Assembly (NCBI GenBank): GCA_041658745.1
Contig: JBAZZP010000001.1
Coordinates: 165,434 to 229,433, forward strand
Source of the DNA: Candidatus Margulisiibacteriota bacterium
GTDB taxonomy: Bacteria > Margulisbacteria > WOR-1 > O2-12-FULL-45-9
Length of the DNA stretch: 64,000 nucleotides
Reading direction: 5' to 3'
The translations under genes and the position numbers were made by a program. The notes beneath the pieces were generated by a model. The model saw nothing but the letters and a program-made list of their open reading frames with translations. It did no database searches and had not been told where the DNA came from. This document shows positions 1 through 64,000 of the stretch, piece by piece (within the stretch, counting starts at the first letter, position 1; every line of letters starts with the position of its first letter).

Positions 1-476
1 AGCTTTTTGCGCCCGCCCAGATCCGGCAAATCTACCATAAAAGCAAATTCAACAACGCTGCCCTGCAGCTTTTTTACCAATTTGGCAGCAGCCATGGCGG
101 TACCACCGGTGGCAATTAAATCATCAATAATCAATACCCTCTGCCCTTTATCGATAGCATCTTTATGGATTTCGATTGTGTCTATCCCATACTCCAGAGC
201 ATAATCCTCTTTTTCGGTTTCAGCCGGCAATTTGCCTTTTTTTCGAATGGGGACAAAACCTTTACCTAATAAATAGGCCAAAGCACCACCCAAAATAAAG
301 CCCCTTGAATCAATCCCGACAATGACATCAATTTCCTTGCTTTTATAGCGGCTAACAAAGTCATCAATGCAGATTTTAAATCCAACGGGATCTTTAAGCA
401 AAGTGGTGATATCACGAAACATGATTCCTTTTTTAGGCCAGTGAGGAACGGTCCTGATCCTTGATTTTATGGGCAT
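1..476 (-). CDS. apt: adenine phosphoribosyltransferase (3' end cut by window edge)
   Basis: Minus-strand ORF runs off the window start. My translation reads MPIKSRIRTVPHWPKKG...QRVLIIDDLIATGGTAMAAAKLV, which is the type-I PRTase PRPP-binding motif. Its ATG at 476..474 overlaps the mtnP stop as TAATG. Confidence 0.8.
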   Translation of the reverse strand, partial: MPIKSRIRTVPHWPKKGIMFRDITTLLKDPVGFKICIDDFVSRYKSKEIDVIVGIDSRGFILGGALAYLLGKGFVPIRKKGKLPAETEKEDYALEYGIDTIEIHKDAIDKGQRVLIIDDLIATGGTAMAAAKLVKKLQGSVVEFAFMVDLPDLGGRKK

Positions 477-1222
477 TATTTTCCTCTAATCCTTGGAATA
501 GATTTAATCAACAAAGTTTTTACTTTTTCTGCATTTTCATGCATTCGTTGCATAACCATTTCATAGGTAACAGGAGCTTCATCTTCTTTCCAGCAATCAT
601 AATCGGTTGACATAGCAATCGTCTGATAAGCCATTCCCAGTTCATTGGCCAAGATAACTTCTGGGCAGGTTGACATGTTTATAATATCAGCCCCCCAAGC
701 TCTAAACATATGGCTTTCAGCCTTGGTTGAAAAACGCGGTCCTTCAATGGTTATTACAGTCACATCACGATTATATGTATAACCGCATTCTTTACACACC
801 TGGCACAATTTGTCGGTTAATTGCAGATCATACGGCTGGCTCATTGGCGTATGAACAGCTTTTTCGGTAAAATAAGTAAGGTTTCTATGACGAGTAAAAT
901 CGATAAACTGAGAAGGAAACACCAAATTGCCTGGTTTTATTTCTTCCCGCAAAGAGCCAACAGCTGTAGCAGCTAAGATATGCGTGCATCCCTCTTCTTT
1001 TAAAGCATAGATATTTGCCAGAAAGTTTACTTTGGTGGGCATAATCCCATGATCTTTGCCATGGCGAGCTAAAATGACAACCTCTACACCGTCAATAGAT
1101 CCGCAGGTTAGCGAGGACGAAGGCTGGCCATATTTATTATCAACTTCCTTGATTATAGGATTTTGTAATATTTGTGGGTCATCTAAACCGGACCCGCCGA
1201 TGATGGCTATTTTAGGCATCAC
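476..1222 (-). CDS. mtnP: S-methyl-5'-thioadenosine phosphorylase (purine nucleoside phosphorylase family II)
   Basis: 248 aa. Motifs are IAIIGGSGL, HGKDHGIMP, ITIEGPRFSTKAES and STDYDCW, typical of MTAP/PNP-II. It is adjacent to apt, the enzyme that salvages the adenine it releases. Confidence 0.85.
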   Translation of the reverse strand: MMPKIAIIGGSGLDDPQILQNPIIKEVDNKYGQPSSSLTCGSIDGVEVVILARHGKDHGIMPTKVNFLANIYALKEEGCTHILAATAVGSLREEIKPGNLVFPSQFIDFTRHRNLTYFTEKAVHTPMSQPYDLQLTDKLCQVCKECGYTYNRDVTVITIEGPRFSTKAESHMFRAWGADIINMSTCPEVILANELGMAYQTIAMSTDYDCWKEDEAPVTYEMVMQRMHENAEKVKTLLIKSIPRIRGK

Positions 1223-1232
1223 TTCCTCCTTC

Positions 1233-1652
1233 CTACTTTTTCAACAAATATGTTCCAACAAATATTCTAGATAAATTGGCAAACAATATAGAAATCAACC
1301 AAACAAAAATAATACACTTAAGCGTAAAATAAACCTCTGTTTTTATAACTAAAGCAATTAAAAAGGTAATAATGGCCGATGAAGAAATCACAAAAGAGTT
1401 ACCTAATACTTGCTGGATTGTCGAAACTTCTTTTTCGGGATATTTATACATACCACCCATAAAAAAAACAATCAACCAAATCATAGTAATAGGCGCGATA
1501 ATACTATTGTAGACCTCGAAAGAAAAACCAATTATTCCACCCAAATACATTTTCAGATTAAAAATTAATAAAAAAGAAAAATAAATAGTAACAGCATCGA
1601 ATAGCAATATTGCTATTTCATACAACCAAAATCGCCAGTTTATTTTAATCAC
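1233..1652 (-). CDS. hypothetical small integral membrane protein
   Basis: 139 aa, about 4 hydrophobic segments. It sits between the glycan locus and the housekeeping genes. No recognisable motif. Confidence 0.35.
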   Translation of the reverse strand: MIKINWRFWLYEIAILLFDAVTIYFSFLLIFNLKMYLGGIIGFSFEVYNSIIAPITMIWLIVFFMGGMYKYPEKEVSTIQQVLGNSFVISSSAIITFLIALVIKTEVYFTLKCIIFVWLISILFANLSRIFVGTYLLKK

Positions 1653-1674
1653 CTAAGAAATTGTAGCATAATCT

Positions 1675-3492
1675 TTACGAAGAGGCCAAATGCAATATCC
1701 TTGCCCTTATCTGATCAATTTGCCTTTTTTCAGCTAAATCCGTTAAGACATCAATCTCCGCTTTTAATTTATCATAATTCCTTGTTTCAGGCTTAGCAAT
1801 AAATATCTTTTTATGTTTAGTGGCTCGGGTTCCCTCTGATGAAGTAAAGATTTCTTCGAACAGTTTTTCTCCAGGCCGCAACCCAATGATTTTTATCTCA
1901 ATATCTTGACCAACTTCTAGCCCAGACAATTTAATTAAATCCTTTGCCAAATCCAATATTTTGACTGGTTCTCCCATATCTAAAATAAATATCTCGCCAC
2001 CTTTTCCCATTGCCCCAGCCTGGATCACCAATTGCACCGCTTCTGGAATGGTCATAAAGTAACGAGTAACCCCTGGATGGGTTATTGTTACTGGCCCCCC
2101 AGCCAAAATTTGCTGCTTAAATATAGGAACAACGCTCCCGCGGCTATCCAGCACATTTCCAAAGCGGACTGAAACAAACTTGGTTTCACTCCCGCCTTGG
2201 GCCTGGGCCTGCAATATCATTTCAATTATTCTTTTAGAAGCTCCCATTACACTAGTGGGATTAACAGCCTTATCTGTAGAAATATTAACAAAAATCTTTA
2301 CTCCGTAATGATCAGCAGCACGAATAAGATTCTGTGTACCTAAAATATTATTTAAAATAGCCTCATCAGGATTAGCTTCCATTAAGGAAACATGCTTGTG
2401 AGCGGCAGCGTGAAAAACAACCGTGGGATGATATTTTTTAAAAAGATAATCGACCTTAAGATTATCGCGCATGTCACCAATTACCACTTTTATATTCAAA
2501 AATGGGTATTTTTTGCGCAGTTCCCACTCAATATTAAAGATACTGTTTTCGCCTCGTCCAAACAAAAGAAGCTCCTTTGGTTGAAACAATGCAACTTGCT
2601 TACATATCTCCGAACCAATTGAACCTCCAGCTCCGGTAACTAATATTACTGCATCAGTTAAATACCCCGCAATTTCTTTAAGATCAATTGCTACTGGTTC
2701 TCTCCCGAGTAAATCATCTATCTGAACATTCCTAATCTGACTAATATGAATTGAACCATCGATAAGCTCATAGACTCCGGGAACAATCCTGAATAACACT
2801 TTGCTCTCTTCGCAATAATTCACAATGCGCCGTATTTCTTTCCCCGCGGCTGATGGAATGGCAATAACGATTTCATCTATAGAATATTTGTCAACTAAAG
2901 TCCGAATTTCGTTTGTCTCACCTAAAATTGGAAGACCATGAATATACATCCCCTTCTTTGTATTATCATCATCAACAAAACCAACAGGAGAATAACCTAG
3001 ATGTGGCAGCTTCAACATTTCACGGGATATCATTTCTCCAGCATCGCCAGCACCAACAATCAATATCACTCTTTTCTTTCCCATTTTGTTGCCTTTGTGC
3101 ATATTTTGCATCCAATGTCTAATAAAAAGACGTCCTCCACCTAAAAACGCAAAACAAATAACAGCATCAACAACTAAAACCCTAAAAGGAAAACCAACAA
3201 ATCCAAAGATCAAAATAGAAAAAGCAATAAGCATTGAGCTAATTCCTACCGCTTCGACTAAAGAAATCAGCTCCTTTACACTGGCATATTGCCACGCCCA
3301 ATGATAAATACCAAAATTTCGAAAAGTTCCAATTCTAAAGGCGATACCAAGCAAAATTACCCACCAGAACGATTCAATTAGTATAAAATTGCCAAAAAGC
3401 AGATAAAAGGAGGTAACCAAAGAAAATCCAATAAAAAAAATATCCGCGAGAACTAATAACACAAGAGATCTATAAACTATTATTCGATTCAT
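1675..3492 (-). CDS. membrane-anchored nucleotide-sugar 4,6-dehydratase (CapD/PglF/WbpM family)
   Basis: 605 aa. N-terminal TM helices are followed by two Rossmann regions: VGAGDAGEMISREM, then VLVTGAGGSIGSEI ... STDKAVNPTSVMGASKR (the YxxxK region). This is the typical UDP-GlcNAc 4,6-dehydratase architecture. Confidence 0.85.
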   Translation of the reverse strand: MNRIIVYRSLVLLVLADIFFIGFSLVTSFYLLFGNFILIESFWWVILLGIAFRIGTFRNFGIYHWAWQYASVKELISLVEAVGISSMLIAFSILIFGFVGFPFRVLVVDAVICFAFLGGGRLFIRHWMQNMHKGNKMGKKRVILIVGAGDAGEMISREMLKLPHLGYSPVGFVDDDNTKKGMYIHGLPILGETNEIRTLVDKYSIDEIVIAIPSAAGKEIRRIVNYCEESKVLFRIVPGVYELIDGSIHISQIRNVQIDDLLGREPVAIDLKEIAGYLTDAVILVTGAGGSIGSEICKQVALFQPKELLLFGRGENSIFNIEWELRKKYPFLNIKVVIGDMRDNLKVDYLFKKYHPTVVFHAAAHKHVSLMEANPDEAILNNILGTQNLIRAADHYGVKIFVNISTDKAVNPTSVMGASKRIIEMILQAQAQGGSETKFVSVRFGNVLDSRGSVVPIFKQQILAGGPVTITHPGVTRYFMTIPEAVQLVIQAGAMGKGGEIFILDMGEPVKILDLAKDLIKLSGLEVGQDIEIKIIGLRPGEKLFEEIFTSSEGTRATKHKKIFIAKPETRNYDKLKAEIDVLTDLAEKRQIDQIRARILHLASS

Positions 3493-3494
3493 TT

Positions 3495-4127
3495 TTAAGC
3501 CATATTATCAGGTAATTGTTTAATGCCAAAAATTGGGGCAAAAAAATGGACTTTGAGCGTTAAAAATAAGATTTGTATATCGACCCAGATATTATGTTTT
3601 CGAACATATTTCAATTGCAAACGGATTTTTTCAGGTCTAATTTTTTCTAAATATACTTTTTCTGGATCTATACTGCCTGCGAGCAATGAGCCTTCATCAG
3701 GATTCCAAATACAAGCCCAATCAGTAATGCCAGGAAGGACGCTAAGTATTTGTTTTTCCTCCTCCGTAAACAAATTAACATATATGGGTACCTCAGGCCG
3801 AGGGCCAACTAAACTCATTTCTCCACGTAAAACGCTTATAAGCTGCGCTAGCTCATCAAAATTATACTTTCTAATAATTTTGCCAATGTTGGTCACACGC
3901 ATATCATCGCCAGAAGTTGATGGCCCCCCGATTTTATCAGCATTCTGCACCATTGTTCTGAATTTGAATATTTTAAAGAGTTTGCCGTTTTTCCCAACTC
4001 TAATTTGCCGATAAAACACCGGCCCTGGAGAATCACGCTTTATCAACACGGCTAAAACTATAAATAAAGGAGCAGCCACAATAAGCCCAAATATCGACAA
4101 AATAATATCCATTAAGCGCTTAATCAT
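3495..4127 (-). CDS. small monotopic phosphoglycosyltransferase (PglC/WbaP-C-terminal 'bacterial sugar transferase')
   Basis: 210 aa. One N-terminal TM, then RDSPGPVFYRQIRVGKNGKLFKIFKFRTM and SLVGPRPE motifs. Start/stop coupled to the adjacent CapD-like gene. Confidence 0.85.
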   Translation of the reverse strand: MIKRLMDIILSIFGLIVAAPLFIVLAVLIKRDSPGPVFYRQIRVGKNGKLFKIFKFRTMVQNADKIGGPSTSGDDMRVTNIGKIIRKYNFDELAQLISVLRGEMSLVGPRPEVPIYVNLFTEEEKQILSVLPGITDWACIWNPDEGSLLAGSIDPEKVYLEKIRPEKIRLQLKYVRKHNIWVDIQILFLTLKVHFFAPIFGIKQLPDNMA

Positions 4128-4141
4128 AAATTAGTTGTCCA

Positions 4142-5311
4142 TTAAATTTGCAATAGCTTCTTTAGCCCTTTTTCAACATTTGACATTGTTTCCTCTTTTT
4201 TGCAAAAACAAAATCGCACCTGATTATTGCCCTTGTCTGATTCAGCATAGAAAGAACTCCCAGGCACTGTGGCAACCCCGGTTACCTCAATTAGTTTACG
4301 GCTAAAAGAAAAATCATTACTAACCCCTAGCTTTCTCATTAAATGGTCAGCTTCTGCAATGATATAATAAGCCCCTTTTGGCAAAACTGGACTAAACCCA
4401 ACTTCATTTAGCAATTTATATAGAAATCCCCTAGATTTTTCATATTTTTGTCTCAATTGATCGTAATAAGAATCCGGCATGTGCATGGCCACAACTGCAG
4501 CTTCTTGAAAAGGAGTTGGAGCGCCAACGGTTAAAAAATCATGAACCTTCCTAATTCGTGCCGTAATCTCAGCATTCGCAATTGCCCACCCAACGCGCCA
4601 TCCAGTCACAGAATATGATTTTGAAATAGAATTAATAGTTACGGTTCGATCTGCCATACCCCCTAGGGATGCAATCGAAATGTGTTCCGCACCATCATAC
4701 AAGATATGTTCATAAATTTCATCGGTTATCGCTAAACAATCCCATTTTTCACAAAGGGCAGCAATCTCTTCCAATTCTTTGCGTGAAAAGACCTTTCCGG
4801 ATGGGTTATTAGGGGTATTTATTATTATGGCTTTTGTCTTATCATTGAAAGCAGCGGCAAGCTCTTTTGAATCATAATGCCAGTCGGGAGAATAGATAGT
4901 TACATACCTTGGAGTAGCACCCGAGAGAATGGTATCTGCTCCATAATTTTCATAAAACGGCTCAAAAATAACGACTTCATCTCCAGGATTGATTACAGCC
5001 TTAAGGGTAGCAATCATTGCCTCTGTTGCACCACAGGTAACGGTTATATCTGTGTCAGGAGAACAAATTATTTTATTGTAGCGAGCAACTTTTTCTGCAA
5101 TTGCTTTTCTTAATTGCGGTTCGCCAAAGGTGACCGGATATTGATTGCAATCTCTAAGGATGGCATCAATCGCCGCTTGTTTTATCTCTTTTGGAGCTTC
5201 AAAATCGGGAAACCCCTGGGACAGATTATATCCTCCGGCAGCATCACAAACCCTAGTCATTTCACGAATAACCGATTCGGTAAATTTTTCGGTGATATAT
5301 GAAAGCTTCAT
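4142..5311 (-). CDS. class I/II PLP-dependent aminotransferase (AAT/MalY-like fold)
   Basis: 389 aa. NLSQGFPDF, VTCGATEA, FEPFYENY and the PLP-lysine region SISKSYSVTGWRVGW. Unusual in a glycan operon. Confidence 0.75.
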   Translation of the reverse strand: MKLSYITEKFTESVIREMTRVCDAAGGYNLSQGFPDFEAPKEIKQAAIDAILRDCNQYPVTFGEPQLRKAIAEKVARYNKIICSPDTDITVTCGATEAMIATLKAVINPGDEVVIFEPFYENYGADTILSGATPRYVTIYSPDWHYDSKELAAAFNDKTKAIIINTPNNPSGKVFSRKELEEIAALCEKWDCLAITDEIYEHILYDGAEHISIASLGGMADRTVTINSISKSYSVTGWRVGWAIANAEITARIRKVHDFLTVGAPTPFQEAAVVAMHMPDSYYDQLRQKYEKSRGFLYKLLNEVGFSPVLPKGAYYIIAEADHLMRKLGVSNDFSFSRKLIEVTGVATVPGSSFYAESDKGNNQVRFCFCKKEETMSNVEKGLKKLLQI

Positions 5312-5358
5312 CGTTCCCCTTTCTAATAACTATCGCAATGATTACACAGGTTATTCAA

Positions 5359-6462
5359 TTAGACAAAAAATTTGCGAACAGTTTGAATAACATATTGCAC
5401 TTGTTCTTCTGAAATTTCCACATTCATAGGTAAAGAGATAACTTCTTTAGATATGGACTCAGTCTCAGAGCAATAAGACCCGTCTAAATTTAGCCCATTG
5501 TAACTATAATATGGCTTGGGCCAGTGGATTAAGATTTCAATGCCGTTTTCTTTCAACCAAGCGGAAAGATTGTCTCTTTGTGAGGTGCGGATAACATAGT
5601 TCTGATAAACATCGTCATTTTTGTGATCATCAAAATGCGGAAGACCCAAATCTTTTAGTCCGCTTAGCCCATCAAGATATTGCTTAGCAATTTCTTTTCT
5701 CCGTTTTATCCAATTAGGTAGATGGCGCAATTTAACATCCAAAAAGGCGGCTTGGAGATTGTCTAATAAACAGGTAAAACCATGGTAGTAATAAGCCCCT
5801 GTTGTTCTATCTTCGCCATTATACCGAAGCAGGCGCGCTATACGAGCAGCTTCCGGATCATTTGTGGTTATTGCCCCACCATCGCCATATCCCCCCAAAA
5901 TCTTGAAAGGATAAAAGCTCCAACAACCGGTTAAACCAATTGAACCAGCCTTTCTTCCATTATAACTGGCACCCAAAGATTGGCACGCGTCTTCGATCAC
6001 AATTAACTTATGTTTCTCGGCAATGGATTGAACCGCATCCATATTTGACATTCGCCCATTAAGATGAACAGGGATAATAGCCTTAGTTTTTGGTGTGATC
6101 GCTGCTTCGATTTTTGAAACATCAATATTATAATCCTTACTAACATCAACCAATTTAGGAGTTCCGCCCGCATTGACTACGGCCGAAGCGGTAGCCACAA
6201 AAGTATGTGCGGGAACAATCACTTCATCACCGGATTTTATCCCGGCAATAATCATAGAAACATGTAAAGCATCGTAGCCACTATTTAGTCCAACAGCATA
6301 CTTTGTCCCTACGAAAGCCGCCAAATTATCCTCAAAACCGCTCAACTGACCCCGCATAATTAGATCGCCAGCTGTCATAACCTCGTTATAAGCACTATCA
6401 ATTTCATTTTTTATGAGCTGATAATTTTTTTTAGAATCAACAAACGGCACTTTATAGTTCAT
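5359..6462 (-). CDS. DegT/DnrJ/EryC1/StrS sugar aminotransferase
   Basis: 367 aa. DEVIVPAHTFVAT...; lysine retained in SFYPFKILGGYGDGGAI. Confidence 0.85.
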   Translation of the reverse strand: MNYKVPFVDSKKNYQLIKNEIDSAYNEVMTAGDLIMRGQLSGFEDNLAAFVGTKYAVGLNSGYDALHVSMIIAGIKSGDEVIVPAHTFVATASAVVNAGGTPKLVDVSKDYNIDVSKIEAAITPKTKAIIPVHLNGRMSNMDAVQSIAEKHKLIVIEDACQSLGASYNGRKAGSIGLTGCWSFYPFKILGGYGDGGAITTNDPEAARIARLLRYNGEDRTTGAYYYHGFTCLLDNLQAAFLDVKLRHLPNWIKRRKEIAKQYLDGLSGLKDLGLPHFDDHKNDDVYQNYVIRTSQRDNLSAWLKENGIEILIHWPKPYYSYNGLNLDGSYCSETESISKEVISLPMNVEISEEQVQYVIQTVRKFFV

Positions 6463-6483
6463 TCTTCTTCTCCAATTAATTAT

Positions 6484-7482
6484 TTATTTTTTATTTCTCA
6501 ATAGCTTTTGCGCTTCGATTATTATATCATTTTTATTTGGATAATAACACTTTTCTAAATTGCCATTGGCAGGAGCAGGAATATCTGGCAAGGTGATCCT
6601 TTTAATGGGCGATTTTAAAACTATGGGGCTTTCGGCAACTAAAGCCGCAATTTCAGCAGATATTCCGCCAGTTTTCCATCCCACATCGGCCACAATTAAA
6701 CGTCCAGTCTTTTGCACCGAATCTAAAATAATTTCTTTATCGAGTGGTTTTACGCTTCGCAGGTCAATAATTTCTGCGCTGATACCAAGTTTCTCTAACT
6801 CCTCACCTGCTTTACAGGCTTCATGAGCCATATAAGAAATCGCCGCAATAGTAAGATCGGTCCCTTTTCTTCTAATTACCCCTTTGCCGATGGAAATAGA
6901 GTATCTTTCTCTGGGAACAGCCTCTTCTAGTGAATAGAGCCATCTGTCATCAATAAAAACAACCGGATTATTATCTTCAATGGCAGCAATCATTAATCCT
7001 TTTGCATCATAGGGAGTTGCAGGCATAACAACTTTTAAACCAGGTACATGCGCAAACATGGCATGTAAGGCTTGAGAGTGTTGGGCCCCCTGCTCCCCAC
7101 CTCGATTAATAATCCCCCAGATAACTACAGGGACACTGGCCTTTCCACCATTCATGTAATACCAGTTGGCGGCTTGATTAATGATAGGATCAAAGCCGTA
7201 GATCATAAAATCTAGCCGGGGGTGCACAACAATAGACCTCATCCCAGCAATAGCAGCTCCCACAGCTGCACCGGTAATGGCATTTTCAGATACAGGAGTA
7301 TCAATAACCCTATTTTCACCGAATTTGGCAATTAGCCCCCTAGTTGTATTTCCCACATACCATGGGCTTTTCACCCCTTGGCCAATTAAAAACACTGATT
7401 TGTCCTTTGACATCATTTGATGCAGTGCTTCATTGATTGCTAGACTGTAAGACAATTTTCTTTTTTTATTTTTTGAAGACAT
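6484..7482 (-). CDS. TPP-dependent 2-oxoacid dehydrogenase E1 component beta-like subunit (transketolase C-terminal-like)
   Basis: 332 aa. Pyrimidine-binding and transketolase-C regions (VIDTPVSENAITGAAVGAAIAGMR, VVMPATPYDAKGLM). Overlaps the following E1-alpha gene. Confidence 0.8.
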   Translation of the reverse strand: MSSKNKKRKLSYSLAINEALHQMMSKDKSVFLIGQGVKSPWYVGNTTRGLIAKFGENRVIDTPVSENAITGAAVGAAIAGMRSIVVHPRLDFMIYGFDPIINQAANWYYMNGGKASVPVVIWGIINRGGEQGAQHSQALHAMFAHVPGLKVVMPATPYDAKGLMIAAIEDNNPVVFIDDRWLYSLEEAVPRERYSISIGKGVIRRKGTDLTIAAISYMAHEACKAGEELEKLGISAEIIDLRSVKPLDKEIILDSVQKTGRLIVADVGWKTGGISAEIAALVAESPIVLKSPIKRITLPDIPAPANGNLEKCYYPNKNDIIIEAQKLLRNKK

Positions 7483-8443
7483 ATTTACCCAGATCGCTTT
7501 CTTGCGGACAAGGACTTTTCAATGCAAAATTAAAAGCATCATTAATTTCCGCATCAACCTGTTCTTTTATCTTTAAAAGTTCCGCCTTGCCAAAAACTCC
7601 ATTCAACAAATAGCGCTCGAACCGTCTAATTGGATCTTTTTTAAACCAACCTGCAATTTCTTTTTTGGGTCGAATATCTGTGTGAACTCCTTGGACATTA
7701 TCATCGGCCCCGACATGTCCACGAAACCGATAAGTCATAAATTCGATAAAGACCGGCCCTTTGCCTGAGCGGCAGGCTAGCGCCGCCTTTTTTGCAACAG
7801 CAAAAACAGCTAACACATCATTGCCGTCAACCCTAAAACTCGGTACCGAAAAAGGCAGACCAGACTTGTATATTGTTCCATTGGCTCGACATTCGCGGAT
7901 TGACATATGCGTTGAATAAAGATTGTTTTCACAGGCAAAAATAATTGGGAGCTTCTTTAACGCAGCAAAATTAAAACTTTCATAAAGGACCCCTTCTCCC
8001 GTTGCCCCATCACCAAAAAAAGAAACCGTTACTTTTTTATCCTGGCAAATAGCAGAAGCTAGCGCCGAACCCAATGCTAGAGAAATTGTCCCAGCCACAA
8101 TTGGCGCCGACCCTAGCATTCCGGTCGCCGGTTTGCACAAGTGCATAGAACCTCCTCTTCCGCGAGAACAGCCCGTCTCCTTGCAATATACCTCAGCAAT
8201 TAATTCTTTTATCGTCCCTCCATGCGCCAAAAAGTGCCCATGGGATCTATGATTTCCAAAAACATAATCTGTCGGGCTTAAGGCCGCGCAAACTCCAGCC
8301 GCGACCGCTTCTTGCCCGGTACAAAGATGAACAGGACATTTAACTTCGCCATTTGAGATTGGGGCAATTAAGCTTTCTTCACACAGTCTTATTTGCAATA
8401 ATGTGTAATATATAGATCTTAATATACTCTTCGAATAAATCAT
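7466..8443 (-). CDS. TPP-dependent dehydrogenase E1 component alpha-like subunit
   Basis: 325 aa. TPP motif GDGATGEGVLYESFNFAALKKLPIIFACENN (GDG...NN), HLCTGQEA. No E2 or E3 partner is present. Confidence 0.8.
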   Translation of the reverse strand: MIYSKSILRSIYYTLLQIRLCEESLIAPISNGEVKCPVHLCTGQEAVAAGVCAALSPTDYVFGNHRSHGHFLAHGGTIKELIAEVYCKETGCSRGRGGSMHLCKPATGMLGSAPIVAGTISLALGSALASAICQDKKVTVSFFGDGATGEGVLYESFNFAALKKLPIIFACENNLYSTHMSIRECRANGTIYKSGLPFSVPSFRVDGNDVLAVFAVAKKAALACRSGKGPVFIEFMTYRFRGHVGADDNVQGVHTDIRPKKEIAGWFKKDPIRRFERYLLNGVFGKAELLKIKEQVDAEINDAFNFALKSPCPQESDLGKYVFKK

Positions 8444-8489
8444 GTCGTTATAATTATACAGTAAATAGTCTTAAAATGTTTGGGGAATT

Positions 8490-9503
8490 TTAAATTTCCT
8501 TTTCTTCATCAGTCAGAGAGACATCATAATTATTTTTAATACGTTTTAATACAACCTCGGCCGGAATACTCTCTAGAACGTCCCCTATTTTAAAATCTAA
8601 AATAGAACTATCGCTAAATTTCTTTACAAGTATTGTCCCGTCCAAAGTTTTAACCACAAATTGCTCTAGTGAGATTGAGATATCAACAATAGTCCCGGGT
8701 AAAGTTTTATTGTGGAACAAACAGGGATCAAATGGACATGCATCAAGAATATATATCTTTTTATTATTGTGGGAACAAAACGCCGGAGGATAGGGAGGTA
8801 AGACAGCTCTAATAAGATTGTAGATTTGCATTGACCTTTGATTCCAATCGATAGCGCTGTCTTCGGGGGTTCTTTTGGGATAAAAAGTGGGCTTTTCGGG
8901 CGGCTGCGGCCAGGCAATTTCACGATTTTCTCCAATTAATTGGATATATGTTTTTAAAAGATCTTGCATTGCAATTCGATTCTTCATGTGCAAAGAAGCA
9001 ATCGTATCAAAATCATTGATTTCAAATGAACGAAAACCAATAATATTGCCAGCATCAATCTTGGGATCATATTTAAATAAATAAGTGATAAACTTTTTCT
9101 GGCCAGTTATTAAAGACCAATTTAAAGGGGACCTTCCACGCCCTTTAGGGAGGCCAAAAGCACTGCCGTGCATTCCACAAGCAAATTTGCCTAAAGCGGC
9201 CAATACTGCCTCAGGCACAAGCCTTTCCCAGCCTATAACAATCAATAAATCAATTTTTTCGTTTAAAAAGAACTGAACGTCTTTTGTATCATTAAGATTG
9301 TAAGAATTTGTTAAATATATCGGAATTGAGTTTTTATTGCATAGATTTTCGATCTCAACACCTTTATAAAAAGCTACTTGATTTTTCTGAGCAATTTTTG
9401 CAGGCAACGTTATCACCAAATCCACAGAGAAAACCTCTAATTCCTTAATGAAGCTAATTAAATCTAAGGTGGTCCCTTTACAACCCAAAATTGCTATTTT
9501 CAT
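8490..9503 (-). CDS. formyltransferase-fold protein (Fmt/ArnA-N-like; putative sugar N-formyl/acyl-transferase)
   Basis: 337 aa. HGSAFGLPKGRGRSPLNW resembles the HxSLLPxxRG loop. DPKIDAGNIIG resembles the DxGxI catalytic Asp region. Extra C-terminal domain. Confidence 0.6.
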   Translation of the reverse strand: MKIAILGCKGTTLDLISFIKELEVFSVDLVITLPAKIAQKNQVAFYKGVEIENLCNKNSIPIYLTNSYNLNDTKDVQFFLNEKIDLLIVIGWERLVPEAVLAALGKFACGMHGSAFGLPKGRGRSPLNWSLITGQKKFITYLFKYDPKIDAGNIIGFRSFEINDFDTIASLHMKNRIAMQDLLKTYIQLIGENREIAWPQPPEKPTFYPKRTPEDSAIDWNQRSMQIYNLIRAVLPPYPPAFCSHNNKKIYILDACPFDPCLFHNKTLPGTIVDISISLEQFVVKTLDGTILVKKFSDSSILDFKIGDVLESIPAEVVLKRIKNNYDVSLTDEEKEI

Positions 9504-10233
9504 TTTGAAAAGTCCCCCTAAATGCTTTTGTAAAATTATTTTTTATATAACAGTTTACTTCTGAAATCCTTCTCTTAATTAAAATTTTTTTAAATTTACG
9601 GATATTGTTTTCAGGATACCACCAACACGGGTGCAGCAAAAGCTGAATACTTGGTTCTCGATTCTTCAATAAATTTAATAATTTAGGATAAAATTCCTTG
9701 TTTCGGCGAGAGTCACTTACATAGCAATCTTTACTAAAATATTCTGCTTGATATGAATTTACAAAACCTGTAAACTTTTTACCCAAAACCCTATTTGTCG
9801 GCCGATGAAAACTCACAACAAAGTCGATATCAACAATGCAATCGTTGAACCAATTCAATGTCTTCATAATCTTTTCTTCATCTTCAGAAAGGAGTTGTTC
9901 GTCAATATGCAGACCAACACAATGTCCCAATTTTCGCAATTCTATAATTGTAGCTATATTTTTGGGAGAAAAAATATTATACGTATCAGCCCCAATTTGA
10001 AAAAAAAAGTTTGCTTTTATTCCATTATTATTTTCAATTTGTCCTAATTTTAAAGCGCTTAATGGGGAAATATCCACATCATGCCGAAGATATATAATTT
10101 TATTGCGTTTGTTTTTAAGGGGGAGGTCGAATCGGCAAAAGATATAATCATTTGATGCCACTTCCACAAGCAAACGCTCAAAGGAACGATAATTATATTC
10201 GAACGTATTATTTTTAAAATTTTTTTTATACAT
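9478..10233 (-). CDS. hypothetical protein, possibly divergent polysaccharide deacetylase-like
   Basis: 251 aa. LRHDVDISP and GHCVGLHIDE are loosely reminiscent of CE4 motifs. Contains a 9-nt homopolymer (10000..10008). Weak call. Confidence 0.3.
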   Translation of the reverse strand: MYKKNFKNNTFEYNYRSFERLLVEVASNDYIFCRFDLPLKNKRNKIIYLRHDVDISPLSALKLGQIENNNGIKANFFFQIGADTYNIFSPKNIATIIELRKLGHCVGLHIDEQLLSEDEEKIMKTLNWFNDCIVDIDFVVSFHRPTNRVLGKKFTGFVNSYQAEYFSKDCYVSDSRRNKEFYPKLLNLLKNREPSIQLLLHPCWWYPENNIRKFKKILIKRRISEVNCYIKNNFTKAFRGTFQNENSNFGL

Positions 10234-11251
10234 TCACTATGTTTTCCTTTGACTCCGGCAAAAAGAAAACAGAACAAGCATAAATTGATCCCAACCCATA
10301 CCCAAAATGAAAGGCTGCAAACAAAATGGGCATTACAAAGAGATAACTTATATCTTTTTCCTTAATCGCTATTTGCAGGGAAAAAGCCAGGCTAGTGGCA
10401 AGATATAACCCTAAAATAATTAAAAACAACAACCCCGCCAGCCAATTTACCATTCCCAGGATCCCCAAAACCACTAAACTAAGAACAAAGGTGAGAGGCA
10501 CATAGTGGCGCCAAGATAAGGGAATCGGCACAAATTTAGTGGGATATATGGCCCAAAAACCATTGCGAAAATTGTGTTTGCAGTAGTTAATAAAATCTGA
10601 CCGCACATAATAACAGCTTACGATCTCTGGGTGTAAAAGTATTTTCCCCCCAGCCTTTTTTAATCGGATATTAAATTCCATATCTTGGCTATTTATCAGC
10701 TTTTCATTAAAATACCCAATCTTATCAAAAAGTGTTTTTCTGTAGCACCCACCAAACACTGTATCTACCCATTTCATCTCCTTATAATTTCTGCGAAAGG
10801 TAGAGTTTCCGGCACAAAATGGATGCGAAAAAGCAATTGTTATTGCTTTACCAAGCAAGGTATTGCTTCTGGGAAGCATCTCGACACGCCCGCCAACATT
10901 ATCAGCTTTGTATTCATTGAGATATTTTACGCTTTTAAAGATATAATCTTTATGATAGGTCGAATGCCCCCCTAAAATAATTACTATTTCACCTTTAGCC
11001 GCCTTTATCCCGCGATTAAAAGCACAAGGGGTTATTTTACGAGGATTATCTACCAGTTTTACAAAGGTAAATTTATTCTCATATTCTTTAATAATTTCTC
11101 TTGTCCCATCCGTACTCATCCCATCAACAACCAATATTTCCAATTTATCTTTGGGATAATCATTTGCAATGATTGAATCAAGACAAGTAGTAATAAATTT
11201 GGCTTCATTTCGGCATAAAACAATGGCAGTAACCTGTGGTAAATCATTCAT
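10226..11251 (-). CDS. family 2 glycosyltransferase with C-terminal TM anchor
   Basis: 341 aa. VTAIVLCRNEAKFI, LEILVVDGMSTDGT (DxD-type), then hydrophobic C-terminus. Confidence 0.8.
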   Translation of the reverse strand: MNDLPQVTAIVLCRNEAKFITTCLDSIIANDYPKDKLEILVVDGMSTDGTREIIKEYENKFTFVKLVDNPRKITPCAFNRGIKAAKGEIVIILGGHSTYHKDYIFKSVKYLNEYKADNVGGRVEMLPRSNTLLGKAITIAFSHPFCAGNSTFRRNYKEMKWVDTVFGGCYRKTLFDKIGYFNEKLINSQDMEFNIRLKKAGGKILLHPEIVSCYYVRSDFINYCKHNFRNGFWAIYPTKFVPIPLSWRHYVPLTFVLSLVVLGILGMVNWLAGLLFLIILGLYLATSLAFSLQIAIKEKDISYLFVMPILFAAFHFGYGLGSIYACSVFFLPESKENIVNV

Positions 11252-11781
11252 TAAAAGAATTTCCCTTCATTTTTTAATTTTTCGTAGTGAACTAAATTGC
11301 GGGATTTAAACATTTTGGCTGGACTACCACCAACAATTGCACATTTTGGAACATCGCTAACCACGACACTTCCTGCCTGAATAATTGCACCTTCACCAAT
11401 TGAAACTCCGCCTAACACAATGATCTTTGAGCCAAACCAAACGTTATCTCCAATAATAATATCTTTAGTGATAATGTTTTCGTCATACGGAATTTTGGTC
11501 CCATTATCAAAATTATGATTTTGGGTAATAAACAAAATATCCTCGCCCGAATGAAAATTATCGCCAAAAACTACCTTCCCTCCACCATGAATTTTTAATC
11601 CATTAAAATTGCAGTTTTTACCAAGATAAGTATTTGAAGATAAAGAGGTCCCAGAAAATGGGCGAATGTATGGGGCTTCCTTGTAAGCGGCAATTTTCCT
11701 CAGATTTTTCCTAACAATAATGGACTCGGCAAAGCCCTTGAATATTCTTCTAATAAGTCTAAACAATCCCACATCTCCCAC
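11251..11781 (-). CDS. hexapeptide-repeat (LbH) acetyltransferase
   Basis: 176 aa. Repeated [LIV]G-x4 hexapeptides: [35 protein letters not shown]. Confidence 0.75.
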
Positions 11782-13078
11782 TAATTTGATTAAGCACCGC
11801 AGCCAAATTGCCGGCTAAATTGCGATAGCTGTATTTTTCCACCTTTGAAGCATTTCCGGCAAAATGGACGGAGCCAGTTGATCGATATTCATCATAATAC
11901 CTTTTTAAGGTTTGTTCAATATCAGCGATAGATGCCGCATAGTTGCCTGCTCCAGATTCTTGGCAAATTTTTTCGATATCGTCCCCCGCATGACCACCAG
12001 TAGCCAAAATCGGTCTTTTGGCAGCAAGATATTCAAAAAACTTTAAAGGATAAACCCCCTTCTCATTGGGATCTTCCCAATTAAAGAGAAGTAATACCTG
12101 GGATTCTTTTTGGCGGTTTAAAATATCCTCTCGAGAGATTTTTCCAAACAGCTGAGCCACACCATTTAAACCATGGTTTGAAACCATATTTTGCAACCAA
12201 GTTTGGCGGGCTCCAAAGAAACGCACTTCAACATCTTGAGAACTAATTTGGTTCGATAGAATCAGATTTTTTAAAGCTATTAAGAATTTTTCTGGATCTT
12301 GTTTCCCTGTATAGATATTCCCAGTATAAGTTATGGTAAATTTATTCGTTAGCGGCAGAGAAAAATCGTTTTCTGTAGCCGGATCGTAGCCGTTTGTTAT
12401 AACACTAATCGTTTTATGGTGAATATGAGAAAGTTTATTCGCATAAGCAGGTGAGGCAGCAATAACTGCATCGGCAGGCTTAATGGTTTTGATTTCCAAT
12501 TTCCTTTCAAAAAAACGTCTGATTGGGCCGAAAGGATAGTTATGATTTTGGGTCCAAGGGTCACGAAAATCAGCAACCCAACTTATCCCAAATAGCTTTT
12601 TTAATTGTGAAGCTACAATATGGCTGGTAGGAAAAGGAGAACTGCTTAAAATTAGATCATATTTTTCAGATTGAATCGCTTTTTTTGCCGCCCTTAATGC
12701 CGACGACCGCCAGGTCTTTTCAGTATCAGGATAAGCAAAAAATGTTTGATATACCCGCATCAAAGAGTCAATCAATGACTTTTTCGATGTAATTCCAAGA
12801 CTTTCTTTAATTTGTTCGGGGATACTTTCATTTTTTCTAAATTTAAAAGTGCATAATATCCTCCTTAACAGCCAAAAGACATCTCCATTGTAAGGCGCAG
12901 CAATGATCTTTACCCGTTTTTTAAATTCCCGCGGAAAACCCAAGCGTCTTATTGAATCATCATCAACCGGAGGAGAAATAATAGTTGCTTGCCAATCAAA
13001 ATCTGATAAGTATGTGCTAATTCCTGGGATTCTAGGAAAAGCATGAAACAAATTAGCAATAATTAATACTTTTTTCAT
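11759..13078 (-). CDS. GT-B glycosyltransferase (GT4-like)
   Basis: 439 aa. C-terminal [25 protein letters not shown] resembles the GT4 E-x7-E donor-binding region. Confidence 0.6.
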
Positions 13079-13863
13079 AATTTAAATGCAACAATTGCTC
13101 CATATTTTTCCCACCCCTTGCTACTAAAGGTGCCTGGAGGGTAAGGATTTATTTCAATATCTGGGTTATTAACCAATAAACGATAATTGTACACCCAATG
13201 CATTTCATCAAAGAAAACCGGAATTTTATTGTTTGTCGATTTTTCAATATTCCATTCGCTAAATATTATAGCTTTACGAGCAATCCGTAACATATTTTTA
13301 ATTAGCCTAGCTATTTTATCGGGCCCAATATAAATAACTGTTGCATCAGAAAAAACGACATCAAAACTTTTATCTGGCAAATATTCAAGCTCGTCACCCA
13401 ACCCGCACTTAAGCTCAACATTGTTAACTCGTTCCTTCTCAAGCCAATTCTTTCCTTCCTTTATAGCTTGCGGGTTGATATCAATTCCAAGCGCATTAAA
13501 AGTAGAATTTGCGTTTTTAGCAAGTAAAAACAAATTGGGCCCAGTATTACAACCGATTTCTAAAACATTTTTAGGTTGATAAGAAAATATTTTATCAATT
13601 AATAATTTTCTATGCGGATGGCTAATTGACCTTGAATACGCTTCCCAGTACGTATTTGTTTTCTTTCCGTGTAAATGCCTCGTTGCCCAATACCACTCTC
13701 TCCCTCTTGTCCCCAAAAATTTAGCTTCAATAAATCCCAACACTTTTTGAATCCACGCATGTAAGTGTGGATGCTTTAATAAAAACGATCTAATACTATC
13801 TACAAACACTAAAAACCACCTCATATAGTTTATCCATTTTTTCCATTTCCGTCCAATAATCAT
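13075..13863 (-). CDS. class I SAM-dependent methyltransferase
   Basis: 262 aa. VLEIGCNTGPN (motif I), FDVVFSD. 5' end overlaps the preceding GT4 gene; the true start may be an internal Met. Confidence 0.7.
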   Translation of the reverse strand: MIIGRKWKKWINYMRWFLVFVDSIRSFLLKHPHLHAWIQKVLGFIEAKFLGTRGREWYWATRHLHGKKTNTYWEAYSRSISHPHRKLLIDKIFSYQPKNVLEIGCNTGPNLFLLAKNANSTFNALGIDINPQAIKEGKNWLEKERVNNVELKCGLGDELEYLPDKSFDVVFSDATVIYIGPDKIARLIKNMLRIARKAIIFSEWNIEKSTNNKIPVFFDEMHWVYNYRLLVNNPDIEINPYPPGTFSSKGWEKYGAIVAFKL

Positions 13864-14893
13864 TTTTCATTTTAATAATTTCTCTGCTTCTAGCAGACAT
13901 TCTATCTCGCAACTCCTTATTTCGCAACAAATGGATAATTCTTTCCGCGAGTATCACTGGATTGCTAACCGGCACAATATAGCCATCAGTCCCATCCTTA
14001 ACCCACAAATTATTTTCTCCGGAATCGGTAATAACAACCGGCAAGCCACAGGCCATGGCTTCGGCCGTACTGGCAGCAATGCCAGCATCAGAAAGCGAGG
14101 TCGAAACATAAAGATCAGCGGCCTGAAGATAGGCAGGCAGTTCATCATTTTTCAACATACCGATAAATCTAACGTTTTGTCCCACCATTAGCTTTCCAAC
14201 CAATGCCTTTAAGGATTGATCTAGTGAACCAGTCCCAGCCAAAACAAATGCTGCGTCCGGAAATTCTTTCAGCACAAACGGGATAGCGCCAATTAACGAA
14301 GAAACATCATAGATTGGCTCAAAACTTCTCAGACTTATTATCATTGGGGCCGCAAGGATTTTTAATTTTTCTCTCACATGACCACAGTTATTACCTACAC
14401 AAAACTTATGAGTATCAATTCCAAAATTTATAATCCGTATTTTCTTTTTACTTATTCCTAATTTCAACATGGTTTTTAACATATGCTCAGCATCACAGGT
14501 CACCAAAGCAGCTCGGGATAAAATAAATTTGAGCATTAGCTTCCTTAGCCAGTACTTAATTCCCAAAATCACATCTGACCCCCAAACGGTAATAACCTGT
14601 GGATAGCCCCATCCCGCAATTGAACCCACTACCCCATAAGTTCCAGCCGAATGGATATGAATAATATCAGGATTAATTTCTTTTATTAGCTTTCTGGTTT
14701 TTACAATGGCATGCAATACGGTTTTAATATTTACCGGAGAGGTTATAATTTCATGATAATTTGCAAATTCAATCTTACCAAAGTTTGATGGGGCTAAAGA
14801 TATCCATGACACAGCATGCCCTTTATTTGCAAAAAAATTAATCCATTTGTAACTATGAATTGAATTTGAACCGGCTAAAAAACAAATCTTCAT
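13796..14893 (-). CDS. GT4 family glycosyltransferase
   Basis: 365 aa. STSLSDAGIAASTAEAMACGLPVVITDSGEN is the classic GT4 EX7E region. Confidence 0.8.
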   Translation of the reverse strand: MKICFLAGSNSIHSYKWINFFANKGHAVSWISLAPSNFGKIEFANYHEIITSPVNIKTVLHAIVKTRKLIKEINPDIIHIHSAGTYGVVGSIAGWGYPQVITVWGSDVILGIKYWLRKLMLKFILSRAALVTCDAEHMLKTMLKLGISKKKIRIINFGIDTHKFCVGNNCGHVREKLKILAAPMIISLRSFEPIYDVSSLIGAIPFVLKEFPDAAFVLAGTGSLDQSLKALVGKLMVGQNVRFIGMLKNDELPAYLQAADLYVSTSLSDAGIAASTAEAMACGLPVVITDSGENNLWVKDGTDGYIVPVSNPVILAERIIHLLRNKELRDRMSARSREIIKMKNDYWTEMEKMDKLYEVVFSVCR

Positions 14894-16155
14894 TATTTAT
14901 CTACCTCATCGACAACCATATTATTGCTTAATTGGTTGATTAATCCAAAAGGCATAATCATTATATATAAAAGCACAATATCTAAAATCGGAGCAACCAT
15001 TAGCCAGGCAAAAGACATAAAAATGGTTAACATAAGTAATATTGAATATTTACTTCTGGAAATTAACACCTTAATAAAGGCAAAAAGAAAACACACTGTT
15101 GTAAGCAGCATACCGATCAAGCCTGTATCAATCATTAAAGCCGCAAAAGCCGTACTTCTCTGTCCTAAAATCAGTTTATGGGAATACCACCCCTCTCCCA
15201 CTAAGGCTGAAACAATGTTATTATCCAACAGAACAAAGGCTCGCTTAAAATGTGAACCACGATCTTTATCCTGTTGCCCCGAAACAGCTTCGGTAGCTTG
15301 AATGCCAACCAAAAAATAATCAGTAAATGAATATTTTGAATACACTGTTAAAGTATTATTCCAACTAACAAGTATTATCGCCATTAAAAGGATTATGAGA
15401 ATTTCGCGCAGACGAATGCGGGGAAGATAAATAAACATAAGCCCAACAACTGCCAATATAACCATTCGGGAATCATAATAAAAACCAACGATTAAAGAGA
15501 TAAATGCAACTAAAAATACTAGTAATCTTGAAAACCAATTTTTTGCATTTTCGTTATAACATAAGACGGCTGTTATTGACATCAATACTGGAAAAACGGC
15601 AGCAGCAGAACCGGACCATTCGCTTCCTTGCGGCAGAAACCTATTTATCTTAAGAACAAATTCTGAATAGAACCCGTGAAAAAAATAGGTCAACATATAT
15701 AACAATCCAGAAATGGCAGTTATCATTGCTGCTTTATTACTAGATAAAACCATAAAATAGCGATTTGAGAGGATAAAGGGCATAATTCCTAATAGAAGGT
15801 AGTAGATAACAAAACGCATCATTCGAATATCTTCACTTATTATCACTCCCCGAATGCATTGAAACACCATATAAAAAGACATTAACAAAAAGATTATTAG
15901 GTGCAATTTATCAAAATTGCTTATTTTCTCTCTGATAAATGGAATGGCTCCAATAGAAAAAGCAAAAAGAATACCAAAAAAAATACAATCAACCAAGTAT
16001 TCATCGATAAGTGCGTATCCACCCAACATAATGCCTGAACCCAAAATACAAGCTGGAATAAGCATGTACCATAACATTTTAGGTTTCATTGCTCCAACAA
16101 AAAACAAGATTGGACCAAGAATAATAAACAAAAACACCAAAAAGGAATAAACCAT
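14893..16155 (-). CDS. polytopic membrane protein, Wzy-like O-antigen polymerase/ligase candidate
   Basis: 420 aa, 10 or more predicted TM segments with a larger loop near residues 290-330. Located between the GTs and the Wzx flippase. Confidence 0.45.
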   Translation of the reverse strand: MVYSFLVFLFIILGPILFFVGAMKPKMLWYMLIPACILGSGIMLGGYALIDEYLVDCIFFGILFAFSIGAIPFIREKISNFDKLHLIIFLLMSFYMVFQCIRGVIISEDIRMMRFVIYYLLLGIMPFILSNRYFMVLSSNKAAMITAISGLLYMLTYFFHGFYSEFVLKINRFLPQGSEWSGSAAAVFPVLMSITAVLCYNENAKNWFSRLLVFLVAFISLIVGFYYDSRMVILAVVGLMFIYLPRIRLREILIILLMAIILVSWNNTLTVYSKYSFTDYFLVGIQATEAVSGQQDKDRGSHFKRAFVLLDNNIVSALVGEGWYSHKLILGQRSTAFAALMIDTGLIGMLLTTVCFLFAFIKVLISRSKYSILLMLTIFMSFAWLMVAPILDIVLLYIMIMPFGLINQLSNNMVVDEVDK

Positions 16156-16168
16156 TTAAAATAAATCC

Positions 16169-17839
16169 TTACTTATTTGTTACTTCATCAATTAATGCAA
16201 CTATTCTTTCGGTCGATCTTCCATCCAATTTATAACAATGATCCTGTACAAATTTCTCACGATTAGATTTCAACCTTTTTATAACTTCTTTATCACAAAA
16301 AACACTCTCAACCGCAACAATTAAGCCATTCTCATTATAGACCCCTAAAGCCACCCCTTCATCAACATAAGAGGCAAGATCTTTTTCCCCGCTTAAGTTT
16401 AGAATAATTAATGGTTTATTTAGAACGACAGCTTCTGTCCCTGTTGTTGAATATCGGGTAATAACTAGATCGGCAACAGCTATCAATTCAAAACTATTAG
16501 AATCTTTTACAATTGTAACCTTAACTTTATATTTTTTTGCATAACTTTCATAGATTGCCCCATCCTTTTCCCCGGGATGCAATTTTATTAATAATTGAAA
16601 ACTATCTTTTAAGGCAGCTAGTGTTTTAAAGACTTCCTTAATGTTTCTTTCATTTTCAACTTGTGATAAAGCATGGGTTTGGGTTGTCCAAACAACCAAT
16701 TTTTTTCCACACATCAATTTATATCGGATAAATATTTCTTTTCTTTTAGATTCTGGGTCTAATAAAGAGATGAAATCATAGCCCGCATTTCCCGTAACAA
16801 CAATACATTTTTCTGGATAATCACTAGTTTTTGTTAGATAATCCTTTTCAATCGGCCCATAAACAGCCGTAACGTCTGGAATAGGATAGTATGGAGAATA
16901 AACACTCCCATCAACCGAGATATCACCTGGATTGAATGTATATGCCTCATGAAAAGGGGCAATATTGCCATGCTGGATTGACAAAACCGGAACAGATTTT
17001 TGTTTGGCCGCAATCGTCAAGGCACTGGGCAATCCACCGTATTCACATTCAATTAAAACCAGATCAGGCTTTTCTACATCTATAATCTTTTCTGCTTGTC
17101 CGATATATTGCGCTATCCTTGAAAAACGACAGATAAAATAATATTCCAACTCTTTCTCAATGATTGGGAATAGATCTCTCCCCTTATACATCCACATCTT
17201 AGCAAATTGTTCATCAACTCTTAATTCTTTCCAAATATTACTAAAATACTTCTGTGCCTTATTCCTTTTCCACCAGATTTTCCAAGACCAATAGCTTTCA
17301 AATGCCCGATGAACAAAGAAAGCCCGAAAAATTCTTTTTTCTAACAAGACTTTTATGCCTGCATAATTTGGCCCAATTTGCCCACAAGTAGTTACGTTAT
17401 ATCGTTGATCGTTAAATAATCTACGTAAGATTGGGTGCAAAGCCATATTTTCCTTAACCATTTTTCGATTTGAAAGGGTCGTCACCTTTCCCCAGCGAAT
17501 ATTATAATCAGTGATTAAGACCTTCTTTTGCTTTGAAGATGATTGGTTGATATACGAAGCTCCAAAGATTCTCCCAATAAGGCACATTAGGACATCGTAA
17601 AACATACACATTAGATTAAAAATCCGTAGGTCGAAACGCAAATATATAGGTTGCGTTATTTTGTCAGTAGAAATTGCGGATTTTATACAATGGAATAGAT
17701 TAAAGCGGATAAACCACCAAAAACAAATCTCTTTATACGTAGTTTTTTGAATAATATTCTTACCATCACTAAATTTAATATGAGAAATACCTGATAATAA
17801 CTCAATAATATCCTTTGATATGGTATTTGATTCCTTCAC
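16169..17839 (-). CDS. HP-motif GT-B enzyme (TagF / KpsC-KpsS / bacterial sialyltransferase-like superfamily), paralog 1
   Basis: 556 aa. LIKLHPGEKD (HP motif) and DLVITRYSTTGTEAVVLNKP. Clear paralog of the adjacent gene (WWFIRFNLFH, SPYYPIPDVTAVYGP blocks shared). Confidence 0.5.
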   Translation of the reverse strand: MKESNTISKDIIELLSGISHIKFSDGKNIIQKTTYKEICFWWFIRFNLFHCIKSAISTDKITQPIYLRFDLRIFNLMCMFYDVLMCLIGRIFGASYINQSSSKQKKVLITDYNIRWGKVTTLSNRKMVKENMALHPILRRLFNDQRYNVTTCGQIGPNYAGIKVLLEKRIFRAFFVHRAFESYWSWKIWWKRNKAQKYFSNIWKELRVDEQFAKMWMYKGRDLFPIIEKELEYYFICRFSRIAQYIGQAEKIIDVEKPDLVLIECEYGGLPSALTIAAKQKSVPVLSIQHGNIAPFHEAYTFNPGDISVDGSVYSPYYPIPDVTAVYGPIEKDYLTKTSDYPEKCIVVTGNAGYDFISLLDPESKRKEIFIRYKLMCGKKLVVWTTQTHALSQVENERNIKEVFKTLAALKDSFQLLIKLHPGEKDGAIYESYAKKYKVKVTIVKDSNSFELIAVADLVITRYSTTGTEAVVLNKPLIILNLSGEKDLASYVDEGVALGVYNENGLIVAVESVFCDKEVIKRLKSNREKFVQDHCYKLDGRSTERIVALIDEVTNK

Positions 17840-17841
17840 TT

Positions 17842-19539
17842 TCAGACTCCTTGCCGACTTAACCCCAGCATTTCCTTTAACACCCCCACGACCCGCTGCG
17901 CTGCCAAACCATCAATTTTATAGCAATGGTTAAAAACAAATTGCCTGCGATGATCCTGCAATAATTGCCTGGTTCCGTTATCCCAAAGAGCGGATTTTAT
18001 TGCCGGTAAGAGGGCTTGGGGGACCTTAACTCCGATGGCAACTTTTTCATCCACATAAGAAGTCAAATCGTTTTCCCCGCTCAAATTAAGAATCAAGATG
18101 GGCTTATTTAAAATTAATGCTTCTGTACCAGTAGTTGAATGTTTGGTAACAACCAAATCAGCAGCATAAAGGACCTCAAATATATTGCGATTCTGAGTAA
18201 CAGCCGCTTTTACCCCATATTCTTGACAGGCATTTTGATAAAGAGCCATACTTTTTTCATGCGGGTGCATCTTTATTAACAATTCTACTTCACCTTGTAG
18301 AGATTGAACAGCTTCCATTACTGCGCGCAAAGTCGCTTTTTGTTCGCTAAGGGGGACAAAATGCATTTGGGTTGTCCAGACAATTATTTTTTTGTTGGAG
18401 GATAGATTAAAATCTCGCAAAATAGTTTCTCTGCAATAAATTTCCCCAACTTTGGCCAAAAAGTCGTAACGCGGATGGCCAGTAACCACCACTCTGTTTT
18501 CCGGGTAGACACTTACCTTGGTTAAGAATTCTTTTTCACAAGGCCCATAAACAGCCGTTATCTCTGGAATAGGATAAAAAGGGGATTTTACATCAGCATT
18601 TGGAGCAATGTCACCAGTCAAAAACATGTAGGCCTCATGAAAAGGGCTGATATTGCCATGCTGGATAGCTAAGGTAGAAATGCCCATCAGTTTGGCATTT
18701 ATAATTAACGAATGCGGAAAGCCTCCATACTCACAATCGATTAATATAGCAGCTGGGTTTTCGGCCAATAACAGATTTTTCGTCATAGCCAAATATTTCT
18801 TTACCCGTGGAAAACGATAATTGAAGCAAAACTCCAGTTCATCTTTTATATACGGCCATAGATTGAATCCATTAAACTGCCATAAATTAATAAAATTGGG
18901 ATCTTGGCATAGTTTAGCCCAAATATTAGAGAAATGTTTCTTTGCTTCTTGCCCTTCTTGCCAAACCCTATTTGACCAAAACGCTTCTAGCGGCCGATGC
19001 ACGATCTCCTTTCGCCCAAACAACTTTTCAAACAAAACCCTAAACCCAAGAGCATGCATACCCACCTGACTACAGGTAACGACTTCAAACTCATTTTGTT
19101 TGATCAATTCCATAAAAACGGGATGTAAAAAGACATTCGATTTTACGGTTTGATTTGTCCCACTATCAAAAACATCGCCCCACCGCGAATTATAATCGGT
19201 AACTAATACTTTTGTTTTCTTTGATAAATTTTTTCTTTTTCTTCCAATAACTAATAAATTACACATCAAAGCAAAAGAAACATCATATATAAGACTAAAA
19301 GGCTCACGTAATTTAGCCAGCATTCTCTGTTTTAAAGTTATCTTAGAAGGCTTATCAGTGGAAACTATTGATTTAATGGCATGGAACAAATTAAAGCGAA
19401 TAAACCACCAATAGGAAATCTGTTGAAAAGTAGTTATTTCAATCAAAGATTGGCCATTTTCTAATTTAGTTTTGGCTATTTTATCCAATAGACCAATCAA
19501 ATCTTGTGACAAAGCAGCCCTATTTATAGTACTGTTCAT
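17842..19539 (-). CDS. HP-motif GT-B enzyme (TagF / KpsC-KpsS / sialyltransferase-like), paralog 2
   Basis: 565 aa. LIKMHPHEKS, DLVVTKHSTTGTEALILNKP. Shares the WWFIRFNLFH and SPFYPIPEITAVYGP blocks with paralog 1. Confidence 0.5.
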   Translation of the reverse strand: MNSTINRAALSQDLIGLLDKIAKTKLENGQSLIEITTFQQISYWWFIRFNLFHAIKSIVSTDKPSKITLKQRMLAKLREPFSLIYDVSFALMCNLLVIGRKRKNLSKKTKVLVTDYNSRWGDVFDSGTNQTVKSNVFLHPVFMELIKQNEFEVVTCSQVGMHALGFRVLFEKLFGRKEIVHRPLEAFWSNRVWQEGQEAKKHFSNIWAKLCQDPNFINLWQFNGFNLWPYIKDELEFCFNYRFPRVKKYLAMTKNLLLAENPAAILIDCEYGGFPHSLIINAKLMGISTLAIQHGNISPFHEAYMFLTGDIAPNADVKSPFYPIPEITAVYGPCEKEFLTKVSVYPENRVVVTGHPRYDFLAKVGEIYCRETILRDFNLSSNKKIIVWTTQMHFVPLSEQKATLRAVMEAVQSLQGEVELLIKMHPHEKSMALYQNACQEYGVKAAVTQNRNIFEVLYAADLVVTKHSTTGTEALILNKPILILNLSGENDLTSYVDEKVAIGVKVPQALLPAIKSALWDNGTRQLLQDHRRQFVFNHCYKIDGLAAQRVVGVLKEMLGLSRQGV

Positions 19540-21014
19540 ACAGATGATCCTGCTTTTCTAATAAACCCTCTTAACACAGCCAGATATTTTTGCGGAGAAA
19601 AATAAGGAAAAGAGATAAAACAGAGAAACAACAAAAACAATAGTATCTTACACACGAAATACAGCAGCATACTAAGTTTGATCCCGATAAAAATATAATA
19701 TAGACCCGCGAAAAGAAAGAAAATGCTAAACGTATAAGTGAGATATTTTAGTGGGGTAACATGCATTTTCAAAACATGTTTGACTACAAACCAAGTTAAT
19801 AAAAACATTATTAAATATGAAAGGGTTGAGGTATAAGCAGCTGCCATGTACCCATACAGCGGAATAAAAAATATATTCAAAACAATACTTATTAAGCCGC
19901 AAGCAATAGAGATGACCGAACCGTAAATCATTTGTTTTGAATAACCGATATATCTAGCGTAAATTGTAAACATGGCAAAAAAAATATTGCCCATTACAAT
20001 CCAAGGTATAATTGGGATACCGGCACAATATTTTCTACCAGCCAAAACCATTACGATTTCAGGAGAAAAGATCATTAGTAAAAACGCAAATACAACGATT
20101 AAAATAAATGCTTTTTTTACCAATCGGTCTAAACGGACGTTTTCCCCAATATTTAAAAAATGAAAAAAATCAGGGATCAAAGCTGAGTTAACGGAAAGGA
20201 TAAATGACTGCAGAATCATACCAATGTTGCTACCAAGACTGTAAATGCCAGCCGATGCAGCGCCCTGCACGTTGTTGATAATTATTCTATCCGCCTGCGC
20301 CAATATGACCCCACTTAAAGTGTAAGGGATTAGAGGTAATCCCAAATACAAAGCATATTTTAGATATTCAAATTTAAATTCAAAAGAAACATATTTCTTA
20401 AGGAGTTTCAAGCAATATGTCGAAACAATAATCCCACCAATAATCTGCCCCCAAATAAGCCCTAAATAACGCGCTTGCACAAAGACAAAAACCAATGCAA
20501 TACTACAACTAACTGCCAAAAAGGCCTTTGAGAAATCAAGCGCCACTAACAATTGGCTCTTGCGCTCTGCCTCAAGAATTTGCCGATTAATCGAATCAAT
20601 TAACGTCAATAAAATAAAAACCATCAAAGGGAAAAAGAGACCAACTGGAATTCCCAACCAACTTGACAAGTTATCTCGAAATATATAGGCGATAATTGCA
20701 TTGATTACAAACAATGGGAAAAAGGCAATGACAATACTGCTGATAAACCCGCCAATGTCCTTTTTGTCTTCATAATAATACCTGCCGACCGAAGTAAACA
20801 AATTAAAGGTCATTAAGACTGAAAGAATGCTTGCGGCTGAACCATACAAATTAACTATTCCATATTCATTTAAGGTTAACATCCTAGTAAAAATTGGAAT
20901 AGAAATAACACTTAAGGCTTTGATCGCCAAGTTGCCACCAAAATAATTTCTAGAATGTTTCAGCGTTGAGCCGATATCATCGGATTTTATTTTATTCAGG
21001 AAGCGTTTGATCAT
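19536..21014 (-). CDS. wzx: Wzx-type oligosaccharide flippase (MOP superfamily)
   Basis: About 12 TM segments, typical Wzx N-terminus (GGNLAIKALSVISIPIFTRMLTLNEYG). The ORF track starts at 21092. I place the start at the ATG 21014..21012, which forms an ATGA overlap with the upstream stop. Confidence 0.7.
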   Translation of the reverse strand: MIKRFLNKIKSDDIGSTLKHSRNYFGGNLAIKALSVISIPIFTRMLTLNEYGIVNLYGSAASILSVLMTFNLFTSVGRYYYEDKKDIGGFISSIVIAFFPLFVINAIIAYIFRDNLSSWLGIPVGLFFPLMVFILLTLIDSINRQILEAERKSQLLVALDFSKAFLAVSCSIALVFVFVQARYLGLIWGQIIGGIIVSTYCLKLLKKYVSFEFKFEYLKYALYLGLPLIPYTLSGVILAQADRIIINNVQGAASAGIYSLGSNIGMILQSFILSVNSALIPDFFHFLNIGENVRLDRLVKKAFILIVVFAFLLMIFSPEIVMVLAGRKYCAGIPIIPWIVMGNIFFAMFTIYARYIGYSKQMIYGSVISIACGLISIVLNIFFIPLYGYMAAAYTSTLSYLIMFLLTWFVVKHVLKMHVTPLKYLTYTFSIFFLFAGLYYIFIGIKLSMLLYFVCKILLFLLFLCFISFPYFSPQKYLAVLRGFIRKAGSSV

Positions 21015-23083
21015 GCAGTTATATCTTTGGATGGGAAAAATAGATCTGTATATCTTTGAGTAACTACAGCTTCGCCCTTTTTGGCACAACATATTTTCAA
21101 ATAACCGTTGCCATCATCTTCAATTTTCAATTCTTTTCCGCCTTGCGTGCAATGAAGACCAAAATCAAAACTATATTTGATGATATGATCTCCATCACTA
21201 GCAAAAGTAATCTTCAGTGAACTTGTCCCAGCTTCAACCTTGGCAAAGGGGAAAGACTTTTCGTTGATAAAGGGTATAGCATAAAGAACAACTTTAAAAT
21301 CAGCCAATTTACTCTCATAATCTTCAATGAATGGCTCTTCACCTAATGCAATAAATCCAAATTCATCTAATTTTTTCTTGAATGGCTCTGTAAAAGCAAC
21401 TATATGGGTTATGCCCGAAGCAAGAATTGCTTGTTTTAGTTCGTCATAAGAAGAAGCACAATTAAAATAGGCACAAGTTTTTTCATACAAATCAAATTTA
21501 ATAAGTTCAACCATGGCGGAATTAAATATTTCACAGTTTTTATCAGCCAGATACAATGAAAAATACTCCGACAAAGTCTCAGAATGGATATTTCTCCCAC
21601 TTTTAACTGATCCTAGCTCAAAACCAACCCGATCAACCGCGGATAATTTGCCAAACAAATTATTTGCCTTTTTGATCAAGTCTTCTCGGGTGTTTAATTT
21701 GAACTTATAATAATAGTTATCCTCATGATTTTCCCAGCTTAGAAGATATGGAGGTAAAAACAAAAAGAATAATAACAATACGAGCGAAATCATATTAAAA
21801 GCATAAGCTAAGCATAAAATACCAACAACTGTCTGAAACATTCTGACAGTGTAAAGCGAGAAAAGCACTTTAATTTTAGCATTAATGTAACTTATGATCA
21901 CCGGACACATCGCCATGGCCAATACAACCAGGCTTCTAGAATAAAAAAATAGTGATAGTACAAATAACAAATAAAGCAAAAACTGCAGTAGGCGCAAATA
22001 GCCAAAACTATATTTGGAAGACCAGCCTTTATTAATCATTTTCATTCTGGTCATTTTTCTTATCTGCATTACAAATGGAACGATCCAACAACTAGCAACA
22101 AAAAAAGCAATAATTCCTGCTGGAAATAGATCAAAAAACTTTCCATGCAAAAGCGCATAGACGGCTATAAAAAAAACAAGTAAGCTCGCTACTCCAACAT
22201 GAGAAAGAACAAGTAAGCCCCAAAAAAGACCAGCAATATAGATATTTCCATATATAAATAAAACAAAACCGGAAAGGCCAAGCCCCCATGCTAAAATCTC
22301 ATAAACTCCTAATGAGGCATGTTCCCAGATAGTATTAGCTAACATAAAAAAGAAAAAGCAAGCGGCAATTTGCCATGGGGATATCAAGGCTATCTTATAG
22401 TATAGGGCAAACAAGCTAACAAACAGCAAAAGAGCTCCGAATAAAAAAGTAAGCCTGAATTTAAATTGCTTTATCATAAAGATTGAGAATGGAAAATGAT
22501 ATAACGAAACCGGAAAACCCATATATTCATTAAATGCATAGCCAAACAAACCATGCCTTTTTGCCCTATTTGCATATAAATACCAATAAATTACCCCAGA
22601 GAGACGGCCATTCATTCCAAAGCCAATAAAAGGCTTATCATCCTTTTCTCGTGGAAGGATAAAATTAGATAAAACCTCTCTTATTAAAAAAAGTGGTGTT
22701 AACAAGATAGCAATAAACGGGGAAAGCAACAAAGAAAAGGTATCCCAAAGCGCATTTAAAAAGCCATAAGACACATTGCCAATCTTAAAAGAAGTAAAGC
22801 ATAAAACAGATAAAAAATATAAGGCCAATTTAAATAACTTCGACAAAGGCTGATCTACCACACACAGCATTGATTTGGTTTTTAATTTACGGGCATTAAT
22901 TATTATAGATTTAAATTTGTTAATAGCATTTCCACCAGCCAGAGAAAAGATATTGTCAGGGCTGAATGCATCAGTGGAAAAGGAGGTTTTCCCGCAAATC
23001 AAGAGATCATCTCGAGAAAATTGCCCCTCATTCAACTTGTTTAAAAAATAAGAATCGGAAGCTAATTTAATTACGATATTCAT
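21011..23083 (-). CDS. large polytopic membrane protein with about 230-aa C-terminal soluble domain (candidate GT-C-type transferase)
   Basis: 690 aa. More than 10 hydrophobic helices across residues 90-450, then a hydrophilic C-terminal domain. No motif I can name with confidence. Confidence 0.35.
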   Translation of the reverse strand: MNIVIKLASDSYFLNKLNEGQFSRDDLLICGKTSFSTDAFSPDNIFSLAGGNAINKFKSIIINARKLKTKSMLCVVDQPLSKLFKLALYFLSVLCFTSFKIGNVSYGFLNALWDTFSLLLSPFIAILLTPLFLIREVLSNFILPREKDDKPFIGFGMNGRLSGVIYWYLYANRAKRHGLFGYAFNEYMGFPVSLYHFPFSIFMIKQFKFRLTFLFGALLLFVSLFALYYKIALISPWQIAACFFFFMLANTIWEHASLGVYEILAWGLGLSGFVLFIYGNIYIAGLFWGLLVLSHVGVASLLVFFIAVYALLHGKFFDLFPAGIIAFFVASCWIVPFVMQIRKMTRMKMINKGWSSKYSFGYLRLLQFLLYLLFVLSLFFYSRSLVVLAMAMCPVIISYINAKIKVLFSLYTVRMFQTVVGILCLAYAFNMISLVLLLFFLFLPPYLLSWENHEDNYYYKFKLNTREDLIKKANNLFGKLSAVDRVGFELGSVKSGRNIHSETLSEYFSLYLADKNCEIFNSAMVELIKFDLYEKTCAYFNCASSYDELKQAILASGITHIVAFTEPFKKKLDEFGFIALGEEPFIEDYESKLADFKVVLYAIPFINEKSFPFAKVEAGTSSLKITFASDGDHIIKYSFDFGLHCTQGGKELKIEDDGNGYLKICCAKKGEAVVTQRYTDLFFPSKDITA

Positions 23084-23104
23084 GTATTTTCACTATAAGG
23101 GAAT

Positions 23105-23902
23105 CTATTGTTTGGATAGAGCGAAAAATATAATCCCACCTTTGCCTTTTCCTTCAAATTTATTAACCAGCACTTCTGCCAGCCAAACAAACAGGCCAAT
23201 ATACTTGTTTCTAATTTGCGGCAAAACTATCCAGCGGTTTAACAATTTTTTACAAATAAAAGACAAAAAAGCAAAAGGAGCCATAAAATCATTCATTAAG
23301 CAAACGAATTTTGAATCATATTCAATTGCTTCTTTAACTTTAAACCCGTTTTTTTCAAACAAGGCAGTCCATTCTTCCCTGTTATGAAAATTATAGTGCC
23401 TCCAAAATCGATTAAAAAACCGTCGATATTTTTCCGCCAGTTCTGTTAGTCGCAATGATGAGAGAAACTGATATATAACACTATAATTATCAAACATATC
23501 GGTCGGCACTGTAACGTAAAACACCCCTTGGTCAGAAAGCAACCGATGAGCTTCTTGTAACACCGGTTCTAATGAAGGGATATGCTCCAAAACACTGTTA
23601 CTCATGATTGTATTAAAAAAATTAGATGGTTTTGTGATTTTATCCCCATAACACTCAATTAATTCAGCATACATTCCATATTCTTTAGCACGCTGTAATT
23701 CGGATTTGTTGGGATCAATGCCCACATCAATTTTTTCCGCAAACAATATAAAAGCAAACATACCTTCTCCGCAGCCAATATCCAAAATCGGACGATTAAA
23801 AGCGTGCTTTGAAAGTATCCTACATTCCAAATAACGCTCAATGGCAAGCGGAATCGGGGCTTCCTTCATATAGTTATCAAGGAAGTTGGTTTTAAAATTC
23901 AT
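23105..23902 (-). CDS. class I SAM-dependent methyltransferase
   Basis: 265 aa. ILDIGCGEGMF (motif I), NSVLEHIPS, GVFYVTVP. Confidence 0.75.
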   Translation of the reverse strand: MNFKTNFLDNYMKEAPIPLAIERYLECRILSKHAFNRPILDIGCGEGMFAFILFAEKIDVGIDPNKSELQRAKEYGMYAELIECYGDKITKPSNFFNTIMSNSVLEHIPSLEPVLQEAHRLLSDQGVFYVTVPTDMFDNYSVIYQFLSSLRLTELAEKYRRFFNRFWRHYNFHNREEWTALFEKNGFKVKEAIEYDSKFVCLMNDFMAPFAFLSFICKKLLNRWIVLPQIRNKYIGLFVWLAEVLVNKFEGKGKGGIIFFALSKQ

Positions 23903-23904
23903 TT

Positions 23905-25002
23905 TTATCTCCTTAGTTTTTTTAAATTTTCGCAGATAAATGCGATTTCTTCTTCTGACAGCGAAGGGAATGAAGGCAAACTCAACACATTTGCCCCAAC
24001 TTCTTCCGAAACAGGAAGCGCTGGTGCATGATATAAGGGCATAACACTAAAAGGATAAAAGCCTGGCCGCGTTTCAATCCCTTTTTCTTGCATTTGATTA
24101 ATTATTGCGTCCCTATTAAACTTAAAAGCTAAAGGATCAACTTTTACAGCGATTGCCCAAACAACCGGATCAACCGGCTTGGAAAAATGTTGCATTGTTA
24201 CGCCTGCAATATCGCTCAAAAATTTAGTATATAACAAGAAAACTCTTTTCTTTTCTGCAATTATTGCTGAGACGTTCTCCAACTGGCCACAACCTACCGC
24301 TGCTTGCATATTAGTAAGGCGGAAATTGTAACCAATAACATCATGCCAATAACGCTTGCCTATGCGCATACCATGATCGCGAATTAGTCGCATAGCTTTA
24401 TAGAGCTGTTCATTCTCCGTTAAAACACAGCCGCCTTCTCCCATTGTAATCGTCTTGGTTGCCTGAAAGCTAAAACAGCCAATATCGCCAAGTGTTCCGG
24501 CATATTTATTGCCATATTTCGAAAAAGCTGCTTCAGCAGTATCTTCAATTACGGCACGGTTGTGCTTTTTAGCGATCGAATTTATTGTATCCATTTCACA
24601 TACATTTCCGTAAATGTGAACTGGAACAACCGCCTTGGTCTTCCCAGTAATACAACTTTCTATCGCAACTGGGTCAATACACCAAGTAGCGGGATCAATA
24701 TCGGCATAAATTGGGGTTGCTCCGGATTCAATTACCATGTTAATGGGAGCAACAAAAGTAAACCCAGGGACAATGACCTCATCTCCTGGTTGAAGATTTA
24801 GAGCCCAAATGGCTAATTGCAAGGCAGTTGTGCCATTTGAAGTGGTTATTCCAAAATGGGCCCTATTGTATTGCGTAAATTCCTTCTCAAATTTTTCAAT
24901 ATACTGCCCACCGGAAATCCAGGTAGACGCCAAAGCATCAGCCAAGTATTTTTGTTCTTGTTCGAAAAATAGCGGTTTTGCCCAAGGAATGTTTGCTTTC
25001 AT
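23905..25002 (-). CDS. DegT-family sugar aminotransferase (ArnB/PglE-like)
   Basis: 365 aa. DEVIVPGFTFVAP; PLP lysine in SFQATKTITMGEGGCV. Confidence 0.85.
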   Translation of the reverse strand: MKANIPWAKPLFFEQEQKYLADALASTWISGGQYIEKFEKEFTQYNRAHFGITTSNGTTALQLAIWALNLQPGDEVIVPGFTFVAPINMVIESGATPIYADIDPATWCIDPVAIESCITGKTKAVVPVHIYGNVCEMDTINSIAKKHNRAVIEDTAEAAFSKYGNKYAGTLGDIGCFSFQATKTITMGEGGCVLTENEQLYKAMRLIRDHGMRIGKRYWHDVIGYNFRLTNMQAAVGCGQLENVSAIIAEKKRVFLLYTKFLSDIAGVTMQHFSKPVDPVVWAIAVKVDPLAFKFNRDAIINQMQEKGIETRPGFYPFSVMPLYHAPALPVSEEVGANVLSLPSFPSLSEEEIAFICENLKKLRR

Positions 25003-25009
25003 TTTGTGT

Positions 25010-25762
25010 TTACCGCCATTTGCCCTTTTTAGCTATAAATTGCCGATAAGCATCTCTAGTTGGCATTGGATAGTAACTACCTTTCCCAGAAGAAGGGAAG
25101 ATTTCAAATTTATCACCCAACTTGAATTTTTCAATTGTTGTAACCATTAATCGAGCGGTAATCCTAGTCAGTTTTCTATAAAGAGAGTCGACACTTTCAT
25201 CGGGAGTAATATCAAATTTTTCCTGCATAATCACATTGCCAGCATCAATTTTTTCTGCCATATAAAATATGCTAACTCCAGATGAAGTCTCTTTATTAAC
25301 AAGCTGCCAAAAAAAGACTTCAAGCCCTCGATAATCCGGCAAAATGGAAGGATGACAACCAATTGTAGCAACCCGAGCAAGTTTAATCGTGGCTTCTTTA
25401 TAGATATGCATAGTAAAGGTAGAGACGATAAGATCAGGAGAAAAATCCTTGATATATTCATGTGCCTTAGATCCATTAATATCTTCTGTAAAATACACTT
25501 CTATTTTCCATTTCTTAGATCGAGAATATAAGGTGTCACCTTTAAATTTATAAATTAATCCGTCCCAAAAACGATTAAGACAGAAAACGAAACTGGCTTC
25601 ACGCAACATCTTAATGATGGAAGCAAAAAATGACTTCTTATAATATAATCCAGTCGTGATTATTATACAAAAATCTATGTGGGGATGATTCTTAACGATT
25701 TCGGAAATAATCTCACGCGCACCAAAGTTATCGTGACCGACAAGAATTATTTTTTTTATCAT
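25010..25762 (-). CDS. sugar N-formyltransferase (formyl_trans_N fold, ArnA-N/WbkC/VioF-like)
   Basis: HPSILPDYRGL (HxSLLPxxRG motif) and KIDAGNVI (catalytic Asp region). The track ORF begins with TTG at 25795; the ATG at 25762 (MIKKIILVGHD...) is the likelier start. Confidence 0.7.
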   Translation of the reverse strand: MIKKIILVGHDNFGAREIISEIVKNHPHIDFCIIITTGLYYKKSFFASIIKMLREASFVFCLNRFWDGLIYKFKGDTLYSRSKKWKIEVYFTEDINGSKAHEYIKDFSPDLIVSTFTMHIYKEATIKLARVATIGCHPSILPDYRGLEVFFWQLVNKETSSGVSIFYMAEKIDAGNVIMQEKFDITPDESVDSLYRKLTRITARLMVTTIEKFKLGDKFEIFPSSGKGSYYPMPTRDAYRQFIAKKGKWR

Positions 25763-25911
25763 TTCATTGATTCCCCATAGATGAAACAAACTCAATTTCC
25801 GGCAACGACATCAATAATTTACCACTTTGCATTAAATAATCTATTTTGTCTGCCTTTGCATCTGTTTCTGATATTATCGGAATTACTGACTCCGAAGTAA
25901 TGCAACCTGAT

Positions 25912-26364
25912 TTATCCATGTTTATACTGCTCTAATACGCGCAAAATAAACTCATTATCAATCTCATCCAACCATTCAAGTGGCGTTTTCCACATATAGT
26001 CAGAGGACTGATCATCCAACCGCACATTACTCCCACTAACATTGATCTCAAAAACTGTTGTGATCGCATGAGATATATGGGGAGCTAAGTGTTCTTCTAG
26101 AAGTACATCATACGTACCCAATTCTTTTAATGAAGACAAAGTTAAACCACATTCTTCTTTTAACTTCCTAATTGCTGCTTTTTTTCTTAATTCACCAAAA
26201 TGTACACGTCCACCCGGAAACCACCACTGTCCCTTAGCCGGTGGATTTCTTCGTTTTATCATCAATACTCGCTTTTCCATATTTATCACTAATAGATCCA
26301 CGCAAGATATAGGCATAGATTTAAGCACTTGACGGTAAAACTTATCATCAATATACATAAGCAT
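25912..26364 (-). CDS. NUDIX hydrolase (GDP-sugar/mannosyl hydrolase-like)
   Basis: 150 aa. Canonical Nudix box GGRVHFGELRKKAAIRKLKEECGL (Gx5Ex7REUxEExGU). Confidence 0.75.
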   Translation of the reverse strand: MLMYIDDKFYRQVLKSMPISCVDLLVINMEKRVLMIKRRNPPAKGQWWFPGGRVHFGELRKKAAIRKLKEECGLTLSSLKELGTYDVLLEEHLAPHISHAITTVFEINVSGSNVRLDDQSSDYMWKTPLEWLDEIDNEFILRVLEQYKHG

Positions 26365-26377
26365 CCTTCTTATATTA

Positions 26378-27637
26378 TTAATTATGCGTTATTGTCTCAA
26401 TATTAGGCAAAGGAAAAACCAATCCTCTCCCTCGGCTCATAAAATTCTTCTCTTTTAAGATGATGCTATCTTTGAAATGCCAAAGCAGAACCATGAAATA
26501 ATCGGGATTCAATCTCCTGGCATCATCTTCGGAAATAATTGGAATTAATGTTCCAGGGGTATAGCAGCCAAATTTATCAATATTAACTTCCGCAATAAAC
26601 GGAATGTCTTTTTCAGTCAAATTGCAAAATTGCAAAATCACGTTCCCTTTGGTTGAAGCTCCGTAGCCAAAAACCTTCTCCCCTCTTTTGTTGGCAGCCT
26701 CGACAAATGCCCGTAATTGGTCGCGATGAGCAAAAACTCGAGCTTTAAATTCAGAATAAGGCTTTAAGATATTTAAGCCAAGAGCTTCTTCTTTTAGTAA
26801 AATTTCATTAACAAGCGACACGTTTTCTGCATATTGCGATTGCTTTTTAGCCAACATGACAGAAAAACTTCCGCCATTAATCTTATTAAATTCTATATCA
26901 AGAATCTTAAAACCAACTCGATCAGCCATCCATTTAATTTGTTTTAGGCGATAGTATTCTAAATGTTCATGGCAAGCAGTATCATAGGAATTCATCTCTA
27001 GCATCGTTGGCATATAACTTTGCTCAAAGACCCATACTCCATCATCTGCTAAGACATCGTAAACCTGTCGCATAAAATCTAGCGGCGCTTCTAAATCATA
27101 AAACATGGCAATCGAAGTAATAATTTTTGCTTTTTTCTCACCCCAATTTTTTTTAACCGCAGCGGCAGAAAAGAAGTCAGGAACCAATTGAACGTGAGAA
27201 GGATAATATTGTTTAAATTTAATCCCAGTTGGATCAATTCCGGCCAATACATATCCTTTATTGGGATAAGCTTGCAAAAGAGTGCTGTCATTACTACCAA
27301 TATCGATTACTAAATCATTTGCTTTAAGCTCTACGGCTGCAAGAATTCGTTTCACCTTGGCATTTAAATGCTGTACCATGGAATGATTCAGTCCCGATCG
27401 ATAGCCATAGTTATCCCCGTACATTTCACCCAAATCGTATGAATGCTTGAGCTGTAATAAGCCACAGTGTTTACCTTCTTCATCTTCTTGGCACTTAACT
27501 AATATTAAAGGGCCAGAAGTAACCAGCTGATCTTTTGTCTTCGGAAAGACTCCGGTCAAAGCCTGCACTCCCAAGTCAAGCACTGGAACAAGATCAGAAT
27601 TCCCACAAATTCGGCACTTACTTATTTCTTTGTACAT
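26378..27637 (-). CDS. NDP-hexose C-methyltransferase (TylCIII-like: Zn-ribbon + SAM MTase + C-methyltransferase C-terminal domain)
   Basis: 419 aa. N-terminal CRICG...C pair, DLVIDIGSNDSTLL (motif I), long C-terminal domain. Confidence 0.65.
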   Translation of the reverse strand: MYKEISKCRICGNSDLVPVLDLGVQALTGVFPKTKDQLVTSGPLILVKCQEDEEGKHCGLLQLKHSYDLGEMYGDNYGYRSGLNHSMVQHLNAKVKRILAAVELKANDLVIDIGSNDSTLLQAYPNKGYVLAGIDPTGIKFKQYYPSHVQLVPDFFSAAAVKKNWGEKKAKIITSIAMFYDLEAPLDFMRQVYDVLADDGVWVFEQSYMPTMLEMNSYDTACHEHLEYYRLKQIKWMADRVGFKILDIEFNKINGGSFSVMLAKKQSQYAENVSLVNEILLKEEALGLNILKPYSEFKARVFAHRDQLRAFVEAANKRGEKVFGYGASTKGNVILQFCNLTEKDIPFIAEVNIDKFGCYTPGTLIPIISEDDARRLNPDYFMVLLWHFKDSIILKEKNFMSRGRGLVFPLPNIETITHN

Positions 27638-28365
27638 CTGTTTTTGATCCTTTCTTTATAAGCCAATTTTAGCGACTCATAAAAATACTGCAGAAAAACT
27701 TTAATAAACTTTTGATTTCCTTCCCCCGTTGTTCGCTTACCATTTAAGGCAGGAAACTGCAAAATATTAGCCCCATTTTTCTGTAAATAAAACATTAAGC
27801 GAATACAATAATCACCGTATCCCCAAAAAATAGCATCGTAATCGCATTGCTGGATAACTTCTTTTTTTATGGCAAAAAAACCATATAAGCTATCTGTCAC
27901 CATTCCTTTGGTTATAATCCGAACAAAGATATTAAAAATCCAGCTCAAAAGATGGCGGGATCGGCTATCCATTCCACCACCATAAACAAAACGGGAAGCC
28001 GCGACACAATCGTAATGCGAAAGGGCTTGAACCATAAAAGGGAGATATTGGGGTTGGTGGTTAAAATCGGAATCCATAACCACAAAAACTTCGCCGGTAG
28101 CCTTTTCTAAACCGCAACGAATTGAATTGGCAAAGCCGCGATTTTTGGTCCGCAGAATCGGTTTTGCATAGGGCAAATTAAGCGCCAAGATAGCTTCATA
28201 AGTACCATCCGGACTATTATCATCAACCACGATTATTTCATGCTCGTTTTCGGTTAACTGCGCATGAATAACCTCAATTAGCCGAAGAACATTTTGTTTT
28301 TCGTTGTAAGTTGGCAAAATAACAGAAACTTTTACGTTTTTCATAAAACCAACATATCTCCTCAA
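27622..28365 (-). CDS. GT2 polyprenyl-phosphate sugar synthase (ArnC/DPM1-like)
   Basis: 247 aa. VSVILPTYNEKQNV, IIVVDDNSPDGT, VVMDSDFNHQP. Soluble, with no TM, like ArnC/GtrB-type enzymes. Confidence 0.7.
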   Translation of the reverse strand: MRRYVGFMKNVKVSVILPTYNEKQNVLRLIEVIHAQLTENEHEIIVVDDNSPDGTYEAILALNLPYAKPILRTKNRGFANSIRCGLEKATGEVFVVMDSDFNHQPQYLPFMVQALSHYDCVAASRFVYGGGMDSRSRHLLSWIFNIFVRIITKGMVTDSLYGFFAIKKEVIQQCDYDAIFWGYGDYCIRLMFYLQKNGANILQFPALNGKRTTGEGNQKFIKVFLQYFYESLKLAYKERIKNRCTKK

Positions 28366-28377
28366 TCGTGCTTTAAG

Positions 28378-29421
28378 TTATTGCGCATAGATAGAAGGGT
28401 CATTAATTGCATCCCAAGGGAAAACTTTACCTTTTAAATGACTTTGCCAACGATCAAGATCGCCTTGAACCATTAACTTCACTAATTCCTTTAATTTTGT
28501 TTTTGGCTCCCAGCCAATAACTTTTCTAATTTTTGAAGCATCCCCTATTAAGCAATTAACATCCAGGGGCCTTAGATGTTTTTTATCTTGCGAAACAACG
28601 TCTTTTGGATCCACTCCAGCATTTTCACATGCCAGCTCAAAGAATTCTCTTACTGTATGACTTTCACCGGTAGCAACCACATAATCATCAGGGGTATTGT
28701 GCTGCAACATTTTCCACATGGCTTCGACATATTCTGGCGCATATCCCCAATCACGTTTAGCATCTAAGTTGCCAAGTACAATCTTTTTCTGCAATCCCAG
28801 CTTAATTCTGGCAACTGCATTAGAAATTTTTCTGGTTACAAATTCAAGTCCGCGCAACGGTGATTCATGGTTAAACAATATCCCATTAACTGCAAAAATT
28901 CCATAAGCTTCTCGATAAATTCTAATTTGATGATATGAATAGAGTTTAGCTGACGCGTAGGGAGAGGAAGGCCAAAAAACATGGTGCTCATTTAGCTCAA
29001 CATTATTCACCAAATTCGCTGCTTTTCCGTTACCATATAATTCAGATGTAGAGGCTTGATAGATTTTTATCTTTGGATTAATTTGTTTGGCGGATTCTAG
29101 CAGCATTACAACCCCAATACCGTCAACCTGAGCCGTGACTAATGGCTGGTCAAAGGAAGTTCCAACAAAACTCTGCGCCGCCAAATTATAAATTTCATCA
29201 GGTTCTGACTGGATAATTGCATTACTAATTGAAGCCATGTCTGTCATATCTCCAGGAATTAATTGCACCTGATCATTAACACCTAGGCTAAGCAGTCTCC
29301 AGATATTGGTACTCGACGTCCTACGATATAGACCAAAAACAGAATACCCCTTTTCTAAGAGTAATTTGGCTAAATAGGCCCCATCTTGACCTGTTATACC
29401 AGTAATTAATGCTCTTTTCAT
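28378..29421 (-). CDS. gmd: GDP-mannose 4,6-dehydratase
   Basis: 347 aa. GITGQDGAYLAKLLLEKGY, YASAKLYSY, LFNHESPLRG, all hallmark GMD motifs. Confidence 0.9.
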   Translation of the reverse strand: MKRALITGITGQDGAYLAKLLLEKGYSVFGLYRRTSSTNIWRLLSLGVNDQVQLIPGDMTDMASISNAIIQSEPDEIYNLAAQSFVGTSFDQPLVTAQVDGIGVVMLLESAKQINPKIKIYQASTSELYGNGKAANLVNNVELNEHHVFWPSSPYASAKLYSYHQIRIYREAYGIFAVNGILFNHESPLRGLEFVTRKISNAVARIKLGLQKKIVLGNLDAKRDWGYAPEYVEAMWKMLQHNTPDDYVVATGESHTVREFFELACENAGVDPKDVVSQDKKHLRPLDVNCLIGDASKIRKVIGWEPKTKLKELVKLMVQGDLDRWQSHLKGKVFPWDAINDPSIYAQ

Positions 29422-29448
29422 GCAAAATTCCTCCTAAACCAGCTAGAA

Positions 29449-30516
29449 TTAATCACAAGAAATATTTTTTAACACTTTTTGGTATTCCCCCCATTGCCCA
29501 ATATCCACCCAAGCACCCTCGCTTACCGGATATACTCCAATCTGCCCCTTTTCTTCCTTCACCTTTGAAATTAAGTCCGTGATGTGAAAGAGTTTGCCTT
29601 CCGGGATTAAATCAATCACCCTTTTATTTATAACATAAAGTCCCGTATTAACCAAAAAGTCAAATTCGGGTTTTTCCACTAATTCCTCCAGTTTTCCGCC
29701 ATTGCTTACTTTCATTACACCATAAGGAACCTTATAGTTCTGAACAGAACCAACCAAGGTAATATCGTTTTTATCTTTTTGATGAAAATTTAGTAAATCA
29801 TCATAATGGGCGTCAATCATAATATCACAATTTGAAACAAAAAAATCATCAGAAAGAATTTTATTTATCAATTTAACACCGCCTACTGTTCCCAGCGGAT
29901 CTTTTTCCCAATAATAGGTAAATATATACCCAGTATCAATATTATCGAGAAAAGATTTAATCATTTCGCCTTTATAATTTAGAATTAAATCAAACTCCCT
30001 GAAACCATATTTGGCAAATTTGTCCATTATTATTTCAATTATGGCTTTCTCCCCAATGGGGACAAGTGCTTTAGGAAATATTTTGGTAAAAGGGGATAAG
30101 CGGGTACCTTTGCCACCCGTCATAATCACGACCGAAATTGCCTTCTTGGCTACTGCACGTTTGTGGCTTCCGTCAAACACTACATCCCAAAATAATATAT
30201 CTTTTATACATTGCTGTTCATCAACAACTGGAATAGATTCGATTTCACCTTCAAACATCTTGTCCTTAACTGCTGAGAGGTCATAATTTTGCTTAAAACT
30301 TGTCGGCGTTCTATTCATAATAGACGCAACACTGCAGTTCAAATCGCCATTATTTAAGATCCATCTTCTAATGTCCCCATCCGAAACCGAACCCAAAAGC
30401 TGGTTTTCTTTCCCAACAATAAAAACAATTTTCTTAGAATTCTTATCCATGAGGCGCATGGCCTCTTTTACGCTAATATCATCCTTTGCAAGATATTTAT
30501 CAAGATTATCTATCAT
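29449..30516 (-). CDS. CBS-domain sugar-phosphate nucleotidyltransferase (PtmE-like, putative GlcN/GlcNAc-1-P guanylyl/cytidylyl-transferase)
   Basis: 355 aa. N-terminal CBS pair, then VVIMTGGKGTRLSPFTKIFPKALVPIG (GxGTRL nucleotidyltransferase motif). Confidence 0.75.
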   Translation of the reverse strand: MIDNLDKYLAKDDISVKEAMRLMDKNSKKIVFIVGKENQLLGSVSDGDIRRWILNNGDLNCSVASIMNRTPTSFKQNYDLSAVKDKMFEGEIESIPVVDEQQCIKDILFWDVVFDGSHKRAVAKKAISVVIMTGGKGTRLSPFTKIFPKALVPIGEKAIIEIIMDKFAKYGFREFDLILNYKGEMIKSFLDNIDTGYIFTYYWEKDPLGTVGGVKLINKILSDDFFVSNCDIMIDAHYDDLLNFHQKDKNDITLVGSVQNYKVPYGVMKVSNGGKLEELVEKPEFDFLVNTGLYVINKRVIDLIPEGKLFHITDLISKVKEEKGQIGVYPVSEGAWVDIGQWGEYQKVLKNISCD

Positions 30517-31150
30517 TCGTTATTCTCCTGGCAGGAACGCCAGCAACTCGAAAATTTTCAGCAACATCCTTAATTACTACAGAACCGGCACCAATTAGGG
30601 CATTTTCCCCAATTTTAATTCCCTGGATGATATGTGTCCCCAAACCGACAAAAGCATTAGCACCAATTTGCACCCTGCCTCCCAAAACAACTCCCGGAGA
30701 AACGATAGCATTCTGAGAAACTAGGCAATCATGCTCAATAATGGCTCCGGTATTAATTATGACATTATCCTTTATTTGTGCGGAAGGATTTATAATTGCT
30801 CCTGCACCAACAAAAATCCCTTTTCCAAGAGTAGAATTTTGGGCAATAATGGCTGTTGGATGAATAATATTTACAAGTTCCAGCCCGGCACTTTTCATCT
30901 TTTCAATAACGCTTAATCTAACACTCATTTCGCCCGTACTCCCCACAGTACAAATAGCTTTACAAATCCCCTTTTTTATTAGGTCTGAAAAATCAACATC
31001 TTTTCCTAAAAAAGGTATTTTCCCAAAGATTAATCCACGGTCTTCAATATCAACATATCCGGCCAAATGATACTCGCCAGACATTTCCGCCGTATCAGCC
31101 ACCACCCTTGCATGATCTCCCCCCCCAACTAATATAATTTTTTCTTTCAT
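30506..31150 (-). CDS. NeuD/PglD/LegH-family sugar N-acetyltransferase
   Basis: 214 aa. Rossmann-like N-terminal domain (KIILVGGGDHARVV) plus C-terminal hexapeptide repeats. Confidence 0.75.
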   Translation of the reverse strand: MKEKIILVGGGDHARVVADTAEMSGEYHLAGYVDIEDRGLIFGKIPFLGKDVDFSDLIKKGICKAICTVGSTGEMSVRLSVIEKMKSAGLELVNIIHPTAIIAQNSTLGKGIFVGAGAIINPSAQIKDNVIINTGAIIEHDCLVSQNAIVSPGVVLGGRVQIGANAFVGLGTHIIQGIKIGENALIGAGSVVIKDVAENFRVAGVPARRITNDR

Positions 31151-32328
31151 TTTAAATCAATAAACCTCTTTTTAATATTTGAAAAATCATAAGTTTTAAG
31201 CTTATTTTTAATTTTACTGCTCACATTGCCATGCCAAAAAGGATTGGTAAGACCAGCTATTGATTTAATAAACTGCGGTGATTGGGCTTTTGCAACGCCT
31301 TTTAAAATTGACTCCCATGAAGCAGCAACATCGATAACATTGGCTGGTTTTAACCGTCCTTTTTGCCGATCTCCTACATTTACGACCGGGAGGCGAAAAG
31401 ATGCCGCCTCAATAATGCCAGAAGAAGAATTTCCCACCATCATGCCGACATGTTGCATTAGAGAAAAATAGCGCAATTGGCCAAGGGATTGGAAGCCTTT
31501 TGCTAAACCATGCGATGATTGAATATATTTATCAATCGCTCTAATGATACTATCATTCTCATTATCCGCATTGGGCATGGTAAAAATAATTCTCATCCCA
31601 CTCTTTGAGAGTGCCAAAAGCAGGTTATCAATTTGGACCTTCGCACTTCCCTTTTCCAAAGTAACAGGATGAAAAGTGACTAAAGCCACATCTTGCCCCA
31701 AAGTAAAACCTAATTGATTTTCAAGCTCCGTTTTTGACAATAGTTTTAACTTTTTGAGATTATCAAGGCCGGGCGCCCCAAAGTTAAATACCCTGGTCGG
31801 ATCTTCCCCCATTTGGATCACTCGTTGGCCATATTCTGCATGCGAAACAAAATGGAGATAGGCCATTTTTGTAATGGCATGGCGAATAGAATCGTCATAA
31901 GCCCCTTCGGTAATTTCGCCGCCGTGAATATGGACAATCGGGATTCTAAAAAGCATAGCAGCAACCGAAGCAGCTAAAATCTCAAAGCGATCACCCAAAA
32001 CTACCACCACGTCAGGCTTCAGCTTTTTAAATACCTTCCCAAAACCAGAAACGGCTAGACCGACCGAATGGGTAATAGCTTCATCGCTATCCGAATTTAA
32101 TGCCATCGGCACTTTCGCGCTAATTTTGATTCCGTCCTTTAATATTTCCTTATATGTCAGTCCAAATTTAGGCTCAAGATGCATTCCGGCAACCACCGCC
32201 TGCAAAATTAATTCCCGGTCATTTTTGATCGCATGCATTAAGCCGGATAATATCCCATATTCTGCCCGAGAACCAGTAACCACACATATTTTTCTATTGC
32301 TTTTTAGCATATTTTTGGATAACTCCAA
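31147..32328 (-). CDS. UDP/GDP-N-acetylglucosamine 2-epimerase (hydrolysing), NeuC/LegG-like
   Basis: 393 aa. KICVVTGSRAEYG, VVVLGDRFEILAA, IVHIHGGE. Confidence 0.85.
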   Translation of the reverse strand: MELSKNMLKSNRKICVVTGSRAEYGILSGLMHAIKNDRELILQAVVAGMHLEPKFGLTYKEILKDGIKISAKVPMALNSDSDEAITHSVGLAVSGFGKVFKKLKPDVVVVLGDRFEILAASVAAMLFRIPIVHIHGGEITEGAYDDSIRHAITKMAYLHFVSHAEYGQRVIQMGEDPTRVFNFGAPGLDNLKKLKLLSKTELENQLGFTLGQDVALVTFHPVTLEKGSAKVQIDNLLLALSKSGMRIIFTMPNADNENDSIIRAIDKYIQSSHGLAKGFQSLGQLRYFSLMQHVGMMVGNSSSGIIEAASFRLPVVNVGDRQKGRLKPANVIDVAASWESILKGVAKAQSPQFIKSIAGLTNPFWHGNVSSKIKNKLKTYDFSNIKKRFIDLK

Positions 32329-33472
32329 CCACCCTTTTAATATCTTTTTCGCTCAAATTAATGCTGCATGGCAAATTTAACACTTGATTGTAATATTTTT
32401 CTGCTTTTTCAATTTTATAAGATTGATTCTTTTTATAGGGCTTTTGTTTATGGTTTAAATACCACAGAGGTCGAGCTTGAATACCATGATTATTCAATGC
32501 TTTCATAAGCTCAAAATTGGTTTTTCCGTAAATCTTTGCATCGATTATTAAAGAATAAAACCAAAAATTGCTGGAAGCATAATCTGGCTCATTAATCATT
32601 TGAAGACCATCAATTTCCCCAAGCATTTGCTCATACAATTTGAAGTTTTTTCTTTTAATTTTAATATAAGCAGATAACCTTTCTAGTTGTGCAACGCCCA
32701 TAGCCGCTTGGACATTGGTTAAGCGATAATTATAGCCAATTTCATTATGGATATATTTGATTGCACTATCTTTGGCTTGTGTAGTTAGATAGCGCGCCTT
32801 TTTAGCTAATTGGGGATCATTAGTTACCAGCATTCCTCCTCCACCAGTAGTAATAATCTTATTGCCATTAAAAGAAAAACAACCAATCTGCCCAACAGCT
32901 CCAGTCATTTTGTTTTTAAACTTGCCATTTACAAAAAATGACCCGAGAGATTCAGTAGCATCTTCAATAATAGTTAAATTGTATTTCTTTGCTAGCCCAA
33001 TTAAAGCATTCATATCAACCGGAGAGCCAAAGATATGCACAGGAATAATAGCTTTAACCGATCTTTTGCTTCTTTTATTAATTAGCTGGCCTTTTTTAAA
33101 GACACACTCGTTTTTGATAAATTGTTCAACTTTTCCAACATCAATATTCAAGTAATCATCGCAATCCATAAATACGGGTTCAGCTCCAACATATTTAATA
33201 GTATTAACAGGTGCAATAAAGGTTAATGTTGGGACAAGCACTTCATCGTGCAGGCCAACACCAGAAATAAGCAAGCTAATATGAAGGGCGGCAGTCCCAT
33301 TAACACATGCCACGGCATATTTGGTTCCAACATAAGCCGCCAGCTGATCTTCAAATTTATCGACATATTTTCCAACCGACGACACCCAGCCGCTGTCTAG
33401 ACAATCTTTAATATAGCGCCATTCATTGCCGCCGATGCAAGGCTCGGATAAAGGAATTTTAATATCAGACAT
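32294..33472 (-). CDS. DegT-family sugar aminotransferase (LegC/PseC-like)
   Basis: 392 aa. PLP lysine in SFNGNKIITTGGGGML. Confidence 0.85.
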   Translation of the reverse strand: MSDIKIPLSEPCIGGNEWRYIKDCLDSGWVSSVGKYVDKFEDQLAAYVGTKYAVACVNGTAALHISLLISGVGLHDEVLVPTLTFIAPVNTIKYVGAEPVFMDCDDYLNIDVGKVEQFIKNECVFKKGQLINKRSKRSVKAIIPVHIFGSPVDMNALIGLAKKYNLTIIEDATESLGSFFVNGKFKNKMTGAVGQIGCFSFNGNKIITTGGGGMLVTNDPQLAKKARYLTTQAKDSAIKYIHNEIGYNYRLTNVQAAMGVAQLERLSAYIKIKRKNFKLYEQMLGEIDGLQMINEPDYASSNFWFYSLIIDAKIYGKTNFELMKALNNHGIQARPLWYLNHKQKPYKKNQSYKIEKAEKYYNQVLNLPCSINLSEKDIKRVVGVIQKYAKKQ

Positions 33473-34463
33473 TATAGATTCCTGCCTTATAGCAATGCTG
33501 ATTATTTTTCATCCAGTTTATGGTTTCAATTAATCCTTGCTCTAAGTTATAATTCGGGCTCCATTTAGTCATAGCGATGAGCTTTTTGTTACAGCCAAGA
33601 AGCCTTTTTACTTCACTTTTTGATGGGCGAATTCTTTGCTTATCAGTAATAATTTTGATATTGGCCTTGGGAGAAATTAAAGCAATTAGTTTTTGCGCTA
33701 GTTCGCCAATACTTATATCTTGCCCAGAGCATATATTAATTTCTTCCCCTATCGTATTTTTTGATTTTGCAATTTCAATAAAGCCCAAACAAGTATCCTT
33801 AACATAATTCAGGTCTCTCCTGGGAGAAAGATCTCCCAACTTTATTGTTCTTTGACCGGATAATATTTGACTAATTATCGTCGGGATAACCGCCCGAGCC
33901 GATTGTCTTGGACCATAGGTATTAAAAGGACGAACAATTGTAACCGGAAGATTGAACGAACGATAAAAGGACTCTGCAATCCGATCTGCTCCTATTTTGG
34001 TCGCACTATAAGGGGACTGAGCCTGCATGGGATGTTTTTCGTCTATTGGAACGTACAATGCCGTTCCATAGACCTCGGAAGTCGAAGTAACAAGCACTCT
34101 TTCAATGGATAAATCTCTGGCTGCCTGAAGGACATTCAACGTTCCTTTAATATTTGTATCAACGTAATTGTCTGGCGAATGGTATGAATATGGAATTCCA
34201 ATCAAAGCAGCTAGATGAAAAACAACATCTACTCCCTTGATTGCCTCTCTTACTCCGTTATGATCTCGCACGTCTCCTGTGAAAACTTCAATTTGATTGA
34301 GCTTTTCTTTTGGGAGGGTATCAAGCCAACCCCAACTATTAAAAGAATTATAATAACAAAAGGCCTTCACTTTGGCTTTAGCATCTACTAAAGCTTCAAC
34401 CAAATGACTGCCAATAAATCCATCTGCGCCAGTTACTAACACAGTTTTATTTTTTAAATTCAT
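33465..34463 (-). CDS. extended-SDR NDP-sugar 4,6-dehydratase/epimerase (LegB/FnlA-like)
   Basis: 332 aa. VLVTGADGFIGSHL, YSATKIGAD (YxxxK). Confidence 0.75.
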   Translation of the reverse strand: MNLKNKTVLVTGADGFIGSHLVEALVDAKAKVKAFCYYNSFNSWGWLDTLPKEKLNQIEVFTGDVRDHNGVREAIKGVDVVFHLAALIGIPYSYHSPDNYVDTNIKGTLNVLQAARDLSIERVLVTSTSEVYGTALYVPIDEKHPMQAQSPYSATKIGADRIAESFYRSFNLPVTIVRPFNTYGPRQSARAVIPTIISQILSGQRTIKLGDLSPRRDLNYVKDTCLGFIEIAKSKNTIGEEINICSGQDISIGELAQKLIALISPKANIKIITDKQRIRPSKSEVKRLLGCNKKLIAMTKWSPNYNLEQGLIETINWMKNNQHCYKAGIYNV

Positions 34464-34465
34464 AA

Positions 34466-34927
34466 TTAATTAAGCCCCTCATTAAAAATCCAAGCGTGGT
34501 CACAAAAGGCATCCCCTTTTACGATTTCATGCGATCTTATAAATTCAACTCCCGGCAATACTTTTTCCGTAAAAGCCTTGTCGGACAAACAAAATGCAGA
34601 TGCATATGCTGCAAGGCCGTATTGGGTCATAAGCTCAGCAAAAGGACACCGGTCATAGCGCACCTCTAATATATCCTTTTTTGAATTAATAATCTTTATA
34701 TAATCGGTTTTGCCGGCATAATCCAAATAGTGCTTTCTAAATTTATCAAAGCGCGCTTGCGATTTAGGAGCGGTAGCTGATAAGACCAACTTGTAATATT
34801 CAATCATATAATTGGCAAAGCCATCTGCAGCAATCCGAAGGGCTTCTTCCTGACCAAATGATTGTTGCAAGGCTTTTATGAAACCAACACTAATTAAATG
34901 CTTGTTCGTTGTTATATCAGCTACCAC
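34466..34927 (-). CDS. hypothetical small protein (conserved-cysteine region CPFAELM...AFCLSD)
   Basis: 153 aa. Translationally coupled between the dehydratase and the amidotransferase. Function unknown. Confidence 0.3.
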   Translation of the reverse strand: MVADITTNKHLISVGFIKALQQSFGQEEALRIAADGFANYMIEYYKLVLSATAPKSQARFDKFRKHYLDYAGKTDYIKIINSKKDILEVRYDRCPFAELMTQYGLAAYASAFCLSDKAFTEKVLPGVEFIRSHEIVKGDAFCDHAWIFNEGLN

Positions 34928-34948
34928 TTCTCACTCCTAATTAATCAA

Positions 34949-36064
34949 TCATCGGCATGGTTCTTTTAAGCGCCAAACCCCATTTCTCTTCTCTACGATA
35001 TCTCGATTAGCAAATTTTTCGGCAATGGCCCAAAATTCGGCTTCGCTATATCCGCAGAAATCAATAAAATCCTTCAGCATTTTCTTATCTAGCTTATATT
35101 CTTCTTCGTTAACTATTTTAACGGCTTCGTCCCTTGTCATTTTACCTTCTCGAATATAAATGCTTAGATAATCTGTGGCTAACCAATGCCCAAATTTTAA
35201 GAATTTCATCCAGGTATGGGTCAAATAGCCAATCGTATCTATCTGATCATACTGATTCCAGGTTCCTTCCCGATGCCATTCACCAGTATCGTCCAGATCC
35301 TTAAAACCAACGGAGCGGGCAAACTCCCAATTTTTGATACTGCTCCATTGAACAAAGTAACTCAAAAAGGTGGGATCAAGTTTTGCCTTAGAAATTGCTT
35401 CGGCGTTGGGATAAATTGCTGATTGGACATCCTTCCATTCCAGATCATTGTCAAACCATTCTTCCCAAGCCACAGGTTTTACCACATCGTTTTTAATTTG
35501 ATCTAGGGCACTGGGGGTTTCTTTTGAACCTAGGGCTCCGCCCCTTTCGTAATTTGTATTCTCCCCATAAATAATAAACGGGATGTTTAGTTTGATGGCC
35601 GCTTGCAAAGGATATGCATAGATTGCCATGTCAAAATACCAAGTAGGCGATCCCAACTTTTCAAAAGCCTTCCTAAACATTTTTTTACAGACCTGGGGAT
35701 TAAGCGACAAAGAATGGGCATCAAGACCAAAATGCGACCTAATATTGTCCCAATTGTACCTTCCCGTTTGGGTCCAACTTACGTTATCAACCATGACAAT
35801 CAATGGATTCATCTTCATTTTTTCTTTGAAGACATAGGCCTGATAATGACTGTCTTTGCCGGCGCTAGCAGTAATGATACAATCATAGTAATTACCATTT
35901 GAACCGCGATATTTATTGCATAATTCTTCTAATTCCTGCCATCTTTTTTTCCAATCAGTTAACTTTTTTTTCTCATGGTTGAGGCAGGGAAAGCAAATCC
36001 CTTCATCATTAAACTTGATCCCCGGTCGAGTGTCCGGCGTAACACATTTTTTACAATAACGCAT
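34949..36064 (-). CDS. N-acetyl sugar amidotransferase (WbpG/PseA/WbuX family, PP-loop)
   Basis: The ATG at 36064 gives an N-terminus MRYCKKCVTPDTRPGI, typical of this family, and is preceded by AAGGAGG with a 5-nt spacer. PP-loop ITASAGKDS. The track ORF extends 14 codons upstream. Confidence 0.7.
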   Translation of the reverse strand: MRYCKKCVTPDTRPGIKFNDEGICFPCLNHEKKKLTDWKKRWQELEELCNKYRGSNGNYYDCIITASAGKDSHYQAYVFKEKMKMNPLIVMVDNVSWTQTGRYNWDNIRSHFGLDAHSLSLNPQVCKKMFRKAFEKLGSPTWYFDMAIYAYPLQAAIKLNIPFIIYGENTNYERGGALGSKETPSALDQIKNDVVKPVAWEEWFDNDLEWKDVQSAIYPNAEAISKAKLDPTFLSYFVQWSSIKNWEFARSVGFKDLDDTGEWHREGTWNQYDQIDTIGYLTHTWMKFLKFGHWLATDYLSIYIREGKMTRDEAVKIVNEEEYKLDKKMLKDFIDFCGYSEAEFWAIAEKFANRDIVEKRNGVWRLKEPCR

Positions 36065-36069
36065 AAAAA

Positions 36070-36076
36070 CCTCCTT
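36070..36076 (-). promoter_or_regulatory. Shine-Dalgarno AAGGAGG for amidotransferase start at 36064
   Basis: Minus-strand AAGGAGGTTTTTATG, with perfect 5-nt spacing. Confidence 0.55.
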
Positions 36077-36189
36077 AAATTCATCTAAAATATATCTATT
36101 TGACAAAATGAGAGAAAATTATTTCGCCAAACAGCAACACCTTAGCTAAACGGGAACGCCTATTCATTCCTAAAATCACCTCCTTCTTC

Positions 36190-37215
36190 TTAAGCAATCT
36201 TCTCATGAATACAATCATCAATAGAATAATGGCGACTGGCCTTTTTTTCAATAATTAAGGGCCATTGCATGGGAGATATTCCTGTCCCTGGTCTTTTTGT
36301 GGTGATATTATTTTCGGTAAAGAGTTCCCCCTTATTAATCACTTTTAAAGCAACAATACTTTTCCTAGCTATAAACATATTGTTTCTTTCCGATTTTGTA
36401 GTCTTTTTTTCATTAGATCCAAGCGCTTTTTCAATATTTCGAATCGCTTTTACCATATCATTTAACTCAATTGGATTCAAAGAAGCTTTTTGGTCTGGGC
36501 CATCCATTTTACGATCAAGTGTAAAATGTTTCTCAACAACTTTAGCCCCCAAAGCAACGGCAGCAATTGCCACTTCAATGCCCAAAGTATGGTCAGAATA
36601 ACCGACATTTACTCCGAAACGCTCTTTAATAGTTTGCATGGCATTTAAATTAACGTCTTCCATAGGAGTTGGATATTGGGTGTTACAATGCAAAAGAATA
36701 ATATTGCTTTTTTTAGTCCCCGCCTTTATTAACACTTTAAGAGCAGCCCCAATTTCTTGCATATTAGACATTCCAGTAGACAAGATTACTTTCTTTTTTA
36801 GAGAACCAATCATTTTTAGATAGGGATAATTGGTTATTTCCCCAGAGGGGATCTTAAAGATGGGAAGGCCTAGCGCCAAAAGCAACTTAACACTTTCAAG
36901 GTCAAAGGGAGTAGATAAAAATAAAATATGCCTTTTTGGGCAGTAAGCTTGCAAAATTTTAAATTCTTCATACGTTAAAACATATTGCCGTAGCATTTCT
37001 AATTGGGATTCATTACAGTTTGTATTGCGCAGCTGGTATTGGGCTTTGGGAGCCTGCCTGCTTACCATACTTTCGGGATTGAAAGTCTGGAACTTTACCG
37101 CATCAGCTCCGGCAGCCGCCGCCACATCAACCATTTTTTTAGCAACCGCAAGGCTCCCATTATGGTTTATTCCTGCTTCCGCGATAATAAAACAAGACTT
37201 TGAAGACCTTTTCAT
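36190..37215 (-). CDS. nonulosonic-acid synthase (NeuB/LegI/PseI family, with C-terminal SAF/antifreeze-like domain)
   Basis: 341 aa. FIIAEAGINHNGSL, KFQTF, KIPSGE, HCNTQYPTP, GYSDHTLG. Confidence 0.85.
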   Translation of the reverse strand: MKRSSKSCFIIAEAGINHNGSLAVAKKMVDVAAAAGADAVKFQTFNPESMVSRQAPKAQYQLRNTNCNESQLEMLRQYVLTYEEFKILQAYCPKRHILFLSTPFDLESVKLLLALGLPIFKIPSGEITNYPYLKMIGSLKKKVILSTGMSNMQEIGAALKVLIKAGTKKSNIILLHCNTQYPTPMEDVNLNAMQTIKERFGVNVGYSDHTLGIEVAIAAVALGAKVVEKHFTLDRKMDGPDQKASLNPIELNDMVKAIRNIEKALGSNEKKTTKSERNNMFIARKSIVALKVINKGELFTENNITTKRPGTGISPMQWPLIIEKKASRHYSIDDCIHEKIA

Positions 37216-37249
37216 ATTATTTAAAACAACCTTTTCCAGCTTATAATCA

Positions 37250-37984
37250 TTATATTTTTATCGGTAGCGCCTGTTTTTGGCTAACTCCTGAATTGATCGC
37301 CACTAAATCCGGTCTTTTATGCAACAATTCAACAATTTGCTTAAGGGGAAAAACTTTTCCTGGCTCATATAGCTCCTTAAATATTTGGGTTACTAATTCA
37401 AAATCATCGGCAGTATCTACCGTCAACCTGAGCTCTGGCCAACGCAGCTCTGGATCATCCACCGGCATTACCCCCCAAACAAATTTTCCAGTCATAGTAA
37501 AATAACCACCCCAAACCTCGGTATCAATTTCTTTCTTCAACTTACAGGCTTGCACCATGGCGGGATAAGAAAGCGCATATGAAAATGTGCCAAATGGCAG
37601 ATCCTCTATTTTAGTAAAATCATGCTTCTTTACTTGGTGATAACTAACCAGTTTATCAATATAAGTTGGATCAACAAAAGGATTATCGGCAGTACAACTA
37701 ATAACCGTATCTATTCCAAAATGCTCAGCCGCGCTGGTTAATCGCAGCAAAACATCATCCGGGTGGCCACGATAACAATATATCCCATTTTTCTTAGCAA
37801 CTTCTTCTAATGGGTCGTCCTGTGCAACGGTAGAAGTACAAAGGATAATTACTTCCGGTTTTTGGGCTAATTTTAACCGCTCGATCATATGCTCAATCAT
37901 TGGGCGTCCACATATTTCTTTTAGTGCCTTCACCGGCAAGCGAGTCGACTTTAAGCGGGCAGTAATTAATATCGCTTTCTTCAC
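37250..37984 (-). CDS. CMP-nonulosonate / acylneuraminate cytidylyltransferase (SpsF/PseF/LegF-like)
   Basis: 244 aa. N-terminal KKAILITARLKSTRLPVKALKEICGRPMI is the cytidylyltransferase P-loop. Confidence 0.8.
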   Translation of the reverse strand: MKKAILITARLKSTRLPVKALKEICGRPMIEHMIERLKLAQKPEVIILCTSTVAQDDPLEEVAKKNGIYCYRGHPDDVLLRLTSAAEHFGIDTVISCTADNPFVDPTYIDKLVSYHQVKKHDFTKIEDLPFGTFSYALSYPAMVQACKLKKEIDTEVWGGYFTMTGKFVWGVMPVDDPELRWPELRLTVDTADDFELVTQIFKELYEPGKVFPLKQIVELLHKRPDLVAINSGVSQKQALPIKI

Positions 37985-39000
37985 TTTACTTGCTCCTCCC
38001 GCATTAAACTATATTTTGGAATCGGCAAAAGCGTAGTTTTTCCGATTAATCTCCATTTCTGATCTGGCGGCAGTCCTAAATCATCCGCTCGCATAAAAAG
38101 TAGATCTTGCTCACCGATAATATTTCCTACAGGAATATCTCGACTAGCAACCAGACTCTTTTTGGAATATTTTCGGTATTTTATTTCTTCAGCCGAAAAT
38201 GGCTTTCTAACCGATGATCCCATAGCAATTGCAATTTCTCTCACCATTTTGGTAAATTCAGCAAATTCCTTGGGATTTAATGCTGACTCATGATCGATAC
38301 CCTTAAAAGACCGATCATGCGTTATGTGTTTTTCAATTACATTCATCCCCATTCCCAAAGCAACAGCAGGAAGATAGAAAGCCAATGGGGCCTCCGCATC
38401 ACTATGATCCTGATAGCCAACGGGCAGATTAAAAGTGTTTTTTATGGTATTCATCAATTGCATATTTAAGCTGTCGATTGGGGTCGGAAAGTTCTGATAA
38501 CCATACATTAACCAGATTGCAGATTGTGAATTATTCTTAATATATGAGATTGCAGCACTAATTTCTTCCATGGTTGAGGCACCAACACTTAGATCAATCC
38601 GTTTTCCGGTTTTGGCCACATATTCTAATAAAAAAGGATTGGAAAGGTCGGAAGAATGCAACTTATAAGCATCTACCTTTATTTTTTCGGCAAAATCAAC
38701 ACTGCTGCGCTCATAGACACAGGCAATAATATGCATTTGAGGAAATTGTTTTCGGACATAATCCGCCAATTCTATCCAATTGTCACGTGAAAGCTCAATA
38801 TTTTGTAACTTAGCAAAATCGGGGTGATGGGGAACAACCATATCTTTTAGCGACCAAATTTGAAATTGAATGGCGCTAGCTCCCGCTCGACCGGCTCCAT
38901 CAATGATTTTTTTTGCTAACTCAAGCTTGCCTTCGTGCGAACAAGCCATCTCCGCAATTACATAGACTGGTCCAAAATCTGCATTCATTTTATTATCCAT
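37981..39000 (-). CDS. second NeuB-family nonulosonic-acid synthase paralog (with SAF domain)
   Basis: 339 aa. VYVIAEMACSHEG, GYQDHSD; divergent from 36190..37215. Confidence 0.8.
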   Translation of the reverse strand: MDNKMNADFGPVYVIAEMACSHEGKLELAKKIIDGAGRAGASAIQFQIWSLKDMVVPHHPDFAKLQNIELSRDNWIELADYVRKQFPQMHIIACVYERSSVDFAEKIKVDAYKLHSSDLSNPFLLEYVAKTGKRIDLSVGASTMEEISAAISYIKNNSQSAIWLMYGYQNFPTPIDSLNMQLMNTIKNTFNLPVGYQDHSDAEAPLAFYLPAVALGMGMNVIEKHITHDRSFKGIDHESALNPKEFAEFTKMVREIAIAMGSSVRKPFSAEEIKYRKYSKKSLVASRDIPVGNIIGEQDLLFMRADDLGLPPDQKWRLIGKTTLLPIPKYSLMREEQVK

Positions 39001-39005
39001 AATAC

Positions 39006-40115
39006 TTAAAACAAGGCTTGGGCCAGAGTTTCAACAACTTCTTTAATTTGCCCTTCAGACAACTCCGCAAACATGGGTAAAGAAAGGGTCTCATCCTGCA
39101 TGCGCTCTGCTTCAGGAAAATCCCCCTTCCCATAGCCCAAATGTTGATAAACTTCCTGCAAATGCAAACAAAGCGGATAATAGATCATATTCCCAATTTT
39201 GGCTAAAGAAAGTTTTTCCATAATTTTTGCCCGTTCTTTAACTCGAAGGGTATAGTAATTAAAAGAATGTTTTACGTTTTCCCCAACAAAAGGCGCAGAT
39301 ATTTTAGCCTGCAAATTATTCGCATTTAGGCATTGTGCATAAAATGCCGCATTTTTCCTGCGCAGTTCGTTCCATTTATCTAAGTATTTTAATTTTACCC
39401 GTAGAATAGCGGCTTGAAGGGTATCTAACCGGCTATTAAAGCCATTCACCGCATGAAAATACTTTTTCTTTGAGCCATGCTGTCTTAGCATTTTGGCATT
39501 TTCGTAGGCTTTTTCATCGTTCGTTACCATCATTCCCCCATCACCAAAACATCCCAAATTTTTACCCGGGAAAAAGCTTAAGCAGCCAACATTACCAATC
39601 GATCCAACCTTTTTAGCAGCATATTCGGCCCCAAAAGATTGGGCACAATCTTCTACTACCAATAATGAATGTTTCCTGGCAATAGCAACAATTTTATCCA
39701 TTTCTGCCGGATGCCCATATAAATGAACCGGTAAAATGGCTTTTGTTTTTTTAGTTATTTTGCTTTCAACGAGATCTGGATTGAGACAATAGGTTTTAGG
39801 ATCAATATCAACAAAAACCGGTTTTGCTCCCACATTTACAATGGCTTCGGTTGTGGCAATAAAAGTAAAAGGAGTCGTAACAACCTCATCTCCATCGCCC
39901 ACTCCTAAAGATAGGAGGGCAATTTCCAGGGCGTCTGTCCCAGATGATACGCCAACTGCAAATTTCACTCCAAGGTAAGCTGCAATTTCTTCTTCCAGGG
40001 CTTTAACATCTGGCCCCATAATAAAAGCTGCCTTATCAATCACCTGCTGAATTGCTTGGTCAACCTCTTCTTTAATGCTTTGGTATTGCAGTTTTAAATC
40101 AATTAAGGGGATCAT
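39006..40115 (-). CDS. DegT-family aminotransferase (WbpE/WlbC-like)
   Basis: PLP lysine in SFFPGKNLGCFGDGGMM. I place the start at ATG 40115 (MIPLIDLK...), giving an ATGA overlap with the upstream stop. Confidence 0.8.
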   Translation of the reverse strand: MIPLIDLKLQYQSIKEEVDQAIQQVIDKAAFIMGPDVKALEEEIAAYLGVKFAVGVSSGTDALEIALLSLGVGDGDEVVTTPFTFIATTEAIVNVGAKPVFVDIDPKTYCLNPDLVESKITKKTKAILPVHLYGHPAEMDKIVAIARKHSLLVVEDCAQSFGAEYAAKKVGSIGNVGCLSFFPGKNLGCFGDGGMMVTNDEKAYENAKMLRQHGSKKKYFHAVNGFNSRLDTLQAAILRVKLKYLDKWNELRRKNAAFYAQCLNANNLQAKISAPFVGENVKHSFNYYTLRVKERAKIMEKLSLAKIGNMIYYPLCLHLQEVYQHLGYGKGDFPEAERMQDETLSLPMFAELSEGQIKEVVETLAQALF

Positions 40116-40684
40116 ATTGTTTTTACCACTTGCCCTTCCATAGAATATTTTAAGCCGCACTTTGCACATTTACTCTGGTTGCCGGCAAAATCAAGTTTGG
40201 TACCACATTCGCACATCCATCCTTTGATACTGGCCGGATTGCCATAAACCAATGCATAATCAGGAACATTCTTGGTTACAACCGCGCCAGCCCCTACAAA
40301 AGAGTGCTTCCCAACCGTTGTCCCACAGACAATCGTACAATTGGCCCCCAAAGATGCCCCCTCTTTGATCAAAGTTTTATAGTATTTATCCGCAGTCTCT
40401 TGTGGATACTTGCAACGCGGATTAACGATATTGGTAAAGACCATAGATGGGCCACAAAATACATAATCCTCTAGCTCAACTCCACCATAAATGGAGACAT
40501 TATTTTGGATCTTGCAGTGGTTGCCAATTTTTACATGGTTTTGGACAAAAACATTTTGCCCCAGCTTACAACTTATTCCAATTTGAACCCCCGAGGATAT
40601 GTGCGAAAAATGCCAAATTTTTGTCCCTTCGCCAATTTCCACGGGTTCATCAATAATCGCGGTTTCGTGTTTAAAGTATTTCAT
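40112..40684 (-). CDS. hexapeptide N-acetyltransferase (WbpD/WlbB-like) with C-terminal Cys4 ribbon
   Basis: 190 aa. LbH repeats, then CECGTKLDFAGNQSKCAKCG. Confidence 0.8.
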   Translation of the reverse strand: MKYFKHETAIIDEPVEIGEGTKIWHFSHISSGVQIGISCKLGQNVFVQNHVKIGNHCKIQNNVSIYGGVELEDYVFCGPSMVFTNIVNPRCKYPQETADKYYKTLIKEGASLGANCTIVCGTTVGKHSFVGAGAVVTKNVPDYALVYGNPASIKGWMCECGTKLDFAGNQSKCAKCGLKYSMEGQVVKTI

Positions 40685-41690
40685 TGCTTCCTCCGTTTTT
40701 TAATGAACGCTCGGCCGCCGCTAGCACTTTTAAAACGGCAAGGCCATTTTCTCCGGAACTTAAAGGCTCTTTTTCATTTTTGATACAATCAATAAAATGC
40801 TGGCATTCGATTTTAAGTGGCTCTTTTTGCTCATACTCTATCACCTGTTCTGGGCCATTTCTAAGGGTAAAGGACTTAGCCTTGGTTAATGGATCTTGCT
40901 TGCTATCTACGCCTTTGTCAACAAGAACAAGATTATTTTTGGCCAATAGCTCATCAAAGATTGCCATTTTCTTGTCCCCCACGATTACTGTTCTCCTCGT
41001 TTTTGTAGGGTCCAACCAGCTGACATGGACATGCCCTATTGCCCCATCATCAAATCTAATGCTGACAAAAGTCAAATCTTCGATTTCCGGCTGAAGAAAA
41101 GCAGCTCCCAGGGCAGAAACACTTTGCGGGGATCGTCCCAATAAATGTAAAACCACCGAAATATCATGGGGAGCAAGGCTCCACAATGCATTTTCAGCAT
41201 TCCGTATTGTTCCTAAATTTAATCTTTGCGTATAAATATATTGGATCATTCCTAATTCACCGGCAGTAATTAACTTTTTAAGTTTTGTAATTGCTGGATG
41301 ATAAAGAAGCAAATGACCAACCATAATTTTTTTATTCGCCCTTTTAGCAACTAATAATAATTCACTTGCTTCGGCAACCGATAAAGTGATCGGTTTTTCA
41401 ATAAAAACATGTTTGCCATTTTCTAAACACTGCTTTGCTACGGCATAATGAGTTGGAGCGGAAGTGGCAATAACAACCGCCTTGACTTCATTGTCACCAA
41501 GAACAACTGCTAAATCAGGAGTAAAAATTGTTTGCGGATATTCGAGCTTATACTTTTCCAGGGAAGGGCCGAAAAGATCACAGCCATATTTTAGATAACA
41601 TTCACTCAAAGCACTAAAATTTAGCAGCAGGTTTTTTCCCCAATTTCCTAAACCAATTTGCGCTATTACAATTTTTTCTTTCGGCTGCAT
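40671..41690 (-). CDS. Gfo/Idh/MocA NAD-dependent oxidoreductase (WbpB/WlbA-like)
   Basis: 339 aa. IAQIGLGNWGKN, EKPITL (the EKP motif). Confidence 0.8.
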   Translation of the reverse strand: MQPKEKIVIAQIGLGNWGKNLLLNFSALSECYLKYGCDLFGPSLEKYKLEYPQTIFTPDLAVVLGDNEVKAVVIATSAPTHYAVAKQCLENGKHVFIEKPITLSVAEASELLLVAKRANKKIMVGHLLLYHPAITKLKKLITAGELGMIQYIYTQRLNLGTIRNAENALWSLAPHDISVVLHLLGRSPQSVSALGAAFLQPEIEDLTFVSIRFDDGAIGHVHVSWLDPTKTRRTVIVGDKKMAIFDELLAKNNLVLVDKGVDSKQDPLTKAKSFTLRNGPEQVIEYEQKEPLKIECQHFIDCIKNEKEPLSSGENGLAVLKVLAAAERSLKNGGSNEIL

Positions 41691-41693
41691 GAC

Positions 41694-43025
41694 TTATATT
41701 TTAACTATTTTAGCCTTTGATCCCTTACCGGCAGTAAGAGTCGCATTCCTTGTATCAACAATTAAGCTGGCATTATCAACAATCATTTTATAATCGTATA
41801 CAGAATGGTCTGTCGCTACAACCACACAGTCATATTGTTTTAACATTTTAGCATTCAACGAAACAGAAGACTGGAGCGCGCCTGCAATTTTAATTGACTT
41901 TACAAAAGGATCATTGTATTTTACTTTTGCACCTTTTTTATCTAACAAATCAAATATTTTAATGGAGGGGGACTCGCGCCAATCATTTATATCTTTTTTA
42001 TAAGCCATTCCCAGCACAAGCACATTAGAATTTTTAATGCTTTTATTGTATTCATTTAACCCATCTTGAATTAATTGAACCACATATTCGGGCATCTTGT
42101 CATTGATTTCGCCCGCAAGCTCAATGAAACGGGTGACTAGATCATATTCTTTGGCTTTCCAAGAAAGATAAAAAGGATCAAGTGGGATGCAATGGCCACC
42201 AATTCCAGGGCCTGGATAAAACGCCATATAACCATAGGGTTTTGTTTTAGCGGCGGCAATTACTTCCCAAACATCAATTTCCATTTTCTTACATAAAATA
42301 GCCATTTCATTAACCAAAGCAATATTAACACTACGAAAGACATTTTCTAGTAATTTTTCCATTTCAGCAACACGAGGGGAAGAGACAACGAAGGTTTCTT
42401 TTATAATTTGGGAATACAACAACTTTGCCACATAGGTGCACTGCGGAGTTACCCCGCCAATGACTTTTGGAATATCACCGGTTTTAAATTTTTCATTGCC
42501 TGGATCTACTCTTTCGGGAGAAAAAGCTAGATAAAAATTAGTGCCTACTTTTAATCCAGAGTTGGAAAGCTTAGGCAAAATGATTTCTTCGGTTGTACCA
42601 GGATACGTAGTACTTTCAAGGACGATTAATTGTCCATTATGAACAATTTTTGTAATTTGCTCGGTTACGGATTTAACATATGAAATGTCTGGCTGTTTAT
42701 TCTTATCCAGGGGCGTTGGGACACAAATAATAATAACATCAACATTTTTTAAGGTTAAAAAATCTCCAGAAGCCCTCAACAAATCTTTTCTAACAATTTC
42801 TTTTAGATCCGCATCAGATACGTCAGCGATATAATTCTCGCCATTATTAATCATTTTCATGCGGGTTAAATTTTGTTCAATCCCGAGCACCTCAAAACCT
42901 ACCTTTGAAAATGCCACCGCCAGAGGCAACCCAACATATCCCAAACCAACAATGCCAATCTTGGCACTTTTAGCAATTATTTTATCGGCTAAATCCAGTT
43001 TAGATAAAACATGTTTCTTTTTCAC
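41694..43025 (-). CDS. nucleotide-sugar 6-dehydrogenase (WbpA/WecC/TviB-like UDP-GlcNAc/ManNAc dehydrogenase)
   Basis: 443 aa. IGIVGLGYVGLPLA, GGHCIPLDP (catalytic Cys). Confidence 0.85.
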   Translation of the reverse strand: MKKKHVLSKLDLADKIIAKSAKIGIVGLGYVGLPLAVAFSKVGFEVLGIEQNLTRMKMINNGENYIADVSDADLKEIVRKDLLRASGDFLTLKNVDVIIICVPTPLDKNKQPDISYVKSVTEQITKIVHNGQLIVLESTTYPGTTEEIILPKLSNSGLKVGTNFYLAFSPERVDPGNEKFKTGDIPKVIGGVTPQCTYVAKLLYSQIIKETFVVSSPRVAEMEKLLENVFRSVNIALVNEMAILCKKMEIDVWEVIAAAKTKPYGYMAFYPGPGIGGHCIPLDPFYLSWKAKEYDLVTRFIELAGEINDKMPEYVVQLIQDGLNEYNKSIKNSNVLVLGMAYKKDINDWRESPSIKIFDLLDKKGAKVKYNDPFVKSIKIAGALQSSVSLNAKMLKQYDCVVVATDHSVYDYKMIVDNASLIVDTRNATLTAGKGSKAKIVKI

Positions 43026-43259
43026 TTATTCTTCCTCCTCAAATTTTTCTATCACACTATGGTAGGCCTTTTTTACCTTTGACGGTAAAGAAGGGCTCAA
43101 AAGCTTTAAGATTTCCTTGCCAAGCACACGATATTGGCCACCAATTTTTGCAGCCCGCAAAATTCCCTTTTTTACCAGACGACGAAAGGTAGAATCGCTT
43201 ATTTTTAGAAACTTTTTGGCTTCGTTGGGGGTATAAACCTCAAATTCATTTAATTGCAT
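43026..43259 (-). CDS. small helix-turn-helix DNA-binding protein (excisionase/MerR-type HTH)
   Basis: About 77 aa from the ATG at 43259: MQLNEFEVYTPNEAKKFLKISDSTFRRLVKKGILRAAKIGGQYRV. The ORF-track start at 43283 would lie inside the putative promoter. Confidence 0.5.
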   Translation of the reverse strand: MQLNEFEVYTPNEAKKFLKISDSTFRRLVKKGILRAAKIGGQYRVLGKEILKLLSPSLPSKVKKAYHSVIEKFEEEE

Positions 43260-43273
43260 AAGTATTGAATGTA

Positions 43274-43302
43274 ATAATAACAAAATATTTCATACCTGTC
43301 AA
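43274..43302 (-). promoter_or_regulatory. putative sigma70-like promoter (TTGACA-17nt-TATTAT) upstream of the HTH gene
   Basis: Minus-strand TTGACA (plus 43297..43302) and TATTAT (plus 43274..43279) with a 17-nt spacer, in the 56-nt gap after wzz. Confidence 0.25.
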
Positions 43303-43338
43303 CAACATCCAATTCATGTCAATTTATGCCAAAACTTA

Positions 43339-43995
43339 TCATAAGCGCCGGGGCTTTTGTGAGGAAAATTTAACTTTAGACTTTTCAACAAAATTTAGAA
43401 AAAAAGAAAGAGAAACAGCAAAAAACAATCCGGCAATACAGGCAATTATGAAATCTTGTTTGATTTTTGGTTTAAAAATATTTTTTGGGGCAATTGCCTG
43501 GTCAATAGCTAAATAATTAATATTCAGTGACCTATTATTTAAAAATTTGCCCAACTGTTCAACATAGGCATTGGCAATAATGGCTGCTTCATTCGGATTT
43601 GGCCATTCTACAAAAATAGTTAAAAGACCAGAGATATCTCGCTCAGCATCAACCGCGGACATAAGCTTTTCATAACTTTTAATGTTTGTAGCTGTTGAAA
43701 CCGACTTAGCTAAGGTAGCACTTTTTAGGATGGGGATAATCTTAAGGTCACTGCCCGCACCACTCATCCCTCCACTCAAAAATGGGACAGCCGCCAATGC
43801 CGAAGCTAATCCCCCCGTTCCCGTATCCACTAATAAAATGGTTGAGGAGGCTTTATACAACTTGGGTTGCAAATAGCTGTAAATAAGAGAAAATAACCCA
43901 AAAATAATTACAATGGAAAGGATCATCTTTCGGTAGTTTTGTATCACCCGCCAATAATCCAATAAATTTATCTCATCTTCCATGTTGGTCTCCAC
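43339..43995 (-). CDS. Wzz-like polysaccharide co-polymerase / chain-length determinant (short PCP)
   Basis: 218 aa. N-terminal INLLDYWRVIQNYRKMIL plus a TM, and a C-terminal TM. Confidence 0.6.
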   Translation of the reverse strand: METNMEDEINLLDYWRVIQNYRKMILSIVIIFGLFSLIYSYLQPKLYKASSTILLVDTGTGGLASALAAVPFLSGGMSGAGSDLKIIPILKSATLAKSVSTATNIKSYEKLMSAVDAERDISGLLTIFVEWPNPNEAAIIANAYVEQLGKFLNNRSLNINYLAIDQAIAPKNIFKPKIKQDFIIACIAGLFFAVSLSFFLNFVEKSKVKFSSQKPRRL

Positions 43996-46130
43996 TATTT
44001 AAGATACGTCGCAATCACCGCAAACGCAAGAACTCCCTGATAAACAAATTGGGTCCAATCGCGCACCCCAGCCCAAAAATCAGTGCGAGTTACTATTTGC
44101 GGAACAAAAATCACATCCCCGGGATCAAGTGTGCCAGAAAAAGCCTTTCCAGCACTAAAGACCGATCCATCAGCTTTCACCACGTAGGTACTATCTTTAT
44201 CCGCATTAGTAGTTACCCCCCCAACCTTTGACACATAATAATTACCATTTGCTTTGGTCTTGTAAACCACCGAACTCGGACTATAGACTTCACCCAAAAC
44301 AGTTATGATATTGGGAATTTTCCCAATTTCTAGAACATCTCCATCTTCTAGGGAAATGTCATCCGCAGAACCAGCAAAGGTGTTAAGACTTGTTAGTTTT
44401 AAGATTACCCTTCCCTTGTAAAAAGCCATTATTTTTAATTTTTCTATCTGTTGTTTTTGTTTTTCTAAGGCCGACATCTGTTTAGCCGCAGTAGTATCCC
44501 CCACCATACCTGAAGTCAAATTAATTTCTTGCTGGGCGATTTTATTCTCTAAGTCAGATATATAACGCGAAAGAGCTGTTTCCTCAACCTGCGCTGCCGA
44601 TTTGCGAGTAAAAACAGCACCAAACAAATAGGCATCATCGGTAAATCCGCCAGCTCTCTCAATCACCGAACTCAAAGTCTCATCTTTTCGAACCATATAG
44701 GTACCAGGTAGTCTAAATTCTCCCTTAAGGGTAACTGACCCATGCGCTTTAAAGTCTGAAGAAACCAGGATTTTATCCCCAGCTTGCAATTGGAGATTTT
44801 GGCTTTCATCTCCCGAAAATAACTTTTCTAAATCAATAGCATAAATAGTGGATTGAAAAGTTTGTTTATCCATTCTTGCCACTTCTGCTTTGGGTAAGTA
44901 TGAATATGGCTTTAAAACATCTTTGGAGGAAATAACATCCTTTAATTTCATCCCCGCCTTCCATTCATACGGACCAACATATTTAAAATTACCTTGCACA
45001 TAAACCACGTTTTGCACATCATCTAAAATAGGGTAAACTTTAACCATGTCCATATCTTGAACCATGAAATTGGCTCTCTCGGAAGACGATGAAAAGTTTT
45101 TGTCCAGAGTGATCCTTTTCTGGTGAGCAACTACCCGATCAATCTGGATGCGGTTAAGATAACCTAAAGAAGTAAAGCCCCCTGCTAATTGGAGCAATTC
45201 AGACAAATCGGCTTTCCCTTTAATTTCATAGATAGCCGGGCGTTTAATGTTACCAGTGATGGCAACAACCGCCCCCCTGGTTGGGACAAAAATAGTATCG
45301 CCAGAATCCAAAACCCGATCCTGCGATTTATCGCCATTGATCAAGAACTTATAGAGATCAACCGTTGCCACCGTCCTTCCGTCACGCAGTAATTTGATAT
45401 TACGCAACGAACCTTGCTTAGATGGACCACCCGCCTGAAACAAAGCCGAGTAAAGAGTGCTAAGTGAAGAAACCGTAAAACTACCTGGCTGGTTAACCTC
45501 CCCCACCACATAAATTCGGATTGATTTAATTTTAGACATGGCAACGCTCACATTGATTTGTTCGTAATAACGGTTTAACTGCTTAGTAATATAATCTTGC
45601 AGTCCCCCATAGCGGATTCCAACCACAGAAACCACTCCAACCTTAGGAAGAACAATTTCCCCTGCCTGATTCACAGTAACATCAAAAATTCCTTCACTTA
45701 TACCCCACAGAGTGACTTTGAATGAATCACCAGGGCCAACCACATAATCAGATGGAACTTGTGAATCGGTGTCTGGCATAAAAGAGGCAGTTGAACGCTT
45801 AAAAGCGGTATAACCAAATAATTTTAGAGTAGGCAACCCCTCAATTGAGGCGGCTTTAGAAAACTGATTTTCTATATCAGCCATTTCATCCGGTATATTT
45901 TCGTTGGATGAAGGCTGGTTAATTGCCCCATTACTCCCAAAAGACACTTCTTGTCCCGGTTTGGCATTTTTTAGCATTGACATGCCTTGCGGAGTATTTA
46001 AAAATGATTGGTAATCGGTAGGGGAAACCGCAGCAAACACAGACTCGAACAAAAAGCTACTAACAATCAAACCTACCAGCAAACGACGAAAATGCATGAT
46101 GTTTTTTACCTCCAAGTAACTGGGAATCAT
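43995..46130 (-). CDS. wza: Wza-type outer-membrane polysaccharide export protein (Poly_export + multiple SLBB domains)
   Basis: 711 aa. Signal-like N-terminus, PGDSFKVTLWG (Poly_export motif), repeated SLBB-like blocks (GEIVLPKVGVVSVVG, GDTIFVP, GDVIFVP). Confidence 0.75.
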   Translation of the reverse strand: MIPSYLEVKNIMHFRRLLVGLIVSSFLFESVFAAVSPTDYQSFLNTPQGMSMLKNAKPGQEVSFGSNGAINQPSSNENIPDEMADIENQFSKAASIEGLPTLKLFGYTAFKRSTASFMPDTDSQVPSDYVVGPGDSFKVTLWGISEGIFDVTVNQAGEIVLPKVGVVSVVGIRYGGLQDYITKQLNRYYEQINVSVAMSKIKSIRIYVVGEVNQPGSFTVSSLSTLYSALFQAGGPSKQGSLRNIKLLRDGRTVATVDLYKFLINGDKSQDRVLDSGDTIFVPTRGAVVAITGNIKRPAIYEIKGKADLSELLQLAGGFTSLGYLNRIQIDRVVAHQKRITLDKNFSSSSERANFMVQDMDMVKVYPILDDVQNVVYVQGNFKYVGPYEWKAGMKLKDVISSKDVLKPYSYLPKAEVARMDKQTFQSTIYAIDLEKLFSGDESQNLQLQAGDKILVSSDFKAHGSVTLKGEFRLPGTYMVRKDETLSSVIERAGGFTDDAYLFGAVFTRKSAAQVEETALSRYISDLENKIAQQEINLTSGMVGDTTAAKQMSALEKQKQQIEKLKIMAFYKGRVILKLTSLNTFAGSADDISLEDGDVLEIGKIPNIITVLGEVYSPSSVVYKTKANGNYYVSKVGGVTTNADKDSTYVVKADGSVFSAGKAFSGTLDPGDVIFVPQIVTRTDFWAGVRDWTQFVYQGVLAFAVIATYLK

Positions 46131-47101
46131 ATTATATCATTTTTTATCTTCTGCCACCACTCCCGATTATTCTTATACCATTCAACGGTTTGCTTTAGTC
46201 CAGCCTCAAAGTCAGTTTTTGGCTGCCAGCCAAGAGTTTTAACTTTCGAACAATCAACCGAATAGCGGCGATCGTGCCCGGGTCGGTCTTTGACAGGTTC
46301 AATCATATTCTCGGCTAAGCCAAGTAGTTTTAAGATTGCTTTTGTAACTACAATATTTTCACGCTCATTTTCTCCGCCAATATTGTAAACTTCCCCTAAT
46401 TGCCCTTTTCTTAAAACCAAATCAACAGCCGCACAATTATCTTCAACATAAAGCCAATCCCGCACATTCCTTCCATCTCCATATAGGGGAAGCTTCCTGC
46501 CTTGCAAAGCGTTAGTTATAAATAGCGACATGATCTTTTCGGGATACTGATAAGGACCATAATTATTGGAAGAACGGGTAATTATTGCCGGCAGATTAAA
46601 GGTTTTTACATAAGAGCGGACAATTAAATCCCCCCCCGCCTTTGACGCGGCATAAGGAGAATTAGGTGCCAGAGTAGATTCCTCGGTAAAAGAGCCCTTT
46701 TCAATGCTTCCATAAACCTCATCGGTCGAAATATGGACATATCTCTTTATCTGATGCTTTTTAACTGCTTCGAGCAATGTATAAGTTCCGTATACATCTG
46801 ATAAAACAAAAGACCCGGCAGAAACAATCGAGCGGTCAACATGGGTTTCGGCCGCAAAATTGACAATCGCATCTGTGCCCGAAAGTAATCCAATGGCATT
46901 TTCAACTGCTTTGGAGTCGCAGATATCTCCCTTGTAAAAGCGATGGCGGGGATTGCCTTCAAATTCAACCAAATTATCAAGATTCCCTGCGTAAGTTAAT
47001 TTGTCAAAATTAACGATTTCGTCTTGCGGATAATTACTCAGAACATAGCGGATAAAATTACTGCCAATAAAGCCGGCTCCGCCGGTAACGATTAACTTCA
47101 T
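46127..47101 (-). CDS. rfbB: dTDP-glucose 4,6-dehydratase
   Basis: 324 aa. KLIVTGGAGFIGSNF, HVDRS, YAASKAGGD, GDGRNVRDWLYVEDN. Confidence 0.9.
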   Translation of the reverse strand: MKLIVTGGAGFIGSNFIRYVLSNYPQDEIVNFDKLTYAGNLDNLVEFEGNPRHRFYKGDICDSKAVENAIGLLSGTDAIVNFAAETHVDRSIVSAGSFVLSDVYGTYTLLEAVKKHQIKRYVHISTDEVYGSIEKGSFTEESTLAPNSPYAASKAGGDLIVRSYVKTFNLPAIITRSSNNYGPYQYPEKIMSLFITNALQGRKLPLYGDGRNVRDWLYVEDNCAAVDLVLRKGQLGEVYNIGGENERENIVVTKAILKLLGLAENMIEPVKDRPGHDRRYSVDCSKVKTLGWQPKTDFEAGLKQTVEWYKNNREWWQKIKNDII

Positions 47102-47833
47102 TTATATTTTAACCTTCCCTTCAACTAGCAAAGTAGCCTTGGCAAGGGACTCAAAGGTACCAGCATCGCTCCACCAACCGCTTAAAACATCATAAGTCAA
47201 TAAACCATTCCGCAGATAGGCCTGATTTACATCTGATATTTCCATTTCCCCCCGAGCAGACGGCTTTAGTTTTCGGATAACGTCAAAAACCCTGTTATCA
47301 TAAAAATAAGCACCAGTAACGCTCAAATTGCTTTTGGGTTTTTTGGGTTTTTCAACAATTGACACAATTTTATTCCCAACAATTTCGGCCACTCCAAAGC
47401 GCTGAGAATCAGAAACTTCCTTCAAGAGGACCTTAGCCCCTTTCTTTTGTTTGCGGAACTTATCGGCAAAAGGCTTAAGGCTATCTTGAAAAATATTATC
47501 CCCCAAAATTACCATGACTTGGTCATTGCCAACAAAGTTTTCAGCCAGAAACAAAGCCTGGGCAATGCCGCCAGCTTCATCCTGCACTTTATAAGTAAAG
47601 CGACAATCAAAGCCCTTCCCACTACCCAGTAAGTTAACAATATCCCCCATATGTTCAACCCCAGTAACAATTAAGATCTCTTCAATACCAGCATCTATCA
47701 ATTTTCTGATGGGATAATAGATCATTGGCTCTTTGCCAACTGGCAAAAGATGCTTATTGGTAACCTTGGTTAAGGGATATAAGCGGGAACCAGTACCACC
47801 GGCTAAGATTATACCTTTCATATCTCCTTGCAT
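47102..47833 (-). CDS. glucose-1-phosphate thymidylyltransferase-like nucleotidyltransferase (short form)
   Basis: GIILAGGTGSRLYPLTKVTNKHLLPV. The start could instead be M5 at 47821. Confidence 0.8.
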   Translation of the reverse strand: MQGDMKGIILAGGTGSRLYPLTKVTNKHLLPVGKEPMIYYPIRKLIDAGIEEILIVTGVEHMGDIVNLLGSGKGFDCRFTYKVQDEAGGIAQALFLAENFVGNDQVMVILGDNIFQDSLKPFADKFRKQKKGAKVLLKEVSDSQRFGVAEIVGNKIVSIVEKPKKPKSNLSVTGAYFYDNRVFDVIRKLKPSARGEMEISDVNQAYLRNGLLTYDVLSGWWSDAGTFESLAKATLLVEGKVKI

Positions 47834-47841
47834 GACAGTAT

Positions 47842-47850
47842 ATTATAGCA
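47842..47850 (-). promoter_or_regulatory. putative extended -10 element (TGcTATAAT) just upstream of the thymidylyltransferase gene
   Basis: Minus-strand TGCTATAAT lies 9 nt 5' of the ATG at 47833, with a weak -35 (GTCACA). This would imply a very short leader or a leaderless transcript. Confidence 0.25.
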
Positions 47851-47874
47851 TTTTATCGAAAGATGTGACCCATA

Positions 47875-48606
47875 TCATGATTTTTTCTTAGCAATAACTT
47901 CTATATTGGTGCTTAACAGGTTAATGCCCGGAATTGCGGCCAAAAATTCATCCAAAAACTCATTCACCACATCAAGGCTATGGTACAGCTGAACAATTTT
48001 ATTTGGAAAGCCTTTTAAATTATATGGCAAAAAACCTCTGTAACGAACACTTTTTACATTAAATCCAGCAGAGATCAGCAATTGGCGGATATCGCTTGTC
48101 GAATACCTAATCGGATGGTCACTACGCTTTAGTAAATCAGACAAATGTTCAATATAGGAGAATTTATTGGGAAGCATATAGATAAAAAAGAAACCATCCG
48201 TTTTTAATACACGATGAATTTCCTTAAGAGATTCCCTATCATTAGCCACATGTTCTAATACTCCACAAGACAAAACAGCATCAAAACTTTGGTCTGGGAA
48301 AGGCAATTTAATTGGATCAGCCGGAACAATCAGCCTCTGGTTAATCTTTGAATAAAACGGACTATTAGCTGCAGTAAGATCAAGGCTCGTCACCTCAAAA
48401 CCACGTCTTGTCAACAAATAGGTCATTTGGCCAAGACCGCTCCCCCAATCAAGAATTTTGCCGGATTTCATCATTGCTTTTATTTGATCTGCCTTTTTAA
48501 TATAGCGGCGTAGGCCCAGGTCTGAAGCAATATGGGGCATTGAGTCATTCAGATAAGCAGAAAGCATGTTTTTTATTTGTGTCAGTTCGTCTAATTTATT
48601 AGTCAT
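47875..48606 (-). CDS. class I SAM-dependent methyltransferase
   Basis: 243 aa. ILDWGSGLGQMT (motif I), FDAVLSCGVLEHV, GFFFI. Confidence 0.75.
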   Translation of the reverse strand: MTNKLDELTQIKNMLSAYLNDSMPHIASDLGLRRYIKKADQIKAMMKSGKILDWGSGLGQMTYLLTRRGFEVTSLDLTAANSPFYSKINQRLIVPADPIKLPFPDQSFDAVLSCGVLEHVANDRESLKEIHRVLKTDGFFFIYMLPNKFSYIEHLSDLLKRSDHPIRYSTSDIRQLLISAGFNVKSVRYRGFLPYNLKGFPNKIVQLYHSLDVVNEFLDEFLAAIPGINLLSTNIEVIAKKKS

Positions 48607-48607
48607 T

Positions 48608-49642
48608 TCAACAGCTACACGCCTCTCTTAAGCCAATTGTTTCCCTTTTTATGATTATTCTATACAAGCCACGTGCTATTTTTAAGACTGTGCCAGGGAC
48701 AAAAAGCAATGGAAATATTTTAAACCAGAAAATGGGCAAACTCCAATAATGCGAGAATAAAAATGGAAAATCTACAAAATAAAATTTATTTATATCCTGC
48801 ACCCTTGCCCTAACCGCCCAGGAAAAAACATCATTTTTAATTGATAATTTGTTTACATAACGAACTATTTTAGGATCCTTTAATATTTCCTGGGAAAAAC
48901 CATAATAGGTATTTACATCATGGTGCAGCCGCTCACTCATCCCAGCAGTAAGATCATTCCCCCATCTTCTTTTTACCAGCACAGCCGGCAAATATTTCAA
49001 TCTGCCCTTCCTGCCCCATAATATCGACATGACCATATAAATATGAATATACTTACTCTCGAGATGCTTTTCGTAGTTTTTGACCGCCATCCACGCCTCA
49101 CGCCTAATAACTAAGATTGAAATAAAATTAAAAAGACCAATTAAATACCTATTCATTTGCAAATAATCAATTATCGCCTGGGGGCCAGTAAAATTAAATA
49201 TTTTGGTTTCTGACAGGTCGAGTATTTTTTTTGATTTCATTGATTGAGATGGGACACAATAAAAATCTTCTTTATTTCCCAGATATACATCAACATTTTC
49301 GTTTTTCCTGATTTCATCTAAAAGGGTAACAATAGAATTCGGCGTGGGAAGATCATCATCTCCCAATAACCAGCAATATTGTCCAGAAGAGCACTGCATC
49401 ACTTGCATGCAATTTCGATCATAACCAACATTTTCTTGAATTTTAAAATAATTAATGGCTATTGGGGAGGTTTTGATTAGCTCATTAACTATAGCTTCGG
49501 TATGATCCGTTGATCCATTATCTGATATTACAATTTCCACCTTTCCGGCTTCACTTTTTGGGATAACAGAAAGTAAACAGACTAAAGTCTCTTTTAAAAG
49601 AACTGCTCGGTTATAAGTTGGGATACAAACAGATAAAATCAC
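48608..49642 (-). CDS. family 2 glycosyltransferase
   Basis: 344 aa. LSVCIPTYNRAVLL, VISDNGSTDHT, LLGDDDL. Confidence 0.8.
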   Translation of the reverse strand: MILSVCIPTYNRAVLLKETLVCLLSVIPKSEAGKVEIVISDNGSTDHTEAIVNELIKTSPIAINYFKIQENVGYDRNCMQVMQCSSGQYCWLLGDDDLPTPNSIVTLLDEIRKNENVDVYLGNKEDFYCVPSQSMKSKKILDLSETKIFNFTGPQAIIDYLQMNRYLIGLFNFISILVIRREAWMAVKNYEKHLESKYIHIYMVMSILWGRKGRLKYLPAVLVKRRWGNDLTAGMSERLHHDVNTYYGFSQEILKDPKIVRYVNKLSIKNDVFSWAVRARVQDINKFYFVDFPFLFSHYWSLPIFWFKIFPLLFVPGTVLKIARGLYRIIIKRETIGLREACSC

Positions 49643-49685
49643 TTAGCCGCTCCTATAACATCACATCAAAACGCTGGCAATACCA

Positions 49686-50447
49686 TTAAACAAATAATAC
49701 TTGGTCATCAATGGCAGCAAACGAACTTTTAAAGATCCCTTTAACACATTTGTCAGCTAATTTTCGCTCTTTCATACTGGGATATTCGGCAGCATCAAAA
49801 TGCACCAAAGCCAACTTTTTGGCTCCCGCCTGCTTTGCAATTAAGGCGCCATCTTCCGGATTAAGGTGCGGCCAATCAATATTATGCTGGCCTGGGCGAA
49901 AAGCCGATTCGGCAATTAATAGATCAGCCTTTTGCGCCAAAGCCACCGCATTTTCACACAACCCAGTGTCCGGGATAAAACTAATTATTTTTCCGTTAAA
50001 ATTAAAGCGCAAACCAAGGCATGGCTCTTTATGCCGCAACAATAAACTATTTTCTAGGAAAGGGAATTGTCCTTTTTTACCATTAATTTCGATAAAGTTG
50101 ATTTTATACTTAAGTTCATCTGGAGATGCGGTTAATGGACTATTGACAAAAGAGCGAATAAATTTCTTCCCGCCGCGTTGCACACAGATATTAAGCCCCT
50201 GTTTAAATGAAAACTTGGCCAAAATATGCAACCCAACAATATGATCGAGATGAAAATGGCTTATGAACAAATAAATTGGTTTATCACTTTTAATATATTT
50301 GTCAATTTTATAGATTCCATTGCCAGCATCAAGGATCACATATTCTTTTGGTGTTTCAATCAAGACACAAAGAGTATTTCCTGTCTTTGTATCATACCAA
50401 CCATTCGTACCTAAAAAAACAATTTTAATTTTTTGCATATTCCCCAC
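49686..50447 (-). CDS. MBL-fold metallo-hydrolase
   Basis: 253 aa. ISHFHLDHIVGL (HxHxDH zinc motif). Confidence 0.65.
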   Translation of the reverse strand: MGNMQKIKIVFLGTNGWYDTKTGNTLCVLIETPKEYVILDAGNGIYKIDKYIKSDKPIYLFISHFHLDHIVGLHILAKFSFKQGLNICVQRGGKKFIRSFVNSPLTASPDELKYKINFIEINGKKGQFPFLENSLLLRHKEPCLGLRFNFNGKIISFIPDTGLCENAVALAQKADLLIAESAFRPGQHNIDWPHLNPEDGALIAKQAGAKKLALVHFDAAEYPSMKERKLADKCVKGIFKSSFAAIDDQVLFV

Positions 50448-50454
50448 TTCTACC

Positions 50455-51555
50455 CTATTTGCGATAAAGTTGTCTTTGGTCAGTTGTTATAAAGTCGTCC
50501 TTTGCAAAAACTTCGTTATAAGGAACCGGCAATGGCTTTCCATAGATTTTATTTGCCACAACATTATTGATAAAGTCTCGATCTTCGGCAATTAAACAAG
50601 TATCAACATATTTGCCAAAATACTTATTATTTAAGCCTCTTTCGATTATATCTTTGAGCGGTTCATTAAAGAAATTGCCCATCGAGACATGAATATACGG
50701 ACAAGGCAAGACATCTCCATATTTTGTTATAGAAACCATCCTTTTTACTGCGATACAACCCAAATCCATACCATAAGAAGGAGACAAATGGGTGAAAACA
50801 TTATATTTCTTCTCAAGTTGTCTCATATAGTCCATATCTTCTCTATCAACTAAACAACTATAATTACCTTCCCAGGCGCCCACCGGTTTCGCATAACTGA
50901 CAAATACCCCAACCCCCATCTTGTTATTTAAATACTCAAGAAAATCGATGAATTCTTGCGATCTAACTCGTTGTTTAGTCACCACTGTCTGCACAATAAT
51001 ATTTAGGCCAGCCTTATGAGCCGCATCAATTGCTCGAAGACAACGCTCATGTGATCCGGGTTTTCTCCTAAAGGCATCGTGGTCATCAACCGAAAGGCTG
51101 TCAAGACTCAGTTGAATCTTATCCACTCCAATTTTTTTTAGATGCTTGGCCCGTTCATCGTCGAATAGCCATCCATTTGTATCACAAGAGATATAAAACT
51201 TTTGCGGATCAATGGCTTCAATTATCTCGTCAAAATCAGGAAAAACAAGAGGCTCTCCCCCCGTTAATACAATATTAGCTAAGCCCATTTCATCAGCTTG
51301 CCGAGAGAGCTCTTTGACATCTTTAGGAGTAAAATAACGGCCGTCTTTTCTGCCTTGAAATCTTTTTATACAACAATGCTCACAAGCAAAATTACAGCGA
51401 TAATCGTATTGGAGCTGAATAATGGCAATACTCTCACCCTTTTTTATTTTTTCGTCAAACTTTTGAACTTTATGATATACCAATGGTTTTTCTTTGAGCA
51501 AAGAATTTCGCTTTTCATTCTCCAATTTGCTTAAGTGCGTATCGCCTTCAGACAT
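50455..51555 (-). CDS. radical SAM enzyme (with C-terminal Cys-rich auxiliary region)
   Basis: 366 aa. CNFACEHC (CxxxCxxC) and NIVLTGGEPLV. Additional Cys residues in the C-terminal third (CIAV...CPY...C). Confidence 0.75.
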   Translation of the reverse strand: MSEGDTHLSKLENEKRNSLLKEKPLVYHKVQKFDEKIKKGESIAIIQLQYDYRCNFACEHCCIKRFQGRKDGRYFTPKDVKELSRQADEMGLANIVLTGGEPLVFPDFDEIIEAIDPQKFYISCDTNGWLFDDERAKHLKKIGVDKIQLSLDSLSVDDHDAFRRKPGSHERCLRAIDAAHKAGLNIIVQTVVTKQRVRSQEFIDFLEYLNNKMGVGVFVSYAKPVGAWEGNYSCLVDREDMDYMRQLEKKYNVFTHLSPSYGMDLGCIAVKRMVSITKYGDVLPCPYIHVSMGNFFNEPLKDIIERGLNNKYFGKYVDTCLIAEDRDFINNVVANKIYGKPLPVPYNEVFAKDDFITTDQRQLYRK

Positions 51556-51566
51556 GTTTTTCCTCC

Positions 51567-52697
51567 CTAAATAATCTCTAGCCCATGACTCCTCAGCACA
51601 GCGACATTTTTGATCAGACTATGTTTTTGCTTTATTGTTCTGGCAACTTCATCAGAATATCCACCGGCTATTATAATTATAGCATCCGGTGGGTCCAGGT
51701 TAAGTGTTTCGGGATCTACTATGGGAAGATGAGAGGCCGGAGTATATTTGCCCTGTTTGAAAGGAGCCGAATCAACCACATACCGTACTTGCTTGGATAA
51801 TTCCATCAATGAAATCAGGGCAAAGGCCTGGTGCCCAGCACCCCATATAGCCACTTTTTGAAACTTACTAATGTAATCCGATAAGGCGTTTTTTAGTTTG
51901 CTTTGATGAAGACAAAAATCGGCAAGTTCCACCTTTTTTCGTTTTCTAACAATCATAGAAATAATATAGTCATGCCAGATTTCTTTACTTTCTAAAATAT
52001 CAAAACCATTGATCTTTAAAGCCGTTTCTAAAGTATCCTCGGTAAAATAAGACAAATGATCGGGAATAAATTCAGAAAATAATTTATTGCGCAATATCAT
52101 ATCAAAGTTTGGCACCTCAATTAATCCAATCCCATCTTCAGCCAGATTGTGTTTAATCCCAGCCAAGATTAAGTTTGGATTAGGCAAATGCTCAAAATAA
52201 TTCAACATAATAAATGCCGCAAAAGGACCACCAACAACAGCCTGGTCTTCTTGTTCAATAAAACCAGCGGAAACTTTTAAGCCATTTTTTACACAGAACT
52301 CAACTGACGTATTTAAATTTTCAATGCCATAGGCATCAACCCCACTCTGCTTAATTAAGGACAAATACTCACCTCGACCACACCCAATTTCGATTACCTT
52401 TTTATTTCTAAGTGAATACTTATCAATTATTTCAGCAAATTGTTTGATACGAAAAGCTCGCATATCATCAGAGAAAGCCGCTGCGCGGATTACGTTCTTA
52501 TAATAAGAGACCGGTTCATTAATTAATTGGACTAAACCACAGCCGGAACACTGATACACATCTAAAGCTACCCCTTTATCTCTTTTTAATCCGATTTTAT
52601 CCGGCAAATCTTGCGCCGATTTTGGCATATTCTCATAACGAAGCAGTGGATCTTGCAACAAACTGTGTCCGCAAATTCGACAAAAGTATTTTTTCAT
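51567..52697 (-). CDS. NDP-hexose C-methyltransferase-like (Zn-ribbon + SAM MTase + C-terminal domain)
   Basis: 376 aa. CRICGH...CSGCG, VIEIGCGRGEY (motif I). Same architecture as 26378..27637. Confidence 0.6.
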   Translation of the reverse strand: MKKYFCRICGHSLLQDPLLRYENMPKSAQDLPDKIGLKRDKGVALDVYQCSGCGLVQLINEPVSYYKNVIRAAAFSDDMRAFRIKQFAEIIDKYSLRNKKVIEIGCGRGEYLSLIKQSGVDAYGIENLNTSVEFCVKNGLKVSAGFIEQEDQAVVGGPFAAFIMLNYFEHLPNPNLILAGIKHNLAEDGIGLIEVPNFDMILRNKLFSEFIPDHLSYFTEDTLETALKINGFDILESKEIWHDYIISMIVRKRKKVELADFCLHQSKLKNALSDYISKFQKVAIWGAGHQAFALISLMELSKQVRYVVDSAPFKQGKYTPASHLPIVDPETLNLDPPDAIIIIAGGYSDEVARTIKQKHSLIKNVAVLRSHGLEII

Positions 52698-52701
52698 TTA
52701 A

Positions 52702-53202
52702 TTAAAGATATTTGCCATAGATTTCATCATGCACGGGAATTATGTTTTTGGGACATCCTTTATGCCACAACCACTCATTGTTTTTGGGGGAATCAACATT
52801 GAGACAGTGTTGCTTCTCATCTAAAGGGGTCACCAACTGGCAACCATACAACAAAGAAATAAAATGACCACGATCTTTTCGCTCAAGAATTATTTCATTG
52901 ATCGCCAAAGGCAATGGAGCATATTTCACCTCGACGTTTAATTCGTTTTTGGCAACGGCAGTAATTCTTTCTTTCATAGTTTCTTTATATCTTATAATTC
53001 CACCAGGGATATGCCATCCCGGGGGTCCGTAATTATCGGCTCTCCAGGTTAACAAAGTCTCTCCCTGGGAGTTTTTTATCAACAAATCTACATTAATCAA
53101 TGGCGTTATTCTACTGACAAAATAAAACACCTCTTCCGGCAAACCTGCAGTAGGGTTAACAATGCTTTTTTCTATTTGATTAATTGCATCCCTTATTTTC
53201 AT
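52702..53202 (-). CDS. NUDIX-fold hydrolase-like protein (degenerate Nudix box; GDP-mannose mannosyl hydrolase-like)
   Basis: 166 aa. GGIIRYKETMKERITAVAKNELNV is a partial Nudix signature. Confidence 0.45.
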   Translation of the reverse strand: MKIRDAINQIEKSIVNPTAGLPEEVFYFVSRITPLINVDLLIKNSQGETLLTWRADNYGPPGWHIPGGIIRYKETMKERITAVAKNELNVEVKYAPLPLAINEIILERKDRGHFISLLYGCQLVTPLDEKQHCLNVDSPKNNEWLWHKGCPKNIIPVHDEIYGKYL

Positions 53203-54080
53203 AATAATTCTTCTTTATTGATGATTTGTTTATTTGCACTATACCAATTATATAAATCCAAAATAGCCTCATCAAGCGGAGTAAACCTAAACTTTTCTAA
53301 TTCCTTTAAAAGCTGCATATTATTTCCACTATATTCGCGGCAAGGGCTATCAGAATTATCGATTATTTCGATATCTTTTCCAGCTATTTTCTTAACAATT
53401 TTTGCCAATTCAGCCGCTTTGATCTCCAGGCCAGAACAAACATTATATACCTGTTGCAAAGGAGAATTATTAACAAACCATCTTACAATCGCAACCAAAT
53501 CGTTAATATATAAGTAATCGTAATAAGTATTTTGCCTTATCATTATTGGAAGATCAAATAACGCTGAGCAACAAGCCCTTGAAATAAACCGATAGCGCCA
53601 ATCCTCGTATTTACCAAAGACAGAAAACACCCTGAGGTTATAAATATTTTTGCTTTGCAGAGCATGCTTTGTCATAACATATTTAGAAAAACCATACTGC
53701 TCCGTAGGCACATGTTGATCATAATAACCTTCATCCATTTTTAACCGCCAATTCTCTCTCCCAAATTCTGCCCCCGAACCAAAATACAACAACTTTCCAT
53801 AATGATCATTACATCGCGCGACATTAAAAAACATTCTTAAGTTGTTTTCTAATACTTTAGCAGGATCTTTGATGGAATATTTGGGTGCCGGATCATGGGT
53901 AGCTGCATGAATAACAACGTCAAATCGGCCATTTTTTATGAGGTCTAAAACCTTATTGGAATCTAAAAGATCAAGCTCAGAATGATTGCAGGCGATTACC
54001 TCAAAATCATGACATAATTGCTCAAATAGATTACGAGCAATAAAACCTTTTCCTCCAGTAATTAATAATTTCTTCGCCAT
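53199..54080 (-). CDS. SDR-family NAD(P)-dependent sugar epimerase/reductase
   Basis: 293 aa. LLITGGKGFIARNL, YGFSKYVMT (YxxxK). Confidence 0.75.
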   Translation of the reverse strand: MAKKLLITGGKGFIARNLFEQLCHDFEVIACNHSELDLLDSNKVLDLIKNGRFDVVIHAATHDPAPKYSIKDPAKVLENNLRMFFNVARCNDHYGKLLYFGSGAEFGRENWRLKMDEGYYDQHVPTEQYGFSKYVMTKHALQSKNIYNLRVFSVFGKYEDWRYRFISRACCSALFDLPIMIRQNTYYDYLYINDLVAIVRWFVNNSPLQQVYNVCSGLEIKAAELAKIVKKIAGKDIEIIDNSDSPCREYSGNNMQLLKELEKFRFTPLDEAILDLYNWYSANKQIINKEELL

Positions 54081-54095
54081 TGGTCTCCTAGCCCC

Positions 54096-55178
54096 TTAAT
54101 GCTTAGCAATTGGGGGATGTCCCTTCAAATACTCCCCAACCAAATGCATATCACACTCATCAGAACATTTTAACCCTTTTGACAAATTAAAGTGAGCTTC
54201 CCTAAATGCTTTATATTTATCTCCATTCCAAATAGCATATAATGACTCTTCTTTTGCATTCCCCAAAATGATTTCATTATTATAATCTTCCATGCACATT
54301 ACCACTTCGGCATTAGATTTTACGGTCATAGACATCCACGGATGCTTACAGATTTCTGACCAGTGGACCGATTTTGTTCCGTGGTAGTTCTGCCGATACC
54401 ATTGCTGATCTTCACTTTTTAAATACAAATAGACATCCAAATCTTTAAAGGCAGCTTTTAGTTTTTGATATTCTTCTTCTTGCCAAGAGTTGTTTAGATC
54501 CAACATTGTAATAACAATTCTGGTGGTAAGCCCGCGCTGTTTTTTGAGATTTATAAGTTCTAATATTTTATTATAGCTTTGGGTAAAATTGGACTGATCA
54601 CCCCTAATCTCCTTATGCCTTGCGTCATCAACGCTTTCGATCGAATACTTGATATAACTCAAACCATTTTCAAACATTCTAACTGTAGTAGCAAGATCTA
54701 TATTCGCAGGATTACAACTAAAGTATGAATGAAAACCCCTCTCAGTTAGCAATTTAACATATTCGCTCATGTTTTTATCAAGCAATGGATCGCCATAACC
54801 ATGCAGTTGAATTACTTTAGGAATAATATATAAGAAAAAATTATTCTCGCTCTGCTCTTCTTTTTCAATGTTATATTGTTCTTTAACAAATTTTTCCCAG
54901 GTTGACCATTCATCCTTTGACCAGGGACGCAATTGATCAATAATATGAATAAAGGTGTCTTTATCAATTGTTTCAACTTTTCTCGTCATCCGAGTGGTTC
55001 TGGGACACATTTTACATTTCATATTACAGGCATTCGTAGTCTCTATGTTATAAACAACCGGCTCTTTTCTACGCATACCTTCAAATTGCCCGACAATGAA
55101 ATCATGATCAAAGGTTTCCCCATTCAACATCCTGTTCACCAAATCATGTGATTGCATATAAAAGTGAATATCAAACAT
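54096..55178 (-). CDS. radical SAM enzyme (second; Cys-rich C-terminus)
   Basis: 360 aa. CNMKCKMC (CxxxCxxC); C-terminal CMEDYN...C..C cluster. Confidence 0.75.
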   Translation of the reverse strand: MFDIHFYMQSHDLVNRMLNGETFDHDFIVGQFEGMRRKEPVVYNIETTNACNMKCKMCPRTTRMTRKVETIDKDTFIHIIDQLRPWSKDEWSTWEKFVKEQYNIEKEEQSENNFFLYIIPKVIQLHGYGDPLLDKNMSEYVKLLTERGFHSYFSCNPANIDLATTVRMFENGLSYIKYSIESVDDARHKEIRGDQSNFTQSYNKILELINLKKQRGLTTRIVITMLDLNNSWQEEEYQKLKAAFKDLDVYLYLKSEDQQWYRQNYHGTKSVHWSEICKHPWMSMTVKSNAEVVMCMEDYNNEIILGNAKEESLYAIWNGDKYKAFREAHFNLSKGLKCSDECDMHLVGEYLKGHPPIAKH

Positions 55179-55202
55179 TTTATACCTCCAAATATAGATA
55201 GA

Positions 55203-56171
55203 TTACTTTGTTTTAAAAGCCAATACTTTTAAGGCCAAGGAAAGCGCATTAATCCCATCTTCCAGTGAACAAAGTGGGAGCTCTTTTCCATTAACGATAG
55301 AAATAAAATGGCGCATTTCTTCAACAAACAGACTATTTCTTTCAAATTCATGGGAAGGAGAAAAATGCTCCCAATTTAATAATTTGTTCCTATAAATTGA
55401 AAGTTTACCATCCGTATTATTCCAACCGATTGTCCCCTCGGTGCCAACAATCTCTAAAGTGTGTGTGGGTGGCTTCTGCAAATAATTGAGTTGTAATACC
55501 CCTAAGGCTCCATTTGGAAAACGTAAAATAGCTTCCGCAGTATCTTCCACTGCAATGCCCAAATCCCCTCTGTTTTCAGCACAAGCCCACTCTACCGTTG
55601 GTTTACCAAGCAACCAATTTAAATAATCAAATGGATGGCACAGGGTTAAAACAACTCCCCCTCCCAAATCGGGCCTAGCGGCATAACTACTTTTATAATC
55701 TTCCCAGGGGTGCATATCCGGCAAATATTCTCCCCAACGCGCACAAATTGATACTGGCCGACCTATTTCTCCATTTAAAATTAGTTGGGAAGCAATTTTT
55801 AGTGTGGGATGAAACCTAAATTGAAAACCAACTAAGAGTTTTCCCTGGCCCTGCAGCAAAGCAGCTTGCAATTTATCGATCTTTTCAAGTGAATTAGAAA
55901 TAGGTTTCTCTAGCAAAATATGGCATCCAGCTTTGGCCGCCGGAATTGCGACATCAAGGTGCAATGCCGATGGATTGGAGATAATAAATGCATCTGGATT
56001 AAGCGCCAAGGCCGCTTCGATACTTGTTACTACCGGATATTGTTGCAACTCTTCGGCAGGTAATGAGCTCAAGTTGTTGCGCAGCAAAACAATGTCACTT
56101 TCTCCAAGCACAACCAAGTTTTTTAAATGGCGCCGACCAATTGACCCAAGTCCAGCAATAACATATTTCAT
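55203..56171 (-). CDS. Gfo/Idh/MocA family oxidoreductase
   Basis: 322 aa. VIAGLGSIGRRH, LLEKPIS. Confidence 0.8.
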   Translation of the reverse strand: MKYVIAGLGSIGRRHLKNLVVLGESDIVLLRNNLSSLPAEELQQYPVVTSIEAALALNPDAFIISNPSALHLDVAIPAAKAGCHILLEKPISNSLEKIDKLQAALLQGQGKLLVGFQFRFHPTLKIASQLILNGEIGRPVSICARWGEYLPDMHPWEDYKSSYAARPDLGGGVVLTLCHPFDYLNWLLGKPTVEWACAENRGDLGIAVEDTAEAILRFPNGALGVLQLNYLQKPPTHTLEIVGTEGTIGWNNTDGKLSIYRNKLLNWEHFSPSHEFERNSLFVEEMRHFISIVNGKELPLCSLEDGINALSLALKVLAFKTK

Positions 56172-56174
56172 ACT

Positions 56175-57983
56175 TTATTCTTCTATGGGGGGAATAATCA
56201 TGTTTGATAAAAATTCCTGGCGATCAAGGAAAGGCCAAAGGTCCTCCAATGGTTTTGAGATCATAGTCCCATCCGGTTTTTGCATGGTCATCATACTGGG
56301 AGCCCTAGGCTCGTCAGGAGGATTAATAACCTCACAAACAATTGGTCCCGGCATATTTATAACTTCCCTTATTTTTTCGGTTAATCCATTTTGATCGCTA
56401 ATTTTTAGAGTGGGCAAGCCGTATGCTTCGGCTATCTTGCAGATATCGGGCAAACCTAAACCACTACCATTATCTGCCCCAGTTAATCTCCCAAAATAGC
56501 GTAGCTGAGATGTCCTAATAGAGGAATAACCTTGATTGTTAAGTACAAAGATCTTAATCGGTAATTTGAGGCGAGCAATGGTGGCAAGTTCCTGAATATT
56601 AAATTGGATGCCACCATCGGCCTCAATACAAATTGTCCGTTTTCCACCACTAGCCAGACAAGCTCCAATACTCGCTGGCAAACCATTCCCCATCGAACCG
56701 AGGGCGGTGGTATTTAAAACCCTTTGCCCCCTTTTCGCTCTAAAAGCCAGTAGAAAGATCTCAATTCCTGCCCCCGAACTGGTAGGGATGATAATATCAT
56801 CTGAATTAAGTTCCTCCGAAAGAACATCAGTAAAAGCATAGACGCTAACCAATTTTTCTTGTAAATATTTAGGCAAAACCACTGGATACTTCGCCTTCCA
56901 CTCCCGACATCTAGCCATCCATCCATCTCGCTTATTGGGCAATAGCTTGTCGCATTGAAAAAGCATTTCTTGAATAACAGCCTTGGCATCAAAACAAATA
57001 GGAATATCAATTTTAGTCTGCATTTTACTTATTTCTGTCTGGTCAATATCCACCATAACTTTTTTTGCGGCCCTGGCAAACTTTTCATGAGAATAACCGG
57101 TGATCACAGTATCTAAACGAGCCCCAAGGCTAATTAACAAATCTGAATTTTGCAGTGCAAAATTTGCCCCACGGGGAGCAACGGGCCCGGGCCGGCCAAC
57201 CAGCAAAGGATGAGTGTCGGGCAATAAATCCAGCGCCGGCCAAGTCAGTAAAACTGGGATTTGCAATCGCTCGACCAAAGACAAAACATCATTGATCGCA
57301 TTAGATAATCGCACCCCATTTCCAATCAATAAGATTGGCCGTACCGACTCATTTAGCAATTTGAATATTTTTGCAACAGAAGCTTTCATTTCTTTTTCTT
57401 GCTCTTCATTTACCAATTCGATTTGATCAAACAAAGACAACGAATCAGTTTCAATTATGGCCGCTTGAACATCGAGCGGAATATCAAGCCAAACCGGGCC
57501 AGGTCGGCCAGTTTGTGCAAGATAAATCGCTTTTTCAAGATGATAACGGATAGAATTAGGATCCATAATGGTAACCGAGTATTTTGTGATCGATTTAATA
57601 ATTGTAACAATATCCAGCTCTTGTACCCCATTTTGCCGGACACCCAGATTGCCAATAAGGTCAGAACACTTCACTTGTCCCGAAATAAACAAACAAGGAG
57701 TAGAATCTAACCACGCCCCTGCTACTCCAGTAATTGCATTGGTTCCGCCGGGGCCGGTTGTCACCATCGCAACTCCTAAAGAATTATTAACAATTCTAGA
57801 ATACGTTTCCGCGGCCATGGCACTAGCTTGCTCATGCTGATTACAGATAAATTCAATGCCCTTCTGGTGGCCAATAGAATCGTTGAGATGCATTGCTCCT
57901 CCGCCTGGAACCATAAAAACATGCTTAACCCCATGATCCATAAGAAACTGCGCAATGTAATCAGAAAGTTTTATTTTCATCAA
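56175..57983 (-). CDS. TPP-dependent acetolactate-synthase-like enzyme (YerE-like candidate)
   Basis: 602 aa. All three AHAS domains are visible: N-terminal VKHVFMVPGGGAMHL...TTGPGGTN, a central domain, and a C-terminal TPP domain. Confidence 0.8.
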   Translation of the reverse strand: MMKIKLSDYIAQFLMDHGVKHVFMVPGGGAMHLNDSIGHQKGIEFICNQHEQASAMAAETYSRIVNNSLGVAMVTTGPGGTNAITGVAGAWLDSTPCLFISGQVKCSDLIGNLGVRQNGVQELDIVTIIKSITKYSVTIMDPNSIRYHLEKAIYLAQTGRPGPVWLDIPLDVQAAIIETDSLSLFDQIELVNEEQEKEMKASVAKIFKLLNESVRPILLIGNGVRLSNAINDVLSLVERLQIPVLLTWPALDLLPDTHPLLVGRPGPVAPRGANFALQNSDLLISLGARLDTVITGYSHEKFARAAKKVMVDIDQTEISKMQTKIDIPICFDAKAVIQEMLFQCDKLLPNKRDGWMARCREWKAKYPVVLPKYLQEKLVSVYAFTDVLSEELNSDDIIIPTSSGAGIEIFLLAFRAKRGQRVLNTTALGSMGNGLPASIGACLASGGKRTICIEADGGIQFNIQELATIARLKLPIKIFVLNNQGYSSIRTSQLRYFGRLTGADNGSGLGLPDICKIAEAYGLPTLKISDQNGLTEKIREVINMPGPIVCEVINPPDEPRAPSMMTMQKPDGTMISKPLEDLWPFLDRQEFLSNMIIPPIEE

Positions 57984-58484
57984 TTAGCCTTTTACAGACA
58001 GTAACAAATCTAATAATTCTCTTACTGCACCAGCCCCGCCAGAACGTTTGGTAACGATGTTAGATACTTTGACTATAGTTGAGTGAGCATCTTTTGGACA
58101 GACAGACAAGCCAACTATTTTTAGCGCCGGCAGATCAATAATATCATCACCTATAAAACAAATTTCGGATAAACCAAAATTATATTTTTTAGCATATTCG
58201 ATAACCGCCTTAGCCTTATCATGGCATCCCTTATAAACATCATTTATCTTCAACTTTTTTGCGTAACGAGAGACAATTGCCATCCCGGAAGGACTACTTT
58301 CACCAGAAACTAAACCAATTTTAATCCCCGCCTTCTGGGCCAGGGAAATTCCCGTCCTATCGGCAAAACAAAATCTCTTCATCTCTAAGCTATCAGAATC
58401 CAACCAAAAAGACCCATCAGTTAAAACACCATCAACGTCCATTAAAACTGCTTTTATTCTTTTTATTTCTTTTCGCACTATCAA
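57984..58484 (-). CDS. HAD-superfamily KdsC-family phosphatase (Kdo-8-P / nonulosonate-9-P phosphatase-like)
   Basis: 166 aa. LMDVDGVLTDG (DxDG), FIGDDIIDLP. Confidence 0.8.
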   Translation of the reverse strand: MIVRKEIKRIKAVLMDVDGVLTDGSFWLDSDSLEMKRFCFADRTGISLAQKAGIKIGLVSGESSPSGMAIVSRYAKKLKINDVYKGCHDKAKAVIEYAKKYNFGLSEICFIGDDIIDLPALKIVGLSVCPKDAHSTIVKVSNIVTKRSGGAGAVRELLDLLLSVKG

Positions 58485-58506
58485 GATGGCCTCCTAAATA
58501 ATAATT

Positions 58507-59376
58507 TTATACATTTCTAAGTCTTTTAATAATAGGCTCTTCACATGCCAATATTTTTTTGACTCCATTCCCCATAGATGTTTCAACCAGACGAATATCC
58601 CTAATTAATCGATTTAAGCCATTTGGTTCTAGAGAGGCGGCATGATCAGATCCCCACATAGCTCGATCCAAAGTAATATGGCGTTCTATAACACACGCTC
58701 CCATCGCCCGAGCAGCAACTGAAGAGGGTAAGCCCGTTTCGTGACCAGAATATCCAACCAAAACCTTATATCTGTTTTTTAAAAAAGGGATCAAACGCAA
58801 ATTGAGATCTTCGTATCGAGCGGGATAAGCACTGCAACAATGCAGCAAAATTAAATTGTCCTTTTGTAAAACTTCAACCGCATGATCCAGTTGTTCTAAA
58901 GATGACATGCCGGTGGATAATATTACTGTTTTACCCTGTTTTCTTACGTGTTTTAGCAAAACATCATCCGTTAATTTTGCGGCCGGGATCTTAATGCAAG
59001 GGGTGTTATATTGAGCAATAAAATCAACTGAATCAATATCCCACACCGAAACCAACCATGTAATACCAATTTCTTTGCAATACTTATTGATTTCATCATA
59101 CTCTTTCTTGCCAAATTCTATTTTATTGCGGTAATCGAAATAGGTCATATTTCCCCAGGGGGTCTCTCGCAGAATATCTCGTTGACTTAAAGGTACGCAT
59201 AATTCTGGATTGCGTTTTTGAAATTTAACGGCATTACAGCCCGCATCAGCAGCGACCGCAATCAGCTTCTTCGCAATATCTATCTCCCCATTGTGATTTA
59301 TCCCTATCTCCGCAATAAAATACGAAGGGCAATCATCACCAACTTGAACATTACCAATCTCTAAATTACTTGTCAT
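58507..59376 (-). CDS. third NeuB-family synthase paralog (short form, no SAF domain)
   Basis: 289 aa. YFIAEIGINHNGE, KFQKR, KIPAAK, GYSGHETG. Confidence 0.8.
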   Translation of the reverse strand: MTSNLEIGNVQVGDDCPSYFIAEIGINHNGEIDIAKKLIAVAADAGCNAVKFQKRNPELCVPLSQRDILRETPWGNMTYFDYRNKIEFGKKEYDEINKYCKEIGITWLVSVWDIDSVDFIAQYNTPCIKIPAAKLTDDVLLKHVRKQGKTVILSTGMSSLEQLDHAVEVLQKDNLILLHCCSAYPARYEDLNLRLIPFLKNRYKVLVGYSGHETGLPSSVAARAMGACVIERHITLDRAMWGSDHAASLEPNGLNRLIRDIRLVETSMGNGVKKILACEEPIIKRLRNV

Positions 59377-59396
59377 GCTTCCCCTCCTATAATTTG

Positions 59397-60734
59397 TTAA
59401 GCGAACTTTTTAATCGTACTTATAATAAAGTCAATCATTTTTCCTGTCATCCCGGGATAAACCCCAACCCAAAAAGTTTGATTCATTACAATATCGGTAT
59501 TTATTAATTTTCCAACAACACGAAAGCCCTTTCTTTTTTTTCTCATTTCATCAAAACAAGGATGTTTTATCATATTGCCAGCAAAGAGCATGCGGGTTTG
59601 TATCCCTTTTGATTCAAGATATTGCACAATTTGATCCCGCGTGTAGCCAGAGGATTTCTTTACCGTCAGCAAAAAACCAAACCAGCTCGGATCAGAATAT
59701 TCCGCAATCTCAGGCAAAACAAAAACATCTTGCATTTGATTGAGGCCAGATCGCAATATTTGCCAGTTTTTTTTCCTAGCTTCAACAAAAGCAGGCAGTT
59801 TTTCTAATTGAGCGCAACCAATGGCTGCCTGCAGATCGGTAGCTTTTAAATTGTATCCAAAATGCGAATAAACATATTTATGATCATAACCAAAAGGAAG
59901 TTCACCAAATTGCTGGGTAAAACGTCGTCCACAGCTATTATCTATTCCGGATGGACACCAACAGTCTCTCCCCCAATCACGCAGAGAGTTAACTATTTTA
60001 TTTAGCTGCCTATCATTAGTATAAACGGCACCACCTTCTCCCATCGTCATATGGTGAGGAGGATAAAAGCTAGAAGTTGCAACGTGGCCAAAGGTCCCAG
60101 TTTGATGCCAGCTCCCCTTATACTTATACCTAGATCCCAAAGAATCACAATTATCTTCAATTAACCAGAGGTTATGTTTATCACAAAAGTTTTTTACCGC
60201 ACTAATATCGAAAGGATTTCCCAAAGTATGGGCCAAGATAACCGCCTTGGTTTTCTTGGAAAGGGCCTTCTTTAATTGGGAACAATCAATATTATATGAG
60301 GGAAGAGAAACATCTACAAAGACCGGAATTGCTCCATATTGTACAATGGGAGCGATGGTGGTGGGGAAACCAGCCGCAACAGTTATGACTTCATCCCCTT
60401 TCTTTATCCTTTTATTTCCCAACTTAGGCGAAGTTAAAGCCATAAAAGCCAAAAGGTTAGCAGAAGAACCAGAATTTACAAGCGAACAGAACTTTATCCC
60501 CAAATACGCAGCAAATTCTTTTTCAAATCTTTCAGCATAACGACCTGTGGTCAACCAAAAATCCAGAGAAGCATCAATCAAATTGGCAATTTCTTTCTCA
60601 TCAAAAACCCTGCCGGCATATGAAATACGATCACCTGGAACAAATTCATGCTGTGTAGACAAATGTTTAAATTCATAATGGTTGATGGCTGCTTGGATAG
60701 CTTTTTTTCTTAGTACTTTATCTTTACTTTTCAT
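59397..60734 (-). CDS. rfbH: CDP-4-keto-6-deoxyglucose 3-dehydrase (E1; RfbH/DdhC-like PMP + [2Fe-2S] enzyme)
   Basis: 445 aa, DegT fold, but the PLP-lysine position reads SFYPPHHMTMGEGG (His in place of Lys). It also has DCWCPSGIDNSCG (C-x-C-x7-C iron-sulfur motif). Confidence 0.8.
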   Translation of the reverse strand: MKSKDKVLRKKAIQAAINHYEFKHLSTQHEFVPGDRISYAGRVFDEKEIANLIDASLDFWLTTGRYAERFEKEFAAYLGIKFCSLVNSGSSANLLAFMALTSPKLGNKRIKKGDEVITVAAGFPTTIAPIVQYGAIPVFVDVSLPSYNIDCSQLKKALSKKTKAVILAHTLGNPFDISAVKNFCDKHNLWLIEDNCDSLGSRYKYKGSWHQTGTFGHVATSSFYPPHHMTMGEGGAVYTNDRQLNKIVNSLRDWGRDCWCPSGIDNSCGRRFTQQFGELPFGYDHKYVYSHFGYNLKATDLQAAIGCAQLEKLPAFVEARKKNWQILRSGLNQMQDVFVLPEIAEYSDPSWFGFLLTVKKSSGYTRDQIVQYLESKGIQTRMLFAGNMIKHPCFDEMRKKRKGFRVVGKLINTDIVMNQTFWVGVYPGMTGKMIDFIISTIKKFA

Positions 60735-60773
60735 AATTTAATACCGGTTTACCCTATATGGATAACCCATAAA

Positions 60774-61652
60774 CTACCTCCAATATAATATTACTATTAC
60801 AGCAAACAGCCAGCCAAACATCGCACCTATTAATGGGATATCTGACAGCATCAAGTTTTCTGCGCTGCCACCCTCATCTTTTTTATAAACCAAATATAGA
60901 TAACGGAACAATCCAAAAATGACAAAAGGAACCGTATATATCAGGTTAGAAGTATTAAATTTTTGCACCGTCTCAGAGGATAATGTATAGAGAGAATAGG
61001 TTAGGATTATTGCCGCAGTAACCACAGAGATCAATTGGTCAAGATATTGAAGGTTATATTCTTGAAAAACAAGGCGATGAATAACCGCATTTTCACCTAA
61101 AACCAAAATTTCGTTCCGGCGTTTACAAAAAACAATAAACAGAGCCAGAAGAAAGGCACAGACAAGAAACCAAGGAGTAAAAACAACCCCAATTACTTCT
61201 ACCCCGGCAACCGCACGAATGACATAGCCAGCTGCAATTATAAAAGCATCAAGAATAACTATTTTTTTCAAACCAAAAGTATAACCAAGCATTATTATGA
61301 TATATGCCACAACAAGATAACAAAAGTTAACATTTAATTGATAAGAAAAAAACAAGGAAAAAGGCAAAGCCACAATAACAAACAATTTAGCGATAATCGG
61401 AGACAAGGCTCCACTAGCAAGCGGACGCAGCTTCTTAGAAGAATGCAGTTTATCATTTTGCATATCTTTCAAATCATTAATTAAATAAATACAACTGGTT
61501 ACAGCACAAAACAAGAGAAAGGCATAAACAGTATTGATGAATAAAGGCAGATTAGATAATTTTAAAGCAAATAAAATCCCGGCAAAAATGATTAGGTTTT
61601 TGAGCCATTGCTTGGGGCGTAGGGATATCCACAAATAATAAAACTGCTTCAT
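60774..61652 (-). CDS. UbiA-family prenyl-phosphate phosphoribosyltransferase (DPPR-synthase-like)
   Basis: 292 aa, about 8 TM segments. N-terminal LRPKQWLKNLIIFAG and the aspartate motif INDLKDMQNDK (NDxxDxxxD). Confidence 0.65.
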   Translation of the reverse strand: MKQFYYLWISLRPKQWLKNLIIFAGILFALKLSNLPLFINTVYAFLLFCAVTSCIYLINDLKDMQNDKLHSSKKLRPLASGALSPIIAKLFVIVALPFSLFFSYQLNVNFCYLVVAYIIIMLGYTFGLKKIVILDAFIIAAGYVIRAVAGVEVIGVVFTPWFLVCAFLLALFIVFCKRRNEILVLGENAVIHRLVFQEYNLQYLDQLISVVTAAIILTYSLYTLSSETVQKFNTSNLIYTVPFVIFGLFRYLYLVYKKDEGGSAENLMLSDIPLIGAMFGWLFAVIVILYWR

Positions 61653-62707
61653 TGCATGTAATCCTTAATTTGACCGATACAAACCTCTCGCAAATCCTGC
61701 CTATTTTTGTATGCTAGTGTCCAGTCCATCACTTTTTGCAAGGCCATATCAAGATCCCACTGCGGTTTCCAACCTAGTTCTTTTTTGGCCTTGGCAATAT
61801 TTAAACGCAAATAATGGGTTTCGTGCGGATGTTTTCCACGGTCAATAGCATACGAAGCTCCCTGCCCCCATTTTTGGCAGAGTCGCTTTACAATCCAATC
61901 AACCGTCTTAGCATCACTTTTTTCCGGACCAAAGTTCCAGGCACCTGCATATTTCTCCCCATCAAGACAAAGTTTTTGCGCCAATAATAGATAGCCCGTT
62001 AATGGTTCTAACACATGCTGCCAGGGACGAACCGCTTTGGGACAGCGAACCATAATTTTTTCGTTTTTCAAAATCGCCCGCACAAAATCGGGAATTAAGC
62101 GATCGGCCGCCCAATCTCCACCCCCAATAACGTTACCGGCTCGAGCCGTAGCCACTGCCACCCTAGGGCTCAAAAAGGAACGGCGATAAGCCGCGGTAAC
62201 TATTTCACTGCAAGCCTTACTGCTGGAATACGGATCATAACCACCCAGTGGATCCCCCTCCAAATAACCCTGCCCCCTACTCCCTATCCCCTTCACCTCG
62301 TAACATTTATCCGTAGTAATATTGACAATGGCTTTTACCGCTTTGCAGCTGCGGGCCGCCTCTAACAAATTAACGGTTCCAAGAACATTGATTGTGTAGG
62401 TTTCAACCGGATTCTTGTATGATTCTCTAACCAGCGGCTGGGCAGCCATATGGATTATGATTTCTGGTTTTGCTTTGTGTATTACTTTTATTAGGTTGTC
62501 GCTATCTCGAATATCACCGATATGTGAATCAACCAGTTGGTCGACCCGACAGAGCTTAAAAAGGCTTGGGCTAGTGGGCGGATTCAAGGCATACCCCGTA
62601 ACTTCAGCTCCCAAATAATTTAGATAAATTGAGAGCCAGGTGCCTTTAAATCCGGTCTGTCCGGTAATAAATACCTTGCGGCCCTTCCAAAAACTACTTT
62701 TTTTCAA
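61649..62707 (-). CDS. rfbG: CDP-glucose 4,6-dehydratase
   Basis: 352 aa. FWKGRKVFITGQTGFKGTWL, HMAAQPLV, YSSSKACSE, RAGNVIGGGDWAADRLIPD. Near-collinear with enterobacterial RfbG. Confidence 0.9.
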   Translation of the reverse strand: MKKSSFWKGRKVFITGQTGFKGTWLSIYLNYLGAEVTGYALNPPTSPSLFKLCRVDQLVDSHIGDIRDSDNLIKVIHKAKPEIIIHMAAQPLVRESYKNPVETYTINVLGTVNLLEAARSCKAVKAIVNITTDKCYEVKGIGSRGQGYLEGDPLGGYDPYSSSKACSEIVTAAYRRSFLSPRVAVATARAGNVIGGGDWAADRLIPDFVRAILKNEKIMVRCPKAVRPWQHVLEPLTGYLLLAQKLCLDGEKYAGAWNFGPEKSDAKTVDWIVKRLCQKWGQGASYAIDRGKHPHETHYLRLNIAKAKKELGWKPQWDLDMALQKVMDWTLAYKNRQDLREVCIGQIKDYMQ

Positions 62708-63947
62708 TACGAGACCTCTTTACATATTTCTTAATACTATTATCTGGGCTTTTCCCAATAAAGGTATAGTCCGAACGTAAATATTGTTCAATTTCTGGAT
62801 GATCATAAGCCACATCATAAAAAACAATAGTTCCACTCGGGGAATTTTTAATAAATGCAATTAATTGATTGAAATCCTTTTTAAACATAAGCTCCTGGGG
62901 ACCTGGCATATTTACAGGATAAGACTTGCCTGCCGCTAAAGAATATATTCCTGAGTGCATTGAAATAATCAACACCATATTAATTGATCTATAATCCTTT
63001 GAAATAAAATTAACATTCTTGATTATTGCCGAATTAGGCTGGATAACGCTAAGCTTCCAACGCTGATAAATGACATTATATGCAAAGGGCAAGGAGGAAA
63101 CGCAAAACAACAGGGAAAAAATAAGCCCAAAACTAATGCAATAGTTAAACAGTTGATAGATTGAGTTTTTATTTTGTTTTAGATATTCATTTAGCTGATC
63201 TAGATAAATGATTAGCAATAATATGGCCGGATAGGAAACAGTCACCAGAACAAAATCATGACTTCGTCCTTGATAGTATACAAATATCCCAAATCCCACA
63301 AAAGACACAAATTGAATCAACATGCTTTTTTCATTTGCTTGACGATCGATTAATGCTTTTATGCCTAGAAAAGCACCAATTAAATAAAGAAAATAAACAA
63401 TTATCCAAGGATGAAAGAACTTCATTGGGATCATCTTATAACCATAAGAATAATATGCCTGCTGGTAAATAAAATTAGACGCATAATTGGGAATGTTCCC
63501 GCTAAATGAAAAAATATACAGTGAATATAATGTTAATACGCCTATAAAAAAAGCCAGAGCAACCATAAGATGCTTCAACACAAGCCAATAGTTTCGAGTT
63601 AGCAAAGATTGATAAATCAATAGTATTATCCAAGATAATAAAACTACAATTCCGGTATCAAAATTCCAGAATAGGGCTATTGTTGCAACAAAAAAAGATA
63701 GATAATAAATTAATTTGCTTTTACTTGATATATACCTGCCTGCCAAATAACAAATACAAGCAGGGAAAAAGAACCTTATAGGAAAATACTGAAAATAGCA
63801 GTCATGATTGTTCGAATATATACGTGAAAATAGATAGCACCAAAAAACAATTACCACATATCCAGCAGAGGCGATAAGCTTATCATTAATATATTCTTTG
63901 ATAAACAAGTAAAGAAAGACCAACGACAACAACATTATAATAGACAT
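62694..63947 (-). CDS. polytopic integral membrane protein (candidate GT-C glycosyltransferase or polymerase)
   Basis: 417 aa, about 11 hydrophobic segments. TAATG overlap with an upstream partial gene at the window edge. Confidence 0.35.
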   Translation of the reverse strand: MSIIMLLSLVFLYLFIKEYINDKLIASAGYVVIVFWCYLFSRIYSNNHDCYFQYFPIRFFFPACICYLAGRYISSKSKLIYYLSFFVATIALFWNFDTGIVVLLSWIILLIYQSLLTRNYWLVLKHLMVALAFFIGVLTLYSLYIFSFSGNIPNYASNFIYQQAYYSYGYKMIPMKFFHPWIIVYFLYLIGAFLGIKALIDRQANEKSMLIQFVSFVGFGIFVYYQGRSHDFVLVTVSYPAILLLIIYLDQLNEYLKQNKNSIYQLFNYCISFGLIFSLLFCVSSLPFAYNVIYQRWKLSVIQPNSAIIKNVNFISKDYRSINMVLIISMHSGIYSLAAGKSYPVNMPGPQELMFKKDFNQLIAFIKNSPSGTIVFYDVAYDHPEIEQYLRSDYTFIGKSPDNSIKKYVKRSRIEKK

Positions 63948-64000
63948 TACAATGGTGAATTTAAGGACAGATAAGCCAATAACCCAAAATATCGGCTTTA

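Follow-up and report, generated by a model that had tools for sequence, protein, structure and literature searches.

The window, a 64,000-nucleotide stretch of contig JBAZZP010000001.1 from a Candidatus Margulisiibacteriota bacterium, contains a run of eight or nine tightly packed genes on its minus strand, all reading in one direction, which extends from 29421 to 21011, or to 19536 if the last gene is counted. From 5′ to 3′ these genes are:

[quoted passage not shown]
27622–28365, minus strand: GT2, soluble dolichol-P-mannose synthase (DPMS)/ArnC-like glycosyltransferase, 247 residues (PF00535, 110 bits)
26378–27637, minus strand: CMT1, TylC3/TcaB9/KijD1-type NDP-4-keto-hexose C-methyltransferase (Zn ribbon, SAM domain and C-terminal domain)
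25912–26364, minus strand: Nudix1, Gmm-like Nudix hydrolase (PF00293 NUDIX, 56 bits)
25010–25795, minus strand: formyltransferase-fold enzyme, 261 residues (PF00551, 77.5 bits)
23905–25002, minus strand: Per-like, GDP-perosamine-synthase-like PLP aminotransferase, predicted C-4 transamination (PF01041, 383 bits)
23105–23902, minus strand: MT265, class I SAM methyltransferase, 265 residues, a core member of the module (Methyltransf_23/31/11)
21011–23083, minus strand: polytopic membrane protein, 690 residues, GT-C fold (predicted structure)
19536–21092, minus strand: Wzx-like flippase adjoining the GT-C gene (Polysacc_synt, PF01943, 66 bits)

The initial annotation described gmd, a C-methyltransferase and a Nudix gene, and all three are present on the minus strand where it placed them. 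It omitted the 247-residue GT2 gene lying between gmd and CMT1, with which the flagged interval makes up the first four genes of the module; it also passed over the genes immediately 3′ of these, which encode the formyltransferase-like protein, the aminotransferase, the SAM methyltransferase and the 690-residue membrane protein. What was computed directly is the identity and domain architecture of each gene product, the conserved co-occurrence of the genes, the GT-C fold prediction and the resemblance of GT2 to DPMS.

The product of gmd is predicted to be GDP-4-keto-6-deoxy-D-mannose. Its score against TIGR01472 (379.5 bits) falls slightly short of the equivalog cut-off of 415 bits, which counts a little against the reading developed below. 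Among solved structures, the best matches are without exception GDP-mannose 4,6-dehydratases (296–380 bits), that of P. aeruginosa (1rpn, 380 bits) being the closest, and a GDP-heptose dehydratase structure reaches only 119 bits. Orthologues occur within the same module in loci L001 (70% identity) and L084 (73%), and in L087, where the gene is split into two fragments (71% and 64%).

CMT1 exceeds the Pfam cut-offs for Methyltransf_13 (Zn-binding, 51.7 bits), Methyltransf_23 (52.5 bits) and Methyltransf_14, the C-terminal C-methyltransferase domain (158.6 bits). It matches TylC3 (4rv9, E = 7e-49), KijD1 and TcaB9 over the full length. As the initial annotation had proposed, its nearest characterised relatives are sugar C-methyltransferases, and not O- or N-methyltransferases. 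The E224–H225 dyad and the four cysteines are invariant, and the position of Tyr222 in TcaB9 is occupied by Cys. In the phylogeny CMT1 groups as a sister clade to TylC3 and KijD1 (29% and 27% identity, respectively); this clade is distinct and highly conserved, with 56–69% identity across more than 10 phyla.

We examined 80 loci that contain CMT1 orthologues. A true gmd is present in 41 of these, directly adjacent in 31, compared with eight that contain rfbB and one that contains a CDP-glucose dehydratase. These counts support a GDP-linked substrate for CMT1 and, because the clade goes with gmd, this is presumably a GDP-linked 2-hydroxy sugar. A search for a characterised GDP-sugar C-methyltransferase found none, and every solved relative (TylC3, TcaB9, KijD1) takes dTDP-sugars. 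The window also encodes dTDP-glucose (rfbB) and CDP-glucose 4,6-dehydratases, which would supply other 4-keto substrates and count against the GDP route. One of these enzymes might then provide CMT1 with its substrate, a dTDP- or CDP-4-keto-6-deoxyhexose, and the position of CMT1 beside gmd would be a coincidence. We consider this very improbable given the frequency of gmd: the SDR found 3′ of the C-methyltransferase in other loci is a GMD paralogue, the partners of CMT1 in the module all indicate GDP, and the CDP genes are part of a separately conserved module containing the second C-methyltransferase, CMT2.

CMT2 is present at 51567–52697, as the initial annotation reported, but it is not linked to rfbA and rfbB as had been suggested. 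It is a highly divergent paralogue (approximately 20% identical to CMT1) in a separate CDP-sugar/ThDP/radical-SAM module, linked to a CDP-glucose dehydratase, an RfbH/E1 3-dehydrase, a ThDP enzyme and radical-SAM enzymes. Of the two C-methylated deoxyhexoses previously proposed for the locus, a second C-branched sugar from this module is plausible, but it would not simply be another C-methylated deoxyhexose. The identification of rfbB (46127–47101) was confirmed (TIGR01181, 464 bits against a cut-off of 365), while rfbA (47102–47833) is RmlA-like but scores 246 against a cut-off of 361.

Two types of C-methyltransferase locus are relevant here. In the commoner type (28 of 80) a GMD-paralogue SDR lies directly downstream of the C-methyltransferase and there is no aminotransferase. 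In the other type, to which the window and no fewer than 10 related loci belong, the C-methyltransferase goes instead with an N-acyl-donor gene and an aminotransferase resembling perosamine synthase, and these loci contain no SDR besides gmd. The set of gmd, GT2, C-methyltransferase, Per-like gene and MT265 recurs at 50–73% identity in seven loci (L001, L009, L077, L084, L086, L087 and L088), which differ in gene order and in phylum. Four further genome loci, L053 among them, also pair a C-methyltransferase with a Per-like gene; of these four, L053 alone was annotated in detail, and there a GNAT gene lies 3′ of the Per-like gene.

The aminotransferase is closest to Caulobacter perosamine synthase (3bn1 and 3dr4, 284–287 bits), followed by a “sugar aminotransferase” (7b0m, 255 bits), with the remainder at 211 bits or less. 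It retains the Lys motif SF-x-x-x-K, and orthologues at 50–67% identity occur in every locus of the window's type. The legionaminic acid branch is served by a separate LegB and LegC (the latter at 32294–33472), both over their cut-offs, and therefore does not need the Per-like gene. The best structural matches of the formyltransferase-fold enzyme are the ArnA N-terminal domain (73 bits) and the Brucella GDP-perosamine N-formyltransferase WbkC (68 bits), which is also 261 residues long. The enzyme is a candidate for N-formylating the 4-amino group, and it retains the His and Asp; the catalytic Asn of the N-x-H motif is replaced by Gly, as it is in a 62% identical orthologue in L009, and this loss counts against the formylation step. 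Depending on the locus, the slot between the C-methyltransferase and the Per-like gene holds a formyltransferase, a GNAT or FkbH with ACP and MaoC, which is the pattern expected if an amine is N-acylated. MT265 has only generic structural matches; its orthologues (49–59%) always lie immediately 3′ of the Per-like gene.

These partners bear on the search for a 4-ketoreductase, for which the initial annotation had put forward the SDR at 53199–54080 (SDR293). The gene exists, but its conserved place is in the CMT2 module: in L090 a 59% identical orthologue is contiguous with orthologues of CMT2 and Nudix2, and beside CMT1 orthologues it occurs in none of the 80 loci. No ketoreductase would be needed, because the aminotransferase would turn C-4 into an amine. 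It is unlikely that the module makes a neutral GDP-6-deoxy-C-methyl-hexose (like 3-C-methyl-rhamnose or virenose) through Gmd, CMT1 and a distant reductase such as SDR293, with the aminotransferase and formyltransferase serving another sugar. Such a route does have the dominant architecture of the C-methyltransferase family behind it, as well as O-antigens with 3-C-methyl-D-rhamnose and 3-C-methyl-D-mannose (PMC7203242, PMC9912281) and the Coxiella virenose proposal, in which gmd is combined with a TylCIII-like methyltransferase and an Fcl-like enzyme (PMC3539893, PMC3204966). However, the corresponding SDR is missing from the module here and in L001, L084 and L086–L088, and the Per-like gene and MT265 strictly co-vary with this C-methyltransferase subtype.

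Two pathways could in principle share one gmd. Gmd, the Per-like enzyme and the formyltransferase would suffice for N-formylperosamine, the combination being known from Brucella (WbkC structures), and the product of CMT1 would be reduced separately, by a bifunctional GMD or another reductase; a bifunctional GMD/reductase activity has been mentioned (PMC3539893), and the P. aeruginosa enzyme is the closest to the gmd of the window. We find this improbable too, since it leaves unexplained the joint inheritance of the C-methyltransferase, Per-like gene and MT265 across phyla and gene orders, the dedicated SDR of the reductase-type loci, and the fusion of GT2 to the C-methyltransferase (P0045 in L001), which counts for the reading proposed below.

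GT2, whose probable start is the ATG at 28344, has a DxD motif (D98-S-D100) and matches Pyrococcus DPMS best (5mlz, E = 4e-32, residues 8–233), with ArnC structures next. It is thus a candidate GDP-sugar:polyprenyl-phosphate transferase. Orthologues at 61–68% identity are found in every locus of the window's type, and in L092 an orthologue of 40% identity and the GT-C gene overlap; on the other side, the neighbouring GT2 in L053 is unrelated. The 690-residue protein most likely represents a new, previously undescribed family of GT-C-fold glycosyltransferases, as judged from its predicted structure, for which Foldseek gives weak E-values (none better than 0.01), and is a candidate for the transferase using the polyprenyl-P-sugar. 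The family occurs only after the Per–MT265 pair, even at 26–29% identity. Counting against its role, L009 and L077 keep the sugar genes yet carry another, non-homologous large membrane protein, and a strictly conserved acidic residue was not found in the first external loop of the family. The Wzx-like flippase may belong to the module, and in L084 and L085 the same neighbour lies 3′ of the GT-C gene. No transmembrane segment was found in GT2, which counts against a lipid-carrier step. GT2 could instead be a conventional cytoplasmic glycosyltransferase acting on an Und-PP-linked repeat unit, and the 690-residue protein a polymerase, ligase or protein glycosyltransferase, with no polyprenyl-P form of the sugar. 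The locus is otherwise Wzx/Wzy-like (initiating transferase at 3495–4127, Wza and Wzz), a related GT2 in L011 is fused to a methyltransferase, three GT-C homologues are fused to an unrelated GT2, and the GT-C fold also covers the oligosaccharyltransferases STT3, PglB and AglB. Even so, we regard this arrangement as rather doubtful.

The Nudix gene is accessory rather than core to the module, being found in only three of nine loci of the window's type. Its box (G52-x5-E58-x7-R66-K-L-K-E70-E71-C-G), previously called canonical, is close to that form, with RK in place of RE. The top NCBIfam match is GDP-mannose mannosyl hydrolase, and the match to E. coli Gmm has E = 5e-12. We rejected its identification as a bona fide Gmm on the sub-cut-off score (56.6 bits against 146) and the replacement of the catalytic His124 by Ser, a change shared by the orthologues in L009 and L077.

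We therefore propose, with reasonable though far from full confidence, that the module starts from GDP-mannose and makes a 4-amino-6-deoxy sugar bearing a C-methyl and an N-acyl group, which is passed to a lipid carrier and then to a membrane glycosyltransferase, in an Arn-like manner; this product is more likely than the simple C-methyl deoxyhexose suggested initially. We infer this reading, including its substrates, reaction order, regiochemistry, acyl group, lipid carrier and acceptor, from sequence, gene context and predicted structure. Gmd would form GDP-4-keto-6-deoxymannose (D-mannose series) from GDP-mannose, and CMT1 would deprotonate and methylate a carbon beside the 4-keto group, C-3 by homology, with C-5 possible. 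It is established for TylC3 and TcaB9 that this class of C-methyltransferase needs the 4-keto group of its substrate, and C-methylation should therefore precede transamination. The Per-like enzyme would then convert the C-4 keto group to an amine, which the formyltransferase-fold enzyme would N-acylate, probably with formyl, and MT265 would add a further methyl group (O- or N-). Finally, GT2 would move the finished sugar from GDP to polyprenyl phosphate and, after flipping, the GT-C enzyme would hand it to some periplasmic acceptor.

The proposed logic is that of the Arn system (PmrHFIJKLM), which adds L-Ara4N to lipid A and whose ArnB, ArnA formyltransferase domain, ArnC and ArnT correspond to enzymes of the module. 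The carrier in Arn is UDP rather than GDP, and its 4-keto group arises through an oxidative decarboxylase that gives a pentose, whereas the module has a 4,6-dehydratase and a 6-deoxyhexose. The module further differs in its C-methyltransferase and extra methyltransferase, in an aminotransferase that is perosamine-synthase-like and not ArnB-like, and in a GT2 without transmembrane helices. Neither an ArnD-type deformylase nor a GtrA/ArnEF-type flippase was found for the module, and its GT-C protein does not resemble ArnT in sequence.

CMT1 shares the three-domain architecture, four Zn-binding cysteines and Glu–His dyad of TylC3, TcaB9, KijD1 and EryBIII, which are dTDP-hexose 3-C-methyltransferases of actinomycete antibiotic pathways; unlike them, its clade is associated with gmd and it lies in a surface-glycan locus, not a secondary-metabolite cluster. 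The proposal for GDP-virenose in Coxiella burnetii (gmd CBU0689, TylCIII-like CBU0691, Fcl-like CBU0688) likewise has a TylCIII-type enzyme beside gmd methylating a GDP-mannose-derived 4-keto sugar (PMC3539893, PMC3204966), and the commoner loci in our survey fit that scheme. CBU0691 is reported to be 44% identical to TylCIII, compared with 29% for CMT1, and the Coxiella pathway is still unproven (PMC13252051). This route and those to 3-C-methyl-D-rhamnose and -mannose end by ketoreduction in a neutral sugar, whereas the module would end by transamination and N-acylation.

Brucella makes GDP-N-formylperosamine with Gmd, Per and WbkC, and the module similarly has Gmd, a perosamine-synthase-like aminotransferase and an N-formyltransferase-like protein of WbkC length. 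The E. coli O157 cluster contains gmd, per and gmm (wbdQ), and thus resembles the module in having a Gmm-like Nudix gene. Compared with both, the module lacks the Gmm catalytic His in its Nudix protein and the catalytic Asn in its formyltransferase, and its two methyltransferases (CMT1 and MT265), DPMS-like GT2 and GT-C enzyme are additions.

N-acylkansosamine, from the lipooligosaccharide of Mycobacterium kansasii, is a 4,6-dideoxy-2-O-methyl-3-C-methyl-4-acylamido-manno-hexose. No known compound is chemically closer to the predicted product, which would likewise be 6-deoxy, 3-C-methyl, 4-acylamido and further methylated; the likeness is a chemical one, and the organism and glycoconjugate are unrelated to those of the module. 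In the M. kansasii system a GT2 has also been proposed to load a 6-deoxyhexose onto polyprenol (PMC4403928, which gives N-acylkansosamine by name only).

The whole 64-kb window is a single co-directional glycan locus, which encodes an initiating transferase, Wzx, Wza, Wzz and a full legionaminic-acid-type gene set, together with three different NDP-hexose 4,6-dehydratases. [quoted passage not shown] All three were confirmed there, on the minus strand; however, the interval holds four minus-strand genes, a glycosyltransferase gene (GT2) having been missed. Further genes follow downstream of the Nudix gene.

Genes of the flagged interval and those downstream of it
28378-29421, minus strand: gmd, matching Pfam GDP_Man_Dehyd (PF16363) at 396 bits
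27622-28365, minus strand: GT2, a soluble protein of 247 aa
26378-27637, minus strand: the C-methyltransferase CMT1, with three diagnostic Pfam domains above their cut-offs
25912-26364, minus strand: the Nudix protein Nudix1, with a Pfam match and a near-canonical Nudix box
25010-25795, minus strand, downstream of Nudix1: formyltransferase-fold gene
23905-25002, minus strand, downstream of Nudix1: DegT aminotransferase resembling perosamine synthase (Per-like)
23105-23902, minus strand, downstream of Nudix1: SAM methyltransferase of 265 aa (MT265)
21011-23083, minus strand, downstream of Nudix1: membrane protein of 690 aa

A promoter scan of 19000-31000 was uninformative, with 44 promoter-like sites against 42 expected, and a scan of the same region gave no intergenic terminators on the coding strand. 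The top 11 PDB matches to the gmd product are all GMDs (296-380 bits), compared to 119 bits for a GDP-heptose dehydratase and 108 bits for the reductase Rmd. Assignment as a GDP-heptose dehydratase (119 bits) or as LegB (87 bits) was ruled out. The curated equivalog TIGR01472 is narrowly missed, at 379.5 bits against a cut-off of 415.

CMT1 was analyzed in terms of domains and conserved residues. The N-terminal four-cysteine zinc domain (PF08421) scores 51.7 bits against a cut-off of 31.3, and its cysteines C8, C11, C49 and C58 are unchanged across 22 orthologues. The C-terminal C-methyltransferase domain that the initial annotation had expected is present by HMM, with a PF08484 match of 158.6 bits that runs from position 2 to position 160 of the 160-position profile. 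E224-H225 corresponds to the catalytic dyad E224/H225 of TcaB9 and is invariant in the 22 orthologues. Full-length alignments link CMT1 to TylC3 (E 7e-49, 29% identity), KijD1 (27% identity) and TcaB9. Protein P0001, from a Candidatus Margulisiibacteriota MAG, matches CMT1 at 100% identity, which identifies the source. On the basis of its architecture, cysteines and dyad, CMT1 is predicted to be an NDP-hexose C-methyltransferase of the TylC3/TcaB9 type. In the mechanism of these enzymes, C-methylation needs a 4-keto group, and it must therefore precede any transamination.

The adjacency of gmd is insufficient by itself to assign the substrate of CMT1, because two alternative 4-keto sources, a dTDP-glucose dehydratase (46127-47101) and a CDP-glucose dehydratase (61649-62707), lie in the window as well. 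We therefore turn to the wider family. Relatives are encoded in at least 594 of 600 candidate stretches from species-representative genomes, and 80 genome loci with CMT1 orthologues at 56-67% identity (L004-L083) were fetched. The phyla represented by these loci include Nitrospirota, Omnitrophota, Planctomycetota, Bacteroidota, Proteobacteria, Patescibacteria, Chloroflexota, Acidobacteriota and Spirochaetota, among others. The clade shows 56-69% identity over more than 10 phyla, CPR lineages included. A true gmd (at least 40% identity) occurs in 41 of the 80 loci and is directly adjacent in 31, as against eight loci with rfbB and one with a CDP-glucose dehydratase. In the commonest layout (28/80) the C-methyltransferase is followed directly by an SDR paralogous to GMD (179 bits to GMDs), and a GT2 often comes after that. 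(An 'SDR upstream' class produced by automatic classification was too crude and was left out.) Because of these frequencies, and because the following SDR is a GMD paralogue, a GDP-linked substrate is the best-supported assignment from gene context. From the spread of the clade, C-methyl-branched GDP-sugars would seem to be far more frequent than chemical reports imply. B12-binding radical SAM enzymes occur within or beside the C-methyltransferase modules of other phyla (L009, 7825-9267 and 14457-15872; L011, 14593-16095), and may be responsible for additional C-methylation of the sugar concerned.

The product of the pathway is suggested by the genes that accompany CMT1. A set comprising gmd, GT2, C-methyltransferase, Per-like and MT265 recurs at 50-73% identity, in differing gene order, in seven related loci (L001, L009, L077, L084, L086, L087 and L088). 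The only variable gene is the slot between the C-methyltransferase and the aminotransferase.

Occupants of the slot between C-methyltransferase and aminotransferase
Window and L009: formyltransferase and Nudix
L084: GNAT acetyltransferase
L086: FkbH, acyl carrier protein and MaoC
L087 and L088: small unknown proteins

This swapping of acyl donors is what would be expected if the pathway yields an amine that is then N-acylated. A Burkholderiales locus (L053) contains gmd, Wzx, a methyltransferase, Per, GNAT, GT2 and C-methyltransferase, and there is no SDR besides gmd either in this locus or in the window-type loci. In L001, GT2 and the C-methyltransferase are fused into one 660-aa protein (P0045, 10001-11983). 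Elsewhere, L011 has a 475-aa fusion of GT2 with a SAM methyltransferase (12194-13621), and in L087 gmd is split into ORFs of 160 and 168 aa (4326-5446), possibly through a frameshift, pseudogene formation or an assembly error.

Per-like retains the active-site lysine motif SFQATK of the DegT-fold PLP aminotransferases. Its closest characterized relatives are the perosamine synthases 3bn1 and 3dr4 (284-287 bits), followed by 7b0m (255 bits) and others at 211 bits or below, and its predicted activity is thus similar to that of GDP-perosamine synthase. The possibility that it serves the legionaminic-acid branch was rejected: that branch has its own LegB and LegC, both above curated cut-offs, which leaves Per-like free for the C-methyltransferase pathway.

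The best structural relatives of the formyltransferase-fold protein are the ArnA N-domain and Brucella WbkC, a GDP-perosamine N-formyltransferase of the same length. Its Pfam match spans profile positions 69-180 only, and the Asn-His-Asp triad of N10-formyl-THF transferases is incomplete: relative to ArnA, His and Asp are kept and Asn is replaced by Gly (IGCHPSILP), as also in the L009 orthologue. A second formyltransferase-like gene at 8490-9503 likewise has Gly for the catalytic Asn; beside it are 2-oxoacid dehydrogenase E1 alpha (7466-8443) and beta (6484-7482) genes, which are unexpected in a glycan locus. MT265 gave generic class I matches only, which do not distinguish an O- from an N-methyltransferase.

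The Nudix1 box, described as canonical in the initial annotation, is near-canonical only (GX5EX7-RK-L-K-EE-C-G). The closest relative of Nudix1 is E. coli GDP-mannose mannosyl hydrolase (Gmm; E 5e-12, full length). Against NCBIfam PRK15434 (Gmm/NudD/WcaH; cut-off 146), both Nudix1 (56.6 bits) and the second Nudix protein of the window, Nudix2 (52702-53202; 41.1 bits), fall below the threshold. Neither has the pair of Gmm hallmarks, which are His124 and a reduced box with a single Glu: Nudix1 and its L009 and L077 orthologues have Ser in place of the catalytic base His124 and retain both box Glu residues (RKLKEECG), and Nudix2 has a Gmm-style reduced box (AVAKNE) with no aligned His. By score and residues, Nudix1 falls short of a strict Gmm. 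Only three of nine window-type loci have it, which makes it an accessory member; it may trim the GDP-sugar pool.

The initial annotation also named an SDR at 53199-54080 (SDR293) as a candidate for the missing reductase, and took a second C-methyltransferase homologue, CMT2 (51567-52697), near rfbA/rfbB as a sign of a second C-methylated deoxyhexose. Neither link is supported. A 59% identical orthologue of SDR293 is contiguous with Nudix2 and CMT2 orthologues in L090, where this group adjoins a ThDP enzyme and a radical-SAM enzyme, and no homologue lies near any of the 80 CMT1 orthologues. The conserved partners of CMT2 in L089 and L090 are not rfbA/rfbB: they are the ThDP enzyme, SDR293, Nudix2 (a conserved neighbour of CMT2), a radical-SAM protein, RfbH/E1 and a UbiA-family protein. 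Orthologues of the ThDP enzyme, SDR293, Nudix2, CMT2, the radical-SAM protein rSAM366 and RfbH co-localize in these two unrelated contigs, and the radical-SAM partner of CMT2 (50455-51555) shows 72% identity in this comparison. The region 50455-62707 on the minus strand thus appears as a second conserved sugar module, apparently uncharacterized.

Genes of the CMT2 module
61649-62707, minus strand: CDP-glucose 4,6-dehydratase
60774-61652, minus strand: DPPR-synthase-like UbiA protein
59397-60734, minus strand: RfbH/E1 3-dehydrase (730 bits, cut-off 423)
58507-59376, minus strand: short NeuB-like protein
57984-58484, minus strand: KdsC-like phosphatase
56175-57983, minus strand: ThDP/acetolactate-synthase-like enzyme, possibly YerE-like
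Further genes, minus strand: GFO oxidoreductase, two radical SAM/SPASM proteins, SDR293, Nudix2 and CMT2

CMT2 shares only about 20% identity with CMT1, TylC3 and KijD1. All four zinc cysteines are present, yet PF08421 scores 21.2 bits, below the cut-off of 31.3; CMT2 does pass PF08484 at 58.6 bits, over positions 54-146 of 160 only. In its relatives, which have more than 4000 matches and form a family of their own, a conserved Asp-His replaces Glu-His. A second C-branched sugar is plausible, made by a CDP-3,6-dideoxy, yersiniose-like route, but it would not be a second simple C-methyl deoxyhexose. We speculate that the NeuB-like condensing enzyme could receive free sugar released by the Gmm-like Nudix2. 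Taken as a whole, the initial annotation's reading of gmd, Nudix and C-methyltransferase as a route to a C-methyl deoxyhexose is thus supported in part.

Other gene sets adjoin these modules. Immediately upstream of gmd, at 29449-37984, is the complete legionaminic-acid-type set: a CBS-nucleotidyltransferase (PtmE-like), a PglD-like acetyltransferase, a NeuC-like epimerase, LegC (502 bits), LegB (503 bits), NeuB (498 bits), an ATC_hydrolase-domain protein, a WbuX N-acetyl-sugar amidotransferase and a CMP-transferase. The C-methyltransferase module of L084, L086 and L087 likewise has NeuB and CMP-transferase genes at its flanks. The region 37981-43025 contains a second NeuB-family gene (37981-39000), then DegT, hexapeptide acetyltransferase, GFO oxidoreductase and UDP-sugar 6-dehydrogenase genes, which as a WbpA/B/D/E-like set points to a 2,3-diacetamido uronic acid. 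A 420-aa polytopic membrane protein (14893-16155) has no Pfam or NCBIfam match and is a possible Wzy polymerase; a 417-aa protein at the window edge (62694-63947) had no match in the NCBIfam search.

GT2 has a GT-A domain with the DxD motif D98-S-D100, and no transmembrane segment. Pyrococcus DPMS aligns with it over residues 8-233 against 20-248 (E 4e-32), covering the whole catalytic domain including the acceptor half, and ArnC is the next match; other GT2s align only to about residue 150, within the N-terminal half. The DxD motif and the full-domain similarity lead us to predict that GT2 is a polyprenyl-phosphate glycosyltransferase of the DPM1/DPMS, ArnC and GtrB class. In L092, a DPMS-like GT2 orthologue adjoins or overlaps the gene for the 690-aa protein.

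The 690-aa protein has no sequence match in Pfam, NCBIfam or PDB, the last including a profile search. It is rare, with seven close homologues in 5.8 billion sequences and a family of about 82 representatives in 1.84 billion proteins. It follows Per-like and MT265 in each of the seven loci examined, even where identity drops to 26-29%, and does so directly in six; in L092 the GT2 orthologue lies between. A first AlphaFold2 model, based on seven sequences, was poor (pLDDT 49) and was set aside. The predicted fold combines a multi-TM module with an extracytoplasmic domain, and on this basis the protein is a putative GT-C glycosyltransferase. In the window protein, E146, D148 and D149, all acidic, come after the first transmembrane helices, and no column in the first extracytoplasmic loop of the family reaches 80% Asp/Glu; among polar residues, E262, H295 and R346 are invariant. 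Three homologues of about 1007 aa (P0123, P0124 and P0126) carry an unrelated C-terminal GT2 domain. The large unannotated membrane proteins found in L009 (595 aa) and in L077 (666 aa) were considered as homologues and rejected, both by phmmer and by a 41-sequence HMM; they are different, non-homologous proteins.

A pathway can be proposed from these genes. The gene identities, their co-occurrence and the predicted fold are computed, and from them we infer the substrates, order, regiochemistry, acyl group, carrier lipid and acceptor. Gmd would convert GDP-mannose to GDP-4-keto-6-deoxymannose, which CMT1 would methylate at C-3 by homology, or possibly at C-5. Per-like would convert the 4-keto group to a 4-amine, which would be N-acylated, probably with formyl, and MT265 would add one further methyl group. 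The DPM1/ArnC-like GT2 would transfer the sugar to give a polyprenyl-P-sugar and, after flipping, the GT-C enzyme would place it onto an acceptor. We regard the amino-sugar part of this pathway as likely, and give the lipid-carrier and GT-C part slightly better than even chances; an Arn-like C-methyl amino-sugar pathway overall is reasonably probable. More tentatively, and with rather less than an even chance of being correct, we propose that the module is an unrecognized surface-modification system comparable to Arn and Gtr, in which a soluble DPM1-like GT2 loads a GDP-derived C-methyl, N-acyl, further-methylated 4-amino-6-deoxyhexose onto polyprenyl phosphate, and a new GT-C family, co-evolved with Per-like and MT265, delivers it.

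If this lipid-carrier surface-modification system is real, the sugar would, kansosamine of mycobacteria aside, define a new class among bacterial monosaccharides, one in which the N-acyl group is interchangeable, and, given the breadth of the C-methyltransferase family, C-methyl-branched sugars would be widespread in uncultured bacteria. The Arn-like pathway, if correct, would add to C-methyl sugar biosynthesis an amino-sugar branch in which the N-acyl group can be swapped, would bring a new family of GT-C glycosyltransferases whose donor is predicted, and would suggest that branched-chain sugars on bacterial surfaces are much commoner than glycan chemistry records. If it is wrong, the region would be an ordinary portion of a very large O-antigen or capsule locus.

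Virenose is a virulence sugar of Coxiella, and N-acylkansosamine of M. kansasii is the nearest known chemical analogue of the predicted product. For Coxiella virenose, a route that pairs gmd with a methyltransferase of the TylCIII type is a published but unproven proposal (PMC3539893, PMC3204966, PMC13252051). N-acylkansosamine is named in PMC4403928, and 3-C-methyl-D-rhamnose and 3-C-methyl-D-mannose are known and described as 'quite uncommon' (PMC7203242, PMC9912281). Our literature searches found no characterized GDP-sugar C-methyltransferase or 3-C-methyl-perosamine-type sugar beyond the Coxiella proposals, and no characterized member of the module's families. As far as we could find, the literature has no earlier description of an amino-sugar branch that combines N-acyl diversity with a DPM1-like GT2 and a new GT-C family, both dedicated to it. 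The gmd-adjacent C-methyltransferase, from a highly conserved clade, looks tractable as a candidate for work on GDP-sugar C-methyltransferases and the virenose pathway.

The closest comparison is with the Arn system, in which the route from a formylated amino sugar through polyprenyl phosphate to a GT-C enzyme underlies polymyxin resistance; the module would be a second example of this route. Among those window ORFs of 140 aa or longer that were scanned, there is neither an ArnD-type deformylase nor an ArnE/F flippase; beside the GT-C gene there is only a Wzx-like gene. The proposed pathway shares the logic of ArnB, the ArnA N-domain, ArnC and ArnT, here moved to a GDP-6-deoxyhexose and with C-methylation added.

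Follow-up and report, generated by a model that had tools for sequence, protein, structure and literature searches.

Positions 49686 to 55178 of the window, the 64,000-nucleotide stretch of a Candidatus Margulisiibacteriota genome that was analysed, are best read as the tailoring half of a conserved CDP-hexose cassette. At a probability of about 0.5, this cassette follows a variant of the acyl-branched-sugar scheme, in which a ThDP-dependent enzyme would join a NeuB-derived α-keto acid to CDP-4-keto-3,6-dideoxyglucose. The open reading frames that a sequence-only reading had listed here are all present where it placed them, on the minus strand, as are all the window genes of the cassette described below. 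The intergenic distances from the Gfo/Idh/MocA gene through the MBL gene range from −4 to +24 nt, which fits a single operon, as that reading had proposed. Its gene list holds for two radical SAM proteins (rSAM-A and rSAM-B), the MBL protein, the C-methyltransferase, the SDR, and the Gfo oxidoreductase, but it left out a Nudix gene (52702–53202) and overlooked key upstream neighbours, namely a YerE-like ThDP enzyme, NeuB, a HAD phosphatase, and RfbH. rSAM-A and rSAM-B each have more than 1500 homologues, at 63–79% identity, which marks both as genuine genes under constraint rather than chance reading frames. For all the proteins of the region, we infer the functions.

Within the window, the cassette starts after a truncated membrane-protein reading frame (62694–63947), and a glucose-1-phosphate cytidylyltransferase-type nucleotidyltransferase (NTP_transferase, 261 aa) lies on the source contig just past the window end. 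Near the start are a CDP-glucose 4,6-dehydratase (61649–62707; TIGR02622, 478 bits against a cutoff of 278) and an E1-type CDP-6-deoxy-4-hexulose 3-dehydrase, RfbH (59397–60734; NF011936, 730 bits against 423). Between these two is a UbiA-family membrane protein resembling decaprenyl-phosphate phosphoribosyltransferase (60774–61652; NF008977, 258 bits against 234), whose gene also adjoins RfbH in another locus, L021. RfbH carries CxCx7C at residues 258–268 and SFYPPHH at 222–228, with no lysine in the latter stretch, which we take to be where the active-site lysine of related aminotransferases lies. Its predicted product is CDP-4-keto-3,6-dideoxyglucose, and by family assignment the cytidylyltransferase, the dehydratase, and RfbH together would yield CDP-4-keto-3,6-dideoxy-D-glucose. 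The dehydratase and RfbH already handle C6 and C3, which speaks against the suggestion that the radical SAM enzymes carry out unusual deoxygenations.

The next three genes would provide and attach the branch. A short NeuB-type PEP-condensing synthase of 289 aa without a SAF domain (58507–59376; PF03102, 266 bits; best PDB match 6ncs, 290 aa) is followed by a KdsC-type HAD phosphatase (57984–58484; TIGR01670, 134.7 bits against a cutoff of 107), which scores 129 bits with the KDN-9-P phosphatase model, below its cutoff of 180, and whose position is occupied in other loci by non-orthologous HAD phosphatases. The synthase may form the phosphate of a 3-deoxy-2-ulosonic acid and the phosphatase may release the free acid, an α-keto acid. 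The ThDP-dependent carboligase (56175–57983), with the motif ADG-X24-NN, has as its best PDB match JanthE (8rph; 390 bits, the best acetolactate synthase reaching 277 bits), described as YerE-like (PMC12247030), and it falls below the cutoff of all the acetolactate synthase equivalog models. It would decarboxylate the ulosonic acid and add the remainder to the C4 ketone of the CDP-sugar. That a YerE-type branch is added at C4 of a 3,6-dideoxyhexose is fairly likely, while the NeuB product as the ThDP donor falls a little short of an even chance; the NeuB, HAD, and donor steps are deduced from gene order and module swapping. The published route to acyl-branched sugars starts from CDP-4-keto-3,6-dideoxyglucose and a hydroxylated C4–C8 α-keto acid and requires a YerE-like enzyme as well as a reductase, sometimes also a methyltransferase (PMC9306805). 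Erwiniose, caryophyllose, and gastriose follow this scheme with a pyruvate aldolase, whose place NeuB would take here.

Downstream, rSAM-B, a C-methyltransferase, the Nudix protein, and an SDR would tailor the CDP-sugar. The extended SDR (53199–54080, 293 aa; PF01370, 90 bits) is a candidate YerF-like enzyme or 4-keto reductase/epimerase. The Nudix protein (52702–53202) has a degenerate Nudix box and resembles GDP-mannose mannosyl hydrolase (NF011963, 41 bits, below cutoff; PDB 1rya, E 1.6e-7); its G68, E74, R79, E87, and H113 are invariant, and it may act by binding or hydrolysing an NDP-sugar. The NDP-hexose C-methyltransferase (51567–52697) is a distant relative of TcaB9/TylC3 (TcaB9 in the PDB, E 1.7e-15), with PF13489 and PF08484 above and the Zn domain PF08421 below cutoff. 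The MBL-fold protein (49686–50447; PF12706, 59 bits; HxHxDH motif SHFHLDH) belongs to a generic family of short RNase Z/Apyc1-like phosphodiesterases. It had been noted as embedded among the sugar-tailoring genes, but it occurs in only 3 of 18 full loci and has homologues of 51–58% identity in unrelated contexts, and is thus accessory or optional, outside the cassette core. A GT2 glycosyltransferase (48608–49642, minus strand) probably uses the nucleotide sugar once it is complete.

Both radical SAM proteins have the CxxxCxxC motif and the additional C-terminal cysteines described for them previously, and neither matches a B12-binding domain, in line with the claim that they lack one. The SPASM/twitch-like appearance holds as far as auxiliary-cluster cysteines are concerned, but rSAM-A does not have a full two-cluster SPASM domain. 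rSAM-B (50455–51555; PF04055, E 3.6e-29; PF13186 SPASM, 24.8 bits against a cutoff of 21.5) has C54/C58/C61 and, in its C-terminal part, only three conserved cysteines, the invariant C267/C285/C320, which we take to resemble the auxiliary site of MoaA. Its best matches are MoaA, BlsE, and viperin, each an enzyme with a nucleotide or nucleoside-sugar substrate, and its AF2 model is of moderate confidence (pLDDT 77.8). It would perform a radical step at an unactivated carbon of the CDP-linked sugar; C–C cyclisation, epimerisation, and dehydration are candidates, any one of which, taken singly, is improbable.

rSAM-A (54096–55178; PF13186, 50.8 bits; PF04055, 47.5 bits) has C51/C55/C58, with C155 and the C-terminal C277/C295/C338/C342 likewise invariant; the last four form one auxiliary site, and by its sequence the protein is twitch-like. 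Sequence and fold alike give BtrN and DesII as best matches, BtrN (4m7t) topping the Foldseek search (E 8.6e-11) ahead of DesII, with the limitation that the fold matches of both radical SAM proteins reach TM values of only about 0.5 and that top matches share 13–25% identity. In a small sample of contexts (three independent and five cassette loci), rSAM-A elsewhere accompanies a NeuB-type synthase (L091–L093), a KdsC-like phosphatase, and a CMP-transferase, together with either a DegT aminotransferase, which adjoins it in L092 and L093, or a Gfo/Idh/MocA oxidoreductase, present in L091 (50% identity) and in every type II locus. This usual neighbour set is an ulosonic-acid module. The substrate of rSAM-A is probably a free ulosonic acid and not, as had been suggested, a nucleotide sugar. 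Tentatively, rSAM-A can be viewed as a dehydrogenase/epimerase on the ulosonate: a 5′-deoxyadenosyl radical would take a carbinol hydrogen from the ulosonic-acid moiety, the four-cysteine cluster would accept an electron to give a ketone, and the adjacent Gfo/Idh/MocA oxidoreductase (55203–56171; Pfam), just outside 49686–55178, would reduce it, for a net epimerisation. In other genomes, the DegT aminotransferase might aminate the ketone in place of this reduction, an arrangement that presumably parallels the BtrN/BtrR logic. In the preferred model, rSAM-A and Gfo would tailor the acid.

Both radical SAM proteins are very probably dedicated sugar-pathway enzymes. A housekeeping role (tRNA or rRNA modification, cofactor synthesis), with the genes in a sugar locus by chance, has practically no likelihood and is effectively refuted already: the top-scoring NCBIfam matches are indeed the cofactor enzymes AhbD, MoaA, NirJ, and tungsten cofactor maturase, but they lie far under curated cutoffs (MoaA 99 against 284; AhbD 108 against 500), both proteins staying below the cutoff of every curated or housekeeping family, and the sugar-gene neighbourhood is conserved in dozens of loci across phyla. 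The tie to sugar genes seen in the window is borne out by partners conserved in many genomes.

The conservation of the cassette was assessed in 18 full loci, each extending 8 kb or more to either side of rSAM-B. All 18 contain the ThDP enzyme, the C-methyltransferase, the Nudix protein, and a NeuB-type gene; RfbH is found in 16, a HAD-type phosphatase, drawn from three non-orthologous kinds, also in 16, and the SDR in 14, with a different SDR of 355 aa in four. The most conserved cassette protein is rSAM-B: its counterparts in all related loci that are anchored on rSAM-B and span 9 kb or more share 67–76% identity with the window protein, setting aside L009, which has a 24% identical relative outside the family. 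NeuB and phosphatase usually lie directly upstream of the ThDP gene, and at this position a NeuB-SAF-cupin protein with a HAD-like protein (f8) alternates with the 289-aa NeuB and KdsC-type HAD plus, further on, Gfo and rSAM-A. The latter module also occurs independently, with CMP-transferases, in L091–L093. The two radical SAM enzymes, formerly read as one functional pair, thus belong to separable modules, rSAM-B with the ThDP enzyme, C-methyltransferase, Nudix, and RfbH, and rSAM-A with NeuB, HAD phosphatase, and Gfo or DegT.

This independence favours two side-by-side pathways, a rather unlikely alternative in which the NeuB product is no substrate of the ThDP enzyme: a yersiniose-type sugar, CDP-linked and C-methylated, would receive an acetyl branch from pyruvate and be tailored by rSAM-B, while the NeuB and HAD proteins make a Kdo/Kdn-like ulosonic acid that rSAM-A and Gfo modify and a CMP-transferase (37250–37984) activates. 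Pyruvate is the substrate of YerE itself (PMC9306805) and, by analogy, could simply be the ThDP donor here; the rSAM-A/NeuB/HAD module stands with CTP_transf_3 genes in loci without ThDP enzyme, RfbH, or rSAM-B; the cassette of L053 includes a CMP-transferase; and the window holds, about 13–20 kb downstream, that CMP-transferase and two more NeuB genes, so that rSAM-A, NeuB, and HAD could feed CMP-ulosonate instead. However, the window CMP-transferase belongs to a separate, complete legionaminic/pseudaminic-type module, CMP-transferases lie inside the cassette in only 2 of 90 rSAM-B-related loci (L053 and L037), NeuB (all 18 full loci) and a phosphatase (16) usually stand directly before the ThDP gene, and a compact 11-gene cluster of Thermodesulfovibrio hydrogeniphilus has NeuB and a HAD-like gene without a CMP-transferase.

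Quite improbable is the reverse order, in which the CDP-sugar is tailored by RfbH, ThDP enzyme, C-methyltransferase, SDR, and rSAM-B, then freed as an aldose, by GDP-mannose mannosyl hydrolase-like Nudix hydrolysis or by Nudix/MBL cleavage and HAD dephosphorylation, and condensed by NeuB with PEP into a branched, deoxy nonulosonic acid. GDP-mannose mannosyl hydrolase frees the sugar from GDP-mannose with a histidine as catalytic base, and the Nudix family here, closest to this enzyme, has an invariant histidine; in Leg/Pse/Neu pathways a hydrolase regularly acts before NeuB, the MBL phosphodiesterase could join the cleavage, and Nudix, HAD, and NeuB are explained together. Yet an ulosonic acid as end product requires CMP activation, for which the gene is almost always absent, the GT2 and GtrA genes that come after the cassette in many related loci are as expected for an NDP-sugar product, and the NeuB–cupin fusions and KdsC-type phosphatase suggest sugar-phosphate substrates from central metabolism. 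The acyl-branched model, in turn, gives the Nudix protein no necessary role, NDP-sugar hydrolysis before NeuB condensation being the better fit, and ulosonic acids of 8–9 carbons are mostly cyclic hemiketals that may be poor ThDP donors. It also faces the CMP-transferases inside the cassettes of L053 and L037 and an RfbH for which no E3-type reductase is encoded, an FNR-like gene lying beside RfbH only in L033.

A literature search aimed at the cassette surfaced only the Steitz paper and no biochemical data on any cassette protein. The gene set is widely conserved but unstudied, its carriers being anaerobic, mostly uncultured bacteria, and rSAM-B is the signature enzyme of this cassette found across phyla. 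Most likely, the cassette builds a 3,6-dideoxyhexose that is C-methylated and carries a long acyl branch at C4, destined for a glycan of the cell surface.

The 64-kb window is a single polysaccharide locus of uniform composition, read entirely from the minus strand. Within it, the operon of interest comprises, in order of transcription, the radical SAM protein rSAM-A (54096-55178, minus strand), an extended SDR (53199-54080, minus), a Nudix protein that the sequence-only reading had overlooked (52702-53202, minus), a C-methyltransferase (51567-52697, minus), a second radical SAM protein, rSAM-B (50455-51555, minus), and an MBL-fold protein (49686-50447, minus), with an intergenic spacing of -4 to +24 nt. 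Upstream in the same operon are a Gfo/Idh/MocA oxidoreductase, an acetolactate-synthase-like ThDP enzyme (56175-57983), a KdsC-type HAD phosphatase and a short NeuB-type synthase of 289 residues (NeuB289, 58507-59376), as well as an RfbH (E1) dehydrase, a UbiA-family protein and a CDP-glucose 4,6-dehydratase; a cytidylyltransferase-type gene lies just past the window end. Downstream are GT2, methyltransferase and RmlA/RmlB-like genes, Wza and Wzz. The gene content and coordinates of the sequence-only reading, which had described two radical SAM enzymes and an MBL hydrolase among sugar genes, are borne out. Beyond family membership, all functional assignments made here are inferences. The UbiA protein (60774-61652, minus), located between the CDP-glucose dehydratase and RfbH, resembles decaprenyl-phosphate phosphoribosyltransferases above the NCBIfam cutoff, and a UbiA-type protein also adjoins RfbH in the related locus L021. 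An 85-aa HTH_17 (excisionase/MerR-like) ORF is found within the operon between Wzz and a UDP-sugar dehydrogenase (43026-43283, minus).

The genes around rSAM-B form a cassette that represents real, conserved and uncharacterised sugar biochemistry, read here as an acyl-branched-sugar pathway of a new type, in which a NeuB-type synthase would supply the donor and radical SAM enzymes would do the tailoring. At E <= 1e-10, rSAM-A has 1509 homologues and rSAM-B 2283; the best 100 of each share 62-79% identity with the window protein, and one metagenomic rSAM-B sequence reaches 95%. Their sources include WOR-1, Saganbacteria, Elusimicrobia, Thermodesulfovibrio, Planctomycetaceae, Candidatus Gorgyraea, Nanoarchaeota and an uncultured archaeon. 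Loci with rSAM-B, 80 from metagenomes and one each from the Thermodesulfovibrio hydrogeniphilus genome, Elusimicrobia and Gastranaerophilales, were sampled, their ORFs were clustered, and gene presence was counted in the 18 loci with at least 8 kb on either side of rSAM-B (full loci). The ThDP enzyme, the C-methyltransferase, the Nudix protein and a NeuB-type gene occur in all 18, RfbH in 16, a 293-aa SDR in 14 and the MBL protein in three. No cassette protein is more conserved than rSAM-B, with 67-76% identity to the window protein, compared with 42-76% (ThDP enzyme), 50-62% (C-methyltransferase) and 44-63% (Nudix protein). Its orthologues fall into one cluster of a 50%-identity representative library (72% identity, 607 bits), beyond which graded relatives follow at 56%, 51-53% and lower (229 clusters at E <= 1e-30). 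Behind the cassette there are often GT2 and GtrA genes, in keeping with the transfer of an NDP-sugar to a lipid carrier.

The early steps of the cassette can be assigned to CDP-hexose chemistry. RfbH is predicted from its sequence to be an E1-type CDP-6-deoxy-4-hexulose 3-dehydrase; it scores 730 bits against a cutoff of 423 in NF011936 and carries a CxCx7C motif at residues 258-268 plus C196, and SFYPPHH at residue 222. E1 is marked by a [2Fe-2S] cysteine motif and by a histidine in place of the PLP lysine, and the spacing to the first cysteine, presumably X57 in E1, is X61 in the window RfbH. NDP-hexose C-3 methyltransferases of the TcaB9/TylC3 type are defined by a Zn-binding N-terminal domain, a SAM domain and a C-terminal PF08484 domain. 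The window C-methyltransferase exceeds the cutoffs of PF13489 (63.8 bits) and PF08484 (58.6), stays below that of PF08421 (21.2 vs 31.3), has cysteines at positions 6, 9, 50 and 53, and matches TcaB9 over residues 6-238 (E 1.7e-15). GDP-mannose mannosyl hydrolase (GDPMH), which is recognised by an equivalog or subfamily score together with an altered Nudix box with a catalytic His, is matched by the Nudix protein at 41 bits vs 146 in NF011963 and at E 1.6e-7 in structure 1rya (residues 22-89); G68, E74, R79, E87 and H113 are invariant in the family alignment, and an editing role is possible. Elsewhere in the window, a third deoxy-sugar set (23905-29421, minus) contains a GDP-mannose 4,6-dehydratase-like gene, GT2, a short formyltransferase, DegT, a canonical NDP-hexose C-methyltransferase (26378-27637, PF08484 159 bits) and a second Nudix gene (25912-26364).

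The ThDP enzyme, which shares its operon with RfbH and the CDP-glucose 4,6-dehydratase, has all three of the Pfam N, M and C domains and falls below the cutoff of every acetolactate synthase equivalog model. Its closest solved structure is 8rph, matched over the full length with 390 bits, while the best acetolactate synthase reaches 277 bits. 8rph is JanthE, a YerE-like enzyme in which a CDG motif replaces the GDG ThDP motif (PMC12188165; PMC12247030); the corresponding motif of the window enzyme is ADG. The protein is thus classed as a predicted YerE-like carboligase, a placement made via JanthE and not via the sequence of YerE itself. Acyl-branched sugar systems are those of yersiniose (YerE/YerF), erwiniose (ErwE), caryophyllose (MMAR_2332) and gastriose (MyGE). 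Functionalised C4-C8 alpha-keto acids have been shown to be substrates of the YerE-like enzymes from the last three (Steitz et al., 2022; PMC9306805). In the unifying scheme of these authors, CDP-4-keto-3,6-dideoxyglucose and an aldolase-made, hydroxylated alpha-keto acid are joined by a ThDP carboligase, followed by a reductase and, in some cases, a methyltransferase (PMC9306805).

Like these clusters, the cassette has a cytidylyltransferase, a 4,6-dehydratase and E1/RfbH for CDP-4-keto-3,6-dideoxyglucose, together with a YerE-like carboligase, a predicted source of hydroxylated alpha-keto acid, a reductase of the SDR type, a SAM methyltransferase and a glycosyltransferase. It differs in that the keto-acid maker would be a NeuB-type, PEP-condensing synthase with a phosphatase instead of a class II pyruvate aldolase, in the one to five radical SAM enzymes and the GDPMH-like Nudix protein that are integral to it and are not described in those clusters, in the absence of an E3 reductase, and in its hosts, which belong to anaerobic, mostly uncultured phyla. 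A Pfam check found no gene of the aldolase/citrate-lyase family in the window cassette or in the recurrent families of related loci. From its gene content, the cassette would be a Steitz-type scheme with every element except the aldolase. An E3 reductase is likewise absent from the related loci, where the sole candidate, which may be an E3 equivalent, is an FNR-like, NAD-binding 247-aa gene beside RfbH in L033 (6070-6813). At the other end of the window, a pyruvate-dehydrogenase E1 alpha/beta-like pair (E1_dh; Transket_pyr/Transketolase_C; 6484-8443, minus) lies beside two aminotransferases and a formyltransferase (neighbours at 4142-6462 and 8490-9503). Two-component ThDP systems for sugar acyl-branching are mentioned in PMC12247030, and the pair may be a second system of this type.

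The position of the aldolase would be filled by NeuB and the phosphatase, whose product, a 3-deoxy-2-ulosonic acid, would itself be an alpha-keto acid. In most loci, a NeuB-SAF-cupin fusion is followed by a protein of ~200 aa, which has no Pfam match but whose consensus 'WDvDDVLN' corresponds to HAD motif I, and then by the ThDP gene. Five loci including the window carry instead NeuB289, the KdsC-type HAD, the ThDP gene, Gfo and rSAM-A, and in a third set the ThDP gene is followed directly by a HAD that resembles phosphoglycolate phosphatase ('IIFDFDGTL'). The occurrence of three unlike HAD types indicates that the phosphatase step has been kept by non-orthologous replacement in 16 of the 18 full loci. 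The window HAD exceeds the cutoff of the KdsC family model TIGR01670, and NeuB289 remains below the NeuB and PseI equivalog cutoffs.

Such genes could also serve a CMP-activated ulosonic acid. The pairing of NeuB289 with a KdsC-family HAD resembles Kdo/Kdn supply, in which Kdo-8-P or KDN-9-P synthase acts with the KdsC phosphatase, and in a nonulosonic-acid-type scheme the Nudix protein could possibly hydrolyse an NDP-sugar to supply NeuB. Moreover, in three loci with rSAM-A homologues of 64-66% identity (L091-L093), the trio of NeuB289, HAD and rSAM-A is accompanied by CMP-transferases (PF02348) and by Gfo or DegT, and in L091 a CMP-transferase fused to a KdsC-like HAD (8684-9910) adjoins rSAM-A. 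These three loci contain no ThDP enzyme, rSAM-B or E1-type RfbH orthologue, only a DegT paralogue of 28-30% identity, and the company of CMP-transferases there marks rSAM-A as part of an ulosonic-acid module inserted into the CDP-hexose cassette. Unlike Kdo/Kdn supply, however, window-type loci have no adjacent CMP-transferase, and the ThDP enzyme comes next. Across the 90 rSAM-B-related loci, CTP_transf_3 is found inside the cassette in two (L053, 5499-6218, and L037), and the compact 11-gene cluster of Thermodesulfovibrio hydrogeniphilus has no CMP-transferase. A CMP-activated ulosonic acid is thus disfavoured as the usual end product, and since CMP-transferases are nearly absent from rSAM-B loci, the simplest reading of gene content and order is that the NeuB product would be used by the ThDP enzyme. 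Separately, the window holds a complete legionaminic/pseudaminic-type nonulosonic acid module (29449-39000, minus) with a CBS-NTP transferase, a PglD-like acetyltransferase, a NeuC-like 2-epimerase, DegT, a 4,6-dehydratase, two NeuB paralogues (36190-37215 and 37981-39000) and a CMP-transferase (37250-37984); an ATC_hydrolase-like ORF (34466-34927) and a 385-aa ORF without a Pfam match (34949-36106) are located within it.

rSAM-A scores 47.5 bits in PF04055 (gathering score 29.5), with the CX3CX2C motif at C51/C55/C58, and 50.8 bits in PF13186, above its cutoff. An alignment of 24 homologues shows C51/C55/C58, C155 and C277/C295/C338/C342 to be invariant, the last four forming the auxiliary pattern C-X17-C-X42-C-X3-C. 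A SPASM domain has seven to eight conserved C-terminal cysteines that bind two extra [4Fe-4S] clusters, and a twitch domain is a shortened SPASM with a single site of four (or three) cysteines; with four invariant C-terminal cysteines, rSAM-A is not a two-cluster SPASM protein and is classed as a twitch type with one predicted 4-Cys auxiliary site. It reaches no NCBIfam cutoff (best 68 vs 380). Its sole sequence match in the PDB is BtrN (E 8.5e-9), and its confident AF2 model (pLDDT 86) matches BtrN 4m7t first (E 8.6e-11) and DesII next, both carbohydrate radical SAM enzymes, although identity to 4m7t is 17%, the TM scores are 0.47/0.66 and no curated BtrN model exists. With BtrN, the 2-deoxy-scyllo-inosamine dehydrogenase of butirosin, rSAM-A shares CX3CX2C and a single C-terminal 4-Cys site of BtrN-like spacing, and, like BtrN with BtrR/S, it adjoins a DegT-family aminotransferase in two loci (L092 and L093). 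It differs from BtrN in length (360 vs ~250 aa), in a helical extension at the N-terminus, in an insertion at about residues 80-120, in the extra invariant Cys155, and in its ulosonic acid/NeuB context, compared with the aminocyclitol context of BtrN. HygY and SpeY are further twitch radical SAM enzymes acting on sugars. By analogy with BtrN, rSAM-A would oxidise a carbinol to a ketone by radical chemistry, a proposal for which the auxiliary site of like architecture, the top-ranking fold match and the DegT neighbour in L092 and L093 are the grounds; in window-type loci, Gfo would re-reduce this ketone, which would result in a net epimerisation. Alternatively, rSAM-A could be a direct epimerase with the invariant C155 as hydrogen donor, as we assume for HygY and NeoN.

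rSAM-B is the signature enzyme of the cassette and always lies beside the TcaB9-like C-methyltransferase and the GDPMH-like Nudix gene. It scores 102.5 bits in PF04055 (CX3CX2C at C54/C58/C61) and 24.8 bits in PF13186, above the cutoff, and has only three invariant C-terminal cysteines, C267/C285/C320, which excludes a two-cluster SPASM and fits the twitch definition by its 3-Cys pattern. The suggestion of a SPASM/twitch-like appearance thus stands for twitch in both proteins and fails for full SPASM. By sequence and by fold (AF2 model of moderate quality, pLDDT 78), rSAM-B is matched best by MoaA, SuiB/SkfB/PqqE, BlsE and viperin, and all curated models are missed by far (MoaA 99 vs 284, BlsE 63 vs 400, viperin 57 vs 180, AhbD 108 vs 500, PqqE 69 vs 381). 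Nucleotides or nucleoside sugars are the substrates of MoaA (GTP 3',8-cyclase), BlsE (cytosylglucuronate decarboxylase) and viperin. The C-terminal cluster of MoaA is bound by three cysteines and has an open iron, and the three-Cys site of rSAM-B presumably resembles it. rSAM-B is nevertheless 14-25% identical to these enzymes and lies in a wholly different genomic context. Because of the MoaA-like site, the nucleotide-acting relatives and the C-methyltransferase and Nudix neighbours, rSAM-B is assigned by analogy to a putative radical step on a CDP-linked sugar, with no single reaction named.

The subfamily HMM comparison proposed earlier, run against NCBIfam, places neither protein in a housekeeping or curated family. 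As no model comes near its cutoff for either, housekeeping enzymes located here by chance do not explain the two genes. Both lack the B12-binding domain PF02310 in Pfam, as the sequence-only reading had held, which rules out B12-dependent (class B) methylases. The sugar chemistry expected of them gains from the conserved sugar-gene context, but the two are not a single pair, rSAM-A belonging to a separable ulosonic-acid module.

The MBL protein (253 aa) has the MBL fold and an intact HxHxDH motif, and its best matches are RNase Z, 6kns (a 250-aa hydrolase) and 1zkp. Ribonuclease Z, for which the TIGR02651 cutoff, ~300 aa and a flexible-arm exosite are expected, is excluded by a score of 105.5 vs 293 bits spread over two separate stretches and by the length of the protein. 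Fold, motif and a size of ~250 aa are shared with short RNase Z, YhfI and Apyc1-type phosphodiesterases, and weak or faint PF23023 (Anti-Pycsar_Apyc1) matches are on record for homologues; unlike these, it falls below every curated cutoff and is placed within a sugar operon, as in a few relatives, while the majority of its homologues are encoded at other genomic sites. Homologues of 51-58% identity (tblastn) neighbour respiratory-complex, restriction-modification and chemotaxis genes. With such unrelated contexts and its presence in three full loci, it is not a core pathway enzyme and is regarded as an accessory that a few lineages (the window, L017 and L049) have taken up; weak evidence points to a few more co-occurrences. 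PNP_UDP_1 purine/uridine phosphorylase-family genes, paired or fused with a phosphoribosyltransferase, adjoin polysaccharide loci and one MBL homologue (476-1222, minus; L092, 15478-16773; L095, 14270-15612).

Related loci carry extra genes for B12-binding radical SAM proteins (families f11 and f15, of ~601 and ~547 aa), a 411-aa radical SAM protein with GT2, another SPASM radical SAM protein, FkbM-type methyltransferases and a DUF362 protein, and at least one extra radical SAM gene is present in 10 of the 18 full loci. Up to four are added in single cassettes (L011, 5602-7410; L007, 1643-3286; L022, 3532-4584 and 6543-7781), and one B12-binding family has a TPR tail. Such numbers suggest that the same sugar is extensively methylated or tailored by radical chemistry. 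A bolder and rather doubtful idea is that rSAM-B might be a new functional class performing an unprecedented radical step, such as closing a C-C bond between the acyl branch and the ring (cyclisation) or modifying an unactivated carbon, on a CDP-sugar with an ulosonic-acid-derived branch. With up to four further radical SAM or B12-radical SAM methylases in related loci, the products would be branched sugars of a family not seen before, higher-carbon and poly-C-methylated, and common on the cell surfaces of anaerobic uncultured phyla (Margulisiibacteriota, Saganbacteria, Elusimicrobia, Nitrospirota, Omnitrophota, Melainabacteria).

To our knowledge, radical SAM sugar chemistry is known almost solely from antibiotic pathways (BtrN, DesII, AprD4, BlsE). 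A description of the cassette was not found in the literature on radical SAM enzymes with sugar branching, nonulosonic acid or O-antigen, and a search with branched-sugar names returned Steitz et al. (2022; PMC9306805) alone. The cassette would widen the acyl-branched-sugar scheme twice, by donor supply through a NeuB-type synthase and phosphatase and by radical tailoring. The findings yield testable enzyme-substrate pairings, and Thermodesulfovibrio hydrogeniphilus JCM 13991 is a cultured carrier in which the sugar can be sought. If confirmed, they would provide biocatalysis with new donors for carboligases and with new radical chemistry on sugars, and would aid the prediction of glycan structures from metagenomes. 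Two uncharacterised radical SAM families, each of more than 1500 sequence clusters, emerge as constant members of pathways for cell-surface sugars across many anaerobic phyla.

Follow-up and report, generated by a model that had tools for sequence, protein, structure and literature searches.

We lean, on balance, toward the reading that a bacterial operon from the phylum Candidatus Margulisiibacteriota directs the synthesis of a CDP-activated 3,6-dideoxyhexose whose C4 bears a long hydroxylated carbon chain. A long-branch sugar is the most likely product because the operon combines a predicted CDP-sugar pathway, a YerE/JanthE-type enzyme and a sialic-acid-synthase-like enzyme. The window, the whole stretch of DNA analyzed, was 64,000 nt of a metagenome-assembled genome of an uncultured bacterium, and we surveyed also the 10 kb upstream (~74 kb in total). 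The stretch 56175–62707 is the core of an operon of 12–14 genes, with intergenic distances of −14 to +43 bp. An earlier note on this DNA had seen here a route to a yersiniose-like sugar with a two-carbon branch. Its observation was partly confirmed and its interpretation partly supported. The genes recognized were, from upstream to downstream:

62694–64000, minus strand: 3' part of a polytopic membrane protein gene (full gene L001:8032-10014, 660 aa, visibly multi-transmembrane)
61649–62707, minus strand: predicted CDP-glucose 4,6-dehydratase, RfbG/DdhB (TIGR02622, 478 bits; cutoff 278)
60774–61652, minus strand: UbiA-type decaprenyl-phosphate phosphoribosyltransferase homologue (NF008977, 258 bits; cutoff 234; also Pfam UbiA)
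59397–60734, minus strand: predicted E1/RfbH/DdhC, the PMP- and iron-sulfur-dependent CDP-4-keto-6-deoxyglucose 3-dehydrase (NF011936, 730 bits; cutoff 423)
58507–59376, minus strand: short NeuB-family PEP-condensing synthase, 289 aa, without SAF domain (Pfam NeuB, E = 5e-79)
57984–58484, minus strand: KdsC-like (C0 HAD) phosphatase (TIGR01670, 135 bits; cutoff 107)
56175–57983, minus strand: JanthE/YerE-like thiamine diphosphate carboligase, 602 aa, full length, with three TPP domains (Pfam)
55203–56171, minus strand: Gfo/Idh/MocA oxidoreductase (Pfam), candidate tailoring enzyme
54096–55178, minus strand: radical SAM/SPASM enzyme 1 (Pfam Radical_SAM and SPASM), candidate tailoring enzyme
53199–54080, minus strand: extended SDR, 293 aa (Pfam Epimerase and RmlD_sub_bind)
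52702–53202, minus strand: NUDIX-like protein (Pfam NUDIX, E = 2e-5)
51567–52697, minus strand: sugar C-methyltransferase-like protein (Pfam Methyltransf_13/23/14)
50455–51555, minus strand: radical SAM/SPASM enzyme 2 (Pfam), candidate tailoring enzyme

RfbG and E1, both named in the earlier note, scored above their cutoffs. A protein identical to RfbG (MFA5839260.1) carries the NCBI name CDP-glucose 4,6-dehydratase. The E1 homologue gave 522 bits against the Yersinia E1 structures 3bcx/3bb8, versus 200 bits against ColD. The two E1 motifs already pointed out were both present. His227, in SFYPPHHMT, aligned with the His of Yersinia E1 (SFYPAHH), at what we take to be the position of the PLP lysine in aminotransferases. 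The cysteines of the C-x-C-x7-C motif (Cys258, Cys260 and Cys268), together with Cys196, aligned with cysteines of Yersinia E1. RfbF and E3 had been said to lie outside the window, and indeed neither a glucose-1-phosphate cytidylyltransferase nor a Fer2/FAD_binding_6/NAD_binding_1 reductase was found within it. The suggestion to look upstream of position 64000 was borne out for one of the two: a predicted cytidylyltransferase RfbF lies 0.7–1.5 kb upstream, past the window end (TIGR02623, 325 bits; cutoff 300), and an E3 reductase of the AscD/DdhD type was not found in the window plus 10 kb upstream. In the loci of some relatives, a ~240-aa FNR-type reductase directly follows E1. All three of RfbG, E1 and RfbF exceed curated equivalog cutoffs, and their predicted functions are assigned at the level of family membership.

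The thiamine enzyme was full length, as previously described. It fell under the cutoff of every AHAS model, the best NCBIfam score being 388 bits for TIGR00118 (cutoff 538). A single-sequence search gave 390 bits for JanthE (8rph) and 263 for AHAS. With a family profile built from 23 orthologues the scores were 528 bits for JanthE, 362 for 5ahk and about 340 or less for AHAS, favoring JanthE over AHAS by 190 bits. Pairwise identity was 34% to JanthE, 34.5% to 5ahk and 32% to E. coli AHAS I, and it is alignment score, coverage and profile search, not identity, that set JanthE apart from the other two. The key residues were E51, V293, A455-D-G and N482-N483. Val293 takes the place of the arginine seen in the RFDDR motif of both E. 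coli AHAS I and 5ahk; JanthE has Pro here, and across 120 homologues the position was V, A, T, G, M or S, and never Arg. In AHAS this arginine binds the acceptor carboxylate. The absence of ilvN/ilvC partners, claimed before, was upheld by a Pfam survey of the listed minus-strand ORFs in the window that reach 120 aa, all but one (476–1222): none of the surveyed ORFs was of IlvN, IlvH or IlvC type, and no small subunit lay near the thiamine enzyme. JanthE, the closest characterized relative, is a YerE-like ketone-accepting carboligase (PMC12188165, PMC12247030), the physiological substrates of which are not known (PMC12188165). Together, these comparisons support the prediction of a sugar-branching enzyme of YerE type acting on the E1 product, and not of an acetolactate synthase.

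Directly upstream of the thiamine enzyme are the short NeuB and the KdsC-like phosphatase, which the earlier note had overlooked, as it had the UbiA homologue. With the first two, the interpretation changes. The short NeuB reached 253 bits with TIGR03569, under the cutoff of 400. Its nearest solved relative was the 290-aa protein 6ncs (149 bits), and its GYSGH and ERH motifs aligned with GYSDH and EKH of 6ncs, which contain the metal-binding histidines. The phosphatase has a DVDG motif at residues 16–19, and scored under the cutoffs of both the KdsC equivalog (127 bits) and the KDN-9-P phosphatase equivalog (129 bits). We propose that the short NeuB would make a 3-deoxy-2-ulosonate phosphate and that the phosphatase would dephosphorylate it. 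Canonical NeuB, NeuC and LegB plus a cytidylyltransferase, forming a separate sialic-acid-type pathway, were found at 28–40 kb of the window, and therefore the short NeuB is dispensable for that pathway.

A NeuB-family gene was the most constant neighbor of the thiamine-enzyme family. It adjoined the thiamine enzyme not only in the window but also in 8/8 further distinct lookup loci, from WOR-1, Elusimicrobia, Bacteroidales, Deltaproteobacteria, Syntrophales, Nostoc, Kiritimatiellia and one unassigned contig. The same was true for 22 of the 30 well-flanked metagenome loci (2.5 kb or more of flank on each side), and for 17/20 of those with at least 52% identity. The association spans phyla and differing gene orders, including fused NeuB-SAF-AP_endonuc_2 forms. 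NeuB and the thiamine enzyme occurred together in 19 long-flank loci; of these, 13 had E1 and 17 had at least one of RfbF, RfbG and RfbH, again in several gene orders, and in the remaining two (L027 and L091) no CDP-pathway gene was seen. The called-gene lists of the lookup loci contained no CMP-ulosonate synthetase (CTP_transf_3), and therefore the NeuB product does not go through the usual activation step. In relatives lacking NeuB, its position is taken by other keto-acid-forming enzymes: an HMGL-like aldolase (L074, L083), an HpcH/HpaI aldolase (L089) or an altronate/galactarate dehydratase (L078, L079, L085).

Downstream of the thiamine enzyme, at 53199–56171 and outside 56175–62707, lie the genes for the Gfo/Idh/MocA oxidoreductase, an SDR and a radical SAM enzyme, which the earlier note had placed in between. 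In L002, L004, L007, L010 and L011 the thiamine enzyme is likewise followed by a Gfo/Idh/MocA orthologue. Radical SAM/SPASM enzyme 1 (CNMKCKMC from residue 51) is kept in WOR-1, Elusimicrobia and Bacteroidales loci, and enzyme 2 (CNFACEHC from residue 54), the NUDIX-like protein and the C-methyltransferase-like protein in the WOR-1 and Elusimicrobia cassettes. In the PDB the SDR had just distant relatives, NDP-4-keto-sugar reductases at no more than 40 bits. It is a candidate side-chain ketone reductase with a YerF-like role, or it could instead be a C4 ketoreductase consuming the acceptor. The UbiA homologue is inserted in the cassette, has no counterpart in the WOR-1 and Elusimicrobia cassettes, and probably serves a separate lipid-linked pentose function. 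The 660-aa membrane protein, encoded between RfbF and RfbG, had no Pfam or NCBIfam match and possibly stands outside the sugar pathway.

For the long-branch sugar, RfbF would form CDP-glucose and RfbG would convert it to CDP-4-keto-6-deoxyglucose, from which E1 would remove the 3-hydroxyl to give CDP-4-keto-3,6-dideoxyglucose. In parallel, the short NeuB would condense PEP with an aldose phosphate, and the phosphatase would release a 3-deoxy-2-ulosonic acid, an alpha-keto acid of probably C7–C9. The thiamine enzyme would then decarboxylate this keto acid and join the acyl anion to CDP-4-keto-3,6-dideoxyglucose at its C4 ketone, leaving a tertiary alcohol that bears an acyl branch. We infer this step, with its donor, donor chain length and acceptor, from homology, gene neighborhood and the published chemistry of ErwE, MMAR_2332 and MyGE. 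These were shown experimentally to use hydroxylated C4–C8 alpha-keto acids as donors, and each has an aldolase gene beside it (PMC9306805). More speculatively, the SDR and/or the Gfo/Idh/MocA oxidoreductase might reduce the branch ketone, and the C-methyltransferase-like protein, the two radical SAM/SPASM enzymes and the NUDIX-like protein might tailor the product.

The enzyme could also be a true YerE that uses pyruvate and makes a two-carbon acetyl branch, while NeuB and the phosphatase serve an unrelated KDN- or Kdo-type sugar. NeuB-type synthase plus C0 HAD phosphatase is a known stand-alone KDN module in Bacteroides, and the placement of E1, RfbG and RfbF in one operon with the thiamine enzyme fits a yersiniose-type sugar. 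Pyruvate is among the donors accepted by JanthE (PMC12188165) and MyGE (PMC9306805), but ErwE refuses it outright (PMC9306805). The constancy of NeuB across phyla, gene orders and fused forms, its replacement by aldolases or a dehydratase, and the lack of a CMP-ulosonate synthetase in the lookup-locus gene lists all argue against pyruvate, and we regard this reading as unlikely. The YerE-like assignment of the earlier note is supported, and its pyruvate-derived two-carbon branch is not. Ranking slightly below is a reading with two independent products, an ordinary 3,6-dideoxyhexose (abequose, paratose or ascarylose type, the SDR being the C4 reductase) and a separate product of NeuB, phosphatase and thiamine enzyme, such as a decarboxylated 2-deoxy-aldose or a keto-acid-derived substituent. 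The remote kinship of the SDR agrees with it, as do four loci in which the thiamine enzyme is accompanied by Gfo, adh_short and a methyltransferase but no RfbF, RfbG or RfbH occurs within 10 kb: the well-flanked, NeuB-less L025, L038 and L039, and the Kiritimatiellia locus L010, with an IS element upstream. However, such absence is weak evidence, because glycan clusters here exceed 64 kb. The linkage to CDP-pathway genes in the long-flank loci speaks against separate products, and so does the chemistry of the closest characterized relative, which is a ketone-accepting carboligase and does more than decarboxylate (PMC12188165).

Far less probable is AHAS-like chemistry, in which pyruvate would be the donor and the 3-deoxy-2-ulosonic acid the acceptor, giving a C2-branched ulosonic acid. 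The fold is AHAS-like, and the neighbors all make alpha-keto acids, which alone does not tell donor from acceptor. However, the RFDDR arginine is missing from the enzyme and from all 120 homologues, the linkage to E1, RfbG and RfbF would be left unexplained, and such acids are donors in published relatives (PMC9306805). That the enzyme is the large subunit of a true biosynthetic acetolactate synthase, placed by chance in a glycan cluster, is barely credible: TIGR00118 is its top NCBIfam match, but the sub-cutoff scores, the lack of IlvN, IlvH and IlvC among the surveyed window ORFs, the missing arginine, the profile preference for JanthE, and a glycan context kept in >80 loci all contradict it.

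The long-branch sugar, our preferred reading, can be set beside known branched sugars. Yersiniose has a two-carbon branch, whereas for the operon in the window a long polyhydroxylated branch is likelier. A longer hydroxylated donor is favored because the pattern of keto-acid-enzyme neighbors matches the long-branch scheme of ErwE, MMAR_2332 and MyGE (PMC9306805). The erwiniose, caryophyllose and gastriose clusters have a pyruvate aldolase, for which NeuB and the phosphatase would stand in here. If true, the operon would vary the published erwiniose/caryophyllose scheme in a new way.

The entire 64 kb window was a single glycan cluster on the minus strand, with a GC fraction of ~0.37. The interval 56175-62707 held six genes. 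The earlier note had named three there, RfbG, E1 and an acetolactate synthase (AHAS)-like thiamine enzyme, and all three were recovered with Pfam and NCBIfam models; the gene count was too low by half. A Gfo/Idh/MocA oxidoreductase, a radical SAM/SPASM enzyme and a short-chain reductase (SDR), previously placed in between, are located downstream of the thiamine enzyme, at 53199-56171. The gaps between the genes of this stretch ranged from -14 to +43 bp, so that it reads as one operon. NCBI entries for the cassette proteins are MFA5839257 (MFA5839257.1 being the short NeuB), MFA5839258 and MFA5839260.

Genes of the cassette, with coordinates in the window and model scores.
61649-62707, minus strand: CDP-glucose 4,6-dehydratase (RfbG); TIGR02622 478 bits, cutoff 278
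60774-61652, minus strand: homologue of the UbiA-type decaprenyl-phosphate phosphoribosyltransferase; NF008977 258 bits, cutoff 234
59397-60734, minus strand: RfbH/E1; NF011936 730 bits, cutoff 423
58507-59376, minus strand: NeuB-family protein of 289 aa without SAF domain; NeuB barrel only
57984-58484, minus strand: KdsC-like HAD phosphatase; TIGR01670 135 bits, cutoff 107
56175-57983, minus strand: three-domain thiamine enzyme of 602 aa; TPP_enzyme_N, TPP_enzyme_M and TPP_enzyme_C
55203-56171, minus strand: Gfo/Idh/MocA enzyme; Pfam
53199-54080, minus strand: SDR of 293 aa; Pfam, with only remote PDB relatives (at most 40 bits)
Downstream of the genes at 53199-56171: NUDIX-like, C-methyltransferase-like, second radical SAM/SPASM, MBL-fold and GT2 genes

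The phosphoribosyltransferase homologue, above its equivalog cutoff, was wedged between RfbG and E1. Near it were a GtrA-like protein and three large proteins without a family, the one of 660 aa being visibly polytopic. This group occupies 60774-61652 and 62694-64000 in the window, and 4418-4756, 4753-7159 and 8032-10014 on L001, a Logan contig with identical genes which runs 10 kb beyond the window end. It resembles the mycobacterial route to lipid-linked arabinofuranose/ribofuranose donors, unexpected in Margulisiibacteriota. Elsewhere in the window, a NUDIX gene paired with a C-methyltransferase-type gene (Methyltransf_13/14) was found twice, at 25912-27637 and 51567-53202, in two different sugar modules. 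Two adjacent paralogues of 556 and 565 aa (16169-19539, minus strand) had N-terminal halves without a family and C-terminal halves weakly similar to CDP-glycerol glycerophosphotransferases and 2-epimerases.

From the CDP-dideoxyhexose pathway, RfbG passed its equivalog cutoff, in agreement with the earlier call. E1 was nearer to the Yersinia E1 structures 3bcx/3bb8 (522 bits) than to ColD (200 bits). Its His227 aligned with the His of Yersinia E1, at a position which we take to be the PLP lysine site of aminotransferases, and Cys196, Cys258, Cys260 and Cys268 aligned with the cysteines of Yersinia E1 that are the cluster ligands (Cys...C-x-C-x7-C). The lysine replacement and the C-x-C-x7-C motif, both read from the sequence before, were thus borne out together with the E1/RfbH family. 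The earlier note had also pointed upstream of position 64000 for rfbF and ascD/ddhD homologs. The first was present: L001 encodes a glucose-1-phosphate cytidylyltransferase RfbF (TIGR02623 325 bits, cutoff 300), two genes upstream of RfbG and 0.7-1.5 kb past the window end. The DdhA/RfbF, DdhB/RfbG and DdhC/E1 equivalents are all in the operon of the thiamine enzyme. For the second, no ORF with Fer2, FAD_binding_6 or NAD_binding_1 domains, as in E3-type reductases, was found among the surveyed window ORFs or in the 10 kb upstream on L001, and DdhD/E3 is absent from these ~74 kb. Some relatives, including the loci L013 and L017, had an FNR-type reductase of ~240 aa directly after E1. Homologues of E1 such as SpnQ run on general cellular reductases, so the missing E3 weakens the pathway assignment and does not refute it.

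Also on L001, just past the high-coordinate window end and ~9 kb upstream of RfbG, a 312-aa protein among glycan genes (966-1901) exceeded the equivalog cutoff for MraY (TIGR00445 302 bits, cutoff 192) and may be an MraY-type initiating phosphotransferase rather than the cell-wall enzyme.

The thiamine enzyme stayed below the cutoffs of all AHAS models among the 25 families listed for it, the best match being TIGR00118 with 388 bits (cutoff 538). The Pfam survey, which covered the listed minus-strand ORFs of at least 120 aa in the window, all except 476-1222, gave no IlvN/IlvH, ilvC or ilvD partner; the lack of ilvN/ilvC partners noticed earlier therefore stood at this scope. The best solved relative was JanthE (8rph, 390 bits), with a full-length alignment that included the C-terminal extension, a part outside the alignments with 5ahk and AHAS. 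The structure 5ahk is presumably YerE of Pseudomonas protegens. Pairwise identities were all between 32 and 35% (JanthE 34%, 5ahk 34.5%, E. coli AHAS I 32%) and did not discriminate, hence bit score, coverage and a profile search were used instead. A family profile built from 23 orthologues gave 528 bits for JanthE, 362 for 5ahk, 340 for E. coli AHAS I and 337 for plant AHAS; JanthE was ahead of AHAS by a wide margin, 5ahk by a narrow one.

With 602 aa and its three TPP domains, the enzyme has the size (~570-620 aa) and architecture of YerE-like carboligases. The catalytic Glu (E51), D456-G457 and N482-N483 were kept; the first residue of the ThDP motif was Ala (A455, ADG) rather than Gly, and JanthE has CDG. 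At the position of the RFDDR arginine, which in AHAS presumably holds the acceptor keto acid by its carboxylate, the window enzyme had Val293. Among 120 homologues this position was V, A, T, G, M or S, with Arg in 0/120; E. coli AHAS I and 5ahk have Arg, JanthE has Pro. Given this role of the Arg, the Val would fit an acceptor without a carboxylate. Pocket residues that are large in JanthE (Y268, P293, K567) were V268, V293 and S563, which would be compatible with a bulkier substrate and is no evidence alone. On sequence grounds, the sub-cutoff AHAS scores, the lack of a small subunit, the JanthE-like profile and the non-Arg RFDDR position mark the enzyme as not a biosynthetic AHAS and place it with the JanthE/YerE-like carboligases, as the earlier note had suspected. 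In a rough neighbour-joining tree, built without YpYerE, ErwE, MMAR_2332 and MyGE, JanthE was sister to the whole family, and the basal members came from loci without NeuB.

In two of the loci without NeuB (L078:8986-11559 and L085:5911-8475), the thiamine-enzyme ORFs measured ~855 aa when read from stop to stop. The N-terminal stretch of ~250 aa had no Pfam domain; it may be genuine, or may come from the stop-to-stop reading. Upstream of these ORFs there were three radical SAM genes and a GT9 gene.

A second thiamine system was found in the glycan cluster at 6484-8443 (minus strand), with PDH-E1-like alpha (7466-8443) and beta (6484-7482) subunits. E1-alpha scored below cutoff, and E1-beta ~0.1 bit under that of NF006667. 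A DegT aminotransferase, a class I/II aminotransferase and a formyltransferase-like gene flanked the pair (4142-6462, 8490-9503). Pairs of the alpha-ketoacid-dehydrogenase type are listed among the sugar C-branching enzymes of antibiotic pathways (PMC12247030), so this one could be a second branching or acyl-forming route.

Directly upstream of the carboligase-like thiamine enzyme of the cassette were the short NeuB and the phosphatase. The short NeuB, with its 289 aa, consisted of the NeuB barrel and had no C-terminal SAF (antifreeze-like) domain. It missed the canonical NeuB/PseI equivalogs (TIGR03569 253 bits, cutoff 400; TIGR03586 203 bits, cutoff 340). The phosphatase was above the cutoff of its subfamily model TIGR01670, and below the equivalogs for KdsC (127 bits, cutoff 208) and KDN-9-P phosphatase (129 bits, cutoff 180). 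A canonical NeuB was located elsewhere in the window (36190-37215, 498 bits), in a separate and complete block of the legionaminic-acid type at 28-40 kb with canonical NeuB, NeuC, LegB and a cytidylyltransferase. The short NeuB is thus not needed for ordinary nonulosonic acid synthesis.

The legionaminic block (28378-40169, minus strand) encoded a GDP-mannose 4,6-dehydratase family protein, a CBS-nucleotidyltransferase, a PglD-like acetyltransferase, a NeuC-type hydrolysing 2-epimerase, a DegT protein, LegB, a WbuX amidotransferase, the canonical NeuB and the cytidylyltransferase. Within it there was also a second non-canonical NeuB (37981-39000, 339 aa, 227 bits, below cutoff).

Orthologues of the thiamine enzyme with 60-76% identity were found in many phyla. 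Besides the window, we inspected eight further distinct lookup loci, from WOR-1/Saganbacteria, Elusimicrobia, a Bacteroidales MAG, Deltaproteobacteria, Syntrophales, Nostoc, Kiritimatiellia and one unassigned contig. A NeuB-family gene adjoined the thiamine enzyme in the window and in all eight, in one of three forms: a short NeuB with a HAD phosphatase, a short NeuB with a small SPASM protein, or a NeuB-SAF-AP_endonuc_2 fusion. No CMP-ulosonate synthetase was present in the called-gene lists of the lookup loci. A 12-gene order was common with WOR-1 and Elusimicrobia (RfbF, x, RfbG, NeuB, HAD, thiamine enzyme, Gfo, rSAM, SDR, NUDIX, C-methyltransferase, rSAM, E1). A metagenome scan added 80 loci with thiamine enzymes of 47-66% identity. 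Where at least 2.5 kb of flank was available on both sides, a NeuB-family gene was present within 10 kb in 22/30 loci, and in 17/20 at an identity of at least 52%. Among 19 long-flank loci that had NeuB as well as the thiamine enzyme, E1 was present in 13, and at least one of RfbF, RfbG and RfbH in 17.

The relatives without NeuB carried other enzymes making 2-keto-3-deoxy acids at the same position, as convergent evidence. In L074 and L083 the gene of an HMGL-like aldolase separated E1 from the thiamine enzyme (BphI is also an HMGL-type enzyme), L089 had an HpcH/HpaI aldolase at the NeuB position, and L078, L079 and L085 had an altronate/galactarate dehydratase directly downstream of the thiamine enzyme. 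For another three loci without NeuB (L025, L038 and L039), AP_endonuc_2 was considered as a NeuB replacement and rejected, because it also follows the thiamine enzyme in many loci with NeuB and HAD.

AP_endonuc_2, a xylose-isomerase-like TIM-barrel, was in fact a frequent partner, either directly after the thiamine enzyme (e.g., L017:8492-9370, L036:11769-12647, L039:11796-12668) or fused to NeuB-SAF (L006:11853-14105, L010:7688-9985, the latter from Kiritimatiellia). It was absent from the window cassette, and may act as an isomerase or dehydratase on what NeuB uses or makes. In a WOR-1 locus (L002:19018-21729), E1 was followed by an SDR and a split transketolase, its N-terminal and pyrimidine/C-terminal halves being two genes. 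Published proposals for the branching of keto-sugars include transketolases as a further enzyme class.

In the pathway that we propose, RfbF, RfbG and E1 would form CDP-4-keto-3,6-dideoxyglucose, and the short NeuB with the phosphatase would release a free 3-deoxy-2-ulosonic acid as the putative donor. The thiamine enzyme would decarboxylate this acid and attach the remainder to C4 of the CDP-sugar. The reductases, the C-methyltransferase-like protein and the two radical SAM enzymes may then tailor the product. This is the reading that we prefer, tentatively. Family memberships form its firm part; we infer the identity and length of the donor, the acceptor and each tailoring step. Candidate reductases for the branch ketone (the YerF/ErwF role) are the SDR, with its remote PDB relatives, and the Gfo/Idh/MocA enzyme. 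A bolder version is that a NeuB-type synthase, an enzyme which normally forms nine-carbon sugars like sialic acid, was recruited to supply a C7-C9 3-deoxy-2-ulosonic acid donor. The product would be a previously undescribed surface sugar, a 12-14-carbon C4-branched 3,6-dideoxy sugar on which the C-methyltransferase and both radical SAM/SPASM enzymes act further; we regard this as quite possible, short of probable. Its carriers would include Margulisiibacteriota, Saganbacteria/WOR-1, Elusimicrobia, Bacteroidales, Syntrophales, Nostoc and others. Aurantose, presumably a 14-carbon sugar, would fit a C9 donor and was not used as evidence.

The earlier note had read the locus as a yersiniose-like pathway with a two-carbon branch from pyruvate. 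Such a pyruvate-using enzyme next to an unrelated NeuB module would agree with the three Ddh equivalents, and we consider it unlikely: the NeuB neighbour in 8/8 and 22/30 loci, and the aldolases or dehydratase in the relatives without NeuB, argue that the donor is probably not pyruvate. That the locus makes two independent products, with the SDR as the C4 reductase of one, seems a rather poor prospect. Chemistry of the AHAS type with the ulosonic acid as acceptor would suit the conserved fold and is very improbable, since a residue other than Arg at the RFDDR position speaks against it. A true AHAS, with which the enzyme shares its catalytic Glu, is hardly credible in view of the sub-cutoff scores, the missing small subunit and the JanthE-like profile.

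Should the preferred reading, a NeuB-derived donor, be true, it would define a new family of surface sugars and a widespread new class of higher-carbon sugars. Caryophyllose, erwiniose, yersiniose and other branched sugars of higher carbon number are rare as surface antigens, and their structures are hard to determine. A rule to recognize them at sequence level was published in 2022: the E1 pathway, a YerE-like enzyme and a neighbouring enzyme forming a keto acid. This locus suggests a further and apparently much commoner version, mostly in uncultured phyla, in which a NeuB-type synthase together with a phosphatase provides the donor. YerE-like enzymes would have a wider range of donors than known so far, and biocatalysis would gain thiamine enzymes that probably take polyhydroxylated C7-C9 keto acids. 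The annotations "acetolactate synthase" and "N-acetylneuraminate synthase" would be misleading in such clusters. YerE-like clusters as such are already known, and a 2024 in-silico study (Krug et al. 2024), as far as it is summarized in PMC12247030, reportedly predicted >200 of them. A full-text literature search, with that survey outside its reach, gave no report of a NeuB-type synthase as the donor-forming enzyme; the link may be noted in literature beyond the search.

Compared with known systems, biosynthetic AHAS (IlvB/IlvG/IlvI) has the same three-domain fold, catalytic Glu and D-G...N-N thiamine/Mg motif, but the window enzyme differs in its sub-cutoff scores, the absence of a regulatory subunit, Val in place of the RFDDR Arg, the C-terminal extension and its glycan operon. 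Modules of NeuB with a C0-HAD phosphatase (Kdo-8-P/KdsC and KDN-9-P) also place a PEP-condensing TIM-barrel synthase beside a KdsC-family phosphatase, and a free 3-deoxy-2-ulosonic acid is the expected product in both cases; a KDN-9-P synthase and phosphatase module is found in Bacteroides thetaiotaomicron. In the window, however, the next gene is the thiamine enzyme, with no cytidylyltransferase, the synthase lacks SAF and is below the NeuB/PseI cutoffs, and the phosphatase is below both equivalogs.

JanthE, from Janthinobacterium sp. HH01 (PDB 8rph, 8rpi, 8rpj), is a carboligase that accepts ketones and takes a wide range of donors (PMC12188165); its authors call it YerE-like and ketone-accepting (PMC12188165, PMC12247030). 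The window enzyme is like it in the full-length alignment, C-terminal extension included, and in the non-canonical first residue of the ThDP motif. It differs in the pocket residues and at 34% identity, and the physiological substrates and sugar context of JanthE are not established. With the yersiniose A pathway of Yersinia pseudotuberculosis (DdhA-D, YerE, YerF) the window shares the DdhA, DdhB and DdhC equivalents, an AHAS-fold thiamine enzyme in the same operon, and the predicted acceptor CDP-4-keto-3,6-dideoxyglucose. In contrast, DdhD/E3 was not found in ~74 kb, and pyruvate is probably not the donor. As the one YerE-type structure for comparison, 5ahk was barely nearer than AHAS (362 vs 340 bits).

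The closest layout is that of the "unifying scheme" (PMC9306805) for ErwE (erwiniose, Pectobacterium atrosepticum), MMAR_2332 (caryophyllose, Mycobacterium marinum) and MyGE (gastriose, M. gastri), which were shown experimentally to take hydroxylated C4-C8 alpha-keto acid donors; ErwE rejected pyruvate (PMC9306805). The likeness is one of gene layout and published descriptions: genes for CDP-4-keto-3,6-dideoxyglucose stand together with a YerE-like thiamine enzyme, a donor-maker next to it and an NAD(P)H reductase, for which the window has candidates. In the window the putative donor-maker, NeuB with HAD, lies directly upstream of the thiamine enzyme and belongs to another enzyme class, a NeuB-family PEP-condensing synthase with a KdsC-like phosphatase in place of the published pyruvate aldolases. 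The cassette also goes beyond those clusters, with two radical SAM/SPASM, C-methyltransferase-like, NUDIX-like and Gfo/Idh/MocA genes. The published long-branch layout was found exactly in basal members of the window enzyme's own family, L074 and L083 (HMGL-like) and L089 (HpcH/HpaI), which match what is published for those clusters: ErwI is similar to the aldolase BphI, and MMAR_2331 belongs to the aldolase/citrate lyase family (PMC9306805).
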